Assembly (NCBI GenBank): GCA_037200965.1 | Contig: JBBCGK010000001.1 | Span: 384,001-448,000 of the forward strand | Source of the DNA: a bacterium | Lineage (GTDB): Bacteria > Patescibacteriota > Minisyncoccia > Phycocordibacterales > Phycocordibacteraceae | Direction: 5' to 3' | Length of the DNA: 64,000 nt | Made by a program: the position numbers and the translations under genes | Shown here: piece after piece, positions 1 to 64,000 of the stretch | Layout of the letters: every line of letters begins with the position of its first letter | How positions within the stretch are numbered: the stretch's first letter is position 1 | The notes under the pieces: generated by a model | The model's input: only the letters and a program-made list of their open reading frames with translations | Database searches by the model: none | Told to the model about the DNA's origin: nothing

Positions 1-2071
1 ACTCGGCGCGCTTCGCTTCGTACGCTGCCTGCGCCGCTTCGTCGCCCATGATGAGTTCGAGTACGAGCGCTTCGATGTCCTCGGCGCTTCCCGTGAGTGC
101 GGCACGGCGGCGGGCATAGACCGCGAGGCGCTGGGTGTTCATCACGTCGTCGTACGCGAGCACCTGCTTGCGGGAATCGAAGTTGAAACCTTCGATGCGC
201 TTCTGCGCGGTCTCAAGCGTCGAGGTGATCATGGAGCTCTCGATCGGCTCGTCCTCGGGAATGCCGAACGTGCCCATGACTCTCTTTATGGTATCCGCCG
301 CAAAGACCCGCATGAGCTTGTCTTCAAGCGATACGAAGAATCTCGTCTCGCCCGCGTCTCCCTGGCGTCCGGCACGACCCCGAAGCTGGTTGTCGATGCG
401 GCGCGCCTCATGCCGCTCGGTGCCGATGACCGCGAGGCCGCCAAGCGCGACGACCTCCTCGCGCTCCTCGGGAAGCGCCGGAACGCCCCCGAGCTTGATG
501 TCGACGCCGCGTCCGGCCATGTTGGTCGCGACGGTCACCTTCCCCTTCCGGCCCGCCTGCGCGATGATCTCTCCTTCGCGTTCGTGGTTCTTCGCATTCA
601 GCATCTCGTGCGGGACTCCCGCGTTCGTAAGATAGGCGCTCACGATCTCGTTATCCTCGATCGAGACGGTGCCGACGAGGACCGGCTGGCCCTTCCCGTG
701 GAGTTCCTTGATGTATTTCGCGACCGCCGCGTACTTCCCCGCCGCGGTCTGGTAGATGAGGTCGTTGTGGTCGGCGCGCTTCGTAGGCCTGTTGGTCGGA
801 ATCACGACCACCTCGAGCCCGTACACGGTATAAAACTCCTCTTCGGACGAGAGCGCGGTGCCGGTCATGCCCGCAAGCGCGTCATACATGCGGAAATAGT
901 TCTGGAAGGTCACGCTCGCGTACGTGCGCGTCTCCCGCTGCACCGCGACGCCTTCCTTGGCTTCGACCGCCTGATGAAGCCCTTCGGACCAGCGCCGGCC
1001 CGGCTGAAGGCGCCCGGTGAATTCGTCGACGATCACGACCTCCCCGTCCTTGACCACATACTCCTTATCATTATGAAAGAGCGCCTTGGCGCGCACGGCC
1101 GTCTCAAGATGGTGCGCGTATTTCATGCCGCCTTCGGTATACAGATTTTCGAGACCGAGCACCTTCTCGGCCTTCCCGATGCCTTCTTCGGTGATCTGGA
1201 TCGCCCGCTGCTTCTCGTCGATGGTATAGTCCTCACCTTCCTTGAACCCTTCGACGATCTTCGCGAAGCGCACGTAGAGGTCTCCCGATTCCGCGGCCGG
1301 ACCCGAGATGATGAGCGGGGTACGCGCCTCGTCGATAAGGATAGAGTCGACCTCGTCGACGATGGCGTAGTGGTGCCCGCGCTGGGAAATCTGGGAAGCG
1401 TCGTAGGCGGTGTTGTCGCGCAGATAATCGAAGCCCAGCTCGTTATTGGTCGCGTAGGTGACATCCGCCGCGTACGCCTCCTTCTTGGTCGCGGGTCGGA
1501 GATAGTCGTAGAACACCCGGAAGGAGCCAAGTTCGTCGCGCGCCTTGTCTTCCTCCTTCTCGACGTGCGATTCGTCGTAGAGATAGCTCCCGCCTGAGGT
1601 GACGACGCCCACCGTTATGCCGAGATAGGCGTATACCTGCCCCATCCAAGTCGCGTCGCGCCTGGCGAGGAAATCGTTCACCGTGACGATATGCACGCCC
1701 TTGCCTGCAAGCGCCCGAAGCACCGCCGGAAGCGTCGCGACCAGGGTCTTGCCTTCTCCGGTGCGCATTTCGGCGATCTTGCCGCGCGCAAGCGCGAGAC
1801 CGCCGATAAGCTGCACGTCGAAATGCCGTTCGTTTCGCGTCCTGCGGGCCGCTTCCCGCACGATGGCGAAGACTTCCGCGATAGCCTCGTCCGAGGGCTT
1901 TCCGTCCGCAACGCGCGTCCGAAGACCCTCAAGCCGGGCCGCAAGCGCTTCCCGAGGAAGCTCCAGAAGCTCGGATTCGAGCGCATTTGCCCGCGCAACC
2001 ACGGGCGCGGCTTCCTTCAGGAATCCTGCGGACTGGTTGCGGGAGAAGAGCCGGTTGAGGATATTGGCCAT
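1..2071 (-). CDS. secA: preprotein translocase ATPase SecA (partial; C-terminus lies beyond window start)
   Basis: Reverse-complement translation from ATG at 2071 reads MANILNRLFSRNQSAGFLKEAAPVVARANALE...HFDVQLIGGLALARGKIAEMRTGEGKTLVATLPAVLRALAGKGVHIVTVNDFLARRDATWMGQVYAYLGITVGVV, the canonical SecA N-terminus with Walker A GEGKT. The + strand ORFs 135-1597 are its antisense. Confidence 0.9.
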   Translation of the reverse strand, partial: MANILNRLFSRNQSAGFLKEAAPVVARANALESELLELPREALAARLEGLRTRVADGKPSDEAIAEVFAIVREAARRTRNERHFDVQLIGGLALARGKIAEMRTGEGKTLVATLPAVLRALAGKGVHIVTVNDFLARRDATWMGQVYAYLGITVGVVTSGGSYLYDESHVEKEEDKARDELGSFRVFYDYLRPATKKEAYAADVTYATNNELGFDYLRDNTAYDASQISQRGHHYAIVDEVDSILIDEARTPLIISGPAAESGDLYVRFAKIVEGFKEGEDYTIDEKQRAIQITEEGIGKAEKVLGLENLYTEGGMKYAHHLETAVRAKALFHNDKEYVVKDGEVVIVDEFTGRLQPGRRWSEGLHQAVEAKEGVAVQRETRTYASVTFQNYFRMYDALAGMTGTALSSEEEFYTVYGLEVVVIPTNRPTKRADHNDLIYQTAAGKYAAVAKYIKELHGKGQPVLVGTVSIEDNEIVSAYLTNAGVPHEMLNAKNHEREGEIIAQAGRKGKVTVATNMAGRGVDIKLGGVPALPEEREEVVALGGLAVIGTERHEARRIDNQLRGRAGRQGDAGETRFFVSLEDKLMRVFAADTIKRVMGTFGIPEDEPIESSMITSTLETAQKRIEGFNFDSRKQVLAYDDVMNTQRLAVYARRRAALTGSAEDIEALVLELIMGDEAAQAAYEAKRAE

Positions 2072-2087
2072 GAATCGACACTATAAC

Positions 2088-2118
2088 GCGAAAAGCCTCC
2101 TTGTGGGAGGCTTTTCGC
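2088..2118. terminator. perfect 10-bp-stem hairpin (AAAAGCCTCC-ttgtg-GGAGGCTTTT) with flanking T/U runs, usable on either strand
   Basis: Inverted repeat seen directly; lies 35 nt downstream of the small minus-strand ORF 2153-2248 and just upstream of the secA -10 element. Confidence 0.55.
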
Positions 2119-2152
2119 TCTAGATCGGTTCCGCCCGAAGGGCGTTGCCAAA

Positions 2153-2248
2153 CTATTTGCGGCGCTTTGCGGCCTTGCGCTTTGCAGGCTTCTTTGCCTT
2201 CGACTTCTTCGAAGTCTTCTTGGCTGCCTTCTTCATTTTCTTTGCCAT
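2153..2248 (-). CDS. 31-aa lysine-rich small basic protein (MAKKMKKAAKKTSKKSKAKKPAKRKAAKRRK), function unknown
   Basis: ATG..TAG ORF on the minus strand in an AT-rich spacer between murB and secA, followed by a terminator hairpin. Too short for the ORF track. Confidence 0.35.
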   Translation of the reverse strand: MAKKMKKAAKKTSKKSKAKKPAKRKAAKRRK

Positions 2249-2383
2249 GGTGTTTCGTAAATTAATTTCTTGCTCATCGACCCATCCACGCGAGAAATAA
2301 TTCACGCATGAATGTTTCTAATGAACAGTATCGCGCGTAATAACTTTTTGTGTGAGCGAAAAAACAAAAGTGTGGATAACTTT

Positions 2384-3424
2384 TTATCCGAACGCGCGCA
2401 CTTCGCGCACGACAACGATGCCGGTAGCGTCAAAAACTTTTTTCGCGATCATATCGGCGAACGCTTCCACATCCGCCGCGGTCGCGCCGTCCTCGGCGAC
2501 GAGCACGAGCGCTTGCTTCTCGAAAAGGCGCACGCGCTTCTCCCGGAAACCCCGGAGTCCGAGTACGTGATCCAGAAGCCACGCAAGCGGCACCTTAAGA
2601 TCGCTGGTTTCCGGCATGGAGAACAGCGGCATTTCCGGGTAGCGCGCCTGAAGCGCACGGGCATGTGTTTCGGGAAGGATCGGGTTCTCGAAAAACGACC
2701 CCGCAGTACCTTCCTTCGAGAGGTCGGGGAACTTATCGGCACGAATGGACAGGATGGCCGTCCGGATATCGGCGAGCGTCGGGGCCGGATTCTCCCCGAG
2801 CACCCGCGCGACATCTTTATAGGAGCGGTTCGGATCCCGGTACGAGAAATTCGGCGCCGGAACGCTCGAAAGCGTGAACGTCGCGCGCATGATGACGTGT
2901 TTCCTTCCCTCGTGCTTAAAGAAACTGTCGCGGTATCCGAACCGGCATTCATCGCGGGTGTATATTCGGGACGCAAGGAGCGCAGTATCGAACGCTTCCG
3001 CGCGTACAAGCGTCCCGGAGAGCGCGGCCCCGTACGCGCCTATATTTTGTACGACGGCGCCGCCGACGGTACCCGGAATCCCGGAAAGATTCTCAAGACC
3101 CCACAGGCAGCGCAGGACGCATATGCGTACGAGTTCGTCCCACAGGATTCCCGCTCCGGCCGTGACTTCGACGCTGCCGCTTCGAAGCTCAGAAAACGTG
3201 ACGCCCGGAATCCGCGGACGAAGGACGACGCCTGGGTATCCCGCATCGCGCGCAAGCACGTTCGATCCTCCGCCTAGTATGAAAACGGGAAGGCCGAGCT
3301 TGCGGGCTTCAAGAACCGCTGTTTCGATATCTTCTCCGGTATCGCAGTCGATGACGAAGCGCGCGTCACCGCCGATCCTGAGGGTGGTGAGATTCCGAAG
3401 CGAGACGTTCTCCCGGATCGTCAT
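2384..3424 (-). CDS. murB: UDP-N-acetylenolpyruvoylglucosamine reductase MurB
   Basis: 346 aa with FAD-binding PCMH motifs (FILGGGSNVL, GIPGTVGGAVVQNIGAYG) and the C-terminal MurB domain. 4-bp overlap with the upstream gene. Confidence 0.85.
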   Translation of the reverse strand: MTIRENVSLRNLTTLRIGGDARFVIDCDTGEDIETAVLEARKLGLPVFILGGGSNVLARDAGYPGVVLRPRIPGVTFSELRSGSVEVTAGAGILWDELVRICVLRCLWGLENLSGIPGTVGGAVVQNIGAYGAALSGTLVRAEAFDTALLASRIYTRDECRFGYRDSFFKHEGRKHVIMRATFTLSSVPAPNFSYRDPNRSYKDVARVLGENPAPTLADIRTAILSIRADKFPDLSKEGTAGSFFENPILPETHARALQARYPEMPLFSMPETSDLKVPLAWLLDHVLGLRGFREKRVRLFEKQALVLVAEDGATAADVEAFADMIAKKVFDATGIVVVREVRAFG

Positions 3425-5607
3425 TGGCCCTGGGCCGCCATCGCGTCGATCTGCAGGAGAAGATCCCGGCCCTGGGCCGCGGCCTCGGGATGCGCCGCGA
3501 TGCCTTCCTGGACCGCCTTGCGCGCGCTTGAAAGGTCGCGCGCGTTCACGTATCCGGCCGCGAGGCGGAACCAGGCGTTCGCCGCCCCGTTCTGATCGAT
3601 CACGTTCTGCGCCAGGCTTCGTATAAGGCGCGGCCAGTCCTGAAAACGATAGTACGCGAGAATGAGTTTCTCGTTCGCCACGCTTGTCGTCCCGAATGCG
3701 TCCTGGAGAATGGCATCCGCTGCGACGCTGTCGCCGGTGATGACGCTTCCGACCGCCGCATAGACGGCAAGATCGCTGAAGGAAGGATCGAGCGCATAGG
3801 CTTTCTCATACGCTTCCTTCGCACCGGCCATATCTCCCGCTTCCCAGAGGGTATTTCCTTCTTCTATATATATGCCCTGCTTCCTCGGCGACAGCGCCTC
3901 GGCGGCTTCATCTTGTTTGAGTGCGTTCTGGCTGTCCCCGGCGACCCGATAGGCGAGGGCGTATTCGAGGCGCAGGCGCGGATCAAGCGGCAGACGTTCG
4001 ACGAGCTCTCCCATCTTGGCGATCGCGAAAGAGGCAATCGCGGCTTTATCCTCCTGACCCGTGCTTTCGCTGCTTATGGCGCTCACTGAAAACGACACGA
4101 GCTGTTCGTTTATCTCCTGGGAAGCGAACGCCGGGTGCGTGAGCAAATCCCTGAACGAGGCAAGCTGCCCCGCAGGCCCTTGCGCCGAAGGCGTGATGGC
4201 TTCGATAAGCTGGCTCCCCGCCCGGATACCGGGCACGTTCACGAACCAGAGAACGGCGAGGAGCAGCACCGCGGCCACCGGGAGAACCATGGTCGACGCC
4301 GACTCGTCGGCGACCTCCGGCAGGCGTTCAAGGTACGGAACGGGGCGGGCGCTCTTCCCGTGGATATACGCGATGACTAGAACGAACAGGAGCGAGGATA
4401 TGAGATTGTCGAAGACGAACATCGAATGCACCCCGTACGCAACCAGAAGCGACGACAGGCCGACTTTCTCCGCGATCGTGAATTCGGGACGCCGCAGCAG
4501 GAGCCAGAATGCGGCGATGAAGAGGCTTATATACAGAAGGAACGCCGGAAGACCGCCCGCGACGAGCCAGTCGACGAAGGAATTATGCGCCCGGTCAAAC
4601 CACGCCTCCTGGTCATACAGCGACGGGCGATAGAATTCGCTGAAGACGTAGTTGTAGCCTTCCTGACCCCAGCCGAGCACCGGATGCACGAGGAATCCTT
4701 CGTACGCCATGTGCCAGAGCGCGAAGCGCGTCGAGCCCTGGTCGATCGAAATGGACGCGATGCGCGCAAGCGCGGAATTGTTCGTAACGAACGACGAATC
4801 GCGTACCAAGAAGAATCCGCCGCACAGGACGAGGACTGCGATAACCGCTCCCGCGCCGTACCGCCGAGTTTTCCCGCCCGACAACAGCGCGGCGAGAAGA
4901 CCGGCAACCGCGGCTCCGATGACGACCCCGAGGACCGCCCCGCGCGTCTCGGTCTTAAAGAGGATATAGGTCTCAAAGAGGATAAGCAGCGGGAGCGCAT
5001 ACCGGAGCCACGAACGGCGTTCGATCTCGCCCCGCAGAAGCCAGGCGGCTATGCATATATGGAACAGGAGATATACCGCAAGATACGTGGCGTTCCCGAG
5101 AGATGCGTCCAGACGCCCGCTTCCCTGGTGTATCGCGGCGACGCCCAGAAGCTGCAGGACGCCGTGGAGGCACACGATCACGGAAACCCCGAGCGAGGTA
5201 AGCCAGAGCCGGCGCCACAGATCCTTGGCTGACAGTACCGAGCTCGCTACCACAAAAAGGCCGAGAAGATGGACGAGCGTGATCCATCCCTCCATCCGCT
5301 CGAAGTTGCTCCAGAGCGCCTTTTCGGGGTTTATCGCGAAGCAGTCGGCGAGGAACATCCAAAGCACGAATACGGCGAAGAGCGCGCCAAGCCAGGAGAA
5401 GCGCGGGCGGTATCGCTTGTCGGCAAACGCGAGCACCGCCCATCCGGCGAGCGCGATCTCGACCAGGATACGGAAGGCGAACGCCTTTCCGGTTATGAAC
5501 GGGAAATACAGGCTGTTCGTGACCAAAAGCGGAACAAAGGGCAGAAGGAAGAGCGCCCCGACCGCCGTCCACCACCCTATCTGAGCTGCCGTCCCTTTCA
5601 CATGCAT
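3421..5607 (-). CDS. O-antigen ligase (Wzy_C/WaaL-like) family polytopic membrane protein with C-terminal TPR repeats
   Basis: About 12 TM segments plus a Wzy_C-like motif (RAHNSFVDWLVAGGLPAFLLYISLF); the C-terminal ~250 aa is TPR-like repeats. A TATAGT -10 lies 9 nt upstream of the ATG. Confidence 0.55.
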   Translation of the reverse strand: MHVKGTAAQIGWWTAVGALFLLPFVPLLVTNSLYFPFITGKAFAFRILVEIALAGWAVLAFADKRYRPRFSWLGALFAVFVLWMFLADCFAINPEKALWSNFERMEGWITLVHLLGLFVVASSVLSAKDLWRRLWLTSLGVSVIVCLHGVLQLLGVAAIHQGSGRLDASLGNATYLAVYLLFHICIAAWLLRGEIERRSWLRYALPLLILFETYILFKTETRGAVLGVVIGAAVAGLLAALLSGGKTRRYGAGAVIAVLVLCGGFFLVRDSSFVTNNSALARIASISIDQGSTRFALWHMAYEGFLVHPVLGWGQEGYNYVFSEFYRPSLYDQEAWFDRAHNSFVDWLVAGGLPAFLLYISLFIAAFWLLLRRPEFTIAEKVGLSSLLVAYGVHSMFVFDNLISSLLFVLVIAYIHGKSARPVPYLERLPEVADESASTMVLPVAAVLLLAVLWFVNVPGIRAGSQLIEAITPSAQGPAGQLASFRDLLTHPAFASQEINEQLVSFSVSAISSESTGQEDKAAIASFAIAKMGELVERLPLDPRLRLEYALAYRVAGDSQNALKQDEAAEALSPRKQGIYIEEGNTLWEAGDMAGAKEAYEKAYALDPSFSDLAVYAAVGSVITGDSVAADAILQDAFGTTSVANEKLILAYYRFQDWPRLIRSLAQNVIDQNGAANAWFRLAAGYVNARDLSSARKAVQEGIAAHPEAAAQGRDLLLQIDAMAAQGQ

Positions 5608-5622
5608 ATTGCAAAAACTATA

Positions 5623-6678
5623 TCACGCCGAAGCAAGCAGCCAGGCTACGTTCCCGGCAAGCACGGCACAGACCAGGCCGTAGCGCACGGCAGGATGCCG
5701 TACCCGCGACAGCGCAAGCACCGCGATGAGCGCGAAAGCGGGCGCGATGATGAAAAACAACCGGGACGAAACATACCCCCAGAAGAACGCCATGCAGGAG
5801 GCAGGGATGGCGATAAGCAGGAAGCGCTTCTGCCACACGGCAAGCCCACGGACGCGGGCGAGACCGAACGGCACGAGAAGCCAGCCAAGGCCGAGAAGCG
5901 CCGCGAGGCTTTTCGCGATGTTGAAGGCCGTGAATTCGGTCTTGAAACCGGCTTCGCCCGCCTGGTGATACCAGGAGAGATACGTGTAGTGATAACGTGT
6001 ATAGACAAAGATTTCCCAGGCAAGATTCACGACCGCGAAGACACCGACATATACGAAAAGGTCGCGGAACCTCTCGCGCCACGAAAGAGCCGGGTGCGCG
6101 AGAATCGCAAGGCCGAAGGCGAGCGCCGCGACGGCGCTGTACTCCTTCCAAAGGAAGCCGAGGGTGATGACTGCGCTGTTTATAAGGAGCACTCGCCATC
6201 CGGGAGCGCGCAGGTACCGGAGCGTGAGCGCGAACGAAAGCACGCAAAAGAAGAGCGCGCCTGTTTCCGTATACAGATCAACGCCGTACCTGAGCACGGG
6301 ATAGCTCGCGCCAAGCAGGAGCGCAAGGAGCGCGCTCTCCTTCGCAGCGAATCCGAAGGCGCGCCCGAGCGCGTAGCAGGCCGCTATGAGAAGGAAATAA
6401 AAGACGACAACCTGCACGAGAAACGCGGTTCCCGGAGGAAGCGCCGTTTCGAGCGCCGCGACCGAAAGCGGAGCGAGCGGCTTCAGGATTCTCCCGGGAT
6501 TCGCGGCCGCATCCGGCGCGCCCCTGAAAAGTTCCGCGGTTTCAAGATAGCTCGCGTAGTCGCTATTGAGCGTAAGCCCGGCGGCATCGAGCTTAAAGAC
6601 CGCGAGTCCCGCGCCGATGATTAGAACGCATACAAGCGGCGTGAGGGCCGTATGGGAGATAGCGCGCAGCGGCTCCAT
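5623..6678 (-). CDS. polytopic membrane protein, putative GT-C-type (ArnT/PMT-like) glycosyltransferase
   Basis: 351 aa, around 10 predicted TM helices, 3-nt spacing from the neighbouring methyltransferase gene. The family assignment rests only on topology and operon context. Confidence 0.35.
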   Translation of the reverse strand: MEPLRAISHTALTPLVCVLIIGAGLAVFKLDAAGLTLNSDYASYLETAELFRGAPDAAANPGRILKPLAPLSVAALETALPPGTAFLVQVVVFYFLLIAACYALGRAFGFAAKESALLALLLGASYPVLRYGVDLYTETGALFFCVLSFALTLRYLRAPGWRVLLINSAVITLGFLWKEYSAVAALAFGLAILAHPALSWRERFRDLFVYVGVFAVVNLAWEIFVYTRYHYTYLSWYHQAGEAGFKTEFTAFNIAKSLAALLGLGWLLVPFGLARVRGLAVWQKRFLLIAIPASCMAFFWGYVSSRLFFIIAPAFALIAVLALSRVRHPAVRYGLVCAVLAGNVAWLLASA

Positions 6679-6680
6679 AG

Positions 6681-7319
6681 TCAGGATACGCGCTTCCGGG
6701 CCGCGATAAAGACGCCTCCGGACAGCAGATGATCTTCGGGAGCGGAACGGTTGATATCGCCATACGAGCGCACGACGAGCCAGTCCATCCGTGAAAAGAG
6801 AAGCGCGAGAAGATAAAGGAGACCCTTCGTAACTTTTCCTCCCCGCACGTCGGACTGGAAGAATATCCGCTGAAGCTGCACGCCAAGGGCGTAGAACGGC
6901 CCGCTGTCCCCTGCCGCTTCGACGATTTCGAACCGGTGGAACAGCTTCCGGAGGCCGTACGGCGTGAAGCGCCAGTAATCCCCGGGCGCGTCGTGGACCG
7001 GAAACGCGAAGCGCGTCGTAAGGAGGGCGAGGCCGCCGGGCGCAAGCACCCGGTGGATTTCCTCGACTACTTGCCTCGGATCATCCGCATGTTCGAGCAT
7101 CTCGGCGCATACTACCCGCTCGAAACTTCCGTCCGGAAACGGCAACCGGTGCGCGTCCCCGAGCACGTCCGGCTTTCGCGCGGGATCGATATCGACCGCG
7201 ATGCTGTCCGGAAAATAGTCCTTGTGCTCGCCGCTCGTCGCCCCGATGTCGAGCGTGTGCGCGCCGGTGGCGTACTTCGCGAGGAATCCGCGTATCTTGC
7301 CGTGCGTGAGTTTTATCAT
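6681..7319 (-). CDS. class I SAM-dependent methyltransferase (Methyltransf_11-like)
   Basis: 212 aa with motif I (LDIGATSGE) and post-I acidic residues (VCAEMLEHADDP...LAPGGLAL). Confidence 0.7.
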   Translation of the reverse strand: MIKLTHGKIRGFLAKYATGAHTLDIGATSGEHKDYFPDSIAVDIDPARKPDVLGDAHRLPFPDGSFERVVCAEMLEHADDPRQVVEEIHRVLAPGGLALLTTRFAFPVHDAPGDYWRFTPYGLRKLFHRFEIVEAAGDSGPFYALGVQLQRIFFQSDVRGGKVTKGLLYLLALLFSRMDWLVVRSYGDINRSAPEDHLLSGGVFIAARKRVS

Positions 7320-7389
7320 GAGCCCTGCCGTAAAGCCGCACTATACCACGCGGCCGGATACGGTGCGGAAATGGTATAGTCTCCATGAC

Positions 7390-7782
7390 ATGCCCTCTCC
7401 CCATATGCGCAAGCTCGCGCGCTATGTCGTTTCCGGCGGAACCGCAACCGCGGTGAATTTGCTCGTGCTCTATCTTCTCGTCGATCACGCGGGTATGCAT
7501 TATCTTTCCGCCTCGGTCCTCTCCTTCCTCAGCTCGACCGTCGTGAGCTTTACGCTTCAGAAGTTCTGGACGTTCCGGAACCGGGCGACCGAACGCATGC
7601 ACTTCCAGTTCGCGCTCTACGCACTCATCACGGTCACGAACATTTGCATCAATACCGCTCTCATGTACGGTTTCGTGGACGTGCTTGGCGTTTGGTACCT
7701 CGCCGCGCAGGTGCTCTCGGGCGGACTCATCGCCATTGCAAGTTATTTTACGTACCAGAAGCTCGTCTTCGCGTCCGCATGA
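7390..7782 (+). CDS. gtrA: GtrA-family small membrane protein (polysaccharide synthesis/flippase accessory)
   Basis: 130 aa with four TM helices and a GtrA-like sequence (VVSGGTATAVNLLVLYLLV...FTLQKFWTFR). The start is chosen at the ATG 9 nt downstream of a TATAGT; the ORF-track start at 7222 would overlap the divergent gene. Confidence 0.65.
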   Translation: MPSPHMRKLARYVVSGGTATAVNLLVLYLLVDHAGMHYLSASVLSFLSSTVVSFTLQKFWTFRNRATERMHFQFALYALITVTNICINTALMYGFVDVLGVWYLAAQVLSGGLIAIASYFTYQKLVFASA

Positions 7783-8465
7783 AGAAACTTTCCGTCATTA
7801 TTCCCGCGTATAACGAGGAGCGCACGCTTGCCGAAATCGTGCGGCGCGTACGGGCCATCGACCTGTCGCCGCTTGAAATCGAGGTTATCGTCGTCGACAA
7901 CAATTCCAAGGATTCGACCTACGCCATCGCTTCCGGCATCCCCGGCATTCGCGTCATCAAGGAAAAAACGCCCGGCAAAGGCGCGGCGGTGCGCGCGGGC
8001 TTTGCTGCCGCGGCCGGGGACATGGTGATCATCCAGGACGCCGATCTCGAGTACGAGCCGAAAGACTATGCCTCCGTGATCGCGCCGATCCTCTCCGGGA
8101 AGGTGAAGGCGGTCGTCGGCGTGCGCACGATCATTCCCGAAGACGCCCCGCCCCGCGGAGTGGCATACGATATCGGAAATACGCTCATCACGCTTGCGAC
8201 GAACATTCTCTACGGAGGCAATGCCGAAGAATATACGGGCTGTTATAAGGCGTTTACGAAAGAGCTTATCGATTCCATACAGGTACGGGAGCATGGTTTC
8301 GCCTACGAGCACGAGCTCGTATGCAAAGTACTGAAGCGCGGAAATGCGGTCGCGAGCGTCCCGATCCACTATTACCCCCGCAGCTACGACGAAGGCAAAA
8401 AGATCAACTGGAAGGACGGGTTCCGCATCCTTTGGGCGATCATCAAATACCGCTTCGTCGATTAG
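7779..8465 (+). CDS. family 2 glycosyltransferase, GtrB/DPM1-like polyprenyl-phosphate hexosyltransferase
   Basis: 228 aa with LSVIIPAYNEE...DNNSKDST...IIQDADLEY (DXD). ATGA overlap with gtrA. Confidence 0.75.
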   Translation: MKKLSVIIPAYNEERTLAEIVRRVRAIDLSPLEIEVIVVDNNSKDSTYAIASGIPGIRVIKEKTPGKGAAVRAGFAAAAGDMVIIQDADLEYEPKDYASVIAPILSGKVKAVVGVRTIIPEDAPPRGVAYDIGNTLITLATNILYGGNAEEYTGCYKAFTKELIDSIQVREHGFAYEHELVCKVLKRGNAVASVPIHYYPRSYDEGKKINWKDGFRILWAIIKYRFVD

Positions 8466-8489
8466 GAAGAAGGCGGGTATACTTCCCTC

Positions 8490-9584
8490 ATGCCACGCGG
8501 CAAGACACTCGCGCTTCTTCTGGGTCTTGCTATCGCCATCATTCTTGCCGACGTATTCATCTTCGGCATCGGACACGTCGACACCGGCACCTACCTTTCG
8601 CAGATCGACGGCTGGCGGCACTTCACGTTCGCGGTCACGGACAATCCGTGGGACGCGTTCCGGGCGTTCAAGCCGCTCTACGGCGTTCTCGGGCTCGTCG
8701 GGTGGTTTCTTTCGCCGGTCGCCGTGCTGCTTGTCGTAAACGCGGGGTTCCTCTTCGGGCTCTCGGTCGCGGCCTACCTTTGTCTCGAACGACTCGGGTT
8801 CTCAAAGGAAGAGACGCTTCTCGGCACGTTCTGGGTCATGACCGCCTATCCGGCGCTCGGCCTCGGGTTTGCGGCTGGTACCGATATTTCGGGATGGTTC
8901 TTCTGCGCCGCGACCATCGCGATCGCGCTTCAGGCGATCAGGCTCGAAAGCGATCGCCTGCTTATGCTCGCGTCGCTCGTCGGTTTTCTCGGCGCGACGG
9001 GGAAAGAGACCGGGGTTCTGGGACTCGTATTTGCCGGTACCTATCTTCTGCTCGTATTCTTCGATCGGGGATTTCGCCGCACCCTCCGCTCGCTCGCGGC
9101 GCTCTGCCTTCCCTTCCTGGTCCTAGAAGGACTGCTGCTGTTTGCCATAAGCCAGGCGGGACTTCCCGGATTCTTCGGCTGGGTCACGTTCAATAACGCC
9201 CTGTATGCCGATATCCATACGCTTAAATACTTTATAGGAGCGGAACTCGCGACGTTCGGTATCCTGTGGCTGCCGGCCGCTCTTGGCGCATATGCGCTTC
9301 TTGCGCGCCGCATTCGGACCGGTGCGCGGGAGTGGAAACTCCTCGCCGCGCTCGGGTTAGCCGCGCTCATACCGATCGCGTGGCCGACATTCACCGACCG
9401 CATCCTCTACATCCAATGGATCGCCCTTGTTCCGCTCGCGCTCTATGGCGCGCGGTTCCTTGGTCTCCCCCGCTATCGCTGGATCCTCTACCTTGCACCC
9501 GTCGCCGTAAGCGCGGTGTTATTGTCCATCGGAGGGCATGACGGGCTGTACCGCTTCGCGCACTATCTTGCGAATTTCCTATGA
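8490..9584 (+). CDS. polytopic membrane protein, GtrC-like / GT-C-type candidate glycosyltransferase
   Basis: 364 aa with at least 10 TM helices, directly after the gtrA-gtrB-like pair. A TATACT lies 6 nt upstream of the ATG. Confidence 0.35.
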   Translation: MPRGKTLALLLGLAIAIILADVFIFGIGHVDTGTYLSQIDGWRHFTFAVTDNPWDAFRAFKPLYGVLGLVGWFLSPVAVLLVVNAGFLFGLSVAAYLCLERLGFSKEETLLGTFWVMTAYPALGLGFAAGTDISGWFFCAATIAIALQAIRLESDRLLMLASLVGFLGATGKETGVLGLVFAGTYLLLVFFDRGFRRTLRSLAALCLPFLVLEGLLLFAISQAGLPGFFGWVTFNNALYADIHTLKYFIGAELATFGILWLPAALGAYALLARRIRTGAREWKLLAALGLAALIPIAWPTFTDRILYIQWIALVPLALYGARFLGLPRYRWILYLAPVAVSAVLLSIGGHDGLYRFAHYLANFL

Positions 9585-10852
9585 AAAGATTCCGAAATAC
9601 TCCGCTCGTGCGGCTTCTCGAGCGCTATACCAAAACCGATATAACCTACCTCGCGTCAGGCGGTTTCTGGCTGTCGCTTGATCAGGTAGCGACGGGGCTT
9701 GCCGCGTTCCTGCTGGCGATCGCGTTCGCGCATTTCGTCCCGAAGGAAACGTACGGAACCTACCGGTATCTTTTGTCCGCGTTCTGGGTACTGACCGCCT
9801 TTTCCCTCACCGGCCTCCCTACCGCGCTTTCCCAGGCGGTCGCCCGGGGGCGCGAGGGGGTATACCGTTCGTCATTCGCGACGAGCCTCGCATGGGGCCT
9901 GCCGTTTGGCGTTATCGCGCTTGGCATAAGCGCCTACTACTTCGTGAACGCGAACGCGCAATTCGGGTACGGGTTCCTCATCATCGCCGTTCTCGGTCCC
10001 CTCATGCAGCCCGCGTATTTGTTCGGGTCGTATCTCATCGGCAAGAAAGAGTTTCGTGTGGTCGCCATCTCGGGCGCGATATTCGCCGTTGCGCCAGCCG
10101 CCGCGCTTTTCGCGACCATGTTCGCGACGCAGAGTCCGCTCGTATTTCTCGTTATCTATCTGCTCAGCAGCGTTGTTACGGGCTTCGCGCTCGCGGCATT
10201 CACGTATATCAGGTACCGTCCGAACCGCGTGAACGATCCGGAATTCCGGGCGCTCGGCGCGCACTTCAGCGTCATGAATCTCCTCACGACGCTCGCGGGA
10301 CAGGTTGATAAGCTCGTCGTCTTCCATTATCTCGGCGCGGTCGAGCTGGCCGTCTACGCATTCGCCACCGCTCTTCCCGAACAGCTTAAGAACGTATTCG
10401 GCGGCGTCTCGACCCTGGCGCTTCCCAAGTTCGTCGCGCGGCCCTTTGAAGAGGTGCGGGCGAATTTCTGGAACCGCCTGTGGCTTTTGACCGCGGGCCT
10501 TGCGCTCGCGGCGCTTGCCTATGCGGCGGCCGCACCGATGCTCTTCCACATTTTCTTTCCGACCTATGCCGAAGCCATCTTCTATTCGCAGGTGTACGCG
10601 CTCGCGCTCGTTCCGATCGGGAGCGCCCTTCCCTCGACGCTCCTGCAGGCCCAGGAAGCGAAGCGGGAACTCTATATCCTCAATATTGTGTCCCCTGTTT
10701 TCCAGATCCTCGCGCTCGTTCTTCTTACGAGCATGTACGGCCTTATAGGCGCCATCGCAGCGCGCATCGCGGGACGGGTATGGACGTTCGCCGTGAGCGG
10801 CGCGCTCCTTGAAGCGTATGCGTGGCGCAGGAAGCGCTTCTCGGGCGCATAG
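9581..10852 (+). CDS. Wzx-like polysaccharide/oligosaccharide flippase (MOP superfamily, Polysacc_synt)
   Basis: 423 aa with 12-14 TM helices and the typical Wzx N-terminus. ATGA overlap with the preceding gene. Confidence 0.6.
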   Translation: MKRFRNTPLVRLLERYTKTDITYLASGGFWLSLDQVATGLAAFLLAIAFAHFVPKETYGTYRYLLSAFWVLTAFSLTGLPTALSQAVARGREGVYRSSFATSLAWGLPFGVIALGISAYYFVNANAQFGYGFLIIAVLGPLMQPAYLFGSYLIGKKEFRVVAISGAIFAVAPAAALFATMFATQSPLVFLVIYLLSSVVTGFALAAFTYIRYRPNRVNDPEFRALGAHFSVMNLLTTLAGQVDKLVVFHYLGAVELAVYAFATALPEQLKNVFGGVSTLALPKFVARPFEEVRANFWNRLWLLTAGLALAALAYAAAAPMLFHIFFPTYAEAIFYSQVYALALVPIGSALPSTLLQAQEAKRELYILNIVSPVFQILALVLLTSMYGLIGAIAARIAGRVWTFAVSGALLEAYAWRRKRFSGA

Positions 10853-10855
10853 CAT

Positions 10856-11464
10856 ATGCTTATGTTCAATTTCCTCAGAATCCGCATATTCGACTTCCTC
10901 AAGAAGAGGAATATGGACCGGGTGTATCAACGCGGCGGCATGTGGGGCCGGGAGCAGGGCGTAGCGGATATCAAAGCCGCCATCGGACTTATAAACAGCC
11001 GGCGCTATGCCCGCTGCCTTGACCTTGGCACGGGAAGGGGCCAGTATGCGGAAGAAGCCGCGCCCCATTGCGGAGAGGTCCTGGCAATCGATATTTCTCC
11101 GGAAGCTGTCGAACGCGCGAAGGAGCGGCTCGGACATATTCCGAATATCCGCTTCTCGGTTGCGAATCTGCGCACATTCGGATCCTCCGAACCTTTCGAT
11201 CTCGTCATCCTCGGGGACACCCTGTATTATCTCGGCGATCTCCGCTTCCCGCTCGAATTCCGGAAGGCCATAGCGAATATCGTACGACTCGTCGCTCCCG
11301 AAGGACGCATCCTCATGGTGAATTATATTTCGCCCGGGCGGAGCGAAAAACAGCTGCGGGAATATGCGGCCCTGTTCCAGGCCGAAGGAATGCGCATTGA
11401 GCATAACGATATATTTTCAGACGGCCCGAAGCGGTGGCTTCAGACCGTGCTCGTGCGGAACTGA
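10856..11464 (+). CDS. SAM-dependent methyltransferase (NodS-like)
   Basis: 202 aa with motif I (LDLGTGRGQYA) and LAIDISPEAVERAKERL...LVAPEGRILM. Confidence 0.6.
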   Translation: MLMFNFLRIRIFDFLKKRNMDRVYQRGGMWGREQGVADIKAAIGLINSRRYARCLDLGTGRGQYAEEAAPHCGEVLAIDISPEAVERAKERLGHIPNIRFSVANLRTFGSSEPFDLVILGDTLYYLGDLRFPLEFRKAIANIVRLVAPEGRILMVNYISPGRSEKQLREYAALFQAEGMRIEHNDIFSDGPKRWLQTVLVRN

Positions 11465-11494
11465 CAAAACGCCCCCTTCGGGGCGTTTTGTCAG
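11461..11494. terminator. bidirectional intrinsic terminator: 14-bp perfect stem CTGACAAAACGCCC / GGGCGTTTTGTCAG
   Basis: Perfect inverted repeat with a 6-nt loop between convergent genes 10856-11464(+) and 11514-12797(-). The stem carries its own U-tracts in both orientations. Confidence 0.7.
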
Positions 11495-11513
11495 TCCTTC
11501 AGAATCCGCCCGG

Positions 11514-12797
11514 TTATTCCGGATACTGATTCCCGGCTCCTCCGTTATAGAGTTCGGCTATTTCGCCTGCGGTGAGAGCCCGGGACCAGACGCCGCACTC
11601 GTCCTGCAATTGGTCCCCGGAGATATTGCCTCCGGCCTGGTACCCGAGCCCGAACGCCGTGGAGCTGTCGTTCTTCGTTTCCGCTACGGTTCCGGTGCCG
11701 ATGCCCGCGCCGTTCACATAGATCGTTCCCGTCGTTCCGCTCGCGGTGGCGGCGATGTAATACCAGGCGCCGTCCGAAAGCGTCTGGGGGATGGTAACTT
11801 GCTCGTTGCTTGAGCCGTTGGTGCCGAAAAACAATGCGCCTGTTCCCCCGGCATTTGCATATGCTAGACGGTACGAATTCGCATCAGACGGCCCGCCCCA
11901 CTTCGCGAGGATCGGATACATGTCCGGCGGCTGCGACCCGAATTTGACCCAGCACGCGAGCGTCATGTCTCCCGTCACGTCGAGCCCGTTCTGGGTTAAG
12001 TCGTCGGCGGTGAAATAATGCCCTGCCCTGCCCGCGCCCGTAATCCGGGCGGCATTATGAACGAGGCCTGGCGCGTACACGGTGCCGTTGTTTGCCAACG
12101 TATTGCCGCCGACCGAATCGATGGCATCGCCGCCCGTCTCGTCGAGTTTCCAGTAGGAAACGAGCGAGCCGTCCGAATACGCGGCAGGCACCGGAGCGGG
12201 CGGAGTATCATCGGGAGGAGTATCAGGCTCGTCGTTGCCGCCCCCATCGCCTTCATCATCGTCGTTCTCGTCATCGTTCCCTCCCGAACTGCCTCCGCCG
12301 GAACTATGATGAGAAGAATGGTGGGTAATAATGCGGCCGGAGGTTGACGCAGGTTTCGGAGCTCCGTATCCGAGCGCATAGGAACCTAAGTAACGGGCGC
12401 CGTCATACAGAAACGTAAACACATCGGCACTCCCCGCGGCAGCGCTTAAGGTCGGCGCTTCGCCCCCGAGCCACAGGATCGAACCGGGCCATGCGACGGT
12501 ACGGTTTCCGGACGCATCCTGGTTGAGGATAAGCTTGTATTCGCTTCCCGGCTGCGCGCCTCCGAACGCCAGGCCGATATCGCTCGTGATGAGGTTGAGC
12601 AAATGCACGTTCCCCGTATTCCAGTCGATCGTAAGCGACGAGGGAATCACGTCGGTAACTATCTTTTGCTGGGAGGGCGAAGTGGTTCCGGCGGCGAATA
12701 AGGAAAGAGCGTACGGCGGCTCCGCCGCGAGCGCTGCCGAGGGCAGAGCGAATAAAAATGCCGCTACCAGGAGCGGAACGAACGACGTATGTCTCAT
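11514..12797 (-). CDS. secreted LamG/concanavalin-A-like lectin domain protein with an acidic low-complexity linker
   Basis: 427 aa with a signal peptide (MRHTSFVPLLVAAFLFALPSAALAA) and a mid-protein HHSSHHSSGGGSSGGNDDENDDDEGDGGGNDEPDTPP linker. The C-terminal motif DGAWYYIAATASGTTGTIYVNGAG is typical of Laminin_G_3. Confidence 0.55.
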   Translation of the reverse strand: MRHTSFVPLLVAAFLFALPSAALAAEPPYALSLFAAGTTSPSQQKIVTDVIPSSLTIDWNTGNVHLLNLITSDIGLAFGGAQPGSEYKLILNQDASGNRTVAWPGSILWLGGEAPTLSAAAGSADVFTFLYDGARYLGSYALGYGAPKPASTSGRIITHHSSHHSSGGGSSGGNDDENDDDEGDGGGNDEPDTPPDDTPPAPVPAAYSDGSLVSYWKLDETGGDAIDSVGGNTLANNGTVYAPGLVHNAARITGAGRAGHYFTADDLTQNGLDVTGDMTLACWVKFGSQPPDMYPILAKWGGPSDANSYRLAYANAGGTGALFFGTNGSSNEQVTIPQTLSDGAWYYIAATASGTTGTIYVNGAGIGTGTVAETKNDSSTAFGLGYQAGGNISGDQLQDECGVWSRALTAGEIAELYNGGAGNQYPE

Positions 12798-12841
12798 GTG
12801 CGAGGTCTTACTTAATAAGTAAGCGCAACACCTCGGAAAAA

Positions 12842-12847
12842 ATTATA
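12842..12847 (-). promoter_or_regulatory. putative -10 (TATAAT on minus strand) for the LamG gene
   Basis: The minus strand reads TTTCAT-N18-TATAAT about 45 nt upstream of ATG 12797. A 17-bp palindrome (12807-12823, CTTACTTA-A-TAAGTAAG) sits in the predicted 5' UTR. Confidence 0.3.
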
Positions 12848-12897
12848 TTCGTTACCCTGTTTGAAATGAAATATCGGGCGTGTGGATATCCGCCGTT

Positions 12898-13800
12898 TTA
12901 GATAAAATATTGCTGAACGGATGCGCGGATGGAGTCGCGCATCGTAACAAACTCGGGATATTGGTAGAAGAAAAGTATCTTCTGGTCTTTTTTGAGCGTA
13001 CCGGCAGGCTTCGCCCGAAGCACGAAGTCGGTGAACGATTCGGCGATGTCTTCCTCGGGACCGCTCGCGCCGTACTTGGTGGTGAAATCGTCGAGGTGCC
13101 GGTTGTAAAACGCGGGCGTCTTCCCTTTCTCCCGCGCCTCGCGCGCGTCCGCCACGTCGCCGGCGCTCCAGAAAGCTTTCACGAACGCGTCGAGATACGA
13201 ATCCTTTTTGGTGCACCCGGCAAGAGAGAGATACCGCCCTGTTTTGGCGCAATAGCGCGGACTCTTTTTCTTGAATTCGACCTGATCCTTATCGAGCGTG
13301 AGGAGATGCGTGTATTCGTGCGTCAGGATGATGGCGGCGTCGCGCACCCATGTCCGGTTCTCGAAGCTGGACGCGTTCGTGTTCACGGCGAGCATCCACG
13401 ACGGCTGCTTGTTGCTTATGCGCGTCACGAACGCGAGCACGGGCTCGTGCGGGAGATTGTAGGTAAGGTAGACGCCGATATGCTGGTAGGTGAAGTCGGT
13501 CCCCGCGATGCCCTCGAATATGTCCCAGACTTTCTGCTCGTTGGTGTCCGTGTTCCTCGTCCACTTGTAGTTCTTATACAGCCGCTGGTTCGCGACCCTG
13601 AACACGTTCACGATGTCCTCTTCGTCATACGGCACTTCCCTGCTCACCTCATTCCCGATGGGAACGTCGAGAGAGGAACGGTCGAACGACCATTCGGTAT
13701 TGGCTGTCGGGACGGCCTGGACTGGCGGGGCCGCCTGGGCGGGCAGCGCCATAAGGAGCGCGAACGGCAGAAGGAGGGCGCTATAGAAAGCCTTTCTCAT
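12898..13800 (-). CDS. secreted putative zinc metallopeptidase (HExxH: HEYTH)
   Basis: About 300 aa with a signal peptide (MRKAFYSALLLPFALLMALPAQA) and an HEYTHLLT motif. The start is chosen at ATG 13800, 7 nt downstream of a TATAGT; the track start at 13809 is a GTG. Confidence 0.5.
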   Translation of the reverse strand: MRKAFYSALLLPFALLMALPAQAAPPVQAVPTANTEWSFDRSSLDVPIGNEVSREVPYDEEDIVNVFRVANQRLYKNYKWTRNTDTNEQKVWDIFEGIAGTDFTYQHIGVYLTYNLPHEPVLAFVTRISNKQPSWMLAVNTNASSFENRTWVRDAAIILTHEYTHLLTLDKDQVEFKKKSPRYCAKTGRYLSLAGCTKKDSYLDAFVKAFWSAGDVADAREAREKGKTPAFYNRHLDDFTTKYGASGPEEDIAESFTDFVLRAKPAGTLKKDQKILFFYQYPEFVTMRDSIRASVQQYFI

Positions 13801-13893
13801 GCCGAACACTATATACCGGGCTGTGGGCGAAATGAAGGCGCGTCTTGCGGAAACGTTAAAGCGTAAAGGAATACGATCGACTGCTAGAAGCCA

Positions 13894-13920
13894 CTAGACG
13901 CTAAAGGCTGTATACAAGCC
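13894..13920. repeat. 27-bp direct repeat, copy A (24/27 identical to 15333-15359)
   Basis: Copy A is ctagacGctaaAGgctgtatacaagcc and copy B is ctagacActaaGTgctgtatacaagcc. On the minus strand copy A encodes only ...GLYTAFSV*, a remnant of the last 8 codons of an immunity-like gene homologous to the 15333-15542 gene. Confidence 0.6.
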
Positions 13921-14335
13921 GTATTGGATCGGTAAGCTATTTCAGTGAACTTTTACATCTGGAAAGTATTGAGTATTTGGTAGCAGAAAACCGCCTTTCA
14001 GCGGTTTTCTGGGAAGGTGTGGCCGTAATGCGCTGTTTGGTCTTGCCTTAACTCAGTCATTCCTCTGACCTCAAGCTCTCATCGTAGGACAGCTTTTTCC
14101 AAGTCCCCTATTTCTTCTTACGCTTTGTGTCGCCAAGGGCGGCACCTGCGACTGACTTCTGGACTGTACGCTTTTGCGGCTTCTTCAGCAACTTCGATGC
14201 CATACTTGCCACACGTTTGCTCGTGTTTCCCATGATAGTGCTTGCCGAGGAGGATTAGTAGAAGTGACCACCTTCTATCCTCGGTCTCTACATTTTACTC
14301 TTGTAAGAATTTACAGCGAGGTGGATAACTGATTC

Positions 14336-14869
14336 CTACAGGAATGCGATGAAACCCAGTAAACCAAGTCCTACCGCGAGAAGGATGAAGGTTGGAACCA
14401 CACTGAAATTAATATAGCGTCTCTCAGATTTCCTTAGCTCGTCAACAGACTCAAACTGCTGTAGTTTCGGATTCAGAATATTTTTCCTTGAATATACATA
14501 CCTGCCCCGATTCCATGATAGACGTCTCCCATGTCTAAATGTAAAGATGATTGCAAAGAGCGATGCAAGAAACATTGCCAGAGTTAAAAGACCGAAAAAC
14601 AGAGTCCATATACCTTCAAAACCATCTGTATTGATTAGCTTATCCGTCACTTCAAAATAAAGGTAGGTTATGACATATACAATGAGTATGTCAGGCAGCT
14701 TCCTTAGTGAGATATATGCTATGTATCCGTACCCAAAGGGAGAGATGGTCCATCCTTTAATATATTTCAGATCATTATCTGAAAGCTGATTCTCATTTCT
14801 TACCTGCTTTCTTTCAAACCATGTAAAGCTTGACAGGTATTCGCGAGTCTCCTTAAATCCAAATTTCAT
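14336..14869 (-). CDS. hypothetical membrane protein in the AT-rich island (orphan immunity-protein candidate)
   Basis: 177 aa, 3-4 TM helices, low-GC codon usage unlike the host; lies between the two 27-bp repeats. Confidence 0.45.
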   Translation of the reverse strand: MKFGFKETREYLSSFTWFERKQVRNENQLSDNDLKYIKGWTISPFGYGYIAYISLRKLPDILIVYVITYLYFEVTDKLINTDGFEGIWTLFFGLLTLAMFLASLFAIIFTFRHGRRLSWNRGRYVYSRKNILNPKLQQFESVDELRKSERRYINFSVVPTFILLAVGLGLLGFIAFL

Positions 14870-14973
14870 AACCTGCTTAAATTCACTTCACTATAATAAA
14901 TCCTTGTCAGGATTAATTCCGCTAAGATTAATTTCCTCTAGGTCAATCTGAAAAGCTCTTGCTTGCTGTTGCA

Positions 14974-15309
14974 TTAGAGAAATAATCTCATATACAGCCA
15001 TCTGGTAGCCTCTGTCATAGTCTGTAGTCTCCGTATTGATTTTCTTATTGGAATTTCGCCAAGTTTGTATTCAATAATGTCGCCAGTACCTGGAAGTGCA
15101 AATTCCTCAAGTAAGAATCGAGGAATATAGTGATGATTCGATTGTTCGTAATCATTGATATAAACTCCTTTTTGTAGGATTCCATATATATAAAATACTA
15201 CTTTAGATAAAAGACGACTTCTTATCCTCCTATTTAGCATTACCATGATTAGCTTATTTGCTAATCTAAGTCTCGCGATGTTTATACGCTTTACTAGCAC
15301 CGATATCAT
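14974..15309 (-). CDS. hypothetical protein in the AT-rich island (possibly a truncated orphan module)
   Basis: 111 aa, AT-rich, no recognisable motif; the start is uncertain. Confidence 0.3.
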   Translation of the reverse strand: MISVLVKRINIARLRLANKLIMVMLNRRIRSRLLSKVVFYIYGILQKGVYINDYEQSNHHYIPRFLLEEFALPGTGDIIEYKLGEIPIRKSIRRLQTMTEATRWLYMRLFL

Positions 15310-15332
15310 TAAGTAGGGACTGTTAGGTCTTT

Positions 15333-15359
15333 CTAGACACTAAGTGCTGTATACAAGCC
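15333..15359. repeat. 27-bp direct repeat, copy B (stop codon plus 24 nt at the 3' end of the 15333-15542 gene)
   Basis: See copy A. A local tandem duplication tacaagcca/tacaagcc sits next to it. Confidence 0.6.
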
Positions 15360-15542
15360 ATACAAGCCAATAACTATAAAGAATAGAGCGGATAATCTGA
15401 TCATTACCAGCATCCACTTTGGTTCTTGATTATTTTTTATAGAATAGACACTGCGTGTAAAATTCCAAATTACACCAGGATTTACAATCGATAGGAGACC
15501 GGCGATAAGAAAAATAGAATTTAATATTATTTGAGAAGTCAT
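15333..15542 (-). CDS. small 2-TM membrane protein, putative cognate immunity protein of the RHS C-terminal toxin
   Basis: 69 aa with two hydrophobic helices. It starts 4 nt after the RHS stop codon, and the region is AT-rich like the toxin tip. Confidence 0.55.
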   Translation of the reverse strand: MTSQIILNSIFLIAGLLSIVNPGVIWNFTRSVYSIKNNQEPKWMLVMIRLSALFFIVIGLYGLYTALSV

Positions 15543-15546
15543 ATAG

Positions 15547-18500
15547 TTATCTGTTATTTTTAACCTTATTTTTTGTCTCGGTCGTTGTTGGCTTCGTTGT
15601 AGCTGGTGTTGTCGGAGCAGGCGCGGTTTGAATCATACTTCCAGGAATGATTGGGACATGGACTGTATAGGTTTGCGATACTGCTGCTCCAACGCCAATT
15701 TGCAGGTTATGACTGCTTGAAACATCTTGTTTTGGACCTGTAGCATTAGTTCCATCCTTTACGTTAACAGTTGCTGATTTCGAGTATTTATACCCCACCC
15801 CTACTGCGCCGCCCACACTTTGTTCAACCTGCACCTCAGCGTTTTTTGGCATAGAACCTGATGAGAACCCTCCACCTATCTTTGCTTCCGCTCCAAGCGA
15901 AGGTCCTCCGCCGGCAACTGCGTTAACTCCTTGGTCACTTGCTTCAAAACCTATCTGCACATTGAAGAATCCATATGTTAGACCTCCATTGATATAAACA
16001 TACCAATTACCAGACGGATCCTTATTAATTATTGGATTATTTCGGACATAACTATAGCTATTCAAAGTTTGAGGATCCATCAGAATCTGATTCAATTCTT
16101 GCTGTGTTAGTTCCTTTACCTTCTTTGCATCTCCCATAGCCAAGAAAGATGGGTCTTGTGATAGAAACTGTCCACGTCCCCCGTCGTAATAACGTGCATT
16201 TAGATACGACAAATCAGACTCGTCATCATGGAACTGCCCGATGAAAGTCCGCCCGAGATCGACGGCTCCCGCATCGACCCTCTCGCTCCCGTACGGATAG
16301 TAGTCGAGGGTCTTCGCAAGCTGGCCCGCATCGTCCGAGACGACGTTCGTCGAGCCCAGGTGGTCGGGATGCATATAGCTCGTGGTGGTGGCGGAGCCGT
16401 TTCCTTCGATCGCGGCGACAAGCCCGTCTCCCGCCCAGATATACGCCGTAGTGGTCGCGCCTTGTAGTTCGAAGTATTTATTCGGGTACAGAGTGGCGAT
16501 GCCGCCAGAAACCTTCGCGGCCCTGTTGCCGACATGGTCATAGGCATAGGTGGTGGTCGCGGACCCATCACTTGAAGCGGCGAGGCGGTTGCGGTAATCC
16601 CAGGCGAACGAATCGGGACCGTGGGCGACGACGTTCCCGTCGTTGTCGTAGGAGAGGGTCGTGGACGCGACGGAGGTCGGCGCATGGGGATTCGCGTAGC
16701 CGGTCCCGGCATAGGCATAGGAGCCCTGGCCGGACTTGCCCGTAAGGTTGCCGATGGCGCTGTAGCCGTAGGTCTCGCGATACGGCAGAGATGCGGCGGC
16801 GGTCGTCGAGGCGACCGTCAGGCGGTCGAGATCGTCATAGGCGAACACCGCGCTTTTCGCCGCCTGCGTGTCGGAATAGTCATCGATGCCGGTAACATTC
16901 CCCACGGCGTCATAGGTGAAATAGATGTCCTGGATCGTCGTACCCGACGGCGGCGTTCCGATCACGTAGCTTGCGGCGGCGCTCCAGTCGCTGTCCACGT
17001 CGTGGTCGTCCCATACCCGCATCCGCCAGTAGTACGGGATGCCAGCCGCAAGCGCGTCCCCCGCATAGGTAATGTCCTCCGTGCGCGTGCCGGGGGCGGT
17101 GGAGCTCGCAAACGGCGCCTTCGCGCTGTCCCAAACCGGAGCGCTCCAAGCGCCCGTCGAGGTCGCCACCTGTATCTGGAAATACCGCGCGGAATCGCCG
17201 GAGTCCGGATCGGCATACACCGCGGAGAACTCGGGGAAATAATCCGTGATCCCGGCCGGGTTCGTAAGCCCTTCGGTCAGGAGCGAGGCGGGCGCGCCCG
17301 GCGGAAAGGACACGGGAATCTCGAAGCTCGCCACGGAACTCCACTCGCTTTGCGTATCGGCATCCCAAAGCTTGATCCGCCAATAATACGGCGTGGACGA
17401 GGCGAGGGCCGGTCCCGCGTATGAGATGTCCGGTATGCGCATGCCGGACGGCGTCGAGCTTGCAAGGGCCGTCATGCCAGTGTCCCAATAGACGCTTGAG
17501 AACGCGCTTGAGGCGGCGAGCTGGATCCGGTATGCGAGGGCCAGATCGCCCGCGTCCGCGTCCGTAAAGAGGGCCGAAAACTCCGGCGTAAGGTCGGTGA
17601 CGTGCACGGGATCCGTCTGCCCTTCGGTAAGAAGGGCCGTCGGCCCGGCAGGAGCCGTGTCGTAGACAACGACGAGCTTCGGATCGTGGCCCGTACCCGT
17701 ATCGTCCGCCGAAGCGAAATTCGCGACGAGTTCGGTCGCGTCGGTGGGAGCGATATTGTTGAAGTCGTTATACGTCCGGACGGAAAGCTTCGTGACGCCG
17801 GTCCTCGAAATGGAAGCCAGCCCGTTCGCGTTAAGCGCGATCGGTTCGTACGTGTTGCCGGCATACGTTCCGTCGCTTACGCCATAGGACGTGCTGCCGA
17901 TCATGTCGAAGTCCTGGCTTACGAGGCTCGCAGCGGACGAAGGCGAAGAAGAAGCGACATAGAGCCGTTTCTCGGAGCCGCCCGCCGTGACGCCGGTCAT
18001 GTAAAGGCTGAGGGTCGCGTCGATGACCGGAACGCTGTCGGGAAGCGAGGACGTGTCGAAAAGAAGGAACCCGCGCCTGATGCCGTAGTCAAGCGCCCCG
18101 GAAGCGACCCCGAGCTCGTCGCTCACGATGATCTCAGCAGCGTCGGAATTGGCGTTGATACCGTTCGTCGCGTTATGAACCGAGTTCCAGTTCGAGCTGT
18201 GATCCTTATACACGTATCCGTCGACCGACGACGTCTCGGGGTCAGGGTCGGGATAGAACGTACCTGTGTCCGCGCGCGCTCTTTTGGGGAACAGGAAGCC
18301 GACGATCGCTTCAAGGATGCCGGGGCTCCCGCCCTGCGCCCGTTTCTGGGCTTCATAGGAGTCCGCGGTGGTGATGCCGTAATCGGCGACCCACCACCCG
18401 CCTTTTTCGTCTTCGTAATACTGGGGATCGCCGGAAACGATTTCGGCGACGAACGTGTTCGGCTTGTCGGTCGCGAAAACGCGCGCGTGCTTGGTTCGCT

Positions 18501-21500
18501 GGCTTTTAATCTCTCCTTTCACCGCCACGCCCGCTGCCTTTGCCCGCGCCCGGGTCTCCTCGCTTGCCGGAAGATCGTCCACGTTCTCGTCCGTCCGGTA
18601 GGCATAGCGGACGATGCCGTCCGAAATTTCCCTGGTGCCAAGATGCCGGTCAACCGGCGCGCGCAACCGGAGCTCCGGCGCGTCGAATGGAAGCGCCTTC
18701 AGGGAAGCGTACGAGTCCCCGTCCGGTGCCGCTCTCTCATCCGTCGTGGTCGAGGCCGTTTCGCCAACTGCCGCTTCCGGAACGAGCGATTCCCCGAGAG
18801 GCTGCGTAGTCGAGGCCGCACGGGACTCCGTTTCCGGAACCTCCTCCGTCGTAGCGGCTCCTTCTTCCGGCGAGATCGCATCATGCCCGTCGAGATCGGA
18901 AGGAACGATCGGCTCGACGGACGCTTCTTCGCCAGCCTCTTCCTGGCCCATACCCAAAAACGCGAGCAGATACGGACTGTTCGACGCAAGCGCGAGACGG
19001 CCGTTTCGTATGCCAAGCAATTTCCCGAAAGCGCCCGCCTGCTCCGAGTCTTCGCCATCTCCATCCGTGCGGAGAGAATCTCCCGCCTGGGGAAGGACCG
19101 TGCGGATGTTCGTGAGCCGATAGAGCTGGTCCGCCGCGTAGGTGTAGGAACTCTCGGTTCCGTTCCCCAGCGCCGCATACTTGACCTTCCCGGTCGGCGC
19201 ATAATCGAAGTCGCTCACGACATCGGCAAAAGTCCCCGCTTCTCCCTGCCGCTGTGCGATCCTCTCGAGCTGCCCGGCGCTGTTGTATGTGTACCGGGCC
19301 TGTATCCCGTTCGGATATCCGAGCGTCGCAAGGTTCCCGAGCCGGTCGTACCCGTACCGCGTTATCGCGGATACGCCGCCGATAGTGTCGGTTTCCGTCT
19401 CCATCCGCCCGAGCGGATCGTATGCGAAAGCCGCCGTCGTTTCGGTCGTCGATGCCGTGCAGAGAAGTCCCTTTCCTTCCGTACAGGCGTCATAGGTATA
19501 GGCGACCTCGATACTTGGGCTCCCGGCGAAATCTTCGGCGAGGGGCCGGTTGAGATCGTCATAGGTGAATACCGTCGTCTGCCCCTTCGGATCGGTCGAG
19601 GATGCCAGATTCCCGGAAGCATCGTAGTTGTATGACCAGATGCCGTAGGTCGCGTCCGCGCCCGCATGGAGGTCTGTCGCGCTCAGGCGGCGGCCGAGGC
19701 CGTCATAAGCAAAGTCGCGGATATTCCCCTGCGCGTCCGTTATCTTCGTCAGGTTCTTATTGCCGTCGTACTCATACGCGGTCGTCTGCGAGCTCCCGCC
19801 GACATGCTCGACAACTGACGCCAAATTCCCGTAAGCATCCTTGACGAGATCCTTCGCGCGCCCGAGCGCGTCGGTGACGGTCGTTTTCCAGTCGTCATAG
19901 GCGTATTCCGTCTCCCCGACGGCGTTCTCGACCGAACTCACGCGCTTCAGCGGATCGTACGCATAGCGCGTGCGAAGCGGGAGGGCGGGCGGCGAGCTGG
20001 TGCCGGTGAAACCGGTCCCGGAGGCGAAGTAGGGCTGGGATTCGCTTACGAGAAGCCCGCGTCCGTCGTACGCGAACGTGCGTACCGCGTACCGGTTCGA
20101 TCCTTCGGCTTCGGCAAGCTCTTCGACTTTCCTGCCGAAACCGTCGAAGTACGTATAGGAATCGGCCGAAACGGCGTCGTCGAGATAGTCGGTCCGCTTG
20201 GCGCGGCGCGGCATCCCGGTATCGGTATAGGCATACGCGCTTTTCATAACCAGCGCCGAAGGCTCCTCCGTGTCCGGCTGCCACTCTTCGAGCACCCGGT
20301 CGAGCGGATCATACACGGTATGGTACGTCCGGCCGTTCGGATTCGTCGTCTGCCGCGGCTTGCCCGAGGAATAGTCGTAGAGATACGCGGTGCTCTGCCC
20401 GAGCGCATTGGTAGTCGTCGCCGGATACAAGCCATAGGGATCGTACTCGTAGATCGTCTGCTTATCGCGCGGATCCTTTTCGGTGAGTACGAGCCCGCGG
20501 GCGTCGTAGGTTTTTTCGGTATCGATCGTCGTCGAAGCCGCGATCCATGACTCCTGCTTGGTCAGGTTCCCCCTGTTCAGTGAACCGAAAGAAAGCGCGT
20601 CATAGTAGTTTTTCGTCTCCCGCACCGTCGAGCTTGCCTGATCCGTACGCGTCTCTCGCGACAGAAGCGAGAAGGGCGCGGTGGAGCTTGCCGCGTAGGC
20701 ATACGCGGTCGTGAACTTGTCCGTGCCGGTATCGGCAAACGAGCCGTCCGCGCCCGCATTCACCCTTCCCCATTCGACCTTCTGCGTCAGGTTTCCGGCC
20801 CCGTCGTCATACGCGTACGTCTCGGCCTTGTCCGCATGGTCGGAATCCCCGTCGTAGTCGAGCACCGTCATTTGGGTCTTCCTGACGAAGTCCGCCTTCC
20901 CGCCCCGGTTATAAGTTTCCCATTTGTCCACTTCAAGCGAATACAGATGCCCCGCGTCGTCGTACGACTCGCTGCGGTACGCCTTCCCGATCTTCGACTG
21001 GTCGTCGAGATATTCCCCGGTCGAGGTCGCCGAGGCGTCGCCCTGATGGAAGAAGGTTTTCGTAACGTTCCCGGCGGCATCCGTCTTCGTGGTCGTCCCG
21101 AATCCGGCGATGCGCCGGTCGAAGGGGCTGCCAAAATAATACCTGCCGCCCGCATACGCGTAGGAATCGGTCGAAGTCGCCCCGATACCGGCATACCTGC
21201 TTATGCCCTCCGCAGTCTCGAGGTTCACCGGAAGCCCGGGATTGAGCATGGCACCGCCCGCGCCCCGATAGCTTGCGGAAGACTTGTACGACGCGGTAAT
21301 GGCCCCGCCCGCGGGCTCGACGACGCGCGTGAGCAGATCGGCCATGCCTCCGGTGCCGAGATAGACGAAGTTGTAGTTGTGATAATAGCTGCCGCCGATG
21401 GTACCCGAGGTGATGAAATCCACGGGGCCGTTCCCGTCCGCTTCCCCGATGCGCGTTCCGGCATCGAGACCGTTCGCAATGAACGGCGCGGGAAGCGTTC

Positions 21501-23451
21501 GGGCCGGATCGAGCGCCCATCCGGTACCCGTATTGAGGTAGACGGCGTTGCCCGACCATAAGGAATTCGCGCCGTTGAATTCGACCCATGAGTTATAGCC
21601 GATATCGACGAGGCCGTCGTTGTTGAAGTCGGCGAGACGGGTGCTCGTGCCGCCGCCGGGCGGGATTGGCACGGCCCACTCGGTGCTCGTGGCCCACCCC
21701 GACCCGGTGTTGAGATACACCATATCGGTCGGGCCGTACTGGGAATCGGAACCTCCGATAACGTCGTCGAGCCCGTCGTTGTTCACGTCGGCTATGCGCG
21801 CGCCGGTATCCGCCCGGAGCCGCGCGGAGAAAAGCACCGGTATCTGCCACGACGGCGCGTACGTCCAGCCGTGGCCGTTGTTGAGGTACACCTTCTTCGT
21901 ATACGTTACGCTCCCGCCGTTCGGATTGTTCACATACGAGCGGACGATATCGGCGGGGCCGTCGCCGTTCACGTCACTGAACCGGGTGCCGACGTCCTTA
22001 TTATTCTCCACAATCGTCTCCGGATTGGTCCATACGGTACTCGTCGCCCAGCCGCTGCCGGTATTGAGAAACACCGACGAATTACACACGAAATCCGGTA
22101 GCAGATCTCCGTTCACGTCCACTATGCGGGTCCCTTTGTCGCGTATCGATGAACTTCCGTATTCGGTGATGATGCAGGGAGCGTTCCAGAGCGTGTTTTC
22201 AGCCCATCCGGTACCGGTGCCAAGATAGGTATGCTTGGTTATCACGGGGCTGCTGTACTTGGATTCGACAAGGTCGGTGAGCGAATCGCCGTTCACATCG
22301 GCGAGCGTCACTCCGCGATCGCCCTGATCGTTCGTGAATTCGACCGGCACCGTCCAGCCGGGACTGGCCCACGCGGGACTCGATGTCGCATAGGAGAATG
22401 CGGCCGCGGGAAGCGAGATTACCGCCCCGCCGTCGTCCCGGCCCGATTCGGTAACGCCCGCGAGGAGGAGGCGCGAGCCGTTGTCGCCGTGCGTATAGGC
22501 GAAATCGTAGCTCCGAACCCACTCCCCGTTCACCTTCGTCCGTATCTGGTCGATCTTATACCGTGTCCGCACACCAAAGCCGCCGGGAGACGTCGTCGCG
22601 GTCGCGGTCGCCCGAAGGCTCTTCGCGAACTCGACCGAAAAGACTCCGGGCGCTCCGCCGCTCCCGGTATAGCGGATGGATTCGGGATAGATCTGCCCCG
22701 AATCTTTCGCGTAGCCGTACGTGACGGTATTTCCGTTCGCATCCATGGTTTCCTGGAGCATCCACTTGTACACTCTGCCCGAATCTCCCGGGTCATCCTG
22801 CCTGGCGGCGGTCGAGGTGCCGAACCTGTACACGACGCCGTTTTTATCCGTCACCATCCAGATGTTTCCGGCAAGCGCATAGCGCAGATAAGAACCGTCA
22901 TCGCTGCGGGCGAGAAAGACCGAGGAATCCGACGTGGTCGCAAGCTCTCCCGAAAGCGAGGAATAGAAATGCGGCGAGGTCGTGCTATAGAGATTTTGCA
23001 TCCCTTCGACGTTATACCGTTCTATGTACGGTATGGAGATATTCCAGCCGTATCCGAAAGCGCTCGCCTCGTCGCGGTCCTGACTCGAATAGGACAGGGA
23101 AAGATGCGGCTCCATACCGTTTCTTCCGGGCGGAACGGTGATCGCGTAGTCGTACGTAAAAGCACCTGTTGCGGCCGATTGATCGGCGCGGGTACGTTCC
23201 GGGCCGGAATCCCGCAGGTATGGCGGCAACTGATCATCGCCGTCCCCCAAACTGAGAGTCTGCGCTCCCCCGCCCTGAAGAAAGGCATCGCCCTCCGTAT
23301 CCGGCATAGCCGATGAAACATCCTCGGCCGGATCTTCCGACGCCGCCAAAACGGGAGCGCAGAAGAGCGGCGTGAAAGAAAGAATCAGCGATGCTGCCAC
23401 GAACTTGTTGAAGGATATTACCCAGGTCGCCCGTTTCGAGGGCTTTGCCAT
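15547..23451 (-). CDS. giant secreted RHS/YD-repeat polymorphic toxin: SpvB-like N-terminal domain, FG-GAP beta-propeller repeats, YD/RHS shell, RHS core, variable C-terminal toxin domain
   Basis: From N- to C-terminus the protein shows: a signal peptide (MAKPSKRATWVISFNKFVAASLILSFTPLFCAPVLAA); an SpvB/TcB motif (TGAFTYDYAITVPPGRNGMEPHLSLSYSS...GYGWNISIPY); at least 6 FG-GAP-like repeats (DVNGDxxxDxV); dozens of YD repeats (YEYDPYG, YAYDGRGLL, YNYDASGNL...); an RHS core end (ARYYDGGRGQFLSQDP...NSYSYVRNNPIINKDPSGNWY); and a ~150-aa Gly-rich tail. The start is chosen at ATG 23451, giving a good signal peptide; the ORF-track start at 23556 adds 35 aa. Confidence 0.85.
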   Translation of the reverse strand: MAKPSKRATWVISFNKFVAASLILSFTPLFCAPVLAASEDPAEDVSSAMPDTEGDAFLQGGGAQTLSLGDGDDQLPPYLRDSGPERTRADQSAATGAFTYDYAITVPPGRNGMEPHLSLSYSSQDRDEASAFGYGWNISIPYIERYNVEGMQNLYSTTSPHFYSSLSGELATTSDSSVFLARSDDGSYLRYALAGNIWMVTDKNGVVYRFGTSTAARQDDPGDSGRVYKWMLQETMDANGNTVTYGYAKDSGQIYPESIRYTGSGGAPGVFSVEFAKSLRATATATTSPGGFGVRTRYKIDQIRTKVNGEWVRSYDFAYTHGDNGSRLLLAGVTESGRDDGGAVISLPAAAFSYATSSPAWASPGWTVPVEFTNDQGDRGVTLADVNGDSLTDLVESKYSSPVITKHTYLGTGTGWAENTLWNAPCIITEYGSSSIRDKGTRIVDVNGDLLPDFVCNSSVFLNTGSGWATSTVWTNPETIVENNKDVGTRFSDVNGDGPADIVRSYVNNPNGGSVTYTKKVYLNNGHGWTYAPSWQIPVLFSARLRADTGARIADVNNDGLDDVIGGSDSQYGPTDMVYLNTGSGWATSTEWAVPIPPGGGTSTRLADFNNDGLVDIGYNSWVEFNGANSLWSGNAVYLNTGTGWALDPARTLPAPFIANGLDAGTRIGEADGNGPVDFITSGTIGGSYYHNYNFVYLGTGGMADLLTRVVEPAGGAITASYKSSASYRGAGGAMLNPGLPVNLETAEGISRYAGIGATSTDSYAYAGGRYYFGSPFDRRIAGFGTTTKTDAAGNVTKTFFHQGDASATSTGEYLDDQSKIGKAYRSESYDDAGHLYSLEVDKWETYNRGGKADFVRKTQMTVLDYDGDSDHADKAETYAYDDGAGNLTQKVEWGRVNAGADGSFADTGTDKFTTAYAYAASSTAPFSLLSRETRTDQASSTVRETKNYYDALSFGSLNRGNLTKQESWIAASTTIDTEKTYDARGLVLTEKDPRDKQTIYEYDPYGLYPATTTNALGQSTAYLYDYSSGKPRQTTNPNGRTYHTVYDPLDRVLEEWQPDTEEPSALVMKSAYAYTDTGMPRRAKRTDYLDDAVSADSYTYFDGFGRKVEELAEAEGSNRYAVRTFAYDGRGLLVSESQPYFASGTGFTGTSSPPALPLRTRYAYDPLKRVSSVENAVGETEYAYDDWKTTVTDALGRAKDLVKDAYGNLASVVEHVGGSSQTTAYEYDGNKNLTKITDAQGNIRDFAYDGLGRRLSATDLHAGADATYGIWSYNYDASGNLASSTDPKGQTTVFTYDDLNRPLAEDFAGSPSIEVAYTYDACTEGKGLLCTASTTETTAAFAYDPLGRMETETDTIGGVSAITRYGYDRLGNLATLGYPNGIQARYTYNSAGQLERIAQRQGEAGTFADVVSDFDYAPTGKVKYAALGNGTESSYTYAADQLYRLTNIRTVLPQAGDSLRTDGDGEDSEQAGAFGKLLGIRNGRLALASNSPYLLAFLGMGQEEAGEEASVEPIVPSDLDGHDAISPEEGAATTEEVPETESRAASTTQPLGESLVPEAAVGETASTTTDERAAPDGDSYASLKALPFDAPELRLRAPVDRHLGTREISDGIVRYAYRTDENVDDLPASEETRARAKAAGVAVKGEIKSQRTKHARVFATDKPNTFVAEIVSGDPQYYEDEKGGWWVADYGITTADSYEAQKRAQGGSPGILEAIVGFLFPKRARADTGTFYPDPDPETSSVDGYVYKDHSSNWNSVHNATNGINANSDAAEIIVSDELGVASGALDYGIRRGFLLFDTSSLPDSVPVIDATLSLYMTGVTAGGSEKRLYVASSSPSSAASLVSQDFDMIGSTSYGVSDGTYAGNTYEPIALNANGLASISRTGVTKLSVRTYNDFNNIAPTDATELVANFASADDTGTGHDPKLVVVYDTAPAGPTALLTEGQTDPVHVTDLTPEFSALFTDADAGDLALAYRIQLAASSAFSSVYWDTGMTALASSTPSGMRIPDISYAGPALASSTPYYWRIKLWDADTQSEWSSVASFEIPVSFPPGAPASLLTEGLTNPAGITDYFPEFSAVYADPDSGDSARYFQIQVATSTGAWSAPVWDSAKAPFASSTAPGTRTEDITYAGDALAAGIPYYWRMRVWDDHDVDSDWSAAASYVIGTPPSGTTIQDIYFTYDAVGNVTGIDDYSDTQAAKSAVFAYDDLDRLTVASTTAAASLPYRETYGYSAIGNLTGKSGQGSYAYAGTGYANPHAPTSVASTTLSYDNDGNVVAHGPDSFAWDYRNRLAASSDGSATTTYAYDHVGNRAAKVSGGIATLYPNKYFELQGATTTAYIWAGDGLVAAIEGNGSATTTSYMHPDHLGSTNVVSDDAGQLAKTLDYYPYGSERVDAGAVDLGRTFIGQFHDDESDLSYLNARYYDGGRGQFLSQDPSFLAMGDAKKVKELTQQELNQILMDPQTLNSYSYVRNNPIINKDPSGNWYVYINGGLTYGFFNVQIGFEASDQGVNAVAGGGPSLGAEAKIGGGFSSGSMPKNAEVQVEQSVGGAVGVGYKYSKSATVNVKDGTNATGPKQDVSSSHNLQIGVGAAVSQTYTVHVPIIPGSMIQTAPAPTTPATTKPTTTETKNKVKNNR

Positions 23452-23542
23452 TACGGGTATCGTAGCATCCATTATCGAGGGCTTGTGGATATCGGGAGAA
23501 TCGGAAACTTTCGTTTTTATTGACGATACGCAGCGCAACATA

Positions 23543-23557
23543 TATGATATTATCATA
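23543..23557. promoter_or_regulatory. 15-bp perfect palindrome TATGATA-T-TATCATA, putative operator of the RHH antitoxin operon
   Basis: Seen directly; lies 20-34 nt upstream of the antitoxin ATG and overlaps -10-like TACTAT/TATAAG hexamers. Confidence 0.45.
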
Positions 23558-23576
23558 CTATAAGTTAATACCCCTT

Positions 23577-23795
23577 ATGGCCACCGTCTCCGTACCCCTC
23601 AACGCCGAGCTTGAAGAGCGTCTGGATTTCCTTGTCGCGAGCGGCGTGGGCGCGAACCGCGCGGATGTCATGCGCCGCGGGCTTGAAAACCTGGCGGAAG
23701 AAGAGGCGATCAACGCCGTACTTAAGGCCGAACGTGAAGTGGCGGGCGGCAAGATACTGCGCGGGAACGCACGCAAAGTATTGCTTGGTCCGTAG
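23577..23795 (+). CDS. ribbon-helix-helix (CopG/ParD-like) type II antitoxin
   Basis: 72 aa: MATVSVPLNAELEERLDFLVASGVGANRADVMRRGLENL..., an RHH signature. Sits immediately upstream of a RelE/ParE-like ORF. Confidence 0.65.
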   Translation: MATVSVPLNAELEERLDFLVASGVGANRADVMRRGLENLAEEEAINAVLKAEREVAGGKILRGNARKVLLGP

Positions 23796-23801
23796 TCTTC
23801 T

Positions 23802-24062
23802 ATGCAGGTCGCGTTCGCACCCCAATTCAGGCGGCAATTCAAGAAGCTGCCGAAACCTCTTCAGGAAGAAGCGCTCGAAAAGATCGAGACCTTCGGGGAT
23901 GCCGGGAACCACGCGGCGTTGCGCGTTCATAAGCTTGGCGGGAAGCTTCACGGCCGCCTGAGCTTTTCGGTCAATTATCGGTATCGGATACTGTTTTTAT
24001 GGGAAGTTCCGAATAAATCAGCAATCCTGCTCGCCATCGGCGATCACGCCGTATACGAATAA
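23802..24062 (+). CDS. RelE/ParE-family type II toxin
   Basis: 86 aa; the C-terminus LGGKLHGRLSFSVNYRYRILFLWEVPNKSAILLAIGDHAVYE matches the ParE/RelE fold signature. Confidence 0.65.
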   Translation: MQVAFAPQFRRQFKKLPKPLQEEALEKIETFGDAGNHAALRVHKLGGKLHGRLSFSVNYRYRILFLWEVPNKSAILLAIGDHAVYE

Positions 24063-24066
24063 GCGC

Positions 24067-25182
24067 TTAGGGATCCTTGTCCTTCAGAGCCGCGATGATC
24101 CTTCGCGCGCGCGCAGCCCACGTATGCGAGGCGGCGAGCGAAAGCGCTTTTACGGACTTATCTCGTGCCGCCTGGGAATCGGCAAGCGCGTCCCGTATGC
24201 CAGCCGCAAGAGCTTCGGGATCGTCAGGCGGCACGAGATACGCGCTGTCGCCTGCAAGGACTTCCCGGATCGAGGGAAGATCGGACGCGACGATCGGCGT
24301 ACCGGAAGCGATATACTCGAAGAGCTTCATGGGCGAGGTAAAGCGGGTGGAATCCTCGTCCTTCCCGGAATTCGGCAGGACAAGGATGTCCGCGGCGCGA
24401 AGATAGACCGGAACGCCCTCGTGCGGCACGTGTCCGATTATCCTGACGTTCACCCTGCTTCCCCACTTCCCCCCGAATGCCTCGATATCTTCCGGCGTGC
24501 CGCCGAGAAATATGAAAAGCGCGTCCGGAACGAGGGCGGCGGCCTCGGCAAGCGCGGCGGCGCCCTTCCTCGGATAGAGATGCCCCGCATACAGCACGAT
24601 GCGCTTGTCGCGCGGGAATCCGAGCGCGCCGCGCGCCGCCGCGCGATCCGGTACGCCGTCAAACAAGCGCTCATCGACCGCGTCGGGAGCCACGACGATT
24701 CGCTCCGGGGCGACGCCCGCAGCCGCATACGCCGTTCGCAGCCCTTCCGATATGACGACAGTGCGAAGCGCCCGGCGGGCAACGATTTTCGAGACGAACG
24801 ACGGCCGCGCATGCGCTTCAAAAACGAGTCTCTTCCCGAGAAGCAGGTACTGCGCGAGCACGAGCGCATCGCGCGAATAGATGACGTCGGCGCCGCGAAA
24901 CGCGGGAAGCCAGCGGACTTTCTCGGAAAACCAGAGTGCGGAGACCAAAAACCCGAGCGGACCGGACCGGACGAAGTCCGGCGCTTCCAGGGTCGCAACC
25001 TTGAAGGAAGGACGAATGCCGTAGTACGCGAACGGGTCGGCGGCGAGATGATTGATGCGCAAAGGGATGACGAGCTCAAGGTCGACGCCCGCTTCCGCAA
25101 GCGCTTCGCACGTCTTCATGATCTGGAGGCCGTAGGCGCGCTCGGTCGGCAGGCGCGCATTCGATATATAGAGAAGTTTCAT
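24067..25182 (-). CDS. GT4-family (GT-B) glycosyltransferase
   Basis: 371 aa with the C-terminal GT4 signature (PNSGKDEDSTRFTSPMKLFEYIASGTPIVASD). Confidence 0.8.
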   Translation of the reverse strand: MKLLYISNARLPTERAYGLQIMKTCEALAEAGVDLELVIPLRINHLAADPFAYYGIRPSFKVATLEAPDFVRSGPLGFLVSALWFSEKVRWLPAFRGADVIYSRDALVLAQYLLLGKRLVFEAHARPSFVSKIVARRALRTVVISEGLRTAYAAAGVAPERIVVAPDAVDERLFDGVPDRAAARGALGFPRDKRIVLYAGHLYPRKGAAALAEAAALVPDALFIFLGGTPEDIEAFGGKWGSRVNVRIIGHVPHEGVPVYLRAADILVLPNSGKDEDSTRFTSPMKLFEYIASGTPIVASDLPSIREVLAGDSAYLVPPDDPEALAAGIRDALADSQAARDKSVKALSLAASHTWAARARRIIAALKDKDP

Positions 25183-26237
25183 TGCGCAGTGTATGCGGCC
25201 AGTTCCGAACGTATTTCAGGTACTGACAACAGGAGTTCTTTTATCTCGTTTTTGGAGAGTCGTCGCGCATCTAACGAACCATAACCGCTCCCGCCCACAT
25301 CATCACCGCCCTGACTCTGAACGTCGGAGGAAGATCTGGCGGTTTCTTCGTCGGGCGACTCCGGAACAATTCTGTAATATTCGCCGTGATCGACGGCCCG
25401 GCGGAGTTCCTCAGCGGAAATAAGAAATTCGTCACGTCGTTCTCCCAGACGCATGCCGATGTATGCGGCGGGCGTTTTGTACGAAAATAATTCGGCGATC
25501 GCCAACGCGAGATCGGCAAGCGCTATCCCAGGTATTTTGCGAACGTATATTTCGCCCGCTGCACCGCTGGTGAGAGCGAAGAGAATGAGGTCAAGCGCTT
25601 GGTCGAGGGTCATGAAGAAGCGCGTCATCTGCGGATCGGTAATAGTAATAGGTTGGCCTTGCTTGATTCGTTCGATAAAATACGGTACGACGGAACCACG
25701 CGTATAGAGAATATTGCCGAACCGCGCAATACATACGACCGTTTTGGAATTGCGCGCGGATGCTATCGCGACGCGCTCCATTAAGGCTTTGCTCATCCCC
25801 ATCGCACTTGTCGGAGCAGGTGCCTTGTCGGTTGAAAGCACGACAAGCCGTTTTACTGCGTGACCAATCGCGCTTTGAATGACATTGTTACTTCCGAGCA
25901 CGTTAGTTTTTACGAACTCAAGCGGAAACGATTCACCGATCGGCACCTGTTTAAGCGCTGCTGCATGGAATACGTAGTCGACGCCTCGCATCGAAACATC
26001 CACCGCTTGCCGGTCGCGGATATCGCCGACAATAAAAGCAAGCCGTGGGTCACTCACGCGATTGCGCATATCAAATTGTTTTTGCTCGTCCCTGCTGAAG
26101 ATAACCACTTGCTTGGGTGCGAGCGTAAGCAGCGCTTCGGCAACTGCGGAGCCGACCGATCCGGTACCGCCGGTTATGAGTATAGTCGCGTCCTTAATTT
26201 GCTCCGCATAAGAAGAATGCAGGTTCAGATCAGACAT
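25179..26237 (-). CDS. UDP-N-acetylglucosamine 4,6-dehydratase (PseB/FlaA1/CapD family)
   Basis: ILITGGTGSVGS...LSTDKAPAPTSAMGMSKAL (Sx-K). The start is chosen at ATG 26237; the track start at 26309 would read into the IS481 left inverted repeat. ATGA overlap with the downstream GT4. Confidence 0.75.
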   Translation of the reverse strand: MSDLNLHSSYAEQIKDATILITGGTGSVGSAVAEALLTLAPKQVVIFSRDEQKQFDMRNRVSDPRLAFIVGDIRDRQAVDVSMRGVDYVFHAAALKQVPIGESFPLEFVKTNVLGSNNVIQSAIGHAVKRLVVLSTDKAPAPTSAMGMSKALMERVAIASARNSKTVVCIARFGNILYTRGSVVPYFIERIKQGQPITITDPQMTRFFMTLDQALDLILFALTSGAAGEIYVRKIPGIALADLALAIAELFSYKTPAAYIGMRLGERRDEFLISAEELRRAVDHGEYYRIVPESPDEETARSSSDVQSQGGDDVGGSGYGSLDARRLSKNEIKELLLSVPEIRSELAAYTAQ

Positions 26238-26289
26238 GGATTTGCTCAAAGTAGCAATAAATACTAAAGGTTTCAACCGTGCCTTAAGG

Positions 26290-27237
26290 TCGCACTGCAT
26301 ATCGAACACTCCCTAATACTAAGGAGGATATGCGCAAAGAACCCAGGGAAATCATCAGGAAATTGAAGAAGTCGGGAGGAAAGGTGCGCGAAACCGCACG
26401 GACACTCGGCATATCTCCGGGCACGGTGGTGTTCTGGAAGAAGCGAGCCCGGAGCATCCGGAGCCGGTTTGCGCTCTCGACGCGGCAGCTTGTCCGCAAG
26501 TCGACAAGACCGAAGCGTCTTCGCCGCAGGACGCTCTCGGGAGAGCGGGCTGAGGCGCTCTTGCGCCTGCGCGAAGAGAAAGGATACGGGGCGCGCAAGC
26601 TCAAAGTGCTGCTCGGCCTCTCCGAGCACCCGGCGACCATCCATCGCTTCCTCAAAGCGAAAGGTCATATACTGGAAGGCGCGTCATACCGACGGCCGAG
26701 ATATCAGGAGACCACGCATATGTATCTCAAGAACGTGACCGCGCCCGGGAAGCTTCAGATGGATGTGAAGTACGTGACGCCCGAGCTGTCGGGGCTCCCG
26801 CATACCCTGTATCTGTATGCCGTCATTGATATTTGGAGCCGATACAAAGCTGGCGTCATCTTCCCCGAGCTCGTGCAGGACTTCTCCATCGAGGCCCTGC
26901 GGACGGTTTCGCTGCCGTTCGTACCGGATTTCGTGCAGACCGACAACGGCCTTGAGTTCCAGAGCCGCTTCCGCGCCTTCGTGACTGGGGAACTCGGCTG
27001 GAAGCATCATTTCATCCACAAGGCGAACCCGAATGAGAACGCGGTCATCGAGCGGTCATTCCGCACCGACGAGGAGGAGTTCTTCTGGCGCTTCATGAAA
27101 AAGCCCGCTTCAATGGAGGACCTCAATGCCCAGTATCAGGCCTTTCTGCGCGAATACAACCACGAACGGCCGCACCTTGGCATCGAGCTCAAGACGCCGT
27201 ATGCTCGACTGCAAGAGTGTTCGATATGTTAGTGCGA
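26290..27237 (+). mobile_element. IS481-family-like insertion sequence (~948 bp) with 22/23-bp imperfect terminal inverted repeats and a probable 6-bp TTAAGG target-site duplication
   Basis: IRL is TCGCACTGCATATCGAACACTC (26290-26311) and IRR is GAGTGTTCGATATGTTAGTGCGA (27215-27237). Their reverse complements differ only by G vs AA. Flanking TTAAGG lies at 26284-26289 and 27240-27245. Confidence 0.7.
26330..27232 (+). CDS. DDE transposase (N-terminal HTH + rve integrase core), IS481-like
   Basis: 300 aa. The DDE triad context reads LYLYAVIDIWSR ... VQTDNGLEF ... AVIERSFRTDEEE. A canonical SD (AAGGAGG) lies 3-9 nt upstream of the ATG, unlike most host genes. Confidence 0.8.
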   Translation: MRKEPREIIRKLKKSGGKVRETARTLGISPGTVVFWKKRARSIRSRFALSTRQLVRKSTRPKRLRRRTLSGERAEALLRLREEKGYGARKLKVLLGLSEHPATIHRFLKAKGHILEGASYRRPRYQETTHMYLKNVTAPGKLQMDVKYVTPELSGLPHTLYLYAVIDIWSRYKAGVIFPELVQDFSIEALRTVSLPFVPDFVQTDNGLEFQSRFRAFVTGELGWKHHFIHKANPNENAVIERSFRTDEEEFFWRFMKKPASMEDLNAQYQAFLREYNHERPHLGIELKTPYARLQECSIC

Positions 27238-27272
27238 TATTAAGGCGTGAAAGCGTCCGTGGCTATAGCTGA

Positions 27273-28079
27273 TTACAGTTTTATTCCGAAATACGCTGCC
27301 GTAAGGAACCGCAGAATATTCCATTGGTATGCGACGCGCGTCCATTCGACCGCAAGCGGCATGCTCTTGTCGGAGCCATACCGAAAGCGATTGAAAAGAC
27401 TTTTGAGGACGACCTTGGCTATGGTCGATATCTTGGACACCGCGAGGCGCAGGAACATGCCTGTTTCCCGCGTCGCATAGAGTTTCGCGTCCATGAGCGC
27501 ATAGCGCCGGTTCTTCTCAACATCCTGTCCGCTCGCAACGAAATAGTGCCAGTGCCCCGCGAGATATCCGGCCGGATAGCGGGCTTCGTCGTACGTGATG
27601 CGCTCGTGGATAGCCTTGCGGAAGCGCGCGCCGCTCCCGCGGTTGAAAAAGCGCTTTTGCCAGCCCGGATAGTTCGAAGAATGCCCGATGAGGCGGCCGT
27701 CAAGCACGATGCGGGGCGAGATATTGTAGACGAACGTTTCCGCCGGCTGCCGCGAAGCTATGACGCGGACTTCCGATACCAGTTCCGGCGTCGCTTCCTC
27801 GTCCGAATCGATATAGAAAAACCAGTCATGCGTCGCGGCATCGAGGCACTGGTTTCGCACTCCGGCATAGTCGCGGAGCGTATTATCGGGATTCTTGAAC
27901 TCGGAGTTCTGCGCGATGATATGCGCGCCGCAGGTCCCGGCAATGGCGAGCGTCTCGTCCGTGCTGCTTCCGTCGCAGATAATGATCTCGGCGAAGTCCT
28001 TCACGGACTCGAGCGCCCTCGGCAGGTTCTTTGCCGAGTTATAGGTGAGGATAGCGGCCGTGCAGGGAATCTTTTCCAT
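27273..28079 (-). CDS. family 2 glycosyltransferase
   Basis: AAILTYNSAKNLPRALESV...ICDGSSTDET...YIDSDEE (DXD). The start is chosen at ATG 28079, giving MEKIPC. Confidence 0.7.
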   Translation of the reverse strand: MEKIPCTAAILTYNSAKNLPRALESVKDFAEIIICDGSSTDETLAIAGTCGAHIIAQNSEFKNPDNTLRDYAGVRNQCLDAATHDWFFYIDSDEEATPELVSEVRVIASRQPAETFVYNISPRIVLDGRLIGHSSNYPGWQKRFFNRGSGARFRKAIHERITYDEARYPAGYLAGHWHYFVASGQDVEKNRRYALMDAKLYATRETGMFLRLAVSKISTIAKVVLKSLFNRFRYGSDKSMPLAVEWTRVAYQWNILRFLTAAYFGIKL

Positions 28080-28080
28080 A

Positions 28081-28842
28081 TCAGAATGCTCGCACGATGC
28101 TCCGGTACCACTCGATCGCTTTGGTGGCGCGGAGCGCGAACTGCCAGAACGGCATCGGCCCGGTGATGACATTTCGCTTCAGGGCGAACAGATCGTCTCC
28201 GGGGGCTATAAGCCCCGGCTTTATCGAAAACGCGGCTGTAAAGCCCGCCTTCGCGACCGCGCGGGCGACTTCCGCCGAGTAATGCCCTCCGGGATAGGCG
28301 AAATAGCGGTATCCCTTAGGGTTCGCAATCTCGCGTGAGAGCGTCTCCGCACCGGTCGTCTCGAGCATCGCATGCGTCTTCGAGTGGTGTGCGAGCGTTA
28401 TGAGGCCGCTTGCGGCGAGCTCCGCAAGCTGCGCTTCGCCGAGCATCTTCGCTCCGGGCTTGAGATAGCTCCCCGCCGCCTCCGGCTCTGCGATGAGGAA
28501 TACCGCTGCGGACGCCTGGTACTTCCTGAGGATCGGCAGTGCGTGCGTCAGCAGGTCTTCATATCCGTCGTCGAACGTGACCGCGGCGCACTTGCGCAGC
28601 AAACTCCCTTCCCTTTTGGCATATGCGCTTATCTCGTCAAGCGCCGCGAAATGATACCCGTGCGCCTTGAGAAACCGCAGCTGGCGCTCGAACATTTCCG
28701 GGCTCGTCGAGAGTTCCCAGCCGTCGCTTGAAATCGAGTGATAGCAAAGTACCGATACCTCCCGGAAGTTGAAAAGGAAATCGGCAGCGCTGCGCGCCGC
28801 ATATAAAAAGGCATAGAGGATGTTTTTGATGAAATCTCTCAT
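28081..28842 (-). CDS. polysaccharide deacetylase (NodB/CE4) family protein
   Basis: 253 aa with the NodB motif AAVTFDDGYEDL plus HSKTH. Confidence 0.7.
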   Translation of the reverse strand: MRDFIKNILYAFLYAARSAADFLFNFREVSVLCYHSISSDGWELSTSPEMFERQLRFLKAHGYHFAALDEISAYAKREGSLLRKCAAVTFDDGYEDLLTHALPILRKYQASAAVFLIAEPEAAGSYLKPGAKMLGEAQLAELAASGLITLAHHSKTHAMLETTGAETLSREIANPKGYRYFAYPGGHYSAEVARAVAKAGFTAAFSIKPGLIAPGDDLFALKRNVITGPMPFWQFALRATKAIEWYRSIVRAF

Positions 28843-29630
28843 GCTGGCTCCGCGGCTTCGATGATAAGCATGACGTGCGGGAGGAAGGCTTGATATGGAA
28901 TACCGAATGTCCGCAGTATTCCTTTCATAAGCCGTTTGAAAACGTTCGTGCTCTTCCCTTCCTCCGGACGTATACGCCAGGACCGGGCTTCCGTCTCGGA
29001 AGCCCGGAGCATTCGCCGTACGGCGAAATAGGTGTAGAAATGGAGGCCGTTGTCCTCAAGCGGATTATGCCCCACCAGGCGCACATAGAGTCGGGCAAGC
29101 GGTAGAGGAAGATAGGAGAGACCCCAGAGGCCGGTGTGCGTTTCTTTCGGGTTCAAGCGGTTCGGGAAAGCGAGGTAGAAGACTCCCCCGGGCTTTAGAA
29201 CCCGCCGGATCTCGGAAAGGTAGCGGACGGGATCGTCGACATGCTCGATGACGCTCACGGACAGCACCGCGTCAAACGACGCGTCCGGAAACGGAAGCGT
29301 TCTGCCCTCATAGAATTGGAAATGCGCGGAGGAGCCGGAGGTTTCCGCCTCCGCGCGGGCAATTGCCACGAGCTCGTTTTCTATATCGACGCCTTCGACC
29401 GAAGCTCCGCGCTTCGCAAACGCTATGCCGATGCCGCCGTTTCCCGCCCCGGCGTCGAGCACTCGGAGACCTTCCAAAAGACCGACGCGCCGCTCGAAGT
29501 CGTCCGCGATGCCTTCCGATTGCTTCTCCTTCGTACGCCAGTCCTCGATGATCTTCTCCCGCTCCCCTTTCGAGGCCCGCGGGAAGCGCTTTTCTACATA
29601 CTTTCGCGCAATACGGTCGGTATAGGCCAT
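28839..29630 (-). CDS. class I SAM-dependent methyltransferase
   Basis: 263 aa with motif I (VLDAGAGNGGIG) and a post-I acidic stretch (VDIE...VLKPGGVFYL). ATGA overlap. Confidence 0.7.
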   Translation of the reverse strand: MAYTDRIARKYVEKRFPRASKGEREKIIEDWRTKEKQSEGIADDFERRVGLLEGLRVLDAGAGNGGIGIAFAKRGASVEGVDIENELVAIARAEAETSGSSAHFQFYEGRTLPFPDASFDAVLSVSVIEHVDDPVRYLSEIRRVLKPGGVFYLAFPNRLNPKETHTGLWGLSYLPLPLARLYVRLVGHNPLEDNGLHFYTYFAVRRMLRASETEARSWRIRPEEGKSTNVFKRLMKGILRTFGIPYQAFLPHVMLIIEAAEPA

Positions 29631-29696
29631 TGGCTTTCAGTATGAACTATCCCCTGCCCTCTGGCGACCTTGTTTTGGCCTTATTTGCTTTTTGTA

Positions 29697-30815
29697 CTAC
29701 CGATCCGAAAACAGCTTTTCGTATGCCGTAACGGCCCGCTCGATGGAATAGGCCTCGGCAGAACGGATAGCGGCAGCCTTCATCGCGGAACGGTCGCATA
29801 CGATCATATCCGAAAGACCCCCCGCGGCGGCCTCCGGCGCGTAGCCCTTGATGAACAAGCCGTTCACTCCCTCCTCGATCATCTCGTCGGGACCCGCAGT
29901 CTTGGTCGTAAGGACGGGGAGGCCGCAGGCGAGGGCTTCGGCGTGCGCGATGCCGAAGCCCTCGATAAGCGAAGTGGAGACGAAGAAATCCGCGACGGCG
30001 AAGAAGCGCGGCACGTCCTTGCGATAGCCCGTAAACCGCACGATGTCGTGAAGGCCGATACTCTCCGCGTATGCGCGTATCTTCTTCTCGTGGCTTCCGC
30101 CGCCGACGATGAGCAGGCGGTATTCGGGATTCGAACGGACGAAAAGCTTGAAACCGTCAAGGAGGAGTTTGTGATTCTTCTGCGGGATGACGCGCGAGAC
30201 GTTCAGTATGATCCTGTCTTCCGGAGCGAACCCTGTTTCTCTTCTGGTCTCTCCCGTATCATATCGGTTCATTTCGGCCCGCAGCTTTTCGATATCGATA
30301 CCATTATGAATGACGGCAAACTTCTCCCGAGATATGCCTTCCTGCCATGACGTAAAATCGGCTACGGTTTCCGAGACGGCGACGATACGCTTCGTGAGAT
30401 GCGAGAGCAGGCGGTCGAGGAAGCGTTCTTTCGCCGTCTTTCCGACGTATGTGTTGTGCTCGACGACGAACACGCGGTATCCGAAGAACGGCTTCAGGAG
30501 CCGCATGATCGTATTGCTAAAAAAGAGGTTCGCGAGAACCACATCCGGATTTATAGCGCGCAGCAGCCGATACAGTTCCCGCCACGCCCTCCAGTCGCGG
30601 ATGCCCGTAAAATGAAGTTTGTGGAGTTCGGTTCCTTCGGGAAGCGCGTCATAGAGATATTCGCGCTCGTCCTCGCCGAAGGTGAACAGCGTGAGGAGAA
30701 CGGGTTCGAAGCGGCTTCGATCGATGCGCGCGAGAAGATCGGCGATGAGCTTCTGCGCTCCGCCGATCAGGAAGTCGTTTATGACGATGAGCGCCTTGAT
30801 CCGCTTCTCCGGCAT
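29697..30815 (-). CDS. GT4-family glycosyltransferase
   Basis: A GT-B fold with the EX7E-like region LIEGFGIAHAEALACGLPVLTT. The start is chosen at ATG 30815 (MPEKRIKALIV) to avoid overlap with the upstream gene. Confidence 0.75.
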   Translation of the reverse strand: MPEKRIKALIVINDFLIGGAQKLIADLLARIDRSRFEPVLLTLFTFGEDEREYLYDALPEGTELHKLHFTGIRDWRAWRELYRLLRAINPDVVLANLFFSNTIMRLLKPFFGYRVFVVEHNTYVGKTAKERFLDRLLSHLTKRIVAVSETVADFTSWQEGISREKFAVIHNGIDIEKLRAEMNRYDTGETRRETGFAPEDRIILNVSRVIPQKNHKLLLDGFKLFVRSNPEYRLLIVGGGSHEKKIRAYAESIGLHDIVRFTGYRKDVPRFFAVADFFVSTSLIEGFGIAHAEALACGLPVLTTKTAGPDEMIEEGVNGLFIKGYAPEAAAGGLSDMIVCDRSAMKAAAIRSAEAYSIERAVTAYEKLFSDR

Positions 30816-30817
30816 GG

Positions 30818-31450
30818 CTAGGGCGCGCGCATCTTGAAAATGAACCCGAGCGGATAGCGTTCGCGTATCCCGGGGCGAAGCCGGAGGAATAGAGCATCCA
30901 GAAGCGCATACGGGAGGTACAGGGGCGGCCGGAGGAAACACGGCACCGAAAGCACGAGTGCGTTGAAATTCGACGTGAACGGGCCGCCGCCGATCGATCG
31001 TATCTCGAGCGAGGCGAATTCCGCCTCGCCAAACATCCGCGCGAGCGCTTCCTTGGTATAACGGAAATAATCGTGCGGGTCGGGATGGTACTGGATGAGA
31101 AACGGGACGAAGCCTATAAGCGTGCCGCCGGGCTTGAGGATCCGGCGCATCTCTTGTATGAGGAACCGATAGTTATAAACATGCTCGAGCACGTTCGCGC
31201 AGAGCACCGTATCGACGCTCGCGTCGGGAAACGGCAAGGCGTCCCGTTCGAAGTCGATGCCGGACATGGAACCGTCGACCGGGGTAACGCCCGTTACGCC
31301 GGATATATCAAAATATTCGAAGTAATCGGGCTTGTGCCCGCCGCCGACATCCACAACCGCGCCCGTAAGGGGCCGGCCTTCAAAACCCTGGTTCATGCGG
31401 ATGCGCAGCAAACTCTGTCCGGCATAAAGCTTTTTGAGCGTGAATATCAT
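30818..31450 (-). CDS. class I SAM-dependent methyltransferase
   Basis: 210 aa: VVDVGGGHK...LCANVLEHV...LKPGGTLIGF. Confidence 0.7.
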   Translation of the reverse strand: MIFTLKKLYAGQSLLRIRMNQGFEGRPLTGAVVDVGGGHKPDYFEYFDISGVTGVTPVDGSMSGIDFERDALPFPDASVDTVLCANVLEHVYNYRFLIQEMRRILKPGGTLIGFVPFLIQYHPDPHDYFRYTKEALARMFGEAEFASLEIRSIGGGPFTSNFNALVLSVPCFLRPPLYLPYALLDALFLRLRPGIRERYPLGFIFKMRAP

Positions 31451-32481
31451 GTTCGGTTCAGTTCTACCACGAGACGGTCCATAAGCGTTGCGAGGCCGTG
31501 CTCCCGCACGACGACGGCCCGCTCGAGGCTGCCGAGCGCGCGGTATTCCTCGCCCGAGAGCTTAAAAAGCTTCAGAATGGCTTCCGCGAGCGCCTTGGGA
31601 TCGTTCTCGGACACGATCCACTCGGCGGGCACGATGCCTTCGAACGCCGCGCTCGTAACCACGACCGGCGTCTCGCACGCCATGGATTCGAACGCTGTTT
31701 TGTCGAAGTACCCGTTCGCAGCGAGATTCAAGGCAACCCCGTGCGCGCTATAGAGGTTCGGCGTCTCCTCGTTCCGGCGCGGTCCGAGAAACGCGAGAGC
31801 GTTCGCTTCGACGAGGTCGGCAAAGTCGGCGCGAAGCTTCTCGCCATATGCGGGATCGAGTTCCGGACCAACGAACGTGAGAACGGCCGCCGTGCCGCTT
31901 GAACGGAGAATTCTGAGCGCTTCAAGCGCGATATGCGCGCGCTTGCTCGGCATGATGCGGCCCTGCATATAGAGCGCATAGCGGTTCTTCGAGACCGGAC
32001 GCGGCGCGAAAAGCTCCGTGTCGATGCCAACCGGCATCCGCCGGGCCTTTCCCAGAAGCGCGGGCGCGGCGTAGGGCGACGTATAGAACACCTTCCGCGC
32101 AAGAAACGCGGCGAGCTTGAAGCGCGCGTCGCGCTGCGGATGGTTGTACCAGAGAGCCGCGTGTTTCCTGAATACCCGCCAGAACAGTCCGCCGAGAATC
32201 ATATATTCGGGATTCATGTGCACGAAGACCGTATCGTAGCGGCCGCGCAGCTTCCATATGAGCATTTTGAAGCGGTATGCATACGCAAGGCGGCTTCGCG
32301 CGCCCTGTTCTTTTCCGAGAGAACATACCCGCACGTTGTCCGGAAGCGCGTGCGCTCCTTCACGCAGACAGATCACCTCGATGCTTTCGCATCTTCCCGC
32401 GAGTTCTTCAAGCCAATGATGGAAGAAGCCGAGCACCGGATCCTCGCGGTCGACCGTTTGCGTGGCGATAAGGAGTTTCAT
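31447..32481 (-). CDS. GT4-family glycosyltransferase
   Basis: 344 aa, GT-B fold; ATGA overlaps on both sides. Confidence 0.7.
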   Translation of the reverse strand: MKLLIATQTVDREDPVLGFFHHWLEELAGRCESIEVICLREGAHALPDNVRVCSLGKEQGARSRLAYAYRFKMLIWKLRGRYDTVFVHMNPEYMILGGLFWRVFRKHAALWYNHPQRDARFKLAAFLARKVFYTSPYAAPALLGKARRMPVGIDTELFAPRPVSKNRYALYMQGRIMPSKRAHIALEALRILRSSGTAAVLTFVGPELDPAYGEKLRADFADLVEANALAFLGPRRNEETPNLYSAHGVALNLAANGYFDKTAFESMACETPVVVTSAAFEGIVPAEWIVSENDPKALAEAILKLFKLSGEEYRALGSLERAVVVREHGLATLMDRLVVELNRT

Positions 32482-33614
32482 GAGAGCGTGCGGGCGAGGT
32501 CGTTTGCTATGAGTGTCGGCTGGTCCGTGTACGCGGCAAGATGTTCCCTGGCGGCGACTTCGGCGCTCCGCACCATGAGTTGCCTGGCTTGCGCGTCCTC
32601 TATCATGCCGACCATGGCTATCGAAAGCGCTGCGGGATCGGCGACCGGCACCGAAAGTACGTCGCGATATCCCCGGAACACTTCCCCGACGATGCCGACA
32701 TCGGTCGTGATGATCGGCACCCGGGCGAGCGCGGCTTCGATGAGCGTAAGGCCGTAACCTTCATACGCGCTCGCTTGTATAAACGCTTGCGCGCTTTGCA
32801 GAAGACCCCGGGCGTCGGCGCGTTCGCCAAGGAAGAGCACGTGCTTTTCAAGGCCCCATTTATGCACGTACCGCTCGAGCTTGCGGCGCTCGCGTCCCCT
32901 GCCGACAAGCATGACGCCCGCTTGCGGATACTGCCCGTGCACGCGCGCAAGCGCGTCTATTATGTCTTCTATGCGCTTTTCGGGCTCAAGACGCCCGATC
33001 GCCACGAATGTGAACTTAAAGTCGTGCGGCGGAAGTGGTACCGGGGCGGATATCTCAAGCGGCGTCGCGATCGGAATAACGGTAGGCTCCTTGATGCGCG
33101 TGCCGTAGCGGAGCGTAAGCGAGTCCTTGATGCGCTTTGAGACCGCACGGATGCCGTCGGCTTTGGGAAGTACCTGGTCGGCAAAGCGGAGGCGGAAACG
33201 GTTCAAAAACGGCATGCGAACTTTGAGCGAGTGGAGGTTACCGTTTCTCGTAAACCAGGGGGAAAGGAAGTCGGTATGTATCTGTATATAAAGTTTCGCG
33301 TTCGTGCCTTTCACCGCCCAGAGCGCGATAAGGCCGTACTCGAACGGATCCTGCGCGGCAACGACATCGATGTTATAGGCAGTGATAAGCGCCCGGACTT
33401 TGGGCGGAAGAAACGCGAGTATAAGAAGTCGGGGCGTCCGGACCGGATGCAGGAAGAGCGTACCTTCCTGCTCTTCGCGCGCGCCCCGGGCGGCCCGGGA
33501 AATGATGTGCAGCTCGCCGCCCTTGATCGCGGCTGCATACGCGCGCATGCGCGCCCTCGAAGCGCTTCCGGGATTGAAAATCGATGGATCGTTCGAGACG
33601 AAAAGGACGTTCAT
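32478..33614 (-). CDS. GT4-family glycosyltransferase
   Basis: 378 aa; C-terminal domain signature ...ASAYEGYGLTLIEAALARVPIITTDVG. Confidence 0.75.
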   Translation of the reverse strand: MNVLFVSNDPSIFNPGSASRARMRAYAAAIKGGELHIISRAARGAREEQEGTLFLHPVRTPRLLILAFLPPKVRALITAYNIDVVAAQDPFEYGLIALWAVKGTNAKLYIQIHTDFLSPWFTRNGNLHSLKVRMPFLNRFRLRFADQVLPKADGIRAVSKRIKDSLTLRYGTRIKEPTVIPIATPLEISAPVPLPPHDFKFTFVAIGRLEPEKRIEDIIDALARVHGQYPQAGVMLVGRGRERRKLERYVHKWGLEKHVLFLGERADARGLLQSAQAFIQASAYEGYGLTLIEAALARVPIITTDVGIVGEVFRGYRDVLSVPVADPAALSIAMVGMIEDAQARQLMVRSAEVAAREHLAAYTDQPTLIANDLARTLS

Positions 33615-34708
33615 ACGAGGGATTTTAGAAATGTGGCGGTTCTAGGAATCAGAGCCTCGACGGAAAAGCGTTTCGCGGATTCGCGCGCTTCCCGCGAAAG
33701 GCGCGCAGCAAGCTCCTTGTCGGAAAGAATGCGCCTGAGGGCTTCGACAAGCGCATCCGCATCGCCCGGCGGCGCGAGAAGCCCGTTCTCTCCGTTGCGT
33801 ATGAGTTCGCCGTTTCCGCCGACATCGGTCGTGACGACCGGAACGCCGAGCGCGAGCGCTTCGATAAGCAGATGCGAGAGGCCTTCGTATGAGGTATTGA
33901 GCACGAACGCGTCCGCGCTTTCCATGACCGTAAGCGTATCGGCGTGCGAGAGCCGTCCTGTAAGCACTGCCCGACTCCCGAGTTTCTTCGCGTGCGTCCC
34001 GATGTTCGCGTGTTCGGGCCCGTCGCCGACGATCGCGAGCGATACGCTCGGAACCGACTCCGATACCGCTGCGACCGCGTCTATCGTGCCTAGCATCCCC
34101 TTCCACGGTACCAGGCGGCCGACGGATACGACAAGAGGCCGCGAAAGCGCGGCCACCGATTCGTGCACCCTGCCCGGTTTTTCTGACTGCATGGCGTTAT
34201 AGATAACTTCGATTTTCTCTGCGGGGATGCCCCAAATCGCTGTAACGTCCTTGAGGTATGTGCTCGGGACGATCACGCGGACCGCGTTTTTCGCGACCCT
34301 GGTTTGGATCCATCTAAGTGCGCCAACTGGGAATGGAACCGTCTTCGTCCGGACGAACGTATCCAAATCGGCCACGATTCCAAACCGCTGCCTCCCCTGC
34401 TCCCAGGCATAGTCGCCGACGATCTTTACGACAAACGGCTTCCCCGCCCGTTTCGCGGCCTTCATCGCCGGAAAGCCGACCGAGACCGGGTCAAGCGCGA
34501 GTATCGCGTCCGCTTCCCGCGCTGCCTTAAGAACGCGGCGATAGTAGGCGAAATGCCGGATAAGCTTCGGCAGATGCCGTACATCCGAGAACTTCACCAC
34601 CTCGACCTCGATTCCCTGTCCAGGAAAGCCCTCGACAAGGAGTTTGGCGTAGGTAGCTGGCCCCCCGGACTCGGGCGGGTATAAAGGAGTCGCTATGACG
34701 AGCCGCAT
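33611..34708 (-). CDS. GT4-family glycosyltransferase
   Basis: 365 aa; ...TSYEGLSHLLIEALALGVPVVTTDVGG. Confidence 0.75.
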   Translation of the reverse strand: MRLVIATPLYPPESGGPATYAKLLVEGFPGQGIEVEVVKFSDVRHLPKLIRHFAYYRRVLKAAREADAILALDPVSVGFPAMKAAKRAGKPFVVKIVGDYAWEQGRQRFGIVADLDTFVRTKTVPFPVGALRWIQTRVAKNAVRVIVPSTYLKDVTAIWGIPAEKIEVIYNAMQSEKPGRVHESVAALSRPLVVSVGRLVPWKGMLGTIDAVAAVSESVPSVSLAIVGDGPEHANIGTHAKKLGSRAVLTGRLSHADTLTVMESADAFVLNTSYEGLSHLLIEALALGVPVVTTDVGGNGELIRNGENGLLAPPGDADALVEALRRILSDKELAARLSREARESAKRFSVEALIPRTATFLKSLV

Positions 34709-34717
34709 GGGGCCATT

Positions 34718-35929
34718 CTAGCGGCTTTCAAGCATCCCGTCGAAGAGCGCTTTCATGTTCTGCGCGATGAGGTCCCAATCGTACTTCTCAAAGGCGAGGG
34801 CTTTTGCCGTCGAGAGGACTTCTTTTACCTTGTCTGGCCGCGAGAGTATATCTTTCACCGCAAGCGCAATCTGCTCCGGGTTGTTCTTATCGACCGCCCA
34901 CCCGGTCGTCGGCTTATCGGGATTGCGCTTTTCGTCGAACAGGAAGTCCCCGATGCCGCCTTCCTGCGTCGCTATTACCGGAAGCTCCGCCGCCATCGCT
35001 TCGACGAACGAGTTGCCCATGCCTTCCGAACGCGACGGCCTGATGAAAATATCGCACGCCTTGAGCGCGAGCGGCATTTCCGCATGGCCAATCTGTCCGA
35101 GGAAATGCGTACGTTCCCCGACGCCGGTAGTTTCTGCGAGTTTCTTGAGGACTTCTTCGTCAGGACCGATTCCGTAGATTATAAAATGCAGGTTCTCCGG
35201 GAGAAGCGCGAGTGCGCGTATGACGTCGTCTAGGGCGTTCTTGTGCACCAGCCTTGAGGTCGTGACCAGAAATATGTCGCCCGGTTTCTTGCCAAGCTTC
35301 TCACGCATTGCCTGTAATTCGCCAGCTGGATATAGATGCGAAAAATGTGCGGCATTCACCGCGTTTGGAATAACCTCCGCGGGGCCTTTAAAGCCCATAC
35401 GCCTGCCCCATGTCAGCAGGAAGTTTGAGATGGGTTGGAGCACGTCCGCCTTCGTGAAGCCCCACCTAAAAAGCGGCCATACGGGCCTCGCGATCTTCTC
35501 GATGTGCTCTGGCGGGTCCCCTTCCTGAAGCGTCAGGAGATATTTCACTTCGGGATGAAATGTCTTGAAGAGTCCGGCGGGAATACCGGTCGCATGTGCC
35601 ATCATCGCCCAGACGCCGTCAAAGTGGTGCGCTCGATGAAGCTTGAGCGCTGCGAAGAAAGCTCCAAACTGATACCAATGTTTGAGATAGTGGAGTGGAT
35701 ACCGTTTCAAGTCGTTCATCGATGGATTCAGACGCGCAGCACCGATACGGTGCACGACGACGTTCCTTATACGTTCTGTTCTCGGCAAGCCAGAGTCGAC
35801 ACGCAGTGTCAGCACATGAAACTCGAGTTGTTCGGGATCGATACGATCCGTTATTTCCTTGATAGCGACTTCCGCCCCACCTATGAATCGAGGATAGTAA
35901 TTAAGAGAAAATATGAGGATTTTCCTCAT
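34718..35929 (-). CDS. GT4-family glycosyltransferase
   Basis: About 403 aa; ...RPSRSEGMGNSFVEAMAAELPVIAT. The start is chosen at ATG 35929 (MRKILIFSLNYYPRFIGGAEV), in an ATGA overlap with the upstream ORF stop. Confidence 0.75.
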   Translation of the reverse strand: MRKILIFSLNYYPRFIGGAEVAIKEITDRIDPEQLEFHVLTLRVDSGLPRTERIRNVVVHRIGAARLNPSMNDLKRYPLHYLKHWYQFGAFFAALKLHRAHHFDGVWAMMAHATGIPAGLFKTFHPEVKYLLTLQEGDPPEHIEKIARPVWPLFRWGFTKADVLQPISNFLLTWGRRMGFKGPAEVIPNAVNAAHFSHLYPAGELQAMREKLGKKPGDIFLVTTSRLVHKNALDDVIRALALLPENLHFIIYGIGPDEEVLKKLAETTGVGERTHFLGQIGHAEMPLALKACDIFIRPSRSEGMGNSFVEAMAAELPVIATQEGGIGDFLFDEKRNPDKPTTGWAVDKNNPEQIALAVKDILSRPDKVKEVLSTAKALAFEKYDWDLIAQNMKALFDGMLESR

Positions 35930-37371
35930 AGCGATGTGTGCGCAGCCCTTTGGAGTATTTGCGAGTATGCGAAGCGCATTGCATTCGCGAACGAGTCGCC
36001 CGAGCCAAGTAACCTTTGTGCCCGCATGCGCGAGGCAAGCGAAGCGAGACGCCTGCCCTGCTCCGCATTTGAAGCATAAACCTGATCGGCGGCGCCAATG
36101 AACATACGCAGGAAAAGGCGGACATACCAAGATATATCCTGATCGGCGAGCGTGATGAGAAGCGGTACTGGCGACTCCTTACGAACTGAGAGGGCCGCAA
36201 GCGCGCCGTAACTTGCCATGAGTGACCATGAAAACAGGTACCGATGTTCTCGCACGAGCCTTTTCCCCGTACGCGCACCCAGAAACGGAAGAAGGTATTT
36301 ATCGAAGGAGTTTCCAAAACCGATACGATGGATAGTCGCGTTCGGCACCGGACAAACCGCATGGCGCGCATGCGAAACGTAATGCGTTGTAACGATATCG
36401 AAATGCAGCTCTGGCATCTGACGCATGAGCTCGCAAAGCGCGTCTTCAGCGGGTCCCGAGACCGGATGAAACGTCGTCGTAAAGACGAGCACGCGTTTTT
36501 CAGGTTCCGCGGCAGCATTCGTCCGCACCGTTTCCTTTCGTACGTATTCCTTAAGTGCACGAGAAGGACTCCACCCGAGCGAGCGCGTCTTGCCTGTATC
36601 AATGTCCGCCTGCGCGCGGTTGCCAGCGCGTTCCGGAAGCATGATGAGCGTACTGCTATAGAGCTTCGCGAGGTCGAGGATGGATATGCGGTCGTCGCTC
36701 CCGATCCCGTATCCGTCGCCATTTCCTTTCTCGCCGACAAGTATGAGGCCGTCGACAATATCTTCGACATGCGTGAAAATACGTTCCTGCGTTCCGGGAG
36801 CGACGACCGTGAGCGGCAAACCGCGTATGGCCTGCTGGCGGAATATTTCAACGACGGTGCCGTACGCATCCCCGCGCTCGCCGGGACCGTATACGTTATA
36901 GAAATAGGCGATCGCGTAGGAAAGCTCAAACCAAGTTCCGTAGTTGACGATCAGCTCCGTCATACTCGCCTTTGACCAGGCGTAAGGACTTTGGTCACGT
37001 CCGAGACCACTATCACCGAACTTGGTGGAACTGCCAGCATAGACCAGTTTTGCGCGGCGGCGGCGTACAAATTCGAGTACGGCAAACGTGCCGAACTGAT
37101 TCAAGTCCCAAACTTGCTCAATATCTTCAAAGCTTTTCTCGACACGGGAGTATTCCCCAAGATGATAGACAATGTCCGGAGTCTCGGGAATGAGCTTTTC
37201 TATATCCTTCGTATGTCCCTCCCTATAGTCGACGCCTGGAACATGATTCTCGCGGGAACCCGTAAAATAATTGTCGAGAGAAATGACCTTGTGCCCGTCC
37301 TTTATGAGCCGTTCGCACAGGTGTGAGCCGATAAAGCCCGCACCGCCGGTCACGAGGATAGTCTTTTGCAT
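35926..37371 (-). CDS. NAD-dependent epimerase/dehydratase (SDR, UDP-sugar 4-epimerase/decarboxylase-like) fused to a C-terminal GT-B N-terminal-half-like domain
   Basis: The N-terminus is ILVTGGAGFIGSHL...YAWSK (YxxxK). The C-terminal ~190 aa (VLVFTTTFHPVSGPAEDALCELMRQMPELHFDIVTT...) resembles a Glyco_trans_4 N-terminal domain with no catalytic C-terminal domain. Confidence 0.6.
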   Translation of the reverse strand: MQKTILVTGGAGFIGSHLCERLIKDGHKVISLDNYFTGSRENHVPGVDYREGHTKDIEKLIPETPDIVYHLGEYSRVEKSFEDIEQVWDLNQFGTFAVLEFVRRRRAKLVYAGSSTKFGDSGLGRDQSPYAWSKASMTELIVNYGTWFELSYAIAYFYNVYGPGERGDAYGTVVEIFRQQAIRGLPLTVVAPGTQERIFTHVEDIVDGLILVGEKGNGDGYGIGSDDRISILDLAKLYSSTLIMLPERAGNRAQADIDTGKTRSLGWSPSRALKEYVRKETVRTNAAAEPEKRVLVFTTTFHPVSGPAEDALCELMRQMPELHFDIVTTHYVSHARHAVCPVPNATIHRIGFGNSFDKYLLPFLGARTGKRLVREHRYLFSWSLMASYGALAALSVRKESPVPLLITLADQDISWYVRLFLRMFIGAADQVYASNAEQGRRLASLASRMRAQRLLGSGDSFANAMRFAYSQILQRAAHTSL

Positions 37372-37414
37372 GCCTTGAGGATAAGGGTTTCGTGAAGGAA
37401 TACAAGGCGAAAGC

Positions 37415-37456
37415 CGCCCCCGCCAGAAGCAACCTCGGCTGCTTCTGGCGGGGGCG
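37415..37456. terminator. 16-bp perfect-stem hairpin (CGCCCCCGCCAGAAGC / GCTTCTGGCGGGGGCG) between the T4CP-like gene and the glycan operon
   Basis: Perfect inverted repeat with a 10-nt loop; the minus-strand reading is followed by GCTTTCGCCTTGTATT. Confidence 0.5.
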
Positions 37457-37553
37457 ATTACTCTTTCCTTGGCATAGCGGACTTTGGTTACGATCCAACA
37501 ATCTTTGTCCGACGTTCCTTAGTACTCTCCGTTCGGGGAAAAAGTTTCAAACA

Positions 37554-39518
37554 CTATGCCTCGCCCTTGAGTATTTTCTTCAGCGTCTCTTCAGGAACTT
37601 CGAAAGGCTGCACTCCTGGCGTTTTTTGCTGCGTTTGCGGTTCTTGCCGCGGTGCCGGAGCTTGGGGCACAACATCTGTCGCCGCGGAAGGCGCTACGGC
37701 TGGCTGCTTCGCGATAACGCTCGCGAGCGCGTCCTTGAGCGAACTTTGCTTCTCGGTCTCTTTCTGCTGTTTCTCCTTCCCGGCCGATGCGGTCATATTC
37801 TTGAGTATTGATTTAAGCTCCTCGGTGGTCTTTGCTTTCGGTACGGGCGGAACGCGTTCCCGGATCGGCGCGTTTATGGGCCGGTTTTGCTCTACGGAAG
37901 CGGGCTCGCCCATGGGAAGCTCTTCCCGGTGCGGGCGCGGCGGAAGCGCCTCTTCCTTTGGTCGTGGAGGGAGCGTACGCTCCGGAGAAAGGACAGGAGC
38001 GCGCATCAGGGTCCTTGCGGGAGAAGGCATGCGGGCCGGAACCGGGCGCTCGCTTGCCTCGCGCCGTGGCGCGGCAGGCACCGGGCGGGCCCCGGGCCCC
38101 GGCACTTCGCTTCCCTGGTTCGCAAGCGCCTTTTGCATGGCGACATTGCTTGGGGCTTTTCTCGGGGCCCCTGGCGGGCCGTACGAGGCCTTGCGCATGC
38201 GTGCGTCGACCGGCGCTTCGGAGGCGACGCTCGCCTCAAGCTCGGCGACTATGGCGCTTTCGATTCCTTCGCGCGGCGAGGTGAACTGCGCGCGGGAGGA
38301 GGCGATAACCTCGTTCCGGTACGAAACGGGCGGCGCTTCGATCGGCGGTATGGTTACGGCCGAAAACGGCGGCGAGCCGACGCCGTCGATCATGAGGGTC
38401 AGGTATATCTGCCGCTTGTCGAGACCGACGATGTCCTCCTTGAGGAAGGCGGGCGAAAAGACCGTTTCGAGTGTCTCGGCGTCGAAGGGACCGACGCGGA
38501 ACGCGACCGTCGTGCCCACGTTCCCGAATACGGCGTCCCGGACCTCTTCTTCCATCTGTTCGATGTACTGGTGCGCGATGACGAGGTTAAGTTTGTATTT
38601 TCGGGCTTCGGAAAGAATCTCGGCAAACGTCTCGTTCGCGAAGTTCTGGAATTCGTCGACATAGAAATAGAAGTGCGGGAGCCGGGCGAGGTCGGCGCCG
38701 TGGAGATTCGCGCGGCTCATGGCGCCGAGAAAGATGCGCGTCGTTAGCATGGAGCCCAGGAGCCGCATGTTGGTCTCGCCGACAAGCCCCTTCGAGAGGT
38801 TGATGATGAGTATCTTCCGGTTGTCCATCATCTCCCTGATGTCGAACGAGGACTTCGGCTGCCCGATAATGTTTCGAATGAGCGGGTTCCCGGTAAACTG
38901 GCCGATCTTGTTCTGGATCGCGGGCGTCGCCTCTTGCGTGTACTTGTCACCGTAGTTTGCGAATTCCTTGACCCAGAAATCCTTCACGACCGGATCTTTC
39001 ACGTTATCGACGACTTTGGTGCGATAAGCCCTGTCGGTGTACATGCGGTTCACCCCGAGAAGCGTCGCGTCCGGGTATTCAAGGAGCGCGAGGAGCGTGT
39101 TCGTGAGGATGTACTCCATGCGGGCGCTCCAGGCGTCCTCCCAAATCTTCTTGAAGGTCGCCATGAGACCCGAGACCACGAGGTGTCGCTTGTCGTACCC
39201 GACGTCTTCCATCACGTTGAAAGCGATCGGATTGTCCATGTCAAACGGCGCGAAGTAGACCACGTCCTTGATGCGCTCCTGCGGGACGTACTCCAGGAGC
39301 TTGTTGGCAGTCTCGCCGTGCGGGTCGATAAAGGTGAGACCTTCGCCGTTCCGAAGGTCCTGGATCGCCATGTTCTCAAGCAAGGTCGACTTGCCCATAC
39401 CCGTCTTCCCGATCACGTACATATGGCGGTCGCGGTCCTTCTGCTTGATGCCAAATGGCACTTTCTTCCCTCTCGAGTCGGTCGCCGCGAAATAGGTAAC
39501 GCGTTCCGGATTATCCAT
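37554..39518 (-). CDS. TraG/TraD/VirD4-family coupling-protein-like P-loop ATPase (soluble, no N-terminal TM helices) with a ~250-aa Pro/Ala-rich disordered C-terminal tail
   Basis: Walker A YVIGKTGMGKSTLL and Walker B FYFYVDEFQNFA (a DEF-type motif as in T4CPs). The C-terminus is PRPKEEALPPRPHREELP-rich. The start is chosen at ATG 39518, 6 nt after a perfect TATAAT; the track start at 39545 is a TTG. Confidence 0.5.
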   Translation of the reverse strand: MDNPERVTYFAATDSRGKKVPFGIKQKDRDRHMYVIGKTGMGKSTLLENMAIQDLRNGEGLTFIDPHGETANKLLEYVPQERIKDVVYFAPFDMDNPIAFNVMEDVGYDKRHLVVSGLMATFKKIWEDAWSARMEYILTNTLLALLEYPDATLLGVNRMYTDRAYRTKVVDNVKDPVVKDFWVKEFANYGDKYTQEATPAIQNKIGQFTGNPLIRNIIGQPKSSFDIREMMDNRKILIINLSKGLVGETNMRLLGSMLTTRIFLGAMSRANLHGADLARLPHFYFYVDEFQNFANETFAEILSEARKYKLNLVIAHQYIEQMEEEVRDAVFGNVGTTVAFRVGPFDAETLETVFSPAFLKEDIVGLDKRQIYLTLMIDGVGSPPFSAVTIPPIEAPPVSYRNEVIASSRAQFTSPREGIESAIVAELEASVASEAPVDARMRKASYGPPGAPRKAPSNVAMQKALANQGSEVPGPGARPVPAAPRREASERPVPARMPSPARTLMRAPVLSPERTLPPRPKEEALPPRPHREELPMGEPASVEQNRPINAPIRERVPPVPKAKTTEELKSILKNMTASAGKEKQQKETEKQSSLKDALASVIAKQPAVAPSAATDVVPQAPAPRQEPQTQQKTPGVQPFEVPEETLKKILKGEA

Positions 39519-39588
39519 GCGCCTATTATACACTTTCCAACGCAACGGCCGCGCCTAAAGACGCGGTCGTTGCTTATTTTCGTTTTTT

Positions 39589-39816
39589 CTACCCTACGCT
39601 ACTGATTTCTTCAGAGCCGCCTGGCGCCGGAGCGGGAGCGGCGGCGGAAGCGCGTATCTCCGCGCGTACCCTTGATTGACGCAGCGAGAGGCCCGCGACC
39701 ACTATGGCGATGCCAAGGATCGGTAGAAACCATGAGAGCCACGAAACCGGAAGGCCCGAAAAAGGCGAAAGGAAAACGAGGACGCCAAGAAGTATAAGGG
39801 TACTTACGCGGGACAT
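39589..39816 (-). CDS. small 2-TM membrane protein encoded immediately upstream of the T4CP-like ATPase
   Basis: 75 aa: MSRVSTLILLGVLVFLSPFSGLPVSWLSWFLPILGIAIVVAGLSL... Confidence 0.35.
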   Translation of the reverse strand: MSRVSTLILLGVLVFLSPFSGLPVSWLSWFLPILGIAIVVAGLSLRQSRVRAEIRASAAAPAPAPGGSEEISSVG

Positions 39817-39828
39817 GGCCAGATTCTA

Positions 39829-40512
39829 TCAAGGACTCACGATGACGACAAATTCTCCCCGGATCTCGCCCGGAAACGCCGCGAAATGCGCCCGGCACTG
39901 GGTAGCGGTGCCGACGACGAGCGACTCGTAGAGTTTCGTGAGCTCGCGGCAAACGGCGACCTTCCGATTGGCGTCGAGGACCTCGACAAGAGAATCGAGC
40001 GCTTTCTCGATACGGTGCGGGGATTCATAAAAAACGACAGCGCGCCGGCTTGTTCCGATTTCCTTAAAGAGCGTCTGCCGCCCTTTTTTATGCGGAAGGA
40101 ATCCGAGGAACGTGAACTCCGCAGCCGGGAGTCCCGCGATCGAGAGTGCGGCAGTAAGGGCCGAGGCGCCAGGGATGGCCTCGATCTTTACCGATTCCCC
40201 GAGCCGCTCGCGCGTTTCTCTTACCAGCTCGTTTCCGGGGTCCGAGATGCCCGGCGTCCCCGCATCGGTCACGAGCGCGACGCGCTTTCCTTCCCCAAGA
40301 AGCGCGAAGATCTTCGAGGCAGCCTTGGGGCCGCTTCGCGCATGGAAAATAAGAAGCGGCTTCGAGATTTCATAGCGCGCCAAGAGCTTCGCCGTCACGC
40401 GCGTGTCCTCGCACGCTATCGCGTCGGCCTGCCTGAGCGTCTCGAGCGCCCGCAGCGTGATGTCACCCAGGTTGCCTATGGGCGTTGCCACAACGGAAAG
40501 AGTCCCGAGCAT
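39829..40512 (-). CDS. rsmI: 16S rRNA (cytidine1402-2'-O)-methyltransferase RsmI
   Basis: 227 aa, tetrapyrrole-methylase fold: LSVVATPIGNLGDITLRALETL...AIACEDTRVT...TDAGTPGISDPG. Confidence 0.85.
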   Translation of the reverse strand: MLGTLSVVATPIGNLGDITLRALETLRQADAIACEDTRVTAKLLARYEISKPLLIFHARSGPKAASKIFALLGEGKRVALVTDAGTPGISDPGNELVRETRERLGESVKIEAIPGASALTAALSIAGLPAAEFTFLGFLPHKKGRQTLFKEIGTSRRAVVFYESPHRIEKALDSLVEVLDANRKVAVCRELTKLYESLVVGTATQCRAHFAAFPGEIRGEFVVIVSP

Positions 40513-40606
40513 CGTGTCCGTACCTTACCACCATGCGCTTCGTCCGAACAGCGCAGGACGCTGTTCCCGGGATTATTCGTGGATAAATTGCCGGGTCCAC
40601 GAGTCG

Positions 40607-40616
40607 TGATCCGGGG
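40607..40616. repeat. 10-bp direct repeat TGATCCGGGG (left flank of the IS1595-like element)
   Basis: An identical 10-mer recurs at 41459-41468, bracketing the transposase gene. Confidence 0.5.
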
Positions 40617-41458
40617 GTATTAAGAACAAGTTGGCACAAGCGTGAGTGATTTCGTTAAGTAAATACGGGGCGAATTGAAGATTTCCGGCGAGGAAAATCT
40701 GAAGCAGAATTCCCTCACGTATTCCTCCAAGTTCTCGCTCCAGTGATGATGATACATCCTGCGCACGAAGGTGCGGTATACCCCGAACATTCCCTCGATC
40801 TCAGAGGTGTGCTCGAACTCGAATTTGGAGTGAATATCTCGCTGGTGCGACACCGGCCAGCGTTGGCTGATGTTCTTGTATATCGACCCGCCATCGGTCC
40901 AGAGCTCGCTTCCCGGCGCCACATGCTCGAACAGGAATGAGACGGCATCAGTCTTGGTTGGGTACCTGCCGTGGAATACCTCGAAGGCGAGCTTTCTCGT
41001 ACCTTTCTGCTTGGCCATGACGAGCGCGGCGTTTTTGAAGTACGCTTCGTCCATTTGGACGATACGTTCGAGCACATGGGTTTCCTGGGGCAAATGGAGC
41101 CTGAAGGTGGCATACCAACGCCTGACCGTGCGTTCCGGAAGGCCAGAGAGCGTGACGGCTTGGCGTACCGGCTCTTGTATGGTCCAGCACCAGAGCAGCA
41201 CCCACCACTGCTCGAGGGGGAGCTTCAGATTCGAGAGCCAGGTGTGCGAGGTGAGGGAGAAGCGGATGCGGCACGTGCGGCACCGATACCGCTCCTGTTG
41301 CTTTTCGATCCTTCGTGACCGGCACGAAGGACAGAACACGTTCTTGCCGAAGAGCGTACGGCGCAAGAACTTCCGAATCTGCGCTTCGCTCGGTATCTGT
41401 TTGAGAGTGTACATAGCTTCCATGGTATGGGAGCTGTGCCAACTGAGTCTGAATGCCC
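40617..41458 (-). mobile_element. IS1595-family-like insertion sequence (~840 bp) bounded by 10-bp direct repeats, with short AGTTGGCACA-core terminal inverted repeats
   Basis: Direct repeats as listed. Left end is AGTTGGCACA at 40629-40638; right end is the reverse complement of TGTGCCAACT at 41436-41445. Confidence 0.5.
40620..41423 (-). CDS. IS1595-family DDE transposase (N-terminal zinc-ribbon CPSC...CRTC)
   Basis: FCPSCRSRRIEKQQERYRCRTCRIRF, then IVQMDEAYF ... LWTDGGSIY. The start is chosen at ATG 41423 (MEAMYTLKQ); the track start at 41477 would cross the direct repeat. Confidence 0.7.
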   Translation of the reverse strand: MEAMYTLKQIPSEAQIRKFLRRTLFGKNVFCPSCRSRRIEKQQERYRCRTCRIRFSLTSHTWLSNLKLPLEQWWVLLWCWTIQEPVRQAVTLSGLPERTVRRWYATFRLHLPQETHVLERIVQMDEAYFKNAALVMAKQKGTRKLAFEVFHGRYPTKTDAVSFLFEHVAPGSELWTDGGSIYKNISQRWPVSHQRDIHSKFEFEHTSEIEGMFGVYRTFVRRMYHHHWSENLEEYVREFCFRFSSPEIFNSPRIYLTKSLTLVPTCS

Positions 41459-41468
41459 TGATCCGGGG
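41459..41468. repeat. 10-bp direct repeat TGATCCGGGG (right flank of the IS1595-like element)
   Basis: See 40607-40616. Confidence 0.5.
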
Positions 41469-41470
41469 AC

Positions 41471-41500
41471 TTGACAATACAATATACTAAGGTGTATAAT
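41471..41500 (+). promoter_or_regulatory. perfect-consensus sigma70-type promoter TTGACA-N18-TATAAT
   Basis: Both hexamers are perfect. The promoter sits 3 bp outside the IS1595 direct repeat and about 45 nt upstream of the small ORF 41548-41658. Confidence 0.55.
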
Positions 41501-41547
41501 TGATGCCGTACCCTGTACATCAATCATCACGCTAAGAGGAGAGTTAC

Positions 41548-41658
41548 ATGGATATGACCACCTTACCCTTCGTTGTCGCTTTGGCGACGTTCGGGCTGTA
41601 TTTCGCGGGCCTGTTTTTCGAGGCACGCGCGACAGCGATCCCGTACTTCCGCCCGTAG
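41548..41658 (+). CDS. 36-aa hydrophobic single-TM peptide (MDMTTLPFVVALATFGLYFAGLFFEARATAIPYFRP)
   Basis: A strong SD (AAGAGGAGAG, AGGAG 6 nt before the ATG), a perfect upstream promoter and a downstream hairpin terminator. Too short for the ORF track. Confidence 0.45.
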   Translation: MDMTTLPFVVALATFGLYFAGLFFEARATAIPYFRP

Positions 41659-41680
41659 ACCGAAAAACGGGCGTCTCATT

Positions 41681-41708
41681 GGCGCAGGCTCCGTAAGGAA
41701 CCTGCGCC
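41681..41708. terminator. hairpin GGCGCAGG-loop12-CCTGCGCC followed by CTTTTC, between convergent murC and the small ORF
   Basis: 8-bp GC stem seen directly; a second short hairpin (41651-41670) precedes it. Confidence 0.45.
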
Positions 41709-41745
41709 AACCTGCTTTTCAAGATGAATCAAAATCGGTAACGGT

Positions 41746-43029
41746 CTAGGTCTTAGGTGCGGCGAGCATGTCCGCAATTTTATAAATATCTCCTGCGCCC
41801 ATGGTCATAAGGGAGTCGCCGGAGCCATACGTTTCGAGCACCTTCTCGATAGCGTCAAACGAAGGAAGCGCTGCGGCGTCGGTGCCTTCCGCACGGATAC
41901 GTTCGGCGAGTATGTCACTTGAAATGGTGCCGTCGTCCGTCTCACGCGCCGCATAGATGGGAGCTATAAGGACCTTGTCCGCGTCCTTGAAGGCGGTTGC
42001 GAAATCGTCGAGGAGGTCGCGGGTGCGGCTGTAAAGATGCGGGTGGAAGGCGACAACGACCCTGCCGTTCGTCTTTTCCCGAAGCGCCTTCAAGGTCTCG
42101 CGCACTTCGGTCGGGTGATGCGCGTAGTCATCGTATACGTCGGCCCCGCTCTTGGTTTTTCCTTTGTATTCGAAACGCCGCCAGGTGCCGTGGAAATGAG
42201 AGAGCGAAGTGGCGATGGAACTTTCAGCGATAGACGGAAGAACGGCGCGGGCGGCCCCGGCGGCAGCGCGGGCATTCATTTGATTGAAGCCTCCCGGAAG
42301 CCGCAGCTCATAGGCAGGCTCGAGCGTATAGTCGATAACGGGCGCCACGGCGTCGGCGAGCACCGCCGCGATATTCGCGTCGTGGGGGTTCGTGACGATA
42401 CAGCCGTCCTCGGGCACGTTCCGTATCGCCGTACGAAACGTTTCCTGAAGAGCTGCAAGCGACGGGAAATGATCGGTATGGTCCCATTCGAGGTTGGTGA
42501 CCACGAGCACCGAGGGGGAGAGCTCGAGCAGGTGATCCTTATATTCGCACGCCTCGACGACGAAAAGATCCGAATTACCGGAAAGATAGTTGGAGCCGAA
42601 ATCCTTGACGATAGAGCCGACGATGGCGGTCGGAGAAGCCCCGGCGTCGGCGAGAATCTTCGCAAGCATGCCGGTCGTGGTCGTCTTCCCGTGCGTTCCG
42701 GCGACCGCGATCGTCTTCTTTCCCCGCGACACTTCCCCGAGCATGGCGAAGTACGAGAGTTCGGGTATGCCAAGCTCCCGGGCGCGCATTCGTTCCGGAT
42801 TTTCCGGAGGCACCGCGTCGCTATAGATGAGCCTGTTCGTGAGAGCCTCTACGTTCTCCGCCTTTTGACCTATCACGACCCTGATCCCCTTCTTCTCCAA
42901 TAGCTCCGTCACCGGACCCGCCTCCCTGTCCGATCCGGTTATTTCATTTCCCTGCTCCTTGAGCATTTGCGCGAGCGCGCTCATCCCGATGCCGCCGATG
43001 CCGGTGAAATGGAGTTTTTGAGGGTTCAT
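41746..43029 (-). CDS. murC: UDP-N-acetylmuramate--L-alanine ligase MurC
   Basis: 427 aa: HFTGIGGIGMSALA...IAVAGTHGKTTTTGML...VVEACEYKDH (Mur ligase motifs). Confidence 0.9.
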   Translation of the reverse strand: MNPQKLHFTGIGGIGMSALAQMLKEQGNEITGSDREAGPVTELLEKKGIRVVIGQKAENVEALTNRLIYSDAVPPENPERMRARELGIPELSYFAMLGEVSRGKKTIAVAGTHGKTTTTGMLAKILADAGASPTAIVGSIVKDFGSNYLSGNSDLFVVEACEYKDHLLELSPSVLVVTNLEWDHTDHFPSLAALQETFRTAIRNVPEDGCIVTNPHDANIAAVLADAVAPVIDYTLEPAYELRLPGGFNQMNARAAAGAARAVLPSIAESSIATSLSHFHGTWRRFEYKGKTKSGADVYDDYAHHPTEVRETLKALREKTNGRVVVAFHPHLYSRTRDLLDDFATAFKDADKVLIAPIYAARETDDGTISSDILAERIRAEGTDAAALPSFDAIEKVLETYGSGDSLMTMGAGDIYKIADMLAAPKT

Positions 43030-44099
43030 GCGCCTGTGCCAAGCACGATATCAGAAATATCCCGGCGAAGCTCGTTGATGGCATCCGGGCTCGAGCGCTT
43101 GGGATACGTCCTGTTGGAGAGAACGGCAAACGCTGTTTCCCGTTCCGGATCGACGACGCAGAGCGTTCCCGTGAACCCTGTTTTCCCGAATGTGCTCGGA
43201 CGCACGTGATTTCCCATGAACCTCGGCTCGTTGAGTTCCCATCCAAGGCCCATCGATACGCCAGGCAGGCTGAGCTGGTTGGTATGCATCTGCGCGACCG
43301 TCGCGGGCTCGAAGTATTTGATGCCGCTCAGCGAGCCTTCGTTCAGAAGCATCTCGAGGAAGATGAGGATGTCCGGTACGTTCGTAAAGAGGCCGGCGCA
43401 ACCCATGGGATGCTCTTTCTCCAGAACGAAGCTGGTCTCGTCGTGTACGAATCCCTGCACGAGCCCCCGCCATTCGTCTATCTCCGTCGGCGGAATGCTC
43501 TTCTGGTCGCGAGGAAAAAAGGTTGAGTTCGTCATGCCAAGCGGCTTGAAGAAGTATCCGTGTCCGACTTTATCGACCGTCGAACCTGTTATGTTTTCTA
43601 TGACCAGGCTAAGGAGGAGCGCCGGAAGATTCGAATATTTCGCCTGTTCGCCCGGCCGGGCCTTGAGATTCACGTGCGGAAGATTCTTTCCTATTTCTTG
43701 CGCAGTCGCCTTCGTGACGTCGAATCCGGGCGTCGGAAAATCTGGGATAATCGCGTATGTGAGCAGGTGCCGGATGAGCGTCTCGTGTGTGTAGTTATTT
43801 TTGTAAGTCGGCAGATGAGTGACAAGCTTGTCGTCGAGGGAAAGCTTCCCTTCTTCGATCAGTTTGAGCGCGATGGAGCTCGTCGGGATCGATTTGGTGA
43901 TGGAGGCGACATCATACGATGTATCCGCCATGACCCGGGGACTTTCCGGTTCGTAGGTGAAGCGGCCTTCCGCGAAAATCTCGCGCTTCCCGTCGCGCCC
44001 TACGATGCCGACGACGGCACCCGGGAAGACTCTTTCTTCGATAGCGCGTATAAGCCTGTTTCGGAGTGCTGATTCCATAGACGCTATCAACTCTAGCAT
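43026..44099 (-). CDS. beta-lactamase-family serine hydrolase / PBP-like (SxxK: SITK)
   Basis: 357 aa with the active-site SITKS and YSN-like motifs. ATGA overlap with murC. Confidence 0.7.
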   Translation of the reverse strand: MLELIASMESALRNRLIRAIEERVFPGAVVGIVGRDGKREIFAEGRFTYEPESPRVMADTSYDVASITKSIPTSSIALKLIEEGKLSLDDKLVTHLPTYKNNYTHETLIRHLLTYAIIPDFPTPGFDVTKATAQEIGKNLPHVNLKARPGEQAKYSNLPALLLSLVIENITGSTVDKVGHGYFFKPLGMTNSTFFPRDQKSIPPTEIDEWRGLVQGFVHDETSFVLEKEHPMGCAGLFTNVPDILIFLEMLLNEGSLSGIKYFEPATVAQMHTNQLSLPGVSMGLGWELNEPRFMGNHVRPSTFGKTGFTGTLCVVDPERETAFAVLSNRTYPKRSSPDAINELRRDISDIVLGTGA

Positions 44100-44146
44100 T
44101 TTCGATGCATGGGTGCCTTTTCTCTGCCTCTGCTACACTGGCCCGT

Positions 44147-45067
44147 ATGGCCCGAATCTATGACAAGGCGTATTTCGGTTCAAAGGTGGTGCCCATTGAT
44201 GACGCAGCGCTCAACATCACTACCTCAGCTGTACTCTACGGGCTCAGCGTCTATACGGTATTCCCGGTATGCGTGACGCAAGACGGACTCGCAGCGTTTC
44301 GCCTGTCCGACCATTTCAAGCGCCTTATCGAGTCGGCGCGCATAGTTGGAATCGACACATTCGAACAGGAATGGACGTATGAGAAGTTCTTGGTGGCCGT
44401 GAAGGAGACTACGGCCGCAAACAGCATCCGCCAAGACGCATTCGTGCGCGCGAGTGTACATGTGAGTGAGCGCGTGCCGGGCACGCGCTCGAGAGGACTG
44501 GCGACGACCTTGAGCATGTTCGTCTATGAAGCACTCCCGATCATCCCGCAGGACGGGACGCGCCTCAAGACGAGCGTCTGGAGGCGCGTCCCCGACTATG
44601 CGATTCCTTCCCGCGCGAAGGTAAACGGGGCGTATGTGAACTCGGTGCTTGGAAAGCAGGACGCGCTCGACAGCGGGTACGACGACTGCATCTTCCTAGA
44701 CGCCGAAGGCCATGTCTGCGAATTGTCCGCGGCAAACATCTTCATCGTCCGCGACGGCATGCTTGTTACACCGCCGACCTCAGGCGATATTCTTGAGGGA
44801 ATAAACCGGCGCACCATACTCGAGCTTGCGAAGAACATGGAAATCCCCGCGGTTGAACGCACGATCGACCTTACCGAACTCTATGTGGCGGAGGAGGCAT
44901 TCGCCTGCGGTACCTCTTCCTTCATCGCTCCTATCGCCGAGATCGACAAGCGTCGTATCGGTTCGGGTGCGATAGGCCCGATTACGACACGGATACGGCA
45001 ACAACACACGGCCGCGCTTCACGGGAGCGATCCGGCTTACCACAAATGGCTTACGATTTTAAGCTAG
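44147..45067 (+). CDS. class IV (fold-type IV) aminotransferase: branched-chain amino acid or D-amino-acid aminotransferase
   Basis: About 306 aa with motifs FLDAEGHVCELSAANIFIV and GITR-like regions. The start is chosen at ATG 44147, 7 nt after TACACT. Its stop overlaps the murD stop on the opposite strand at the CTAG. Confidence 0.7.
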   Translation: MARIYDKAYFGSKVVPIDDAALNITTSAVLYGLSVYTVFPVCVTQDGLAAFRLSDHFKRLIESARIVGIDTFEQEWTYEKFLVAVKETTAANSIRQDAFVRASVHVSERVPGTRSRGLATTLSMFVYEALPIIPQDGTRLKTSVWRRVPDYAIPSRAKVNGAYVNSVLGKQDALDSGYDDCIFLDAEGHVCELSAANIFIVRDGMLVTPPTSGDILEGINRRTILELAKNMEIPAVERTIDLTELYVAEEAFACGTSSFIAPIAEIDKRRIGSGAIGPITTRIRQQHTAALHGSDPAYHKWLTILS

Positions 45068-46272
45068 TTTTCTGCAAGAGTTGAAATCCATTTCCTGTAC
45101 TGCGCACTCTTGTCCTTATAGTCCTTGAAGAGGTTGAAGCTCGGTGAGGCATTCGAAAGAAGAACGATCCCGCCAGGGCGCGTATGCGTATACGCGGCAC
45201 GCACCGCTTCTTCCATAGAAGATACGGGGATGATATTCCGCTCGCTCACTTCGGCCACCATCTTGGCACCCGTATCGGGAAATATGATAAAGGTTTGTAT
45301 CTTGGTCTTCCCCAATTCTTGAGCAAAAGCATCAAATGAAATGCCGCGATCTTCTCCGCCGAGGATGATGGTATCGACACCGGAAAGAGCGTGTACGGAA
45401 GCCATCGAGGCTTCCGGAATGGTGGCGAGAGAGTCGTCGTAAAATGTGATGCCGCGATACGTTCCGAGTCTCTCCAGTCGGTACGGGAGCGGAATAAATG
45501 TCTTGATATGTTCGCGGGCTTCGGCTTCCGAGATACCCAACGCCTGCACCGCCGCGACCGCAAGCGCACAATCCTTTTGATTATGCTCGCCGAGGAGTTT
45601 TGTCTCGAAGCTTTTGCTCATATCCGGCCGCACTACCTTTCCTGCAAACTGAATAGCAAGATCACTGCCGTTTATGAAAACATCTTCCGAACCTTGGAAA
45701 CGCGCGATATTGAGCTTCGCCTCCTTGTACTTTTCAAAAGAACCGTGATGGGATAAATGTTCCTGATAGAGATTCGTAAGGACGGCAACGTGTGGGGAGT
45801 GCGTCAGGTATTCGCACTGATAACTCGACAGCTCAAGGACATGAAGCTGACCCGGAATATCCGCGCTCAGGATATCTGCGTCGGCAATACCAATATTGCC
45901 CGAGAGCCGGACGGTACGGCCCGCTCCTTTGAGTATGTGGTAAATCAGCGAAGAGACGGTACTCTTTCCTTTCGTACCCGTGACCCCGATGGCCCGGTCG
46001 CGCACGCGTTCAAGCACCAAGTCGGTAAACGTGGTGACGCGCGTTTTCGAAGAAGCAAGCCGGAGCTTTCTCGTCGGTATGCCGGGAGTCTTGTAGACAA
46101 TCTCGATAATGTCCGGTATCGAGAGCCCGAGATGCACGGTCGCATCCAATCCCCCAGGGTCTATAGCCGCTTCGTCGAAAATATGGAGTTCGGCCTTTCC
46201 TTTGAAATATTCATAAGCGGCATGGCCTTCCAGACCGAAACCGGCAATCCCGATGATAGGCTGTGCGCTCAT
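45064..46272 (-). CDS. murD: UDP-N-acetylmuramoylalanine--glutamate ligase MurD (possibly the L-Glu-adding MurD2 type)
   Basis: 402 aa: IGIAGFGLEGHAAYEYF...IGVTGTKGKSTVSSL... (Mur ligase). Confidence 0.85.
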   Translation of the reverse strand: MSAQPIIGIAGFGLEGHAAYEYFKGKAELHIFDEAAIDPGGLDATVHLGLSIPDIIEIVYKTPGIPTRKLRLASSKTRVTTFTDLVLERVRDRAIGVTGTKGKSTVSSLIYHILKGAGRTVRLSGNIGIADADILSADIPGQLHVLELSSYQCEYLTHSPHVAVLTNLYQEHLSHHGSFEKYKEAKLNIARFQGSEDVFINGSDLAIQFAGKVVRPDMSKSFETKLLGEHNQKDCALAVAAVQALGISEAEAREHIKTFIPLPYRLERLGTYRGITFYDDSLATIPEASMASVHALSGVDTIILGGEDRGISFDAFAQELGKTKIQTFIIFPDTGAKMVAEVSERNIIPVSSMEEAVRAAYTHTRPGGIVLLSNASPSFNLFKDYKDKSAQYRKWISTLAEN

Positions 46273-47588
46273 GGCTGGTGATAGTCGGCGGGAATGCCGT
46301 GCTCCCCGGTCGTCTCAGAAAGCATGGGCAAATACGCACCTCCTTCCATAATCGGCAGAGCTGCCAACACCGCCGGGAGCGGCAATCCTGCGTCGCTATA
46401 CTGCTTCGCGGAAAGATAAAGCGCGAGAAGATTTTCCTTGAACGTACCCACACAATCAAATGGCTTCCCCTCGTGCATACCGATCAATTCCTCAAAGAGC
46501 GGAATGAGAGCCGCATCCTCAAAGAGATTCTTCCTGAAGATATTGAAAACGGTGTTTGGCGCAAGAAATGCGGATAACGCTCCGAACATGAAAGCGCATT
46601 TCGCGCATTCGCCACACCACGACCCGGTCTTAAGGCCCCGATTGCAAGAAACGAAATACGGAAAATATTGCGGATATTCGATGAATCTGCGGACCACCTG
46701 CAGCTCGTAGAGCGGCCGGATAAGGGAAAAGAGGCGGATGCCTGGATTCACATACTTCCGGACATACTCTGCCGCCATCTTCTCGAACTCATAGCTTTTC
46801 GAATACTGATGGTTAATATTCTGACCCAGATACTCGACATTACCTTCGCTCGCGCTCCGTTCAAGCGAGGGAATTATATCGGTGAAGCCGTTCGCCTGCG
46901 CGGCAAGCACGGCGCTCATCATGTATGTGGCGGTGATAGGCACGTGTCCGTTCGGCGCTCCCCGCTTCACAAGCTCCATGACGGGAGCGAAATTCTTCGC
47001 CACATCGCGCCTGACGCTCACACAATCGGTGACTCCGGACACTTCGCGCAGGCGCGGGCCAAAAGGGAGCGGTTCGAGCTCGAACCATGAAAATGCTTTC
47101 TCTTGCTTTTTTAGCAGTTCGCCAGTCACCAAGCTGTCCTTCCCTCCTCCGAAAGGCACCAGCGCGCGGCGCGGGCCATTCGGGATACTTTGAACCGGCA
47201 AAATATCGGGTGCCTGAGGGTCTCCAACCACGTGTACCAGCCCTCGAAAGTCGATCTTGTTGACATAAAAGAATTCCCCAAGACCCTGAGTATATAAATT
47301 CTCCCAAAATGCGATTTGTTCCGGCAAAAGCCGCCCCGCTTTTATAACAATTTCCGGAGCAAGGATTGCTTTCCAAAAGCCCGCAAGTTCCGCGAGACCG
47401 AGTGCAAACGCAGCTGGTCTTAATGTTTCGGGGTTTGTGCCGTCTGGGAATGTATACCCAAGTTCGTGGACGAAGCGGTGCCCGGCATCGGTCGTATAGG
47501 TATAGGCAACCTTCCCCCGTTCGATATCTATCGCAAACGCATCGAAATAGAATCTGTGCGCGAGCGGCGAAGGTTTCATCGCGTCCAT
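46269..47588 (-). CDS. PP-loop (SGGKDS-type) ATP-pyrophosphatase-superfamily protein with a C-terminal CxxC...CGxCxKC zinc motif; candidate MurL-like glycopeptidyl-glutamate epimerase
   Basis: 439 aa: RALVPFGGGKDSLVTG (PP-loop) and SCNRGLKTGSWCGECAKCAFMFGAL. ATGA-coupled to murD. Confidence 0.4.
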   Translation of the reverse strand: MDAMKPSPLAHRFYFDAFAIDIERGKVAYTYTTDAGHRFVHELGYTFPDGTNPETLRPAAFALGLAELAGFWKAILAPEIVIKAGRLLPEQIAFWENLYTQGLGEFFYVNKIDFRGLVHVVGDPQAPDILPVQSIPNGPRRALVPFGGGKDSLVTGELLKKQEKAFSWFELEPLPFGPRLREVSGVTDCVSVRRDVAKNFAPVMELVKRGAPNGHVPITATYMMSAVLAAQANGFTDIIPSLERSASEGNVEYLGQNINHQYSKSYEFEKMAAEYVRKYVNPGIRLFSLIRPLYELQVVRRFIEYPQYFPYFVSCNRGLKTGSWCGECAKCAFMFGALSAFLAPNTVFNIFRKNLFEDAALIPLFEELIGMHEGKPFDCVGTFKENLLALYLSAKQYSDAGLPLPAVLAALPIMEGGAYLPMLSETTGEHGIPADYHQP

Positions 47589-47633
47589 GCCCCTATTCTA
47601 CCCGCAGAACCGCACTCACGCACGAAACGGAAC

Positions 47634-48182
47634 CTACTCGCACTCCCTGGTCGAAGTCGCGTCCTGGTGCGTCACCGGAAGCGGGCTTCTCGGCATGACG
47701 ATGATGCTATACGGGGTCGAGAGGGACTGCGTCACCATGCAGCCCTTGCCCGGGACGGTGAGGGTGACATAGACGGTACGCTCGGTCGCGCTGTCCTCGA
47801 CTTTCGTGACCGCGATGGCGTATCCCCCGGTTGGCTTTTGCCCGGCGAACACCCCAACGACCTCCTGCGAGGAAAGGTCGACCGCGGGCGTCGTCGAACT
47901 GGTACCGAACGCGAGTTTCCAGAGTTTCGCAATCCCCTCGGCATCGGTCGCGAGATAGTTCTTGCGGGTCGTAACGCCTCCGGCATGGGTGCCGGTGGTG
48001 AGTGTCGTGAAGTCCACGGGGCCTCCTATCTCCATCGCTTCGGTCGAGTTCGGCGTCGTAGTAGCCACCTGCTCGACGGCGGGCACGCCCATCATAAGCT
48101 CGTCAGGAGTGTAAAAATAAAGATAGGCACCGATGATGCCGGACGCGATGATCATCCCGACGATGATAAGAAGGTCTTTCAT
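47634..48182 (-). CDS. membrane-anchored PrcB_C-like domain protein (protease-complex subunit PrcB family), tentative
   Basis: An N-terminal TM (MKDLLIIVGMIIASGIIGAYLYFY) and a C-terminal motif GVFAGQKPTGGYAIAVTKV...GKGCMVTQSLSTPYSIIV. The start is chosen at ATG 48182, 6 nt after TATACT; the track start at 48242 overlaps the tRNA. Confidence 0.4.
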   Translation of the reverse strand: MKDLLIIVGMIIASGIIGAYLYFYTPDELMMGVPAVEQVATTTPNSTEAMEIGGPVDFTTLTTGTHAGGVTTRKNYLATDAEGIAKLWKLAFGTSSTTPAVDLSSQEVVGVFAGQKPTGGYAIAVTKVEDSATERTVYVTLTVPGKGCMVTQSLSTPYSIIVMPRSPLPVTHQDATSTRECE

Positions 48183-48237
48183 AGGTCTAGTATACCTTCT
48201 GTGCGGGCCCCGGGGGCGTTCTCCACAGGGAATTTTG

Positions 48238-48310
48238 TGCACGCTCTAGGATTCGAACCTAGGACCGCTCGAGTATCAGTCGAGTGCTCTACCAACTGAG
48301 CTAAGCGTGC
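48238..48310 (-). tRNA. tRNA-Ile (anticodon GAT)
   Basis: The reverse complement folds as a cloverleaf: acceptor GCACGCT/AGCGTGC, D-arm GCTCAGTTGGTAGAGC, anticodon stem CTCGA/TCGAG with loop CTGATAC, and T-arm CTAGGTTCGAATCCTAG. Discriminator A; CCA not encoded. Confidence 0.85.
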
Positions 48311-48565
48311 AGTTTCGTGATAGTACCAAAATCCGCCTGTTATTTCCACTTTCCCCACCCCCTCCCTTTCCCCCGAACCTTGCCTGTTATAGTGAGCCTA
48401 TAGATGGTCCACCGTGGCAACACGCGCGAACCGAAATTCCTCCGGTCGAGGAGGACTTCTACTCCCGAGTCGAAACTGCGCCGGCATCGCAACAAGGAGC
48501 GCATCTGGCAAAGATGCGTAAAGCGCCTCAAGGTCGCGGAAGTGCCTGCGGCTGCATAGGCCAAA

Positions 48566-48599
48566 AAGAAAGACCCGGATCACCCGGGTTCTTTCTTTA
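48566..48599. other. strong 14-15-bp hairpin (AAAGAAAGACCCGG-atcac-CCGGGTTCTTTCTTT) in the 16S-tRNA-Ile spacer
   Basis: Seen directly. Could be an rRNA processing stem or an attenuator. Confidence 0.4.
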
Positions 48600-48933
48600 T
48601 TCAGTGCATCGAAAACCTGTAGTCGCGTTCTCTTTTGTTCCGCCTATCCTGCTCCCGCTCAAAGGCTCACGTGTGGCCTTCAAGCGACCGCCGGGTTACG
48701 TTATCCGGCTTCCGTAGCGCGTTTGGGGACGACGCTAATCTCCCACTGTCCTTGCAGACAATATCGACATGATATGCCTTTCGGGCGATATCGGTTCCAA
48801 TTGGATATGTTCCACGAGCAGCTTCCGCTACCCGTGCCTTGTTTCGACTTACTCCCTGTCATTGAGTTTGCCGTAGTCCTGCATACGCAGAATTTCGGGC
48901 ACCCCCAACTCCCTTGAGTTGACGGGCGAATGT

Positions 48934-49824
48934 GATACTTAGGCAAGTTCACGTTCCCACGCAGCGAGCGGATTTCCCGCACTGCGCGAGCCCCCGGCGT
49001 GCATTTTCGATTTCAACACAGCGATCTTCCTAACCCCTTCTTTCGTGTGATGGGCTTTCGCAATCGCGAGCTCGAGGACTTGGTAAAATAGCTCAAAGTC
49101 CTTTACGCGCTTGCTTTCAAGCGGGTGCCTTTTGAAAAAAGGCACCACGACTTGCTTCAAGAGATCGTAGCTGAAGATCTCGAACCGATAATTATCCCGT
49201 TGATTCTTCCGATATTCGCGTTGGAAGTATATCTTTCCGCATCCCCAGAATTTCTGTACTTTCTCAAGAAGAGGAAGTTCGTCTTCCCGCATCTTGATGT
49301 AGTAACGGCACTGCACCCGGTAACTTACCGAGCCATGCTCTTTCTTAGGTGGAAGCAGATAGACACAGAAACTCCCTTCGCCATCGGTCAAACCGACGAT
49401 GTAATCAGCGGATAGCACGCCTGGTTTTGTCCTTCTCGCGTTCTTCTTGTGGAAGAGCGCAATACTACGACGCAGCTGACTCCCAGTGTCTTTTGATTCC
49501 TGCATACCGACATAGTATCAATGAGTTGACACTACGGGTATTCAAGAACCGTTGCCGTTGTGGACAACTGGGTCTCCCCGGGTTACGCATACTTCTATTC
49601 CATACATCCTCTACGGGCCTTTCTTCGGCACCTTCCCTATCCTCACCGCCCACTGATAGGTCGATGCGGCCCTTTTTGTGTACAGGCTGTGTTTTGCTTC
49701 CAGATCCTTCAGTCCATACCTTACGGCATTGGACCTATCTTTCGGCTACGCTCCCCACGACGAGTGAGGAGGAGTGGATTTGAACCACTTAGAACTATGC
49801 GCTGCCGGGCGCATTTATTTGTGA
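48934..49824 (-). mobile_element. intervening sequence (group-I-intron-like, ~890 bp) inserted near E. coli 16S position ~1396 (CTTGTAC|ACATTCGCCCGTCA)
   Basis: Conserved 16S sequence stops after TTGTAC at 49825 and resumes at 48933. The insert encodes a LAGLIDADG ORF. Confidence 0.7.
48939..49505 (-). CDS. LAGLIDADG homing endonuclease (single-motif type)
   Basis: 188 aa with the motif YIVGLTDGEGSF; the ORF ends at the insert boundary. Confidence 0.8.
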   Translation of the reverse strand: MQESKDTGSQLRRSIALFHKKNARRTKPGVLSADYIVGLTDGEGSFCVYLLPPKKEHGSVSYRVQCRYYIKMREDELPLLEKVQKFWGCGKIYFQREYRKNQRDNYRFEIFSYDLLKQVVVPFFKRHPLESKRVKDFELFYQVLELAIAKAHHTKEGVRKIAVLKSKMHAGGSRSAGNPLAAWERELA

Positions 49825-50395
49825 GTACAAGACTCGAGAACGTATTCACCGTAGTATGGCTGACCTACGATTACTAGTGATTCCGGCTTCATGAGGTCGG
49901 TTGCAGACCTCAATCCGTACTGGGGGCGGTTTTCGGGATTAGCTCCACCTTGCGGTCTTGCATCCTTCTGTACCGCCCATTGTAACACGTGTGCAGCCCA
50001 GGGTATCAAGGGACATGCTGATCTGGCGTCATCCCCACCTTCCTCTCCCGTGAGGGAGCAGTCTCGCCTGACATATATAACAGGCAACGGGGGTTGCGTT
50101 CGTTACCCCACTGAAGGGAACAGTTCAAACCACGAACTGACGACGACCATGCATCACCTGTCCAGCACCCTCGAAGGCTCCGTCCCTTTCGGGTCGGATG
50201 CAGCTGGATTTCTAACCCTGGTAAGGTTCTTCGCTTGCCGACGAATTAAGCCACATGTTCCACCACTTGTGCGAGTCCCCGTCTATTCCTTTGAGTTTTA
50301 AGCTTGCGCTCGTACTACCCAGGCGGCTCGCTTATCGCGTTAGCTTAGCCCCACAGAGGGTCGATACTCCGTAGAGCGAGCGAGCAACGTTTAGG

Positions 50396-50427
<32 letters not shown>

Positions 50428-50689
50428 ATCCCCTGGCTTTCGTGTGTGAGCGTCAGGAACGTACCAGTCTATTGCCTTCGCCTTTGGTGTTCCCCATGAT
50501 ATCAACGGATTTCACCCCTACACCATGAGTTCCATAGACCTCTTACGCCCTCGAGCCGTACCGTTTCCCGTGCGGACCGGAAGTTGAGCTCCCGGATTTT
50601 ACGCGAGACTAATACGGCCGCCTTGACACCCTTTACGCCCAGTGATTCCGGATAATGCTCGGGGCCTCTGTATTACCGCTCCTGCTGGC

Positions 50690-51624
50690 CATCGTGTGTG
50701 GCATGCCGCACGGGCATGCCGCTCATATCGCTATGAGGATCGGACTATATCATCACCCACCAATACTGATGGGGCTCGGCGTGTAGTCTCTGAGGGGTCA
50801 AAGTATATATTCCGATGATCAGAAGGAAGCTTGTACCTGAAACAGGGCAGGATGTAAGGGGCGACGGTTCTTGTAAACGCGTCGCGTCCTTCTTTCCCGA
50901 TATACAGTTTCGGATACCGCTTCCCGCGGCACAGCGACAAATAGGTTTTTGCCGCGATGCCGAATCTCTCTAATAACAGCGCTTGCAGTCGCTTCACCTC
51001 CGATTCCGTGAAAGAATCAGTACTGATGTGGTACGCATAATGGGATTTTGCTCGATAATCGAGCCTCCCATCATCCATGAACCACACCGCGAGCGTGAGC
51101 GGCGACCGGAACAATTCGGTGATATTTCCAGGAACGACCTTCTCGCGTCCCGCGTAGAAGATTTTGCGCATGTCTTCGAGGTTCTCGAAGAAACGCGTTC
51201 CGAAATACCACTGTTTCGTATCCGGTCTTTGCTTCGGAGGAGTTTTGACGAGATGCGCGAAGTGACTATAAAGCCACACTACATACTCCTTTCGTTCCTC
51301 CGATTGCTTTACCTGCAATCGGGTGCCTCGATAGCCGTTAAACTCGAGATTTCCATCTCCGAGCATGAGGCCTACGAGCACATCCCGTTGTTGCTTCGAG
51401 AGCGCACAGATCATCTTCACAATTATACTCGACTTCCCTGCTGATTGTCTCTTGGGATCTGATTTTGATTTCAAAGAAATCTAAACCAGACGCAGTCCAC
51501 AAGAGAGTTCCAGCATATAGCCAAGTTTTCGATCTCGATTTCTCGAGAAAGCTGCACGCGGTAACGAACGGTTCGTGAGAACCGTTCGATTTGCTCCAAT
51601 GCGCAGAGCCACCTGCGCACGTGT
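50690..51624 (-). mobile_element. intervening sequence (~935 bp) inserted in the 16S 515-region (AACTCTGT|GCCAGCAGGAGCGGTAATAC)
   Basis: The exon sequence ends at 51625 and resumes at 50689. The flanking universal-primer site reads GCCAGCAGGAGCGGTAATAC rather than GCCAGCAGCCGCGGTAATAC. Confidence 0.7.
50731..51474 (-). CDS. LAGLIDADG homing endonuclease (double-motif type)
   Basis: 247 aa with VGLMLGDGNL and VWFMDDGRL motifs. Confidence 0.8.
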   Translation of the reverse strand: MKSKSDPKRQSAGKSSIIVKMICALSKQQRDVLVGLMLGDGNLEFNGYRGTRLQVKQSEERKEYVVWLYSHFAHLVKTPPKQRPDTKQWYFGTRFFENLEDMRKIFYAGREKVVPGNITELFRSPLTLAVWFMDDGRLDYRAKSHYAYHISTDSFTESEVKRLQALLLERFGIAAKTYLSLCRGKRYPKLYIGKEGRDAFTRTVAPYILPCFRYKLPSDHRNIYFDPSETTRRAPSVLVGDDIVRSS

Positions 51625-52214
51625 ACAGAGTTAGGAGCCCCTTATTCCCCGGGTACCGTCAATTACTTCGTCCCCGGGAAAAGCTGTTTACGTACCTAAG
51701 CACTTCGTCCAGCACGCGGCGTCGCTCCGTCAGGCTTGCGCCCATTGCGGAATATTCTCGTCTGCGGCCTCCCGTAGGAGTATGGGCCGTATCTCAGTCC
51801 CATCGGTGGGGGTCAGCCTCTCAGCTCCCCTAAACGTCGTAGCCTTGGTGAGCCATTACCTCACCAACTAGCTGATATTACGCAGGTGACTCCCGGAGCA
51901 ATAAATCTTTACTCTCGCGAGACCATCGGGAATTACCCAACCTTTCGGCTGGCTATGCCCGACTCCGGGGGATCTCCCTGCGCGTTACTACCTCGTTCGC
52001 CACTGCCCTTGCGGGCCGTTCGACTTGCATGACTTATCCACGCCGCCAGCATTCATCCTGAGCTAGGATCAAACTCTCATTAAGAATAGGCGGAACAAAA
52101 CAAAACATAACTTACAGGTTTTCTTGCACCCCCAAGACCGTGCCGGTCCTGGGGACTTTATTCGTATGTCAGAGAGCAAATAAAACCGGCCCCCTGTGGG
52201 GCAGGTAAAGCCAT

Positions 52215-52241
52215 ACTATAGGAGGGCGGGAGGGGCGTCAA
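52215..52241 (-). promoter_or_regulatory. putative rRNA promoter TTGACG-N15-TATAGT (minus strand), ~135 nt upstream of the 16S 5' end
   Basis: Hexamers read from the reverse complement of 52215-52241; the spacer is one nt short of optimal. Confidence 0.4.
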
Positions 52242-52338
52242 GAGGCGTTTTGATGGGCGTCGTAACGAACCGGAGACCCTTTGGACAGGCCTTAGCGCTT
52301 ATGGTATATCTGGCCCAGATCCAACGGAGATTACGCAC

Positions 52339-52824
52339 ATGGGAACTCGGGTAGCCGACATGGCCAAGGCCATGGGAATGTCCTATATAGACCTGAACCG
52401 CCGACTCTTTCCAGTCAACGCTCCCGCCAGGCTGGTGCCGACCATTGAAGAACTCGAGGAGGAACTGGAAGAATCTGAGACGATGGGCGAGGTCGCGTAC
52501 GTCATAAACGAAACGAAGCCCGGAAGCCCCCTCAGGCACCGGGCAACCCAGAAACACTATGCGCTCTGGATCAAAGCCCGTGACGAAGCGCGCACGATTG
52601 CTGAGTGGTACGAAGTGCATCGCTTCGCGCGATTCGACAAGCAACGCGACGCTGCCAGGGCCAAGATCGACAATATCTTCGAGTCGAAATTCAATGCGGC
52701 AGACACTCTCCCGAAACTCATGGAACTTTGGGAAGCGTTGCCGCGGAAGAGCAGGACTTTCGGCTATCTGCGGACACGCATGCTCTTCAAGATCGCCGAA
52801 TACTACCAAGATGAAGGGGGATGA
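52339..52824 (+). CDS. hypothetical protein (161 aa, acidic, no recognisable motif)
   Basis: GGAG sits 10 nt upstream, and the ORF is followed 9 nt later by a GAAA-tetraloop terminator. The antisense ORF 52216-52809 has no such signals. Confidence 0.45.
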   Translation: MGTRVADMAKAMGMSYIDLNRRLFPVNAPARLVPTIEELEEELEESETMGEVAYVINETKPGSPLRHRATQKHYALWIKARDEARTIAEWYEVHRFARFDKQRDAARAKIDNIFESKFNAADTLPKLMELWEALPRKSRTFGYLRTRMLFKIAEYYQDEGG

Positions 52825-52832
52825 ATCTTTGA

Positions 52833-52858
52833 AAGGGCCTGCGGAAACGCGGGCCCTT
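52833..52858 (+). terminator. intrinsic terminator AAGGGCCTGCG-GAAA-CGCGGGCCCTT followed by a T-rich tract
   Basis: 11-bp stem (one G-U) with a GNRA tetraloop seen directly. Confidence 0.55.
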
Positions 52859-52949
52859 CACTGTTTCCCTTATAAAACGATTCTTACCTCCGACAAGTTG
52901 CATGCGGCGTTGAAAAGCGTATGCTGGTTGAAGCCGTCAAACCTTACCT

Positions 52950-53642
52950 ATGAGCGCATCACCGCGGGAGCGTGTTGTCGTGTCTGTCGGAGGGTCTCTT
53001 ATCGTCCCTGAGGGGATCGATGCTTCATTTCTCGCGCGCTTCCGCGAGCTTATTCTCAAAAAGATTTCCGAGGGCTTTTCTTTTTATATCATCACGGGCG
53101 GCGGGAAGACCGCGCGCAGCTATCAGGAAGCCGCGCATCTTGTTCGCGGCGATCTCCCGCGCGAAGACCTCGATTGGCTCGGCATCCACTCGACCAGACT
53201 CAACGCGCACCTCATGCGCACGCTTTTTCGCGAGCAGGGGCACGCGAAGATCGTAAAGGATCCGACAATGGTCCCTGAGGAAAGCCCGGTTATCATCGGT
53301 GCCGGATGGAAGCCCGGCTGGTCGACCGACTATTGCGCCGTGCTTGCGGCAAAGGCGCTCGGCGCGAAGCGCCTCGTGAACCTGTCGAATATCGACTACG
53401 TATACGACAAAGACCCGAGGAAATTCGAGGGTGCGAAGAAGCTTGAAAAACTATCCTGGAGCGAGTTCCGAAGCCTTATCCCTGCCGAGTGGGATCCGGG
53501 GCTCTCTTCCCCGTTCGATCCGGTAGCGGCCAAGGAAGCGGAGGCGCTTGGTCTTGAAATCGCCATCATGAACGGCGCGCGTCTTGATGAATTTGAAAAC
53601 TATTTAGAAAATAGGAACTTCGAGGGAACGGTCATTTCATAA
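52950..53642 (+). CDS. pyrH: UMP kinase PyrH
   Basis: 230 aa: RVVVSVGGSLI...ITGGGKTARSY... (amino-acid kinase fold, UMPK signature). Confidence 0.8.
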   Translation: MSASPRERVVVSVGGSLIVPEGIDASFLARFRELILKKISEGFSFYIITGGGKTARSYQEAAHLVRGDLPREDLDWLGIHSTRLNAHLMRTLFREQGHAKIVKDPTMVPEESPVIIGAGWKPGWSTDYCAVLAAKALGAKRLVNLSNIDYVYDKDPRKFEGAKKLEKLSWSEFRSLIPAEWDPGLSSPFDPVAAKEAEALGLEIAIMNGARLDEFENYLENRNFEGTVIS

Positions 53643-53647
53643 CGAAA

Positions 53648-53667
53648 CGGGCCGCTTTCGCGGCCCG
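53648..53667. terminator. bidirectional hairpin CGGGCCGC-tttc-GCGGCCCG between convergent pyrH and 53684-54580
   Basis: 8-bp GC stem seen directly; the minus-strand reading is followed by TTTCGTT. Confidence 0.5.
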
Positions 53668-53683
53668 CAAGTTGGGGAAGACC

Positions 53684-54580
53684 TTAGTGATATAGGAATG
53701 AGGAATCCGACATCACGACCTGTCCGAGCGACAGGTCTTTGACCCATCCCGGCATTTCAGTCCGATGCTCATGCACGAGCGCGGCGAGGCGCAACTGCAT
53801 GCTCGCCTCGGAACCTGTGATTTTCTTCTCTTCGATCTCACGCAGCACTCGGGCGATCTTGTCGGCAAGATACGGCGCAAGCGCTCCGGTAAACACGTTG
53901 AGCTGCATACCGGACCTGTCTCTGGTCTCTTGCGGGCCCAATGCCTGATAGTGCGTCGCAAGAAGTCCCTGGAGCGATGCGTTCGGCTTGAGCCTGAAGT
54001 CGACTGAAACGAGAGCATGGATGGTATAGCCCCCGTACCAGGCAACTGTGACCGGTACAATAGCGGAACGGCGCCAGACCGGCACCGGGACGCTACGTAC
54101 TTCCAGGCGTTCGGCCTGCACGATCTGCCCCGGCAAGAGCATCCGGCCATCGTCGGTTATCCGCACATACCCAGGAGCGGTACCGAGCAGATGTCCGCCT
54201 TGGTTTATGTAGAGCGCCGCCGCAGTCGGCATGAGGGCGAGCAGCGTGAAGACGCTCAGCGTGATCGGGATAGCTTCGTCGGTCGCTTCGTAGAACCAGT
54301 ACAGCGGACCGAAGTATTTGCGCGTCTTTCCTGTCCAATCATCTGTCCACACGAGAATAAGCGCGTAGGCACTGAGACAGATAACGCCGCCCGCCGACAC
54401 CCAGATCGGCGTCCATTCCCAGAACGCGGCATTGTCTTCCATGGCGCTCACCCCATAGGCGTCCAATAGATACAGGGACGAAAAAAGAAAAGCGGCGACA
54501 CTCACGGCGAAACCGGCAGCAATAAAGGCGGTCCGGCCCAGCCAGTGTGGGAGCTCGAAGCTCCGCGTTGTTGCAGTCAT
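53684..54580 (-). CDS. hypothetical membrane protein (4 TM N-terminal domain + soluble C-terminal domain)
   Basis: 298 aa; no motif recognised. Confidence 0.35.
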   Translation of the reverse strand: MTATTRSFELPHWLGRTAFIAAGFAVSVAAFLFSSLYLLDAYGVSAMEDNAAFWEWTPIWVSAGGVICLSAYALILVWTDDWTGKTRKYFGPLYWFYEATDEAIPITLSVFTLLALMPTAAALYINQGGHLLGTAPGYVRITDDGRMLLPGQIVQAERLEVRSVPVPVWRRSAIVPVTVAWYGGYTIHALVSVDFRLKPNASLQGLLATHYQALGPQETRDRSGMQLNVFTGALAPYLADKIARVLREIEEKKITGSEASMQLRLAALVHEHRTEMPGWVKDLSLGQVVMSDSSFLYH

Positions 54581-54666
54581 TGGATTATCCTCCGTAACGA
54601 GCTTGGTTGCCTAAGGCATTATAGCAGATAAACGTGGCACTGTAAAACGACGACGTCCACTGATCG

Positions 54667-55218
54667 TTATCTTGAAACTTCCGAGAGGATCCGGTCTATC
54701 TGCTTATGAAGCTCTTCGAGCGTGCCGTCGTTGGTGATTGTAAAGTCAGCCGAATCAATGACGGCACGGATATTGTGCTTTGCCGGATCGTTCGATGCTA
54801 TTTCCCGCTCGTTGTCCTCGACAAACTTCTCAAAAGAAACCTGATCGGTCTCGGTTCCCCGCTTCCGTATACGTTCGTAGCGCGCTCTGACATCCGCGTC
54901 CACGCCCAGGATTATGGCCCCGTGCTCCCGGAGGAAATTCGCCTCTCCGAGCGTATGCAATGACTCGATGATAACATCGGCTCCGTACGATTGCGCGCGC
55001 TTCAGAAGCTCTCCCGTGATATATCCGGCTCCATGTTTCGCGCGTAAATCGTTCGCGACGATGCTCAGATTATCGCGAACGCGCGGAAGGCCCCGGCGAT
55101 CCACTTCTTCCCAGAGAAAGTTACGAACCGAGAAATGTGTAAATCCTTGTTCTTCGACCAAGTACTCGACCACCGTTCCCTTCCCCGCCCCGAGCGTCCC
55201 GGCGATACCGAGAATCAT
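54667..55218 (-). CDS. P-loop nucleoside-monophosphate-kinase-like protein (GAGKGT Walker A; adenylate/cytidylate kinase-like)
   Basis: 183 aa: ILGIAGTLGAGKGTVVEYL; the specific substrate is not assignable. Confidence 0.45.
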   Translation of the reverse strand: MILGIAGTLGAGKGTVVEYLVEEQGFTHFSVRNFLWEEVDRRGLPRVRDNLSIVANDLRAKHGAGYITGELLKRAQSYGADVIIESLHTLGEANFLREHGAIILGVDADVRARYERIRKRGTETDQVSFEKFVEDNEREIASNDPAKHNIRAVIDSADFTITNDGTLEELHKQIDRILSEVSR

Positions 55219-55221
55219 GGG

Positions 55222-56130
55222 CTATTTCTTCGCGAACCGGTGCGCGAGCGGGATAAGGAGCGGGGCGGAGCGGCAGATGGAAGAGAACGTTCCGGCGACG
55301 ACGCCGACGAGCATCACGAGCGCGAAGTTGACGGTCACGGGCGCGCCGAAGAAAACGAGTGCGAGGAGTGCGAGCGCGACCGTGAGCCCGGTATTGATGG
55401 AGCGCGTCATGGTCTCGTCGATCGACTTGCCGATCGTCGTCTCGAACGATTCCTTAAGCCCGGTCTTCTCGTTCTTCGCAAGGTGCTCGCGGACGCGGTC
55501 GAAAATGACGATAACGTCGTTCACGCAGTACCCGAGAAGGGCAAGAAGGGCGACCACGAAGAGCGAATCGACTTGAGCGCCCGTGAAATGGCACAGCGCC
55601 GCGAAGAAGCCGGTCGGCACGATGATGTCGATCGCGAGCATGGCGACGACGGTAAGACCGTAGGTCCAGCCGGGGACCGGAGGCGGGACTTTCCGGAACG
55701 CCCAGGCGATATAGAGCACGATGGCGAGGACGACCGCGAGGATGGCCCAGATCGCTTTCTTGCCAAGCTCGGTGCCGAGAGCAGGCCCGACGCTCGTGAA
55801 TTTGTCTTCGGTGAACTCCGCCGTGCCGCCAAGGGTAAGCGCGGAAAGGACTGCCTCGTGTTCCGCGGGAGTGAGCGTCCGGGTACGAAGCGTTACGCCC
55901 GTCTCTCCCGACTGGCGGAGCGATATTTCCCCGAGCGCGACCCGGTCGGTAACGCTCTTCTTAAGCACGTCGAGCGAAGGCTCGGACGTGGTGTACGTGG
56001 CCTCAAGGAGCGACCCGCCCGTGAAATCGATGCCGAGCGGAAGACCGAAGAAGACGATGGCGCCGAGCGCGGCGGCAAGGATGACTCCGGTGATCCAGAA
56101 GAACAGCGTGCGATGGTTGACGATATACAT
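55222..56130 (-). CDS. secF: protein translocase subunit SecF
   Basis: 302 aa with the typical SecF N-terminus (GIDFTGGSLLEATY) and 6 TM helices. Confidence 0.85.
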   Translation of the reverse strand: MYIVNHRTLFFWITGVILAAALGAIVFFGLPLGIDFTGGSLLEATYTTSEPSLDVLKKSVTDRVALGEISLRQSGETGVTLRTRTLTPAEHEAVLSALTLGGTAEFTEDKFTSVGPALGTELGKKAIWAILAVVLAIVLYIAWAFRKVPPPVPGWTYGLTVVAMLAIDIIVPTGFFAALCHFTGAQVDSLFVVALLALLGYCVNDVIVIFDRVREHLAKNEKTGLKESFETTIGKSIDETMTRSINTGLTVALALLALVFFGAPVTVNFALVMLVGVVAGTFSSICRSAPLLIPLAHRFAKK

Positions 56131-56133
56131 ACG

Positions 56134-57435
56134 TTATTTGCGAAGCCCGCTACCAGTAAGAAAACGCCATGCCCCCGTGTTTGCTTCGGGCAGTATCGCA
56201 AGCAGGAAGATGCGCGAGACGGTGACGGCGGAGACGAGCGAAGCGATGACGCCGAGCGCGAAAACGAGCGCGAAGCCCTGGATGAGGCTCGTTCCGAGCC
56301 AGAAGAGAATCACCGCGGAAATAAGCATCGTAAGGTGGCCGTCCCTGATCGCGGGCCACGCGCGGCTGAAGCCGATGTGCGCGGCTTCGCGGGGCCCCTT
56401 CCCTTCGCGAAGCTCTTCCTTGATGCGCTCGAAGATGAGCACGTTCGCGTCGACCGCCATACCGACCGATATGATAAGCCCCGCGATGCCGGAGGCGGTA
56501 AACGTGACCGGAATGAATTTCATCACGGAAAGGACGAGCGCGAGATAGCCGACGAGGGCAACGTCCGCGACCAGGCCCGGAAGACGGTACCAAAGAAGCA
56601 TGAAAACCGCGACCAGGAGGAATCCGACGATGCCGGCAAGCACTCCGGCGGTAATGGCGTTCGCGCCAAGAGTCGGCCCCGCGGTGTTCGAACCGATAAG
56701 TTCGATCGGGACCGGAAGCGCGCCGAAGTTAAGGTTCTGCACCAGGCTCTTCGCTTCGGTCGCGTTGAACTTACCGGTAATGGTTGCGGTGCCGCCCGGA
56801 ATCGCCTCCTGAATGACGGGCGTCGAAATCGGCGAGCCGTCGAGGAAGATGCCGAGTATGTCGCCGACGTGCTCGCTCGTGATTTTCTCGAAAAGCTTCG
56901 CGCCTTCGTCGTTGAACTTGAGAAGGACAATAGGGCTTCCAAGCACGTTGCTTGCGCCGCCGTTCCCGAATTCAAGCGACGCATTCGCAAGATACTGGCC
57001 GGTGAGTCCGGTCGAGACGAACTCGGTCGTCGTGCCGACCGTCTTCTGGAGCCGGAATTCGAGCACCGGCGTCTTGCCGATCGCGTCGACCGCGGCCTTC
57101 ACGTTCGTGACGCCCGGGAGATCGACGATAAGGCGGTCTTCCGCCTGGCCGTTGAGGGTGCTCGCCCGCTCGGTCTGGACGAGGGGTTCCGCGACGCCGA
57201 AGAGGTTCACGCGGCGCTCGATAACCTGATGAAGCGACGCGAGGGCGCCCGGGCGGCTTGCCTCAGCGATCGAGGCAGTATCCGCCTTATAGGTGAGTTC
57301 GGTACCTCCCGCAAGGTCGAGGCCGAGCTTGAAGCGCCACGGGGACTCGGGATTGGCCTGGGTCGACCAGACGAACCATATAAGCGCGGCTCCTATGATA
57401 AGGAGCCCGATGGCGGCAAGCCGATGATGCTTCAT
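56134..57435 (-). CDS. secD: protein translocase subunit SecD
   Basis: 433 aa: LGLDLAGGTELTYKAD..., a periplasmic domain and a C-terminal 6-TM domain. TTGCAT-N16-TATACT lies 9 nt upstream of the ATG. Confidence 0.85.
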   Translation of the reverse strand: MKHHRLAAIGLLIIGAALIWFVWSTQANPESPWRFKLGLDLAGGTELTYKADTASIAEASRPGALASLHQVIERRVNLFGVAEPLVQTERASTLNGQAEDRLIVDLPGVTNVKAAVDAIGKTPVLEFRLQKTVGTTTEFVSTGLTGQYLANASLEFGNGGASNVLGSPIVLLKFNDEGAKLFEKITSEHVGDILGIFLDGSPISTPVIQEAIPGGTATITGKFNATEAKSLVQNLNFGALPVPIELIGSNTAGPTLGANAITAGVLAGIVGFLLVAVFMLLWYRLPGLVADVALVGYLALVLSVMKFIPVTFTASGIAGLIISVGMAVDANVLIFERIKEELREGKGPREAAHIGFSRAWPAIRDGHLTMLISAVILFWLGTSLIQGFALVFALGVIASLVSAVTVSRIFLLAILPEANTGAWRFLTGSGLRK

Positions 57436-57495
57436 GATGGGCCTAGTATAAGGAATTAGGGGCCGGATGCAACCGCATCCGAACCAGGTGGAATC

Positions 57496-57765
57496 TTATT
57501 CAAAAAGATCGGCATGGGTGCCGGTGCGGTGGAGGATAATACTGGATTCCGTGACGGCATAGACGAGGAGCCAGTCGGGTTCGATATGGCATTCGTCGGT
57601 TCCTTTCCACTCCCCTTGAAGGGGGTGAGGCTTGTAGTCCGGGGGAAGGCTGCCTTGAGCCGCAAGCAAGCGCGTGACGGCCACCATCTTCTCTCGATCT
57701 TTCCCCCGTTTTAACTGACGCCGGATATCTTTCTTGAACCGGCTTGTTTGAAGAAGAATCCTCAT
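57496..57765 (-). CDS. yafQ: type II toxin YafQ (RelE/ParE superfamily)
   Basis: KRGKDREKMVAV...DYKPHPLQGEWKGTDECHIEPDWLLVY...LHRTGTHADLFE is a near-textbook YafQ signature. The start is at the second ATG (MRILLQ), in an ATGA overlap with dinJ. Confidence 0.75.
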   Translation of the reverse strand: MRILLQTSRFKKDIRRQLKRGKDREKMVAVTRLLAAQGSLPPDYKPHPLQGEWKGTDECHIEPDWLLVYAVTESSIILHRTGTHADLFE

Positions 57766-58031
57766 GCGCGCATAGCGCGCAACTCCTTCTCCCATGCATC
57801 GAACGATTTCGGCTTCAGCAGCCCGCGGCCCTTACGGGCATCGCGGATGACTTTTGCGGTTTCGGCGTTGGGGATATTGGTACTGAACGGGAGTCCTTGG
57901 TTGAGGGTTACTTGCGTATAGAAGAGCGTAACGGCATCCGTCGGGGAGAGGCCGATTCTCGAAAGCACCGCCTCTCCCCTGCGCTTGAGCGAGGGTTCCA
58001 TGCGGGCTCGTACCGTTGCGGTTTTTGCCAT
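57762..58031 (-). CDS. dinJ: type II antitoxin DinJ (RelB/DinJ family)
   Basis: MAKTATVRARMEPSLKRRGEAVLSRIGLSPTDAVTLFYTQV... The start is chosen at ATG 58031, 6 nt after TACACT. Confidence 0.7.
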   Translation of the reverse strand: MAKTATVRARMEPSLKRRGEAVLSRIGLSPTDAVTLFYTQVTLNQGLPFSTNIPNAETAKVIRDARKGRGLLKPKSFDAWEKELRAMRA

Positions 58032-58069
58032 ATGCGCAGTGTAGCCCATTTGGGCTACACTTGCAAATC

Positions 58070-58882
58070 CTAAGAGTATTCGGCGAGCTCGATAACGTTC
58101 TCAAACAGTTTCGCAACGGCGACCGGACCCACTCCTCCCGGGACGGGCGTAAAAAGAGAACATTTTTCGGCACCCGCCGGATCGGCATCTCCCCTTATAA
58201 CGCCGCCGGACTCGGAGGTGCCCGCATCGATAAGGATGACTCCCTCCTTGATTATCTCAGGCTTCACAAGCCCCGCGGAACCCGCGCCCGCGACGATAAT
58301 GTCCGCGCCGGAAAGCATGCGCGCGAGCTCTTCCGGAGCCGTTTCGATGGTCGCTATGGAAACGTCCGCACCTTGGCGGTTAAGCCATGTCGCAACCGGA
58401 GCGCCGACCAGCCAGCCATTCCCTATGACTACAGCCTTCTTCCCCGCTATCGATACGCCCCTCACTATTTCCGCGACCGCGCCGACGACCGGCGGCAGGA
58501 GCGCGCCGTCTTCTCCTCTTTCAAACCGCGCCCGGGCCGCGGACGAAAGCACGTCAGCGTCTTTTTCCACAGGAATCGCGTCGAGTACCGCCTGCGTATC
58601 GACCGTGGCCGGAAGCGGAAGCTGTACGATGAGCGCGTCTTCCGTAGCGGCCGTGACCGCGGCGATGAGCTCGGTTGTGGTCGCGGTCTCCGGGAGCGTC
58701 TGCACGATCATCCCGATACCGGCCTCCGCGGCGCGCTTTTCTTTGATCTTAAGATACGACGCCGTCGCGGCATTGCCCCCGCAGGCAACCACGCGAAGCG
58801 TCGGCATGCGTCCGAGCTGTTCGGAACGCGCTCTGGCGCGCGAGAGTATATCCGCTGCGAGTCTCTTTCCGTCGAGAATCAT
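58070..58882 (-). CDS. folD: bifunctional methylene-THF dehydrogenase / methenyl-THF cyclohydrolase FolD
   Basis: 270 aa from MILDGKRLAADI...; GKKAVVIGNGWLVGAPVA. The track ORF extends to 59275, but that upstream part lies in a different frame from the SDR gene. Confidence 0.8.
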   Translation of the reverse strand: MILDGKRLAADILSRARARSEQLGRMPTLRVVACGGNAATASYLKIKEKRAAEAGIGMIVQTLPETATTTELIAAVTAATEDALIVQLPLPATVDTQAVLDAIPVEKDADVLSSAARARFERGEDGALLPPVVGAVAEIVRGVSIAGKKAVVIGNGWLVGAPVATWLNRQGADVSIATIETAPEELARMLSGADIIVAGAGSAGLVKPEIIKEGVILIDAGTSESGGVIRGDADPAGAEKCSLFTPVPGGVGPVAVAKLFENVIELAEYS

Positions 58883-59943
58883 TTGTGGCGGCGCGCGCTT
58901 TCGGGCACGAACGACTCGTACGCGCCGTTGGTGTAATAGAAGGCGTCGAAGCTCGGGTAAGCATATGCATATCCGAGTTCCCTCGTAACTTTCGAGCCGT
59001 CGACCGCGATGGGATACGAATAGCTTTTCCAGGCCCCCTTGCCGGTCGGAATCTTCCCGCGCGAAAGATGCCAAAATACGAAAAACGGGAAGCGCACCAT
59101 CCACGGATATACGGGAAGCAGCCGCTTCCCCACCGCCTTCGCCATATCGGGCCCGAGAACAACCGGACCCGGAGGGCAGATATTGAAGACCTCGTATCCC
59201 TTGACCGGTTCGCCAAACGCGAGACGCTCGACGATACCGACGACGTCGTCCTCGTGTATGAACTGCCGGAGCCACTTAGGCGTGACCGGAACAAAGGAAA
59301 CCATGCCGGAGACGAGACGATAGGCGAAGGAATCCTTGAGCTGCCCCGAAAGCGCGGCCTGAAGCCCGAACCGGATACGCATGAACCGCCCGCGGGGGCC
59401 CGTGATGGCCGCGGGGCGCACGACGGCGACGTTCACCCGCTTATCGCTTTTCGCATATTTCTCTTCGAGATGCTCCTCGGCAATCCTCTTCTCTTCCGCA
59501 TATAGATAGTCCATTTTTCGGAACGGCTCGTCTTCCGCATACCGGTGTCCGGTCGAGTTGTCGGGATACGCGCCATAGGAAGCGACGGTGGAGAAATGGA
59601 TCAGGCGCTCGACCGAAGGTTCGCCGAGCGCGAAATCGAATACCGCGTCGGATCCGTCGATATTCCACTTCCACGTAAGCGCATGATCGCCGTACACCTC
59701 CCGTATCTGCCACGCGGTGTGGATCACGATATCCGGCCTTTCCGCCCGCGCCCGCTCCTGCCAGGTCCCGTCGGAAGTATTGGCCTCTATATAGAGAAGC
59801 TTCGGTTCCTTGGCGAGCAGTTCCGGAAGCGGTTCTTTATCGACGCCGATGATGCGTCCGATGTCCTCGCGCTTCGCGAAGCGTTCGACGAGCATGGCGC
59901 CTACATACCCTGCCGCCCCGGTGATGAGTATCGTGCGCTTCAT
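58879..59943 (-). CDS. NAD-dependent epimerase/dehydratase-family (SDR) protein
   Basis: 354 aa: ILITGAAGYVGAML... ATGA overlap with folD. Confidence 0.65.
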   Translation of the reverse strand: MKRTILITGAAGYVGAMLVERFAKREDIGRIIGVDKEPLPELLAKEPKLLYIEANTSDGTWQERARAERPDIVIHTAWQIREVYGDHALTWKWNIDGSDAVFDFALGEPSVERLIHFSTVASYGAYPDNSTGHRYAEDEPFRKMDYLYAEEKRIAEEHLEEKYAKSDKRVNVAVVRPAAITGPRGRFMRIRFGLQAALSGQLKDSFAYRLVSGMVSFVPVTPKWLRQFIHEDDVVGIVERLAFGEPVKGYEVFNICPPGPVVLGPDMAKAVGKRLLPVYPWMVRFPFFVFWHLSRGKIPTGKGAWKSYSYPIAVDGSKVTRELGYAYAYPSFDAFYYTNGAYESFVPESARRHK

Positions 59944-59944
59944 A

Positions 59945-61315
59945 TCACCATGAGCTTACGCGAAACAGCATCCTTTTGATAGTCTTGAGCGCGATAACGA
60001 TGTCGAGCCCGAGCGAGCGGTATTTGAGGTAGTAGAAGTCGTAAGCGAGGCGGGTTTTGGTCTCTTCTATGGATTGCGGGCTGATGCTTCCCTGCTCGTA
60101 CTGCTGGTTGATCTGCGCCCAGCCCGTGATGCCGGGCTTCACGATATAGCGGGCGTCGTAGTACGGAATAGCTTCGGAGAGACGCTTGCCGAGCCCTTCG
60201 ATATCGCTTCGGGGGCCGATGAGCGAGATTTCGCCCCGAAGGACGTTGAGCCATTGCGGAAACTCGTCAAGCGACGTCACGCGAAGGAAGCTGCCGACGC
60301 GTGTGACCCGGTTCTCCCCTTCCGTCGTCCATTCGCCGGAACTTGCGAGATTCTTGGTCATGCTCCGGAACTTGCGCGCGGCGACCGGCCTTCCGCACTC
60401 CCCTATGCGGACCTGTTCGATGAATACGGGACCGGGACCTTCGAGTTTCTGCGCGAAATACACGAAGGGCGTAGCGAGCGCGGTTACGAGGCCCATCACG
60501 AGGCCCCCGATGATATCGATTGCGCGCTTGGCGGCCATATACGCAAGCGACGGATTCGCGGAAACGTGCTTGAGGAACCATTCGTGCTTCATAAGCGAGA
60601 GCGGGATGCGGTCGAAGACCTCTTCGTATACCTGCGTGAATTCGGCAAACTGGTAGGTGCGCCTGAAGCAGGACAGGTGATAGATGAGCGGCAGGAGGCC
60701 CTTGGCAACGGGGTGCTCGGTATCGACGACGAGCATCCCCACGTTCGCTTTCTCGAACTCCGCTTCAAGCGCTGCGGCATCAAGGTCCGCGAACTCCTCC
60801 GGGGTGCGGACAAGCGCGAATTCGAGATGATAGCGGGAATTCCCGTTGACTTCCCGCACAAGCTCGTCCGCTTCCGCGCCGCTTGCGATGAGCGCCGCGC
60901 GAAAACGAACGCGGCGGCTGGTCAGTTTCGGATAGAGCGCAAGGCGCCAGAGGAAGATAAGCCCGAGCGAGATGACGAGATACAGAACGAGATTGGTTTT
61001 CGGGGCGATGCCGACGCCGGGCACGAGAAAGAAGAAGAGTGCGGCGAGCACGATGTTGAATACCTGCGTCTTGAGGAGCGCATCAGCCAGCCGGCTCTTG
61101 AAGAGGATTACCCGCTTGCCATAGAGGCCCGAGAGATAGAAAACGAGGATCCATAGCGCGAACAGGAGCGCGAATACCGGGAAGTGAGCGCCGAACGTCT
61201 CGCGGCTCGGGAGTTCCCCGTAGCGAAGGAGAAGGGTAAGCCAAAGCGCCGCCACGAAGGCGGCAATATCGCCGAGAAACAGGAGCGCGGCTCCCCTTTT
61301 GCCACCGTGAGTCAT
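59945..61315 (-). CDS. polyprenyl-phosphate sugar phosphotransferase (WbaP/CpsE-like priming glycosyltransferase)
   Basis: 456 aa with N-terminal TM helices and a C-terminal bacterial sugar transferase domain (...SLIGPRSDIEGLG..., KPGITGWAQI). Confidence 0.8.
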   Translation of the reverse strand: MTHGGKRGAALLFLGDIAAFVAALWLTLLLRYGELPSRETFGAHFPVFALLFALWILVFYLSGLYGKRVILFKSRLADALLKTQVFNIVLAALFFFLVPGVGIAPKTNLVLYLVISLGLIFLWRLALYPKLTSRRVRFRAALIASGAEADELVREVNGNSRYHLEFALVRTPEEFADLDAAALEAEFEKANVGMLVVDTEHPVAKGLLPLIYHLSCFRRTYQFAEFTQVYEEVFDRIPLSLMKHEWFLKHVSANPSLAYMAAKRAIDIIGGLVMGLVTALATPFVYFAQKLEGPGPVFIEQVRIGECGRPVAARKFRSMTKNLASSGEWTTEGENRVTRVGSFLRVTSLDEFPQWLNVLRGEISLIGPRSDIEGLGKRLSEAIPYYDARYIVKPGITGWAQINQQYEQGSISPQSIEETKTRLAYDFYYLKYRSLGLDIVIALKTIKRMLFRVSSW

Positions 61316-61350
61316 CGGATACGGTTATACTATAGAACATCTACAGCCGC

Positions 61351-62481
61351 ATGGAAGTTACGCCCCCGCACAAGATTCTCTACGTCATCACCAAGGCAAA
61401 CTGGGGCGGCGCGCAGAAATACGTCTTCGACCTCGCGCTTGAGGCGAAAAAACGCGGGTACGATGCGGCGGTCGCGTACGGCGAGGAGGGGCTCCTGGCA
61501 AAAAAACTCGCGGAGGCGGGCGTGCGGACGATGCGCGTCGCGGCGCTTCGCCGCGACGTATTGGGGCTCGGGGAGTTCAAGGCGGCGGCGGAGCTGTGGC
61601 GTTTGTTTCGGGAGGAACGTCCGGACATCGTGCACCTTAACAGCTCGAAAGCGGGGTTTATAGGCACGCTCGCGGCGCGGATGGCCCGCGTGCCGCGCAT
61701 AGTCTTCACGGCGCACGGATGGGCCTTCAACGAACCGCGCCGGAAGTTCGAGAAGAACCTTTTCGGCATCCTCCACCACCTCACCATTCTCGGGACGCAC
61801 CGGACGATCTGCAATTCGGAAGCCACGTACCGGGACGTTGCGTGCATGCCGGGCGCCCGGGGAAGGCTTGTCGTGATATATAACGGGGTCGAACCGGTGG
61901 AACTGCACGGGCGGGCGGCGGCGCGCGCGAAGCTTGCCCCCGGTCTTAAGGCTACATTCTGGCTCGGTACGCTTGCGGAACTCCATCGCGTGAAGGGCCT
62001 TGATGTCGCGCTCAGGGCGTTCTCGAAGATCGCGGAGCGCTTCCCCGACATGGCGCTTGTGCTTATGGGAAGCGGCGAGGAACGCGCGCATCTCACCGCC
62101 CTTGCGCACTGGCTTGGCATCGAGAAGCGCGTCTTTTTTTGCGGACATGTGGAAAACGCGGCGGGCTATCTCCCGGCGTTCGATCTGTTTCTCCTTCCGT
62201 CGCGCTCCGAAAGCTTCGGGTACGTGGTGGCCGAAGCGGGGCTTGCGAGGGTGCCCGTGATCGCAAGCAGCGTGGGCGGCGTGCCGGAGCTTATCGAACA
62301 CAAGGTGACAGGGCTGTTGGTACCTCCGGACGATGCCGATGCGCTCGCGCAGGCGATAGCAGACCTGCGGGAAGATCCCGCGCTTGCCGCCGGACTTGCC
62401 GGGAAGTTCTTCGAGCGCGTGCACAGGGATTTCTCAAAACAGAAATCGCTTGACGAGACATTCGCGCTTTACGGCCTTTAG
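61351..62481 (+). CDS. GT4-family glycosyltransferase
   Basis: 376 aa; ...PSRSESFGYVVAEAGLARVPVIASSVGG. Confidence 0.75.
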   Translation: MEVTPPHKILYVITKANWGGAQKYVFDLALEAKKRGYDAAVAYGEEGLLAKKLAEAGVRTMRVAALRRDVLGLGEFKAAAELWRLFREERPDIVHLNSSKAGFIGTLAARMARVPRIVFTAHGWAFNEPRRKFEKNLFGILHHLTILGTHRTICNSEATYRDVACMPGARGRLVVIYNGVEPVELHGRAAARAKLAPGLKATFWLGTLAELHRVKGLDVALRAFSKIAERFPDMALVLMGSGEERAHLTALAHWLGIEKRVFFCGHVENAAGYLPAFDLFLLPSRSESFGYVVAEAGLARVPVIASSVGGVPELIEHKVTGLLVPPDDADALAQAIADLREDPALAAGLAGKFFERVHRDFSKQKSLDETFALYGL

Positions 62482-63614
62482 CCTATATATTCCTGGCCCG
62501 CGAGCGAACGCGAGACGCTCCTGCCGTGCCGGGCAAGCGATGAGACGATGCCAAGCGCCGCGAATTCCATAAGGAGATGCGACCCGCCGGAGCTCATGAA
62601 CGGTATCGTCGTGCCGGTAACCGGCAGGAGTCCCAGGTTGATCCCCGCGTGTATGAAAAGGTGCGCCATAAGGACGAGGGCGACGCCAAGCGTGAAGAAC
62701 GCGTCGAAATTGGTCGCCGCGCGCTTCGCGATATCGATGAGGCGGGCGAGCAGGAGGCCGTAGAGAAGCAGGAGAAGGAGAACGCCGACGAAGCCCCACT
62801 CTTCGGCGAACGCGGCGAACACGAAGTCCGTCTCGTATTCCGGAAGGAACCGGAGCTTCGACTGCGTGCCGTATCCGATTCCCTTCCCGAGCCACTCCCC
62901 GGAGCCCACGGCGACCGTCGCCTGATAGGCGTTATAGCCCGCGCCGCGGATGTCGGCCGCGGGATTGAGGAAGGCGACAATGCGCGTCCGCTGATAGTCG
63001 TGAAGGCCAAGGGACCAGAACCCCGCCGCGGCGACGATGCCCGCAAGCGCGACGAGCGCCAGATGCTTTTTCGAGATGCCGGAAACGAGCATCATGCCAA
63101 GCCATACGGCGGAAAGTATCACGGCGGTCCCGAGATCGGGCTGCACGAGGACCAGAAGAATCAGGGCGGCCGCATAGAGGCCGGAAATGATGACGTGCTT
63201 CAGCTGCGCGATGTCGACGTGCCGGCGAGAGAGGTATTTCGACAAAAGCATTACGAGCGCGAGCTTCGCGAAATCGGCGGGCTGGAACGAAAAGCCGCCA
63301 AGAAGAAACCAGCTTTTCGCCCCCATTACCTTATGCGCGACAAGGAGGAGGAGCGCGAGGAGCGCGACCGCAAGCGCGTACGCCGCGAACACGACCTCCT
63401 TGCGCCTCAGGAACCGCAAATCAAGCGAGGAAAGGGCGAAATACGCGAATACCGCGAGGACGAGCCACTCAAGCTGGCGCGGCGCGAGGCTTGCGCCCAC
63501 GCCGAACGTATTCATGGTAAGGACGCCAAGCAGCGTGAGCGTTATGGCCGGAAGGATGAGGAGCCAGTCGAACCGGCGGGGGAAGCCCTCGGCCTTCGAA
63601 AACAGTTCCCTCAT
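62478..63614 (-). CDS. SEDS-family peptidoglycan glycosyltransferase (RodA/FtsW)
   Basis: 378 aa, 10 TM helices, with FQPADFAKLALVM and TDFVFAAFAEEWGFVG motifs. Confidence 0.85.
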   Translation of the reverse strand: MRELFSKAEGFPRRFDWLLILPAITLTLLGVLTMNTFGVGASLAPRQLEWLVLAVFAYFALSSLDLRFLRRKEVVFAAYALAVALLALLLLVAHKVMGAKSWFLLGGFSFQPADFAKLALVMLLSKYLSRRHVDIAQLKHVIISGLYAAALILLVLVQPDLGTAVILSAVWLGMMLVSGISKKHLALVALAGIVAAAGFWSLGLHDYQRTRIVAFLNPAADIRGAGYNAYQATVAVGSGEWLGKGIGYGTQSKLRFLPEYETDFVFAAFAEEWGFVGVLLLLLLYGLLLARLIDIAKRAATNFDAFFTLGVALVLMAHLFIHAGINLGLLPVTGTTIPFMSSGGSHLLMEFAALGIVSSLARHGRSVSRSLAGQEYIG

Positions 63615-64000
63615 CGCGGGAGCATAATGACGGGCTTGACCTCAATGCGGGCTACCGGGGCCGGGAAGGCCGCGTTCCAGGTGAAGATCGCAGAAGCGCT
63701 ACCCTGCGGCTGGATCGCTTCGAGCACGGTCTGCGAGGCGCCGACCGCGTTTCCGGATGCGTCGAATACCGTCGCGACGACTTTCGTATTGTAAAGCGGC
63801 TCAACGTCGTCGTTTTGGAGAACGGCAGTGATGCGGGGCGCATCCGGCGTGCCGCCAAGCTCCGCGCTCCTTGCTTTCGGAAGTACGCGCGTCTCCCGAT
63901 AGCTTTCCCACAGGACGGAATCCTGATCGAACGTAAGAAACACCCGAACGACCTGCTGGTTGCCGGAAAAGAAATTCGGCACGTAGACCGGGACGACCGA
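63611..64000 (-). CDS. 3' end of an upstream gene of unknown function (partial; continues past the window end)
   Basis: The open frame runs to the window edge; the C-terminus ...IEVKPVIMLPR* has an ATGA overlap with the SEDS gene. Confidence 0.4.
   Translation of the reverse strand, partial: SVVPVYVPNFFSGNQQVVRVFLTFDQDSVLWESYRETRVLPKARSAELGGTPDAPRITAVLQNDDVEPLYNTKVVATVFDASGNAVGASQTVLEAIQPQGSASAIFTWNAAFPAPVARIEVKPVIMLPR

Follow-up and report, generated by a model that had tools for sequence, protein, structure and literature searches.

Results

The window (the whole 64-kb stretch of DNA analyzed here) carries on its minus strand a gene for a 654–amino acid (aa) T4CP-like ATPase and, upstream of it, a gene for a 75-aa membrane protein with two hydrophobic segments (about aa 4 to 22 and 22 to 48). 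The features of the locus are collected in Table 1. The ATPase reading frame was counted from an ATG codon rather than from an alternative TTG codon, which would give 663 aa, because homologues begin at M(E/D)NPERV. In GenBank, the product is named [quoted passage not shown] The first-pass annotation had described the ATPase with its Walker A and DEF-type Walker B motifs, the lack of N-terminal transmembrane (TM) helices, the two-helix protein upstream, and an IS481-like and an IS1595-like element on either side, and our analysis bears out each of these observations.

Table 1. Features of the ATPase locus, in window coordinates.
Feature	Position	Strand	Details
IS481-like transposase	26330-27232		Best model IS481, 145 bits, under curated cut-off of 224
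Strong hairpin, candidate terminator	37404..37456	(-)	~100 nt past ATPase stop codon
T4CP-like ATPase, coding sequence	37554..39518	(-)	654 aa, stop codon included
Tail, Pro/Ala-rich, basic, mostly disordered	37557..38228	(-)	aa 431-654, 224 aa
Conserved C-terminal peptide	37557..37610	(-)	QPFEVPEETLKKILKGEA
Internal tail helix, conserved	37710..37832	(-)	aa 563-603, S.EDLKxILRxMT ... SLKGALAxV
Conserved ATPase core	38229..39518	(-)	aa 1-430, nucleotide-binding domain and helical insertion; AF2 pLDDT >90
Walker B region	38640..38669	(-)	aa 284-293, YFYVDEFQNF
All-alpha insertion	38823..39197	(-)	aa 108-232, 8 helices; DSSP of AF2 model, pLDDT >90; Pfam TrwB_AAD_bind
Walker A	39387..39410	(-)	aa 37-44, GKTGMGKS
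TATAAT −10 box	39525..39530	(-)	Ends 6 nt ahead of ATPase ATG
GC-rich hairpin between small TM gene and ATPase promoter	39542..39573	(-)	−26.7 kcal/mol, z −2.3
75-aa two-helix membrane protein	39589..39816	(-)	
IS1595 transposase	40620-41477		81.8 bits, cut-off 75

Homologues of the ATPase are abundant: at least 8000 candidates were scored, all of them matches, and at least 5678 clusters at 50% identity matched at E ≤ 1e-30. Judging from this wealth of matches, the gene is real, far above chance expectation. The core is 81 to 89% identical over about 80 related species. The Walker A residues G37, G40, G42, and K43 are invariant in 137 homologues, and conservation reaches at least 90% at D288 and E289 (from the VDEF of Walker B, aa 287 to 290), R306, and Q317. 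Downstream of Walker B lie two further conserved motifs, SEARKY and AHQY (aa 303 to 318). At the sequence level, the motifs expected to be catalytic (K43, D288-E289, R306, and Q317) are all kept. No TM segment was found in the protein, whose most hydrophobic 19-aa window has a Kyte-Doolittle value of 1.04 and whose Walker A motif already begins at aa 37. In the AF2 model, the insertion at aa 108 to 232 is the predicted equivalent of the all-alpha domain of coupling proteins, and structure comparison aligned 346 residues of the ATPase with TrwB.

The C-terminal region had been described as Pro/Ala-rich and disordered over ~250 aa. Its composition (17% Pro, 14% Ala, net charge +11) and disorder (AF2 pLDDT of ~45 to 65 over aa 435 to 560 and 605 to 640) agree with that description; its length does not, since the tail measures 224 aa and includes two confidently modeled helices, at aa 565 to 603 and 643 to 650. 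The internal helix motif is present in 108 of 120 close homologues (pLDDT of 72 to 87). The C-terminal peptide, with the 17-residue family consensus KPFEV[PS]E[DE]xLRKVLKG[ED], ends 117 of the same 120 and is also carried by distant short forms; its helix has a pLDDT of 86.

Three Pfam models scored above their cut-offs against the ATPase: TrwB_AAD_bind (33.1 bits), TraG-D_C (30.7 bits), and T4SS-DNA_transf (29.5 bits). NCBIfam T4CP equivalogs stayed far under theirs (CD1115, 51 versus 250; TraD, 45.6 versus 366). Among PDB sequences, a profile of the ATPase family matched only TrwB (4e-6) and DotL (6e-5), with no VirB4 chain at E ≤ 1. The best Foldseek match was TrwB, and the nearest folds were TrwB and the VirB4 C-terminal domain, followed by DptH and HerA. 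Curated T4CP profiles thus give a mixed picture, while the Pfam matches and the nearest fold support the T4CP-like identity proposed for the protein. Fold comparison also points to a VirB4-type C-terminal ATPase fold in the window protein, and the large VirB4 N-terminal domain is missing from it; no Pfam VirB4-family model matched (P-loop_TraG, 18 bits versus a cut-off of 25.8). VirD4-like and VirB4-like cores are not separable here by structure alone.

The fold scores of HerA and FtsK against the ATPase were lower than those of VirB4 and TrwB. FtsK_SpoIIIE reached 12.9 bits versus a cut-off of 24, and DUF87, a generic model, passed with 28.4 versus 23.2. The ATPase further differs from HerA and FtsK-SpoIIIE in that the 36 aa ahead of Walker A leave no room for a HAS-barrel and in that FtsK alpha and gamma domains are absent. 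The first-pass annotation had set its assignment against a HerA/FtsK-type protein in a conserved chromosomal context; such a context was indeed found (see below), while the best family is still that of T4SS ATPases. The window belongs to a Kaiserbacteria/Paceibacteria genome. Its ATPase is a Patescibacteria-specific member of the VirD4/TrwB-VirB4 branch of the FtsK-HerA ATPases and has the “short form” that characterizes Paceibacteria/Kaiserbacteria.

The 75-aa protein belongs to a real, conserved small-protein family (consensus MSRESILILLGILVILLPFLGLPSSWRSLL....), with a median identity of ~46% among close relatives, and is a conserved neighbor of the ATPase. It had been proposed to be a split membrane anchor of the ATPase. 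That reading is weakened by the promoter that the ATPase has of its own and by the hairpin separating the two genes. The small gene, too, has a promoter-like box of its own, TAGAAT, 6 nt ahead of its ATG. Another gene separates the two in most distant relatives and in 12 of the close ones; the 360-aa TM protein that intervenes in the 12 gave nothing in Pfam. The small family is conserved, and the case for it as the anchor is weak, all the more so as a different module accompanies the ATPase in other lineages (see below).

The −10 box of the ATPase lies so close to the ATG that the mRNA would be leaderless or nearly so; no Shine-Dalgarno sequence precedes the ATG, and the mRNA is probably leaderless. 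Of 73 close relatives, 67 have a TAYAMT box 5 to 9 nt ahead of the start, as do 49 of 77 distant ones. The hairpin that separates the small TM gene from the ATPase promoter is terminator-like: 50 of 73 relatives have a hairpin of −10 kcal/mol or lower in this gap, and A/T runs flank it in relatives. The hairpin beyond the ATPase stop codon is likely a terminator, which would make the gene monocistronic in this window. Transcription very probably starts at the promoter of the ATPase itself and covers this gene alone, giving a leaderless mRNA.

About 80 related species share the gene order murC-rsmI-small TM gene-ATPase-(surface protein)-epimerase-GT4; all of 56 loci have rsmI on the upstream side, and 54 of 55 have GT4 on the downstream side. 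The neighborhood is rich in cell-wall and division genes (murB, murC, a Mur ligase, and ftsW). The ATPase core has a median identity of 85.5%, compared with 69.7% for murC and 59.9% for rsmI; the corresponding dN values are 0.10, 0.24, and 0.34, synonymous sites being saturated. The ATPase (dN/dS of about 0.06) evolves two to three times more slowly than murC and rsmI, and the Paceibacteria ATPase is among the slowest-evolving proteins of its neighborhood. Its GC content is that of the flanks. The constancy of GT4, murC, and rsmI as neighbors may be mere frozen gene order.

The IS1595 copy lies between murC and rsmI, which adjoin in relatives, so it is a private insertion; among relatives’ loci, only one (L046) has IS1595 sequence, an 84%-identical fragment 8.8 kb downstream. 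The IS481-like gene is 10.3 kb from the ATPase, within a conserved glycosyltransferase cluster. As noted in the first-pass annotation, relaxase and VirB genes are lacking nearby: a Pfam scan of about 48 window open reading frames gave no match to either, and no T4SS or relaxase genes were found in the annotated flanks of relatives. The gene is chromosomal and vertically inherited in Patescibacteria. We consider it highly probable that the ATPase is a core chromosomal T4CP-like gene rather than a relic of a mobile element.

In Saccharimonadia, Microgenomates, and other classes, the ATPase occurs in long forms fused to a DUF8128 module, which combines TM helices with a predicted VirB4-N-domain-like fold. 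The name DUF8128 comes solely from precomputed PF26449 labels; a Pfam profile scan gave no DUF8128 match. In three distant loci (L127, L150, and L164), it is encoded by a separate gene just upstream of a short-form ATPase. These arrangements indicate that the split partner of the ATPase in other lineages is DUF8128, not the 75-aa protein. Searches for the long-form N-terminal domains by tblastn and with a DUF8128 HMM gave no match in the window or in 80 close loci, so no hidden split partner is expected nearby. In three contigs, long forms lie near dprA and topA, neighbors that also favor a link of the family with DNA.

In relatives, the gene downstream of the ATPase encodes a secreted, ComEA-like protein with a signal peptide, an HHH_3 or LTD domain, PKD, LTD, and a TM anchor. 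Of 68 close loci, 51 have this gene directly after the ATPase, as do 21 of 54 distant ones, mostly with gaps of 4 to 12 nt, and the two genes appear usually to be co-transcribed. A homologue of this HHH_3/PKD partner was found neither beside the ATPase nor elsewhere in the 64-kb window; about a quarter of close relatives likewise lack the HHH_3/LTD gene. LTD domains are linked with DNA. An LTD alone is no DNA-binding signature, and LTD goes unmentioned in a paper on the evolution of ComEC.

Discussion

Patescibacteria live attached to hosts and are unable to make nucleotides, and the movement of macromolecules in them is a central open question. Our best guess is that the ATPase is a membrane-recruited nucleic-acid translocase, possibly serving DNA uptake or exchange. 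By analogy with TrwB and VirB4, its core would form a hexameric ring and move a polymer, most likely DNA, at the expense of ATP. Recruitment to the membrane through the tail peptides is proposed because the ATPase lacks TM helices: The peptides would act as flexible tethers or docking motifs that bring it to a membrane partner, a role that the fused or adjacent DUF8128 module would fill in other CPR classes. In most relatives, the product of the next gene, secreted and membrane anchored, would contribute as its N-terminal module either an LTD or a DNA-binding HHH_3 domain of the ComEA type. Given this downstream gene and the T4CP-like core, the most likely job of the ATPase would be to power DNA across the cytoplasmic membrane, in uptake or cell-to-cell exchange, independently of any neighboring T4SS. 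A role in DNA uptake or transfer, raised in the first-pass annotation, is still plausible; for the DNA-translocation mechanism as set out here, we estimate somewhat less than an even chance.

Several observations run against DNA translocation: the window and about a quarter of close relatives are without the HHH_3/LTD gene, an LTD does not by itself signal DNA binding, the T4CP homologue of Southlakia is not essential, and conservation this extreme is unusual for an accessory competence factor. Transformation of Southlakia depends on ComEC, which leaves no need there for a second DNA route.

The ATPase resembles T4CPs (TrwB of R388, VirD4, TraD/TraG, DotL, and Cag-beta) in its P-loop domain with an all-alpha insert and a variable C-terminal extension. 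Unlike them, it has no N-terminal TM anchor and no linked relaxase or T4SS; it is chromosomal, vertically inherited, and extremely conserved, and its basic tail carries conserved peptides of its own. Unlike VirB4 (TrwK and Thermoanaerobacter VirB4), it has no N-terminal domain at all and does not lie beside VirB3, VirB6, or VirB8. The archaeal Ced system, in which DNA is imported by T4SS-family ATPases, offers a precedent: CedB and CedD are also chromosomally encoded members of the T4SS ATPase family, and a weak NCBIfam CedD match was seen at the P-loop of the window protein. In contrast to the latter, CedB/CedD are VirB4/HerA-like, have TM and N-terminal domains, and work with the VirB6-like partner CedA; the homology is only at superfamily level.

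The fullest version of our proposal is that a domesticated conjugation-type coupling ATPase has become a core housekeeping motor of Paceibacteria, having lost its anchor, being tethered by its C-terminal peptide, and moving DNA with the secreted ComEA/LTD receptor and without a T4SS. We regard this combination as improbable in its entirety. If true, it would amount to a previously unrecognized bacterial route of DNA uptake or exchange, analogous to the Ced system. The slow evolution, the loss of the anchor, the conserved putative docking peptide, and the surface-protein neighbor yield concrete hypotheses on what the peptide binds, on whether DNA stimulates the ATPase, and on whether transformation is affected. 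The wider family, with its VirB4-like N-domain and VirD4-like core, may represent a stage in evolution between the VirB4 and VirD4 ATPases of T4SSs; if the VirB4-like nature of the N-domain in the long forms holds, the family bears on how these ATPases diverged.

Coupling proteins such as TraD and DotL have long C-terminal extensions with docking motifs, which counts in favor of the closest competing explanation: that the ATPase, though encoded away from it, serves the chromosomal Patescibacterial T4SS (a VirB4 cluster usually near dnaA) as its true coupling protein, its tail peptides docking to VirB4/VirB6 or recruiting protein substrates for delivery to the host. The T4CP profile and fold fit such a role, as do the presence of VirB4 in 2417 of 3035 Patescibacteria genomes and the frequent location of T4CP genes far from virB4. 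However, more genomes carry T4CP homologues (2918) than carry VirB4; in Southlakia, the T4SS is essential and the T4CP homologue is not; the ATPase has no TM anchor; its tail is basic, whereas typical T4CP tails are acidic; and its tight linkage is to the ComEA/LTD surface protein rather than to T4SS genes. On balance, we consider this explanation unlikely, while giving it more weight than any other competitor of DNA translocation. In the portion of Quinonero-Coronel et al. 2025 (PMC12102498) used here, 5713 VirD4-like T4CP homologues are counted in Patescibacteria genomes (96% of the 3035), just 148 of them near virB4, and an exaptation is suggested whose new role is unnamed. The window ATPase, with its VirD4-type match, its Patescibacteria genome, and no virB4 within 64 kb, fits this gene set and very probably belongs to it. 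The short and long (DUF8128) architectures, anchor loss, tail peptides, exceptional conservation, leaderless promoter, and ComEA/LTD partner gene are not described in that portion.

An FtsK-like DNA pump acting in chromosome segregation or division, drawn to the divisome by the C-terminal peptide, is a more distant prospect, and we hold it to be quite improbable. FtsZ recruits partners through a disordered linker and a conserved C-terminal peptide, a layout that the ATPase tail recalls; membership in the FtsK-HerA superfamily, the cell-wall and division genes of the locus, and conservation at housekeeping level fit as well.

The matches from PADLOC and PHROGs (mad8, HerA, and phrog_5156) are superfamily-level or functionally unassigned, and a HerA/DptH/MADS-type ATPase of an anti-phage defense system is very improbable, since these similarities come from a common fold, the surroundings contain no nuclease, Sir2, or methylase as a partner, and universal presence at a fixed locus with extreme conservation is the opposite of defense-island behavior. 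Least credible of all is the degraded remnant of a conjugative or mobile element caught between two IS elements, as suggested in the first-pass annotation: T4CP homology without a nearby T4SS or relaxase, two IS transposases within 14 kb, and a few tail-less relatives on contigs called viral or mobile would fit it, but it is refuted by synteny and selection data, namely, one chromosomal context in about 80 species, intact catalytic motifs under a low dN/dS, GC content matching the flanks, a private IS1595, and an IS481-like gene beyond conserved genes. A phage origin was also rejected, a scan of viral contigs having given only 8 relatives.

An anchor-less coupling protein–like ATPase

As the first-pass annotation had proposed, the 654–amino acid (aa) protein carries Walker A and Walker B motifs, and it looks like an active T4CP-like ATPase without a membrane anchor. 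Its hydropathy reaches a maximum of only 1.04 over 19-aa windows, and therefore the ATPase contains no transmembrane (TM) helix, including at the N-terminus, again as proposed. A TTG start located nine codons upstream of the ATG would yield a 663-aa product; the ATG is preferred since homologues begin with M(E/D)NPERV and the promoter box falls within the TTG extension. An identical protein, encoded on a 960-kb contig, is listed in GenBank under the name [quoted passage not shown] and the closest homologues carry the names Kaiserbacteria, Paceibacterota, or Minisyncoccia. They form part of a very large family, with 21,790 50%-identity clusters matching at E ≤ 1e-3; under the stricter cutoff of E ≤ 1e-30, the number is 5,678.

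Coordinates of features in the window (motif positions refer to the ATPase protein)
Feature	Position	Strand	Remarks
ATPase CDS	37554..39518	minus	654 aa from ATG
Walker A	aa 37–44		GKTGMGKS
Walker B	aa 284–293		YFYVDEFQNF
Small TM gene	39589..39816	minus	75 aa, two hydrophobic segments
Epimerase	35926–37371	minus	481 aa
GT4 glycosyltransferase	34718–35929	minus	N-terminal motif ILIFSxxYxPxxGGAEVAVKEITDRI, also in relatives
IS1595 transposase	40620–41477	minus	between murC and rsmI
IS481-like transposase	26330–27232	plus	best model match, IS481 transposase
RHS ORF	15547–23556	minus	2669 aa; RHS repeats, SpvB, FG-GAP, and Ig domains
Small ORF downstream of RHS ORF	14336–14869		no Pfam match
16S rRNA gene, two pieces	51562–52084; 49773–50828	minus	~730 nt apart
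LAGLIDADG_2 ORF	50731–51474		overlaps the ~730 nt between the 16S pieces
LAGLIDADG_1 ORF	48939–49505		second LAGLIDADG ORF, after the 16S rRNA gene
tRNA	48238–48310		after the 16S rRNA gene

The ATPase is encoded by a core chromosomal gene

Scanning a single genome of each species, we recovered 80 loci whose ATPase core (aa 1 to 430) is 81 to 89% identical to that of the window protein. The order murC-rsmI-small TM gene-ATPase-(surface protein gene)-epimerase-GT4 cluster recurs in these loci, with rsmI upstream of the ATPase in 56 of the 56 that have sufficient flank. The most persistent neighbor is GT4, found no more than 5 kb downstream in 54/55 close and 32/39 distant loci; the reason may be either that the two genes are linked in function or that gene order is frozen. 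Median identity is 85.5% for the ATPase core, 69.7% for murC, 64.9% for the epimerase, 59.9% for rsmI, and 46% for the small TM protein. The dN value is 0.10 for the core compared to 0.24 for murC and 0.34 for rsmI; synonymous sites are saturated (pS of ~0.7). The window epimerase is longer than those of relatives (285 aa), and the ~200 aa by which it is extended at its C-terminus are missing from the orthologue of one relative (L002).

The two IS elements noted earlier are present. The IS1595 gene was not found at the corresponding position in any relative's locus, where murC and rsmI are normally adjacent; only one locus, L046, has an IS1595 fragment (84% identical, 8.8 kb downstream). The IS481-like gene lies 10 kb from the ATPase, within the conserved glycosyltransferase cluster. 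Both have the appearance of young insertions restricted to this genome, and GC content is unremarkable; the IS elements are thus incidental to the ATPase gene. A Pfam scan of ~48 window ORFs revealed murB, murC, a Mur ligase, ftsW, secDF, many glycosyltransferases, rsmI, and an RHS toxin, and, in line with the first-pass annotation, no relaxase or VirB component. The suggestion that the gene, lying between IS elements, is a remnant of a mobile or conjugative element is thus hardly credible given the fixed gene order, the low dN, and the placement of both IS genes; it is a core chromosomal gene and not a relic.

Transcription and the small TM protein

The ATPase ATG lacks a Shine-Dalgarno sequence and has a TATAAT box ending 6 nt upstream of it. 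TGnTATACT or TATAAT is located 5 to 9 nt before the ATPase start in 67/73 close and 49/77 distant relatives; in most cases, a GC hairpin with A and T runs on either side lies ahead of the box. Downstream of the ATPase stop codon lies a strong hairpin, and a separate TAGAAT box precedes the ATG of the small TM gene by 6 nt. The ATPase thus has a promoter of its own and, in this genome, very probably forms a leaderless, single-gene transcription unit. Shine-Dalgarno–like sequences occur at only 2 of 38 window genes, and TAnAAT or TATACT boxes end 5 to 9 nt before the ATG at several (e.g., 39816, 34708, and 57435); such boxes and the lack of Shine-Dalgarno sequences seem to be general here, and leaderless expression seems common in this genome.

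The 75-aa two-TM protein reported upstream is a member of a real family (consensus ...LGILVILLPFLGLPSSW...) found upstream of the ATPase in 68/73 close and 54/77 distant loci. Its gene lies within 400 nt of the ATPase in only 57/73 and 12/77 of them, respectively. A 360-aa TM protein without a Pfam match intervenes in 12 close relatives; other cell-wall genes do so in the majority of distant loci, and the small TM gene tends to remain beside rsmI. No similarity was found between the small TM protein and the N-termini of long forms, in which the ATPase is fused to DUF8128. The idea of a split anchor is therefore weak, since the gene is often not adjacent, has its own box, and lacks this similarity. 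Its neighborhood is the only sign of a possible functional link to the ATPase.

The tail and downstream partners

The C-terminal tail (aa 431 to 654) is Pro/Ala-rich (17% Pro, 14% Ala; net charge of +11) and predicted to be disordered, as claimed, but spans 224 rather than ~250 aa. Within its variable sequence, an internal helix, S.EDLKxILRxMT...SLKGALAxV, is present in 108/120 close homologues, and the extreme C-terminus, KPFEV[PS]E[DE]xLRKVLKG[ED], in 117/120, being recognizable in distant short (anchor-less) forms too. Other lineages have different conserved end peptides, e.g., ..KPGExIxF or ..FEEPII. The ATPase carries a conserved tethered peptide; a docking motif would be expected to look like this, with a long linker leading to a terminal peptide that differs between lineages.

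In 51/68 close and 21/54 distant loci, the next gene, whose start lies mostly 4 to 12 nt downstream of the ATPase stop, codes for a secreted protein with a signal peptide, a ComEA-type HHH_3 or lamin-tail domain (LTD), PKD-/LTD-like modules, and a C-terminal TM anchor. In the window, the epimerase directly follows the ATPase, and no homologue of the secreted protein was found anywhere in the 64 kb. The surface proteins encoded downstream of the ATPase in Kaiserbacteria-type loci (L002:12116–13327 and ~50 others, e.g., L006, L014, and L131) all end in a conserved ..(F/L)(K/R/H)SPW(T/A)LG(F/L)LG...AGGAFI(L/F)L motif, which resembles a signal for sorting or anchoring; those of other lineages have an acidic EE(F/W)(D/N)I(I/E)E tail after the TM anchor instead.

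Possible function

Because of family precedent and the HHH_3/LTD operon partner in relatives, we tentatively favor a model in which the ATPase would act as a hexameric translocase, recruited via its tail to a membrane partner and moving DNA. Archaeal Ced ATPases are T4SS-family motors able to import DNA. The main rival, that the ATPase serves a distant chromosomal T4SS, we consider somewhat unlikely. Quinonero-Coronel et al. (2025; PMC12102498) count 5,713 VirD4-type T4CP homologues, which are spread over 2,918 of 3,035 Patescibacteria genomes and of which only 148 are close to virB4; VirB4 itself is present in 2,417 genomes. They describe the Southlakia T4CP homologue as not essential and regard exaptation as possible. 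The essential Southlakia T4SS is without recognizable coupling and relaxase proteins, and ComEC is required there for transformation but not for growth (Wang et al. 2023). An FtsK-like division role is improbable, and a defense role very much more so.

Genes of this class already carry annotations, and published work has recorded them as orphans in Patescibacteria. We found no description of the short form that lacks an anchor or of its exceptional degree of conservation, nor of its tail peptides and leaderless promoter, the ComEA/LTD partner, or the VirB4-like nature of DUF8128.

Other observations

Stand-alone DUF8128 genes (~400 to 428 aa, with N-terminal TM helices) lie directly upstream of short-form ATPases at L127:4671–5867, L150:4709–5995, and L164:3525–4736; in these loci, the fused long form occurs naturally split into two genes. 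The order pth-dprA-topA-sigma-like-ATPase recurs in three long-form contigs, except that dprA is missing from one; in one, a prepilin-like gene lies downstream. The PHROG family phrog_5156, with a long form–like layout, matches the ATPase core at E 8e-56. Among 2.9 million viral contigs (IMG/VR), just 8 (L167 to L174) encode an ATPase relative; since most of these are tail-less (~390 to 450 aa) and several lie beside a second paralogous ATPase, the contigs may be conjugative elements mis-called as viruses.

The RHS ORF resembles a polymorphic toxin. At its 3′ end and across the small downstream ORFs (14000–16000), GC content falls to 0.405, which suggests a swapped toxin tip and an immunity gene. 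The 16S rRNA gene is interrupted, with a LAGLIDADG ORF overlapping the gap; rRNA insertions with homing endonucleases are a known CPR trait.

Follow-up and report, generated by a model that had tools for sequence, protein, structure and literature searches.

A consensus promoter, a 36-codon reading frame and a variable slot between murC and rsmI in a CPR bacterium

The only perfect consensus promoter in a 64-kb stretch of bacterial DNA (referred to here as the window) is followed by a strong ribosome-binding site and by nothing larger than a 36-codon reading frame, and it begins immediately beyond the end of an insertion sequence (IS). The locus thus raises the question of what such signals are for, and whether the IS has any part in them. 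The original prediction, made from the window alone, described a strong expression signal serving only a tiny hydrophobic peptide, and proposed as explanations a type I toxin-like peptide, a leader peptide or an IS-associated hybrid promoter. The description has stood up well, whereas the three specific explanations fared poorly; the comparison with related genomes points instead to a slot between murC and rsmI that houses variable accessory genes.

The locus and its expression signals

The 16S rRNA gene of the window (49773-52084, minus strand) is divided in two by about 730 bp of inserted DNA (50829-51561), and the nearest relatives of the MurC protein come from Kaiserbacteria, Paceibacterota and other Patescibacteria MAGs, which together identify the host as a CPR bacterium (Paceibacteria/Kaiserbacteria-like). 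The ORF of the 16S insertion (50731-51474) encodes a LAGLIDADG_2 homing endonuclease (Pfam, 1.5e-32), an arrangement typical of CPR bacteria, and a promoter-like sequence with 10/12 matches, GAGACA-18-TATAAT (from 51451, minus strand), lies inside this insertion, just downstream of the listed TTG start of the ORF. The features of the locus under study are as follows.

37554-39545, minus strand: gene for a TraG/VirD4-like coupling-protein ATPase, downstream of rsmI
39829-40512, minus strand: rsmI (16S rRNA 2'-O-methyltransferase-like), assigned by Pfam TP_methylase (1.3e-34) and synteny
40522-40530, minus strand: putative extended -10 of rsmI, TGgTAAGGT, 9 nt before the rsmI ATG
40607-40614, unstranded: left copy of the 8-bp target-site duplication TGATCCGG
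40615-41458, minus strand: IS1595-family insertion sequence of 844 bp, assigned by inverted repeats, transposase Pfam match and 8-bp duplication
40620-41414, minus strand: transposase gene, DDE_Tnp_IS1595 (PF12762, 9.6e-13)
41459-41466, unstranded: right copy of the 8-bp target-site duplication TGATCCGG
41471-41500, plus strand: sigma70-type promoter TTGACA-18 nt-TATAAT, 12/12 match (-35 at 41471-41476; -10 at 41495-41500)
41499-41524, unstranded: perfect 7-bp inverted repeat ATTGATG-N12-CATCAAT
41536-41540, plus strand: Shine-Dalgarno (SD) sequence AGGAG
41548-41658, plus strand: 36-codon ORF for a single-pass hydrophobic peptide
41650-41673, plus strand: hairpin 1, with a 7-bp GC stem, overlapping the stop codon
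41679-41710, unstranded: hairpin 2, of about 14 bp, between the convergent peptide gene and murC
41746-43029, minus strand: murC, convergent with the peptide gene and assigned by the Pfam Mur_ligase N, M and C domains

Both promoter hexamers are perfect and separated by 18 nt, exactly as first described, and this is the sole 12/12 promoter match in the window, in agreement with the view that it is the strongest canonical expression signal there. A search of both strands for TTGACA-N18-TATAAT, with one mismatch permitted, returned this single hit from the 64 kb; 0.08 hits are expected by chance, and at least one match was obtained in 8 of 100 shuffled sequences. With spacers of 16-18 nt, three further sites reach at least 10/12, the next best being an 11/12 site at 54646 on the minus strand. 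The host places sigma70-like promoters and SD sequences before real genes, as illustrated by TTGACG...TATAGT upstream of the 16S rRNA gene. The 11/12 site, TTTACA-17-TATAAT, is itself followed by GGAGG and an ATG (54580-54646, minus strand), and the gene behind it is a 298-aa ORF (53684-54580) without a Pfam match. Judging from the position of the promoter, transcription is predicted to start at about 41507-41508. The perfect inverted repeat spans the -10 hexamer and this start site and could be an operator, a case weakened by the occurrence of a comparable repeat in 4.4% of shuffled sequences.

The SD sequence lies 35 nt after the -10 hexamer, closer than the approximately 45 nt originally quoted, and 7 nt separate it from the ATG at 41548. 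The predicted structure of the 5' UTR does not exceed that of its shuffled counterparts (z +0.26), and the SD sequence is free of predicted pairing. The ORF, which is called as a gene in the public record, encodes MDMTTLPFVVALATFGLYFAGLFFEARATAIPYFRP, a peptide with an acidic N-end, an unbroken hydrophobic stretch at residues ~6-24, and Arg27 and Arg35 at its C-end. Its segment FVVALATFGLYFAGL contains 11 hydrophobic residues out of 15 and passes the 10-of-15 rule for transmembrane (TM) segments (I, V, L, F, C, M, A), and in the C-terminal EARATAIPYFRP polar or aromatic residues occupy 6 of 12 positions. The AGGAG sequence and the 36-aa single-TM peptide were thus correctly recognized at the outset. 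Among the three intergenic short ORFs with a strong SD sequence in the 64 kb, that at 41548-41658 is the sole TM-like one. The other two (AGGAG or GGAGG at 4-9 nt), at 12682-12822 on the plus strand and 15045-15155 on the minus strand, encode 46 and 36 aa, respectively, and neither product is hydrophobic.

The ORF ends 87 nt from the convergent murC gene, and two hairpins fall at and beyond its stop codon. Hairpin 1 has a predicted energy of -12 kcal/mol (z -2.9) and hairpin 2 of -24.3 kcal/mol (z -4.8); the latter, set between the two converging genes, is likely the bidirectional transcript end. Both had been described as terminators. Stable folds they certainly are; terminators they may be, the U-tracts of both being poor (CCUGCUUUUC; CUUUUC on the plus strand of hairpin 2) and a terminator scan of the window having flagged neither. 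A 23-nt pairing of 41609-41631 with 41650-41672 (74% complementary) offers an alternative to hairpin 1, but the minimum-energy fold retains hairpin 1, and the z-score of this region is only -1.4.

The adjacent IS1595 element

Imperfect inverted repeats of 24 nt (40615-40638 and 41435-41458), with 79% complementarity, bound the IS. Its transposase also contains the IS1595 zinc ribbon PF12760, with a value of 4.3e-05 that falls slightly short of the cut-off of this model. The -35 hexamer starts 12 nt past the IS end and 4 bp past the target duplication; the original prediction had the promoter facing away from the IS, which is correct, and placed it 3 bp past the direct repeat, which is one base pair too close. 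Since neither hexamer reaches into the IS or its duplication, the promoter was not made by the IS. In an IS hybrid promoter, the -35 hexamer is supplied by the IS end and the -10 hexamer by the flanking DNA. The present locus resembles hybrid and outward promoters of insertion sequences in having a strong promoter that adjoins an IS end and faces away from it, but differs from them in that the complete promoter is located in the unique flank beyond the duplication. Candidate promoters that use the IS end as a -35 reach only 8/12, with 19-nt spacers. The notion of an IS-associated hybrid promoter is further contradicted by IS-free relatives that carry an analogous promoter at the same position and in the same orientation (see below), and the link between IS1595 and the promoter is incidental.

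Independent assemblies of the same locus break at the ends of this element and thereby confirm its boundaries. The Logan contig from the source sample begins 30 nt inside the right end of the IS, and that from a second sample stops 29 nt inside the left end; in a second MAG (GCA_015655515.1), two contigs reach 139-140 nt into the IS, one from the left and one from the right. Expressed by locus, the assembly ends fall 29-30 nt inside the IS in L002 and L165 and 139-140 nt inside it in L164 and L166. These overhangs correspond to k-1 for k values that we infer to be 31 and 141, and would be expected at a repeat or at a presence/absence polymorphism; short-read contigs that break exactly at the IS ends suggest that the element is multi-copy or polymorphic in the population. 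The second MAG (GCA_015655515.1 / SRR10968228), which derives from another sample, has the same IS1595 at the same site and is otherwise 99.98-100% identical. No second copy of the IS and no second promoter-peptide module was found within the window, and exact-protein look-ups with the peptide, RsmI, MurC and the transposase, in search of a closer strain or an IS-free allele, returned the source genome and one identical MAG only. On the other side of the element, the interval from the IS to the putative rsmI promoter contains a perfect 8-bp hairpin, GAACAGCG-N5-CGCTGTTC (40546-40566), ~35-55 nt ahead of the rsmI start; it is followed by a U-tract on neither strand.

A variable slot between murC and rsmI in related genomes

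The locus was compared with 160 related Patescibacteria murC loci, drawn in equal numbers (80 each) from genomes and metagenomes, with MurC identities of at most ~75%. In these loci, murC, rsmI and the traG-like gene keep their order and run in the same direction. The TraG/VirD4-like ATPase is unusually conserved and always syntenic, with 80-89% identity in relatives whose MurC proteins share only 60-75%. Both murC and rsmI were present in 82 loci, and in 28 of these the gap between them is 60 bp or less, often with the genes overlapping in an operon-like manner. Across the compared loci (L003-L162), the murC-rsmI junction behaves as a hot spot of gene turnover, ranging from such overlaps up to inserts of 0.1-2.2 kb.

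In the loci with a MurC identity of at least 65% and a murC-rsmI gap, a promoter with 10-11 of 12 matches, antisense to the surrounding genes and directed toward murC, was the usual finding, with 14 occurrences (about 12 distinct loci). Its consensus is TTGAC[A/T]-N16(-17)-TA[T/C/G][A/G]AT, located 18-42 nt past the rsmI ATG. In these relatives, the slot promoter leads through a 37-64-nt UTR and AGGAG to the ATG of a gene that belongs, depending on the locus, to one or another of the four unrelated families listed below.

F0: unknown family, 137-327 aa, 12 loci
DUF218-like: 6 loci
MaoC-like: 5 loci
F3: unknown family, 65-84 aa, 4 loci

In one sub-group, the same promoter sequence, CACTCTACCGCAG-TTGACAT-N9-CAATACGATACAAT, is common to three cargo types. 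A GGAAGAAC-like motif recurs 8-12 nt past the -10 of the slot promoter, independent of the cargo. Genes inserted at the junction also include those for a YkuD L,D-transpeptidase, NUDIX proteins and helix-turn-helix-like proteins of 88-93 aa (ArsR-like by eye). A possible resemblance of F0 to the peptidoglycan-editing factor PgeF/YfiH was supported neither by Pfam nor by a profile search of PDB sequences and was dropped, and a kinship of F3 with the 36-residue peptide, considered for its N-terminus (MDM.. versus MDI..) and for the SD regions, was rejected because too few bases are shared.

The signals in the window agree with those of relatives such as L005, L008, L039, L083, L088, L093 and L096 in lying between the 3' end of murC and the 5' end of rsmI, in being antisense to the murC-rsmI-traG-like array, in the promoter-UTR-AGGAG-ATG layout, and in an end that is convergent with murC. 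They differ in the spacer (18 nt, against 16 nt in the relatives), in the distance to rsmI (about 106 nt plus the IS, against a slot promoter that overlaps the rsmI promoter), and in the cargo, which in the relatives measures 65-327 aa, whereas the 36-aa TM peptide of the window is unrelated to all four families. No alignment of the window promoter and UTR to the slot DNA of the relatives was detectable by blastn or nhmmer. By position and orientation, and by these only, the signals in the window are the positional equivalent of the slot promoter.

The closest relative, L003, has a nearly empty slot, in which the promoter, SD sequence and ATG are kept and a 34-codon ORF runs into a good terminator; the -10 of its promoter is changed to TGCAAT, in contrast to the perfect hexamers of the window. 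On the rsmI side, the putative -10 lies only 9 nt from the rsmI ATG, so that the rsmI mRNA would be leaderless or nearly so. A counterpart of its TAAGGT core, the conserved TAGAGT, is found 5-7 nt before the rsmI ATG of the relatives (L003, L005, L008, L083, L088, L093 and L096). Their rsmI -35, TTG(T/C)(T/C)A, falls within the spacer of the slot promoter, which points the other way, and the two promoters overlap back-to-back.

Possible products of the slot and their meaning

The peptide itself is a complete orphan. An exhaustive HMMER search of 1.84 billion (1.84e9) protein representatives returned the query alone; Pfam and NCBIfam gave no match at E <=10, PHROGs gave one chance-level hit (E = 0.1), and comparison of the peptide, of the 305-bp module and of the IS-excised intergenic region with the 160 murC loci (tblastn, blastn, nhmmer) yielded nothing. 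Its only carriers are two MAGs, which are identical. The original prediction had proposed absence of the peptide from relatives as an outcome that would count against it, and on the letter of that test the result goes against it, no relative carrying the peptide; non-conservation is, however, weak evidence here, since the nearest different genome shares only ~75% MurC identity.

The ORF scores 0.21 bits/codon, which falls within the distribution of true frames (26th percentile) and is exceeded by only 10% of off-frame windows, and its GC3 of 0.78 compares with 0.68-0.76 in neighbouring genes. A gene is favoured by these values, the ideal 7-nt SD spacing, the unstructured 5' UTR and the unique 12/12 promoter. 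Against it stand an antisense frame that equals the codon score of the ORF, a chance that we estimate at about one in four for a 36-codon open frame to follow a start codon at this base composition, and the example of L003, where the slot is essentially empty. On balance, and tentatively, the reading that we favour is a lineage-specific gene for a small membrane protein, monocistronic and served by the native promoter of the slot, with IS1595 incidental to it. Transcription, translation, membrane insertion and the peptide, as opposed to the RNA, as the product are all what we infer from these signals. Under the reading as a small gene, the promoter and ribosome-binding site would be native chromosomal signals of a slot for variable accessory genes at the murC-rsmI junction; they would drive a monocistronic mRNA of ~210 nt (~41507 to 41715), whose sole ORF would encode a peptide of 36 residues, restricted to this lineage and with a single transmembrane helix, and the transcript would stop at the strong hairpin shared with convergent murC. 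The IS1595 element, having landed 4 bp upstream of the -35, would at most have cost the promoter its upstream context and separated it from rsmI. Small membrane proteins such as AcrZ, MgtS, CydX and KdpF offer a likeness, being of ~30-50 aa with one TM helix and an SD sequence of their own, and often poorly conserved, but they form recognisable families, in contrast to the present peptide, for which neither Pfam nor NCBIfam yields a model and whose gene would be monocistronic. AcrZ, MgtS, CydX and KdpF also have, for the most part, a known partner complex, with which they are co-transcribed or on which they act.

A close rival to the small-gene reading, possible though given a lower probability, is that the slot is a relic: the signals would have outlived a cargo gene that was deleted or replaced, and the 36-codon frame would be fortuitous and without a selected function. 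The variability of the cargo among relatives, the 28 of 82 loci in which the slot is absent (gap <=60 bp), and the closest relative, with its promoter, SD sequence, ATG and mere 34-codon ORF running into a terminator, all fit such a course of events, as do the orphan status of the peptide and the size of the gap, which without the IS is 381 bp and thus near the small slots of the relatives (353-388 bp). Other observations speak against a relic. In L003 the -10 has decayed, while in the window the hexamers and SD spacing are perfect, which fits ongoing use or very recent loss; moreover, the frame has a gene-like GC3 and a clean TM segment. Remnants of the four cargo families were sought with profile HMMs in the six frames of 41467-41800 and were not found, so that a relic, if it is one, would be beyond recognition. 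One pairwise tblastn hit had suggested a decayed remnant of the L010 slot gene (30% identity over 46 aa, opposite strand, E = 3e-4 uncorrected for ~250 queries); it was not reproduced by the profiles and was rejected as chance, because the family profile HMM scores are all about zero or below.

An RNA as the product, regulatory or dual-function, or an effect of the convergent transcription on the 3' end of murC, appears improbable. The strong promoter and the very stable hairpin bound a short transcript, whose fold as a whole gives z = -3.05 and which converges on murC, where the murC-side hairpin has no U-tract. Almost all of this structural signal, however, comes from the terminal hairpins, the 5' half being unstructured, and a strong, well-spaced SD sequence with an ATG would be unexpected in a purely non-coding RNA. 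Rfam 15, applied to 40400-41900 at E <=10 and to the whole window at the gathering score, gave no RNA family at this locus (best 12.5 bits, against a cut-off of 50), no homologues were found that could supply covariation, and neither a tRNA nor a tmRNA was found at the peptide locus.

We regard it as still less likely that the peptide is a type I toxin, whose synthesis would be restrained by an antisense RNA that escaped detection, by overlap with the 3' end of the murC mRNA, or by a repressor at the -10 repeat. The comparable version in which a membrane-active toxin-like or regulatory protein is controlled by such a repressor or by the converging 3' end of murC, an essential cell-wall gene, is about equally doubtful. 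Like Hok/Gef, Ldr/Fst, TisB, Ibs, ZorO and BsrG, the product would be a short peptide from an intergenic region, with a single TM segment and a C-terminus that may count as partly charged or aromatic. The search for such toxins by Fozo et al. (2010; PMC2887945) used a length below 70 aa and at least 10 of 15 residues from I, V, L, F, C, M and A, together with at least 400 nt upstream and at least 250 nt downstream. The peptide has the length and the TM segment sought there, and its C-terminus may pass as the partly polar or aromatic one; the 7-bp inverted repeat lies across the -10 and start site, and hairpin 1 overlaps the stop codon, where read-through from murC could cover it. The flanks, on the other hand, are much tighter than in that search, with 87 nt on the murC side and 134 nt upstream of the ORF (about 184 nt toward rsmI before the IS inserted). 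The original prediction had advised looking for an antisense sRNA, and no minus-strand promoter of at least 9/12 was found in 41440-41800, the best being 8/12. In contrast to known type I toxins, the SD sequence is not sequestered by a structured 5' UTR, tandem or dispersed paralogues are absent from the window, and no Pfam or NCBIfam match to Hok, Ldr, Fst, TisB, Ibs or another family was obtained, so that of the toxin-like character only the generic peptide features stand. A toxin expressed without repression from a 12/12 promoter could hardly be tolerated by the cell; the accessible SD sequence and the constitutive-looking promoter argue against a toxin and for a small membrane protein that is abundant and tolerated. 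Patescibacteria are not among the phyla listed with type I systems in the abstract of PMC12390103.

We give hardly any weight to the pair of readings that comprises an attenuator leader peptide and a hybrid or outward promoter produced by the IS1595 insertion. The pairing that competes with hairpin 1 might suit the former, and the 4 bp between promoter and target duplication the latter. A leader peptide, as had been suggested, would nevertheless require something to lead, and the next gene is the convergent murC, with no co-oriented gene downstream; the six Phe residues of the peptide are scattered and form no regulatory-codon run. The latter reading meets the obstacles described above: hexamers outside the IS and its duplication, poor IS-end-spanning sites, and IS-free relatives with promoters at the same place.

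The most useful outcome of the analysis is the context of the peptide, namely a conserved, strongly promoted, antisense and variable slot beside an apparently leaderless rsmI. In this lineage, the murC-rsmI junction recurrently houses an interchangeable accessory gene, antisense and strongly promoted, back-to-back with rsmI, and this arrangement is useful for the annotation and engineering of uncultured genomes. If the slot of the window is a relic, it illustrates that perfect expression signals can outlast their gene, and calls for caution in small-ORF prediction. If the peptide is made, an ultra-small CPR bacterium, one of a group with few spare genes and with envelopes that mediate an episymbiotic lifestyle, would strongly express a small membrane protein specific to its species, and the gene would be a candidate for very recent birth or capture downstream of a strong promoter that already existed.

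Follow-up and report, generated by a model that had tools for sequence, protein, structure and literature searches.

A 439-residue reading frame beside murD in a Patescibacteria-type genome probably encodes MurL, paired with a MurD2-type ligase

Judging from sequence, the 439-aa ORF at 46269..47588 (−) of the window, by which we mean the whole 64,000-nucleotide stretch of DNA analysed here, and the ligase gene that overlaps it very probably form a MurL/MurD2 pair, the known alternative route of D-Glu into the stem peptide. The pathway itself is known, and the pair described here is a further member of it, found in an ultra-small Patescibacteria-type bacterium; the closest known system is MurL (XOO_1319) and MurD2 (XOO_1320) of Xanthomonas oryzae, whose orthologues in Micromonospora and Salinispora have also been tested (Feng et al. 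2017, reviewed in PMC8788868 and PMC5808125). The original prediction had described an ORF of this length with a PP-loop, overlapping murD by ATGA, and it exists as claimed. An identical protein from the metagenome-assembled genome at NCBI is annotated there only as “hypothetical protein WDN10_02485”, so that the present finding gives it a name.

Three regions can be recognized in the protein: residues ~1-135 make up MurL_N, residues ~140-342 a QueC-like PP-loop/zinc core, and residues ~343-439 a helical region at the C-terminus. The NCBIfam model NF041275 (MurL_Xanthmoales), built on the characterised Xanthomonadales MurL, matches residues 11-394 over model positions 8-394 of 447 (E = 2.6e-73); its score of 247 bits is far under the equivalog cutoff of 700 bits, hence the “hypothetical” label at NCBI. 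Precomputed annotation assigns the Pfam domains MurL_N and MurL_epimerase_C; a profile search of the same protein with a local copy of Pfam-A gave zero matches. Xanthomonas sacchari MurL aligns with 33% identity (E = 3e-55); every residue invariant across 99 MurLs is also present in this X. sacchari protein, and the window MurL likewise retains all the residues that do not vary within the family, its Xanthomonas members among them. The proposal of a plausible MurL analogue is thus supported by the model match, the Pfam domains, and the identity to X. sacchari MurL. A sequence search of the PDB gave no MurL structure and only a weak TilS PP-loop match (E = 0.061).

The AF2 model of the protein (pLDDT 96.5) shows a predicted QueC-like PP-loop/zinc core with the ATP-pyrophosphatase fold, which fits the published ATP-to-AMP chemistry of MurL. 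The PP-loop FGGGKDS (residues 146-152; 47133..47153, −) is the predicted ATP-phosphate site from conservation and from its alignment with FSGGQDS of E. coli QueC and FSGGVDS of TilS; extended to PFGGGKDS (residues 145-152), it is the sole [SG]GGxDS match across six frames of the window. Among 99 family members, G148, G149, D151, and S152 are 100% conserved and K150 98%. A second motif, S-C315-NRGLKTGSW-C325-GE-C328-AK-C331 (46596..46649, −), is a QueC-type four-cysteine motif that is predicted to bind zinc; its four cysteines are 100% conserved in the 99 MurLs, and hhalign places it on TCY..GCGHCAAC of E. coli QueC. The motif had earlier been worded “CxxC...CGECAKC”; the cysteine-rich motif is present, but the wording is slightly imprecise, as there is no separate upstream CxxC and the spacing is C(x)9CxxCxxC, compared with C(x)8CxxCxxC in QueC (PMC13329287). 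The third motif, KPF(D/E)CVGT (46443..46466, −), carries the invariant Cys379, a candidate catalytic acid/base for Cα inversion; C379 and E385, just downstream of the motif, are 100% conserved among the 99 MurLs, P376 99%, and K375 97%. It is from conservation only that we infer what Cys379 does in catalysis and that zinc is bound.

The overlapping ligase (45064..46272, −; 402 aa) scores 250 bits against TIGR01087 (cutoff 212) and falls in the MurD2 clade. Its signature residues, with their E. coli MurD equivalents, are E171 (D182), L282 (K319), R309 (K348), P377 (A414), and F379 (L416), i.e., a set E/L/R/P/F that compares with E/I/R/P/F in X. sacchari MurD2 and D/K/K/A/L in E. coli MurD. E171 and R309 correspond to E197 and R358 of X. 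oryzae MurD2, and P377 and F379 to its P433 and F435; the double change E197D/R358K turns that enzyme from L-Glu to D-Glu, and K319T makes E. coli MurD accept L-Glu (PMC8788868). Among 71 MurL-linked MurDs, arginine is found in 71/71, isoleucine or leucine at the K319 position in 71/71, and glutamate in 63/71. We rejected the K319 position as a diagnostic on its own because canonical MurDs of Patescibacteria also lack lysine there and carry T/N/S/A/C instead. In a neighbour-joining tree of 153 MurDs, from which the signature columns had been removed beforehand, the 94 Arg-type sequences, including those of the window and of Xanthomonas sacchari, form one clade (bootstrap 100/100). Overall, the ligase is barely nearer to X. 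sacchari MurD2 (28% identity, E = 7e-34) than to E. coli MurD (26%, E = 5e-33), so that it is assigned by its signature residues, its clade, and its linkage. With all four reported distinguishing residues and a place in the MurD2 clade, the protein looks like the MurD2 that had been suggested, and the “D-glutamate ligase” call should probably read L-glutamate ligase. The comparison with characterised MurL and MurD2 by HMM and BLAST, put forward together with the original prediction as a way to check it, was thus favourable for both proteins (E = 2.6e-73 and 33% identity for the first; E171/R309/P377/F379 and the clade for the second).

The two genes overlap by 4 nt (46269..46272, −; ...CCATGAGC...), the ATGA joining the murL stop to the murD start. 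The same 4-nt overlap occurs in 16 related loci, and murD lies after murL in all 73 judgeable genome loci, in 14 of which the two are completely fused; fusions occur in either gene order, and murL is also upstream of murD in X. sacchari. An independent metagenome sample gave an upstream murL for 17/18 Arg-type MurDs and 0/41 Lys-type MurDs (Fisher p = 6.5e-14). The MurL family, with 1782 clusters at 50% identity (E ≤ 1e-30), is taxonomically broad. The 2021 review describes MurD2/MurL in “relatively few bacterial genera”, namely in Xanthomonadales, a few Alphaproteobacteria, and Micromonosporaceae, and a search of the open-access literature found no paper mentioning both MurL and Patescibacteria; by the sequence counts given here, the murL-murD2 pair is far more widespread than the searchable literature states.

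The neighbourhood had been described as a murC/PBP-like/murD block, and these three genes are confirmed; what had been overlooked is that a class IV aminotransferase gene lies between the PBP-like gene and murD, on the opposite strand. The murC gene (UDP-MurNAc:L-Ala ligase; 41746..43029, −; TIGR01082 408.8 bits, cutoff 335) has a 4-nt overlap with the upstream gene for a beta-lactamase-fold serine hydrolase of PBP4B/AmpH type (43026..44099, −; PF00144 E = 2.5e-45), of which no homologue was matched beside murL by blastp (E ≤ 1e-8) among 80 related genome loci. The aminotransferase (BCAT-like; 44105..45067, +; PF01063 E = 2.6e-40) is convergent with murD2 and overlaps its 3′ end by 4 nt; a relative (L002) has a 74%-identical homologue after murD. 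It is a possible source of L-Glu, the rival reading being a D-amino-acid transaminase. That second identity was judged less likely and not adopted, as the protein is much nearer to BCATs both by model scores (249 and 224 bits with BCAT models, just under the cutoffs, vs. D-amino-acid transaminase models with 115 and 92 bits) and by its nearest PDB entries (BCATs at E = 4e-54 vs. D-amino-acid transaminases at about 1e-15 to 1e-20). Where the BCAT motif is “FEGIR”, it reads YTVFP. Directly upstream of murL, after a 45-nt gap, lies a gene for a PrcB_C-domain protein (47634..48242, −; PF14343 E = 3.7e-18), and another relative (L001) has the same PrcB-MurL-MurD arrangement. A promoter/terminator scan of 41500-48500 gave counts at chance level (3 vs. 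3.3 expected; 7 vs. 7.4 expected), which carry no information on how the operon is organised.

Put together, these genes suggest the following scheme. MurC would supply UDP-MurNAc-L-Ala, the substrate of MurD2; going by its residues and clade, the MurD2-type ligase would then use ATP to join L-Glu, and not D-Glu, to it. In the second step, as homology, fold, and published MurL biochemistry suggest, the PP-loop of MurL would bind ATP and the α-carboxylate of the terminal L-Glu would be adenylated, with release of PPi and later of AMP; the published enzyme requires ATP and Mg, yields AMP, and epimerises the terminal Glu in one direction, from L to D. The activated Cα proton would be removed and given back from the opposite face, with Cys379, which is invariant, and His215, His260, or Lys264 as candidate acid/base residues. 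The four cysteines would bind zinc in a structural role, as they do in QueC. The ATGA overlap here, like the full fusions elsewhere, may keep the two activities stoichiometric.

Some JGI records give homologues QueC- or TilS-type names, and one could imagine that the 439-aa protein is such a nucleoside/tRNA-modification enzyme, adjacent to murD by coincidence. We give this next to no credence: no QueC (PF06508) or TilS family model of Pfam or NCBIfam matches the ORF at E < 0.01, against E = 2.6e-73 for MurL, and the similarity to QueC detected by hhalign (E = 1.9e-5, probability 78%) is remote and confined to the PP-loop core, residues 140-342, leaving the additional MurL_N and C-terminal regions aside. 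Within that core both motifs are aligned, GGGKDS with the SGGxDS loop and C(x)9CxxCxxC with the zinc motif of QueC, and this is shared fold and ancestry, not QueC membership; a murD neighbour in 73/73 judgeable loci, fused in 14, is hardly coincidental. The MurL HMM score, the domain layout, and the murD linkage effectively refute a QueC/TilS identity, the outcome that the original prediction had named as fatal to it. It is also improbable, if somewhat less so, that this MurL homologue acts on another C-terminal residue or precursor (e.g., another UDP-MurNAc-peptide) and that what the ligase adds is not L-Glu but another amino acid. Identity to the characterised enzymes is only ~30%, and MurL-like proteins without a murD neighbour are present on Pseudonocardia plasmids, so that other substrates are conceivable within the family; against this, the window MurL keeps all the family-invariant residues, and the ligase has all four MurD2 residues that surround the Glu site and falls into one MurD2 clade with the Xanthomonas enzyme.

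A more serious question, granted a genuine MurL/MurD2 pair, is whether it is the sole route to D-Glu. The pair could be auxiliary or serve salvage, with free D-Glu coming from murI, from a D-amino-acid transaminase (e.g., the class IV neighbour), or from the host and being used by a canonical MurD elsewhere; we regard this as unlikely, though clearly less so than the two readings above. In its favour, the close relative L004 has, directly upstream of murL-murD2, a canonical murD (TIGR01087 321 bits) whose switch positions are D and K, so the route may be additional and not exclusive, and the aminotransferase departs from “FEGIR” and scores under the BCAT cutoffs. One has to keep in mind that the part inspected is 7% of the genome: the view covers 64 kb of a ~960-kb contig, and the rest of the genome may thus encode MurI, a D-amino-acid transaminase, or a canonical MurD. 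Pointing the other way, a six-frame search of the window (~7% of the ~0.96-Mb contig) found none of the MurI motifs DSGxGG, ACNT, and GCTH; the aminotransferase is much nearer to BCATs; and published MurD2/MurL genomes have no other D-Glu routes, the pathway having been discovered in a genome context that lacks murI and a D-amino-acid transaminase. With the canonical MurD of L004 as query, the source contig was absent among the best 120 matches (≥54% identity), which is weak evidence in the same direction.

A wider reading, to which we give about an even chance, is that MurD2/MurL is a major, perhaps the main, D-Glu route in large parts of Patescibacteria and, beyond them, in further lineages such as gut Oscillospiraceae, Bacteroidales, and Binatia, with MurL and MurD2 often fused into one enzyme, and that MurL is a QueC-derived zinc PP-loop adenylating enzyme using an invariant cysteine (Cys379 here) for stereoinversion. 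If true, this would give a first mechanistic frame for the “ATP-dependent epimerase” MurL, for which publications give “no known conserved domains”: with the QueC-like core, the proposed adenylation mechanism comes down to individual residues that can be tested. The route would explain how D-Glu can enter the peptidoglycan of a cell that has a reduced genome and no pool of free D-Glu, and an annotation rule for murD2 emerges, namely arginine at the E. coli K348 position, one well-supported clade, and an upstream murL. The pathway has been put forward as a target for narrow-spectrum antibiotics, a premise that a wide distribution including gut commensals would, if true, weaken.

Compared with the Xanthomonas system, the window shares the order murL then murD with overlapping genes, the same two-domain MurL family, the E/R/P/F set of the ligase, and the same MurD clade. 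It differs by identities of only 33% (MurL) and 28% (MurD2), by a shorter ligase (402 vs. 478 aa), by further genes in the cluster (murC and those for a PBP-like hydrolase and a class IV aminotransferase), and by its host, a Patescibacteria-type metagenome-assembled genome outside the taxa of the 2021 review. With canonical MurD (structures from E. coli, T. maritima, and S. agalactiae), the ligase shares the three-domain Mur ligase architecture, the ATP-binding loop GTKGKST, and K186, aligned with E. coli K198; canonical MurD, however, is supplied by the glutamate racemase MurI and has Asp/Lys at the switch positions where the window ligase has Glu/Arg, with leucine replacing K319, and the window ligase belongs to a separate clade (100/100) and is linked to murL, not to mraY/ftsW. 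MurL, which is not mentioned in a 2026 survey of the QueC family (PMC13329287), differs from QueC and the QueC-like Cap9/QatC by an added N-terminal domain and a C-terminal helical region with the invariant cysteine, and the outcome of its reaction is the epimerisation of a peptide residue, as opposed to amide or nitrile formation.

Reading the ORF at 46269-47588 (−) as a gene for a MurL-type epimerase, the route to D-Glu suggested by the original prediction, is supported by model matches, domain annotation and identity to a known MurL. The NCBIfam Xanthomonadales MurL model matches residues 11-394 of the 439-aa product over positions 8-394 of 447 (E = 2.6e-73), with a score of 247 bits; the equivalog cutoff of this model is 700 bits, which is presumably why the protein is labelled “hypothetical” at NCBI. 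Its precomputed Pfam annotation is MurL_N and MurL_epimerase_C (PF26299, PF26298), while an older local copy of Pfam gave no match. An annotated murL-murD pair is present in a Xanthomonas sacchari record of the plasmid collection; over 391 residues, the window protein shares 33% identity with this X. sacchari MurL (E = 3e-55). The PDB sequence search returned no MurL, its sole match being a TilS PP-loop at E = 0.061. Judged on these alignments, homology to Xanthomonadales MurL is clear.

The ORF itself is real, its product being identical to the NCBI MAG protein “hypothetical protein WDN10_02485” (960,259-bp contig, GCA_037975565.1), and the proposed ATGA overlap is confirmed, the TGA of murL overlapping the ATG of the murD-like ligase gene (45064-46272, −). 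Within the six frames of the window, [SG]GGxDS occurs just once, in the PP-loop PFGGGKDS (residues 145-152), and the cysteine motif reads C315-x9-C325-xx-C328-xx-C331; as both are essentially invariant across the MurL family, they are not there by chance. All three genes of the predicted murC / PBP-like / murD block were found on the (−) strand, with murC at 41746-43029 and a beta-lactamase-fold/PBP4B-like hydrolase gene at 43026-44099; a PrcB_C-domain gene (47634-48242, −) is the other neighbour of murL. The mur cluster is bordered, directly downstream of murC, by an IS1595-family transposase gene (40620-41477, −; DDE_Tnp_IS1595 in the precomputed Pfam annotation). Since murB (2384-3424, −; TIGR00179, 160 bits, above cutoff) is 40 kb from the murL/murD2/murC block, peptidoglycan genes are scattered here and do not form a single dcw cluster.

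Directly upstream of the prcB-like, murL and murD2 genes, tRNA-Ile(GAT) (48237-48310) follows the 16S rRNA gene in a region spanning 48237-52084 (−). Rfam matches this 16S rRNA gene in separate pieces (51562-52084 and 49773-50828, −), and two LAGLIDADG homing-endonuclease ORFs (50731-51474 and 48939-49505) interrupt it; 16S rRNA insertions are typical of CPR/Patescibacteria. Elsewhere in the window, GC content drops to 0.405 at 14001-16000 against about 0.6 in the remainder, next to a giant 2669-aa ORF (15547-23556, −); this low-GC segment at 14-16 kb may be horizontally acquired.

Overall identity does not discriminate between the two possible types of ligase, the window enzyme sharing 28% identity with X. 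sacchari MurD2 and 26% with E. coli MurD; we, thus, ran three further tests. In X. oryzae, four MurD2 positions near the Glu site differ from E. coli MurD (E197 for D182, R358 for K348, P433 for A414 and F435 for L416), the double change E197D/R358K turns MurD2 into a D-Glu ligase, and E. coli MurD carrying K319T accepts L-Glu (PMC8788868). At E. coli positions D182/K319/K348/A414/L416, the window ligase has E171/L282/R309/P377/F379 and X. sacchari MurD2 E/I/R/P/F, against D/K/K/A/L in E. coli MurD, D/K/K/A/F in both T. maritima MurD (4buc) and 7sir MurD, and T/K/R/A/W in S. agalactiae MurD (3lk7). Among 71 MurDs adjacent or fused to murL, all have Arg at K348 and Ile or Leu at K319, and 63 have Glu at D182. 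Independently, 80 metagenomic MurD loci were sampled by similarity to a canonical Patescibacteria MurD: murL is immediately upstream of 17 Arg-type ligases (one fused) and missing for 1, but upstream of none of the 41 Lys-type ligases whose upstream sequence reaches 1.4 kb or more (Fisher p = 6.5e-14). Finally, a neighbour-joining tree of 153 MurDs was built from an alignment stripped of the five signature columns; in it, the 94 Arg-type MurDs, those of the window and X. sacchari included, together form one clade (bootstrap 100/100). Signature residues, murL linkage and clade, thus, bear out the suggestion that this MurD could be a MurD2: by every available sequence criterion it is one, and the two genes very probably encode a MurL/MurD2 pair working as published.

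As for the supply of D-Glu, no MurI motifs were found in the 64-kb window. The original prediction had not included the class IV aminotransferase gene at 44105-45067 (+), which is convergent with murD2 and overlaps its 3′ end by 4 nt. By sequence, its product resembles branched-chain aminotransferases (PDB 5ce8, E = 4e-54; BCAT models, 249 and 224 bits) far more than it does D-amino-acid transaminases (E about 1e-15 to 1e-20; 115 and 92 bits). However, its BCAT scores fall just short of the cutoffs, and the FEGIR motif of E. coli IlvE is YTVFP here, so a role in D-amino-acid metabolism is possible; it could act on D-amino acids or, if a BCAT, supply L-Glu, the substrate of MurD2. A 74%-identical homologue follows murD2 in a related locus (L002). 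In another, L004, whose MurL is 60-61% identical to that of the window, murL-murD2 is directly preceded by a canonical murD (TIGR01087, 321 bits) that has Asp and Lys as its switch residues (L004:4599-5939; JAIELV010000001.1, an 831-kb Patescibacteria contig); some genomes therefore carry both ligase types, here within a single cluster. Among the 120 best matches to this L004 MurD (at least 54% identity), none was from the 960,259-bp contig, a weak sign that a canonical murD may be missing there.

Scanning GTDB species representatives gave 195 MurL-encoding stretches, of which the best 80 were examined. Their hosts include many lineages of Patescibacteria (Kaiserbacteria, Levybacteria, Peribacteria, Moranbacteria, Roizmanbacteria and others) as well as Oscillospiraceae and other gut Clostridia, Bacteroidales, Binatia and Rokubacteria. 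Seven of these 80 contigs end within 1.2 kb of murL and were left out; in all 73 others, murD is downstream on the same strand, fused with murL into one ORF of 698-896 aa (14 loci), overlapping by 4 nt (16) or otherwise (23), separated by a gap of at most 50 nt (13) or of 51-400 nt (5), or about 1.2-2 kb away (2). The single-polypeptide fusions (L013, L017, L019, L024, L031, L033, L038, L041, L057, L058, L059, L062, L070, L075), put at about 800-960 aa when P0265 and P0349 are counted with them, mostly carry MurL at the N-terminus; that of L013 reaches 352 bits with the MurL model and 258 with the murD model. The reversed order also exists: in profile match P0265, an N-terminal MurD precedes a C-terminal MurL, and the MurL match is likewise C-terminal in P0349. 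In a Bacteroidales MAG (L061:7217-9481), the murD2 ORF is about 300 residues longer at the C-terminus; by eye, this extension resembles a cell-wall hydrolase/LysM-type region, and it may reflect either a genuine fusion or simple ORF calling gone wrong. Pseudonocardia alni plasmid pPaSha1 (L167:4001-5401) and two other Pseudonocardia plasmids encode MurL-like proteins (28-30% identity) in which the PP-loop, the five conserved cysteines and most of the invariant residues are retained; WD40, ParA-like and HTH genes adjoin them, with no murD neighbour, and these proteins may be paralogous to MurL and act on a different substrate. An exhaustive MurL profile search returned 1782 clusters (50% identity) at E ≤ 1e-30 and 4083 at E ≤ 1e-3. 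A 2018 review had mentioned homologues of low similarity in cyanobacteria, a fungus and an amoeba (PMC5808125), and in the open-access library that we searched no paper names both MurL and Patescibacteria.

MurL requires ATP and Mg2+, uses one ATP, forms AMP, epimerises in the L-to-D direction only, and was published as lacking known conserved domains (PMC8788868, PMC5808125). An enzyme that forms AMP by adenylating the Glu alpha-carboxylate would need a PP-loop core. Among 99 genomic, metagenomic and Xanthomonas MurLs, G148, G149, D151, S152, H215, H260, Q261, K264, E269, R291, E295 and E385 are 100% conserved, as are the four motif cysteines and a fifth, C379, in a KPF(D/E)CVGT motif; we infer that C379 and one His or Lys are a candidate acid/base pair for inversion at C-alpha. 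In profile comparison, MurL 140-342 aligns with E. coli QueC 2-214 (E = 1.9e-5), FGGGKDS falling on FSGGQDS and SCN..WCGECAKC on TCY..GCGHCAAC. Lower in the list of fold matches come a nitrile synthetase, an N-type ATP pyrophosphatase, TtuA, NcsA, ThiI, LarE, argininosuccinate synthetase and NAD synthetase. The hallmarks of QueC are SGGxDS and a zinc-binding C(x)8CxxCxxC (PMC13329287); because both motifs of the MurL core align with those of E. coli QueC, MurL is predicted to be a QueC-like PP-loop/zinc core with a family-specific N-terminal domain and C-terminal helical region on either side. Since the MurL family is already recognised in Pfam and in KEGG/JGI names, we claim no new system, and the finding is of interest mainly for how broadly the pathway is spread, for the fusions, for a usable signature of MurD2 and for the resemblance of the MurL fold to QueC.

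Follow-up and report, generated by a model that had tools for sequence, protein, structure and literature searches.

Introduction

[quoted passage not shown] Lineages without this tail reveal what the bacterial ribosome manages without SD pairing. A 64-kb stretch of a bacterial genome of ~0.96 Mb (hereafter the window, i.e., the whole stretch that was analyzed) contains a 16S rRNA gene that was predicted to end without CCUCC, amid genes nearly devoid of SD motifs. Has the tail indeed been lost, and, if so, how might ribosomes reach the start codons in such an organism?

Loss of the anti-SD in a subgroup of Parcubacteria has already been published (Tsurumaki et al., 2022; RNA 28:1041; PMC9297842): only 48% of Parcubacteria had a detectable motif, there is overlap between the lineages devoid of it and the group lacking uL1, and SD helices are probably not formed there. 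The window comes from a further genome showing this trait. Given that the loss itself is known, the gain of the present analysis lies in its confirmation, in a catalogue of replacement tails and in a testable model of initiation.

Results

The 16S rRNA Gene Is Interrupted Twice and Ends Without the Anti-SD Core

The 16S rRNA gene lies on the minus strand, and all three of its exons score above the RF00177 gathering score of 50, with Rfam matches at 52084..51562 (386 bits), at 50828..49773 (775.5 bits) and, for the 3' exon in a focused scan, at 49000..48800 (69.6 bits, E=7.9e-20). Exon limits (Table 1) were taken from blastn comparisons with two intron-less relatives, L138 and L127, at ~90% identity. 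Insertion 1 contains a weak group I intron match (50893..50721, 26.5 bits) that stays under the Rfam gathering score, and insertion 2 gave no significant Rfam intron match; the endonuclease ORF of the latter has a putative -10 box of its own, 6 nt ahead of its ATG.

The gene appears as a stand-alone unit (48563..52241, minus strand), to which a promoter-like site, a leader/trailer stem and a terminator-like hairpin belong. The leader motif GTTCCGCCTAT recurs in L127, L138 and L147, the relatives that include the 16S 5' end, and an exact leader/trailer stem of 20 nt is present in L138 and L147. No 23S rRNA gene was found in the 64-kb window, nor within 9-11 kb downstream in the relatives (including L082, L083 and L115). 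In L082, L083, L100 and L138, the neighboring tRNA-Ile(GAU) is encoded on the strand opposite to the 16S gene, and in some other relatives it shares the strand of that gene.

Table 1. Features of the 16S rRNA locus, with positions counted along the window.
Feature	Position	Strand	Basis
16S rRNA gene, two insertions, three exons totalling ~1458 nt	48800..52084	-	Rfam + blastn
16S exon 1, E. coli ~1-516	51625..52084	-	Rfam + blastn
Insertion 1, 935 nt, ~E. coli 516/517	50690..51624	-	blastn limits
LAGLIDADG_2 endonuclease ORF in insertion 1	51474..50731	-	PF03161, E=1.5e-32
16S exon 2, E. coli ~517-1399	49821..50689	-	Rfam + blastn
Insertion 2, 892 nt, ~E. coli 1399/1400	48929..49820	-	blastn limits
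LAGLIDADG_1 ORF in insertion 2	49505..48939	-	PF00961, E=2.1e-16
16S exon 3: helix 44 3' strand, helix 45, 3' tail	48800..48928	-	Rfam + blastn
Helix 45, 10 bp, GGAA loop	48813..48836	-	Rfam alignment
3' tail GAACAUAUCCAAU	48800..48812	-	Rfam alignment
Anti-SD-equivalent positions, UAUCC for CCUCC	48803..48807	-	Rfam alignment
Promoter-like site of the 16S unit, TTGACG-17-TAGTAT	52213..52241	-	consensus scan only
Processing-stem leader strand UUUUGUUCCGCCUAUUC, abutting the 16S 5' end	52084..52100	-	complementary to 48649..48633
Conserved structured 3' trailer	48650..48799	-	alignment A1 + RNAalifold
Processing-stem trailer strand GGAUAGGCGGAACAAAA	48633..48649	-	complementary to 52100..52084
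Terminator-like hairpin + T-run, just past the processing stem	48563..48589	-	consensus scan
tRNA-Ile(GAU), downstream of the 16S unit	48237..48310	-	ARAGORN; Rfam 74.9 bits

On the minus strand, the segment in question (48798..48830) reads AGCGGAAGCTGCTCGTGGAACATATCCAATTGG (also given as AGCGGAAGCUGCUCGUGGAACAUAUCCAAUUGG). In the Rfam alignment, helix 45 is intact (CACGGGUAGC-GGAA-GCUGCUCGUG, model positions 1491-1520), with 10 of 10 pairs kept in the 12 aligned sequences (the window and 11 relatives), and model positions 1521-1533 (GAUcACCUCCUUu) are aligned on GAACAUAUCCAAU with top posterior probability throughout. This tail replaces the bacterial GAUCACCUCCUUU, which it matches at 7 of 13 positions; in E. 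coli numbering the changes are U1532A, C1535U, C1536A, U1540A and U1541A, so that the core CCUCC (positions 1535-1539) has become UAUCC and only U1537-C1538-C1539 remain of it. Since an intact helix 45 is followed by UAUCC where CCUCC would be expected, the original prediction was right about the tail; its quotation of the flanking sequence (GAAGUCG...) was slightly wrong, and the window reads GUAAGUCGAAACAAGG. The 16S tail of this Parcubacterium has lost the anti-SD core. The mature 3' end would lie at ~48800.

One further position of the decoding-center strand deserves mention. The equivalent of E. coli U1498 (window position 48844, minus strand) is an A (GUCGAAACAAGG, not GUCGUAACAAGG), while U is present in all 12 relatives of the family; the A could be either a real variant or an assembly error. 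Genome contigs were also searched with the pattern AAGTCGAAACAAGG-N10-GGAA-N10-GAWC, in which the U1498A change was to serve as a marker of relatives. This approach was abandoned, as it returned 46 unrelated loci with the same A (from Saccharibacteria, WWE3, Bdellovibrionales MAGs and others), all with canonical tails, which were used as controls only.

Relatives Share the Tail, and Other Families Carry Other Tails

To place the tail among its relatives, metagenomes were scanned for a helix 45 of the Parcubacteria type that precedes GGAWCA and any base other than C at position 1535. At least 120 matches were obtained; because the pattern preselects GGAWCA and a non-C at 1535, they yield no frequencies and no conservation estimate for those positions. 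Among the matches listed, the 11-nt sequence GGAACAUAUCC is invariant in at least 12 independent contigs from different samples, in which AA(N)UGGAAYCG, a covarying hairpin (loop CGAAAGG) and GUCGAU come next. The comparison with relatives thus bears out the loss of CCUCC: relatives that reach the 16S 5' end have no 16S insertion (L138, L127) or one (L147), as against two in the window, and the tail is identical in all of them. The non-canonical tail is not an artefact.

Many degenerate tail families were found among the matches listed, including CAUUUUUUUAAAA, CAAUUAAACUA, CAAUUCCAAUUUGG and CAUAUCCAAUUGG, as well as the mild variant CAUCUCCUUU. Such diverse, lineage-specific replacement tails would fit decay once selection was lifted. 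In the family of the window, GGAACAUAUCC is invariant while the spacer is only ~72% identical, which suggests that some constraint on the tail remains and that pure drift does not explain it. Parcubacteria-type tails at loci L050-L169 also include poly-U/poly-A sequences, AAUUAAACUA and AAUUCCAAUUUGG, and a conserved GUCGA(Y) occurs ~10-40 nt past nearly all degenerate tails of these loci, among the matches listed.

The helix 45 signature AAGGCAnnnGUAGCGGAAGCUG of the window is shared by a Magasanikbacteria genome (L036) and at least 120 metagenome contigs, and the SecD homologues with 68-70% identity are named Kaiserbacteria, Paceibacterota, Minisyncoccia or Parcubacteria. Placed by these two markers, the source organism appears to be a Kaiserbacteria-like member of Parcubacteria (Patescibacteria/CPR).

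The Trailer Has the Architecture of an Ordinary Pre-rRNA Spacer

The ~150 nt past the tail are conserved and, together with the 16S rRNA, enclosed by the leader/trailer stem. RNAalifold predicted 54 pairs in this trailer, 27 of which show compensatory changes (alignment A1). Its modules comprise a 3-4 bp UCC(A)/(U)GGA remnant hairpin, the CGAAAGG-loop hairpin, GUCGAU, a pseudoknot-like module and two more hairpins. Judged by eye, the module GAGAGAuAGUACucgUCUCUaaacgGUACU has the look of an H-type pseudoknot, the second stem of which covaries (AGUAC/GUACU, AGCG/CGCU, AGUGG/CCACU, AGCAC/GUGCU, AGCAG/CUGCU). The trailer also holds GUCUCUAAAC and the leader UUGCUCUCUGACAUA (52179..52165), both of which we take to resemble rrn boxA antitermination sites.

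We considered the trailer as a new 16S 3' extension or an unknown sRNA and downgraded this idea: the trailer had no Rfam match, and similar spacers are found beside canonical tails. Stem-enclosed spacers of 154-290 nt were measured in the three CPR loci with canonical tails, and other loci with canonical tails or mild variants have spacers as short as 72 nt. Hence, the trailer most readily represents ordinary pre-rRNA architecture. In the canonical sets, 72-88% of loci have a precursor hairpin formed by the anti-SD with an AAGGAG of the spacer; this hairpin is kept in the mild variant (CAUCUCC), and in the family of the window the UCC(A)/(U)GGA remnant is what is left of it. The idea of a tail-trailer hairpin covarying across all tail families was rejected, as it fails for the poly-U and AAUUAA families.

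A CCUCC separated from the tail by yet another intervening sequence would have overturned the loss. In most relatives, the 900 nt downstream of the tail contain no CCTCC, and no CCUCC is conserved there; the single CCTCC of the window (~48455) is found only past the processing stem and the terminator-like hairpin, a position that rules it out as a hidden exon. Since the intron-less L138 and L127 possess the same tail and no conserved CCTCC follows it, this objection fails.

SD Motifs Are Not Enriched Upstream of Genes

The gene set of the window (~50 genes) was obtained with a self-trained codon model, and starts were assigned by that model or by the longest ORF, so some of them are wrong. SD motifs were counted for 49 window genes, from 64 kb of the ~0.96-Mb genome, and for 55 genes flanking the 16S gene in relatives. 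GGAGG or AGGAG precedes only 1 of the 49 window genes, in agreement with the near-absence of SD motifs noticed originally, and the total of 307 GGAGG/AGGAG in the window compares with 327+-20 expected from composition. The shorter GGAG/GAGG was found upstream of 9% of window genes and 5% of genes in relatives (n=55), against 7-8% in interior controls; for the relatives, the interior value was 6.6%. In non-CPR controls with canonical tails, the same pipeline gave 27% vs. 6.4% (p=4e-9), which demonstrates that it is able to detect SD usage.

Calculated pairing gave the same picture. The values for the canonical anti-SD were -3.74 kcal/mol upstream of window genes, -4.13 in gene interiors and -3.88 in shuffles; for the organism's own tail, the corresponding values were -2.92, -3.07 and -3.26 kcal/mol. 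No G-rich positions were present at -12..-6 of the window genes, and SD enrichment was absent from every gene subset tested (49 window genes and 55 genes of relatives). An SD frequency typical of bacteria was seen neither in the 49 genes nor in the 55 genes of the 12 relatives. Minimum dG over the first three candidate starts had also been tried; it proved too noisy, with canonical-tail CPR seemingly depleted, and was replaced by the motif and spacing tests.

A few genes do possess good SD sites. The original prediction had named two: the rve-family (IS481-like) transposase (26330..27232, plus strand), with SD and start in TAAGGAGGATATG, and a 36-aa ORF at 41548 (plus strand) with GAGGAG, which adjoins an IS1595-family transposase (40620..41477). 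A hypothetical 298-aa gene (53684..54580, minus strand) also has an SD and start; it and the rve-family transposase are the only called genes for which the pair is convincing. A second 36-aa ORF with a good SD and start is located at 15155 (minus strand). Such genes may mark DNA recently acquired from SD-using bacteria.

Many Start Codons Closely Follow a -10-Like Box

A different signal was found ahead of many genes. TANNNT ends 5-9 nt before the start of 16 of the 49 window genes, as compared to 7 of 223 interior ATGs, and in relatives the frequencies are 35% vs. 2.1%, with a sharp spacing mode at 6 nt. Among 34 genes with such a putative -10 box, recognized by its match to the consensus, TATACT is the commonest hexamer, 31 start with ATG and 19 have a G two bases upstream of the hexamer. 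Approximately two thirds of the genes have no recognizable start signal. Ten window genes share 4 nt (ATGA) with the gene before them, and several others are separated from it by 1-3 nt, an arrangement that would suit termination-reinitiation. Start regions are moreover slightly AT-richer (47% vs. 41.5%) and less structured (-6.6 vs. -9.2 kcal/mol). C is over-represented before starts (49%, 41% and 39% at -3, -2 and -1), and T is nearly missing at -3 (4%).

The box is not restricted to genomes with a degenerate tail. In canonical-tail CPR loci (L004-L047; n=50 genes, a small sample including Saccharibacteria, WWE3, Patescibacteria and Magasanikbacteria loci), the -10 box was found at 44% vs. 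8.6% and the SD at 8% vs. 8.1%. A -10 box ~6 nt ahead of the start was enriched in every CPR set examined (L004-L047 and L050-L169).

Discussion

Our results argue that this bacterium has a functional 16S rRNA without an anti-SD, and we consider it likely that SD pairing is not used, that first genes are translated mostly from leaderless mRNAs and genes within operons by reinitiation, and that selection on the tail has been relaxed. Ribosomes would then be placed without SD:anti-SD pairing. A -10 box ending ~6-8 nt before the AUG would imply a transcript that starts at or next to the start codon; hence, the mRNAs of the first genes of transcription units are probably leaderless for the most part. 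Genes further downstream in operons would probably be reached by termination-reinitiation at overlapping stop and start codons (ATGA), and the other genes might rely on weakly structured, slightly AT-rich start regions. If SD:anti-SD pairing does not place the ribosome, selection on CCUCC would be relaxed, which we regard as the probable cause of its loss. A second likely cause may be the loss, in most CPR, of Era, the assembly GTPase that reads GAUCACCUCC. Era binds GAUCA and CCUCC, and most CPR are without it (reviewed in PMC10582724), so its loss would have removed a second constraint on the tail. The tail might subsequently have drifted into the lineage-specific sequences seen today.

Three other explanations of the unusual tail have to be weighed. 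The assignment of the tail could be mistaken, such that yet another intervening sequence, or a mature 3' end that extends further (for instance, the ~150-nt structured trailer retained as a 3' extension), supplies a CCUCC-like or other mRNA-binding element. In favor of this, the gene already contains two insertions, and the trailer is conserved, with 27 covarying pairs, and enclosed together with the 16S rRNA; but the intron-less relatives end in the same tail, no downstream CCTCC is conserved and the only one in the window lies past the processing stem and the terminator, comparable enclosed spacers exist beside canonical tails, in CPR as well as in other bacteria, and nothing in Rfam matches the trailer. 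We therefore hold a misassigned tail to be improbable. Still less probable, in our opinion, is that the gene is a decaying or non-functional paralogue of a working 16S gene elsewhere. Its two insertions are at functionally critical sites, the A at position 1498 of the decoding center is shared by 0 of 12 relatives, and a second 16S gene with a canonical tail could lie outside the 64 kb examined in a genome of ~0.96 Mb. On the other hand, Rfam scores are strong, helices 44 and 45 are intact, and the tail, processing stem, trailer structure, promoter and terminator have been kept among 12 relatives from different samples. CPR genomes also usually carry a single rRNA set. Homing-endonuclease insertions, for their part, are known in CPR rRNA genes (PMC9297842).

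The tail could, finally, be a re-tuned anti-SD: mRNAs would have co-evolved an SD such as GGAUA(U) that pairs with UAUCC (or AUAUCCAAU). The invariance of GGAACAUAUCC in at least 12 relatives, next to a downstream sequence that varies, does indicate a constrained tail. Yet complementarity to the organism's own tail is no higher upstream of genes than in gene interiors or shuffles, and the matching motifs are not enriched (GGAT, GGATA and GATAT each upstream of 2 of 49 genes, TGGAT of 0 of 49); nor did any variant anti-SD match a variant SD among 128 organisms (Amin et al., PMC6107228). This explanation is largely refuted, and we give it hardly any credence.

A broader picture is conceivable. 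Since canonical-tail CPR show the same start signature, the data hint that reliance on leaderless mRNAs may predate the loss of the anti-SD, and the distribution of the -10 boxes suggests that leaderless initiation could be CPR-wide. We may speculate, as a possible but rather doubtful extension, that leaderless initiation is both ancestral and dominant across all CPR/Patescibacteria, that the anti-SD is a relic there, free to decay into many lineage-specific tails after the loss of Era, and that these tails are fixed within each family by another role. Pre-rRNA 3' processing or factor binding may be candidates for such a role. In the literature searched, we found neither a link of leaderless initiation to CPR, Parcubacteria or Saccharibacteria, nor a picture of CPR-wide leaderless initiation with a relic anti-SD.

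Among known systems, the window is most similar to the anti-SD-lacking Parcubacteria (PMC9297842), with which it shares the CPR/Parcubacteria affiliation, the absence of CCUCCU at the 16S 3' end, rRNA insertions and a short 16S rRNA. That study reported detection rates and the link to uL1, and described neither the replacement tails nor the mode of initiation; the window adds a defined tail family (GAACAUAUCC) and the leaderless signature. The rplK-rplA region, where uL1 would be encoded, lies outside the 64-kb window. Beyond the single genome, the present analysis contributes a view of how diverse degenerate tail families are, and finds the leaderless signature also in canonical-tail CPR. Outside Parcubacteria, anti-SD-lacking bacteria have been described in Flavobacteriia (Chryseobacterium, Elizabethkingia, Riemerella, Blattabacterium), Mycoplasma and Ca. 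Carsonella (Lim et al., 2012; PMC6107228), and 128 other organisms without CCUCCU are generally without SD motifs and have no compensating variant SD (Amin et al., 2018; PMC6107228). The window resembles Flavobacteriia, Mycoplasma and Carsonella in its variant or absent CCUCCU, its lack of SD enrichment and its lack of a compensating SD, and, as in the non-SD organisms of Amin et al. (2018), no SD-like motif was enriched upstream of genes (49 + 55 genes). These lineages are, however, unrelated to it, and Bacteroidetes (GeneMarkS-2 group B) use A-rich non-SD leaders, with no -10 box abutting the start.

GeneMarkS-2 group C (Actinobacteria and Deinococcus-Thermus; PMC6028130) is rich in leaderless genes, and its Pribnow box 6-8 nt upstream of the start of many first genes and its strong ATG preference are very similar to our observations. 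Unlike the window, group C organisms keep the canonical anti-SD and SD sites on leadered and operon-internal genes; the window has the fixed-distance -10 box, and SD-type ribosome-binding sites are not enriched among its remaining genes. Mammalian mitochondrial 12S rRNA likewise has no anti-SD and serves leaderless or near-leaderless mRNAs. It differs from the window in being organellar, with very few mRNAs and a heavily remodelled ribosome. Its assembly factor contacts helix 45, not CCUCC (see also PMC10582724).

The loss of the tail has practical consequences. Gene finders that score ribosome-binding sites will mis-call starts in such genomes, and universal 16S reverse primers or annotation rules that depend on the GGATCACCTCCTT tail will either fail or mis-trim. 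For CPR genetics, expression tools should be of leaderless design.

Elsewhere in the window, a giant ORF (15547..23556, minus strand; 2669 aa) with a strong coding signal lies in a neighborhood that otherwise consists of glycosyltransferase, Mur-ligase and SecDF genes, and a TraG/VirD4-like coupling ATPase is encoded at 37554..39545.
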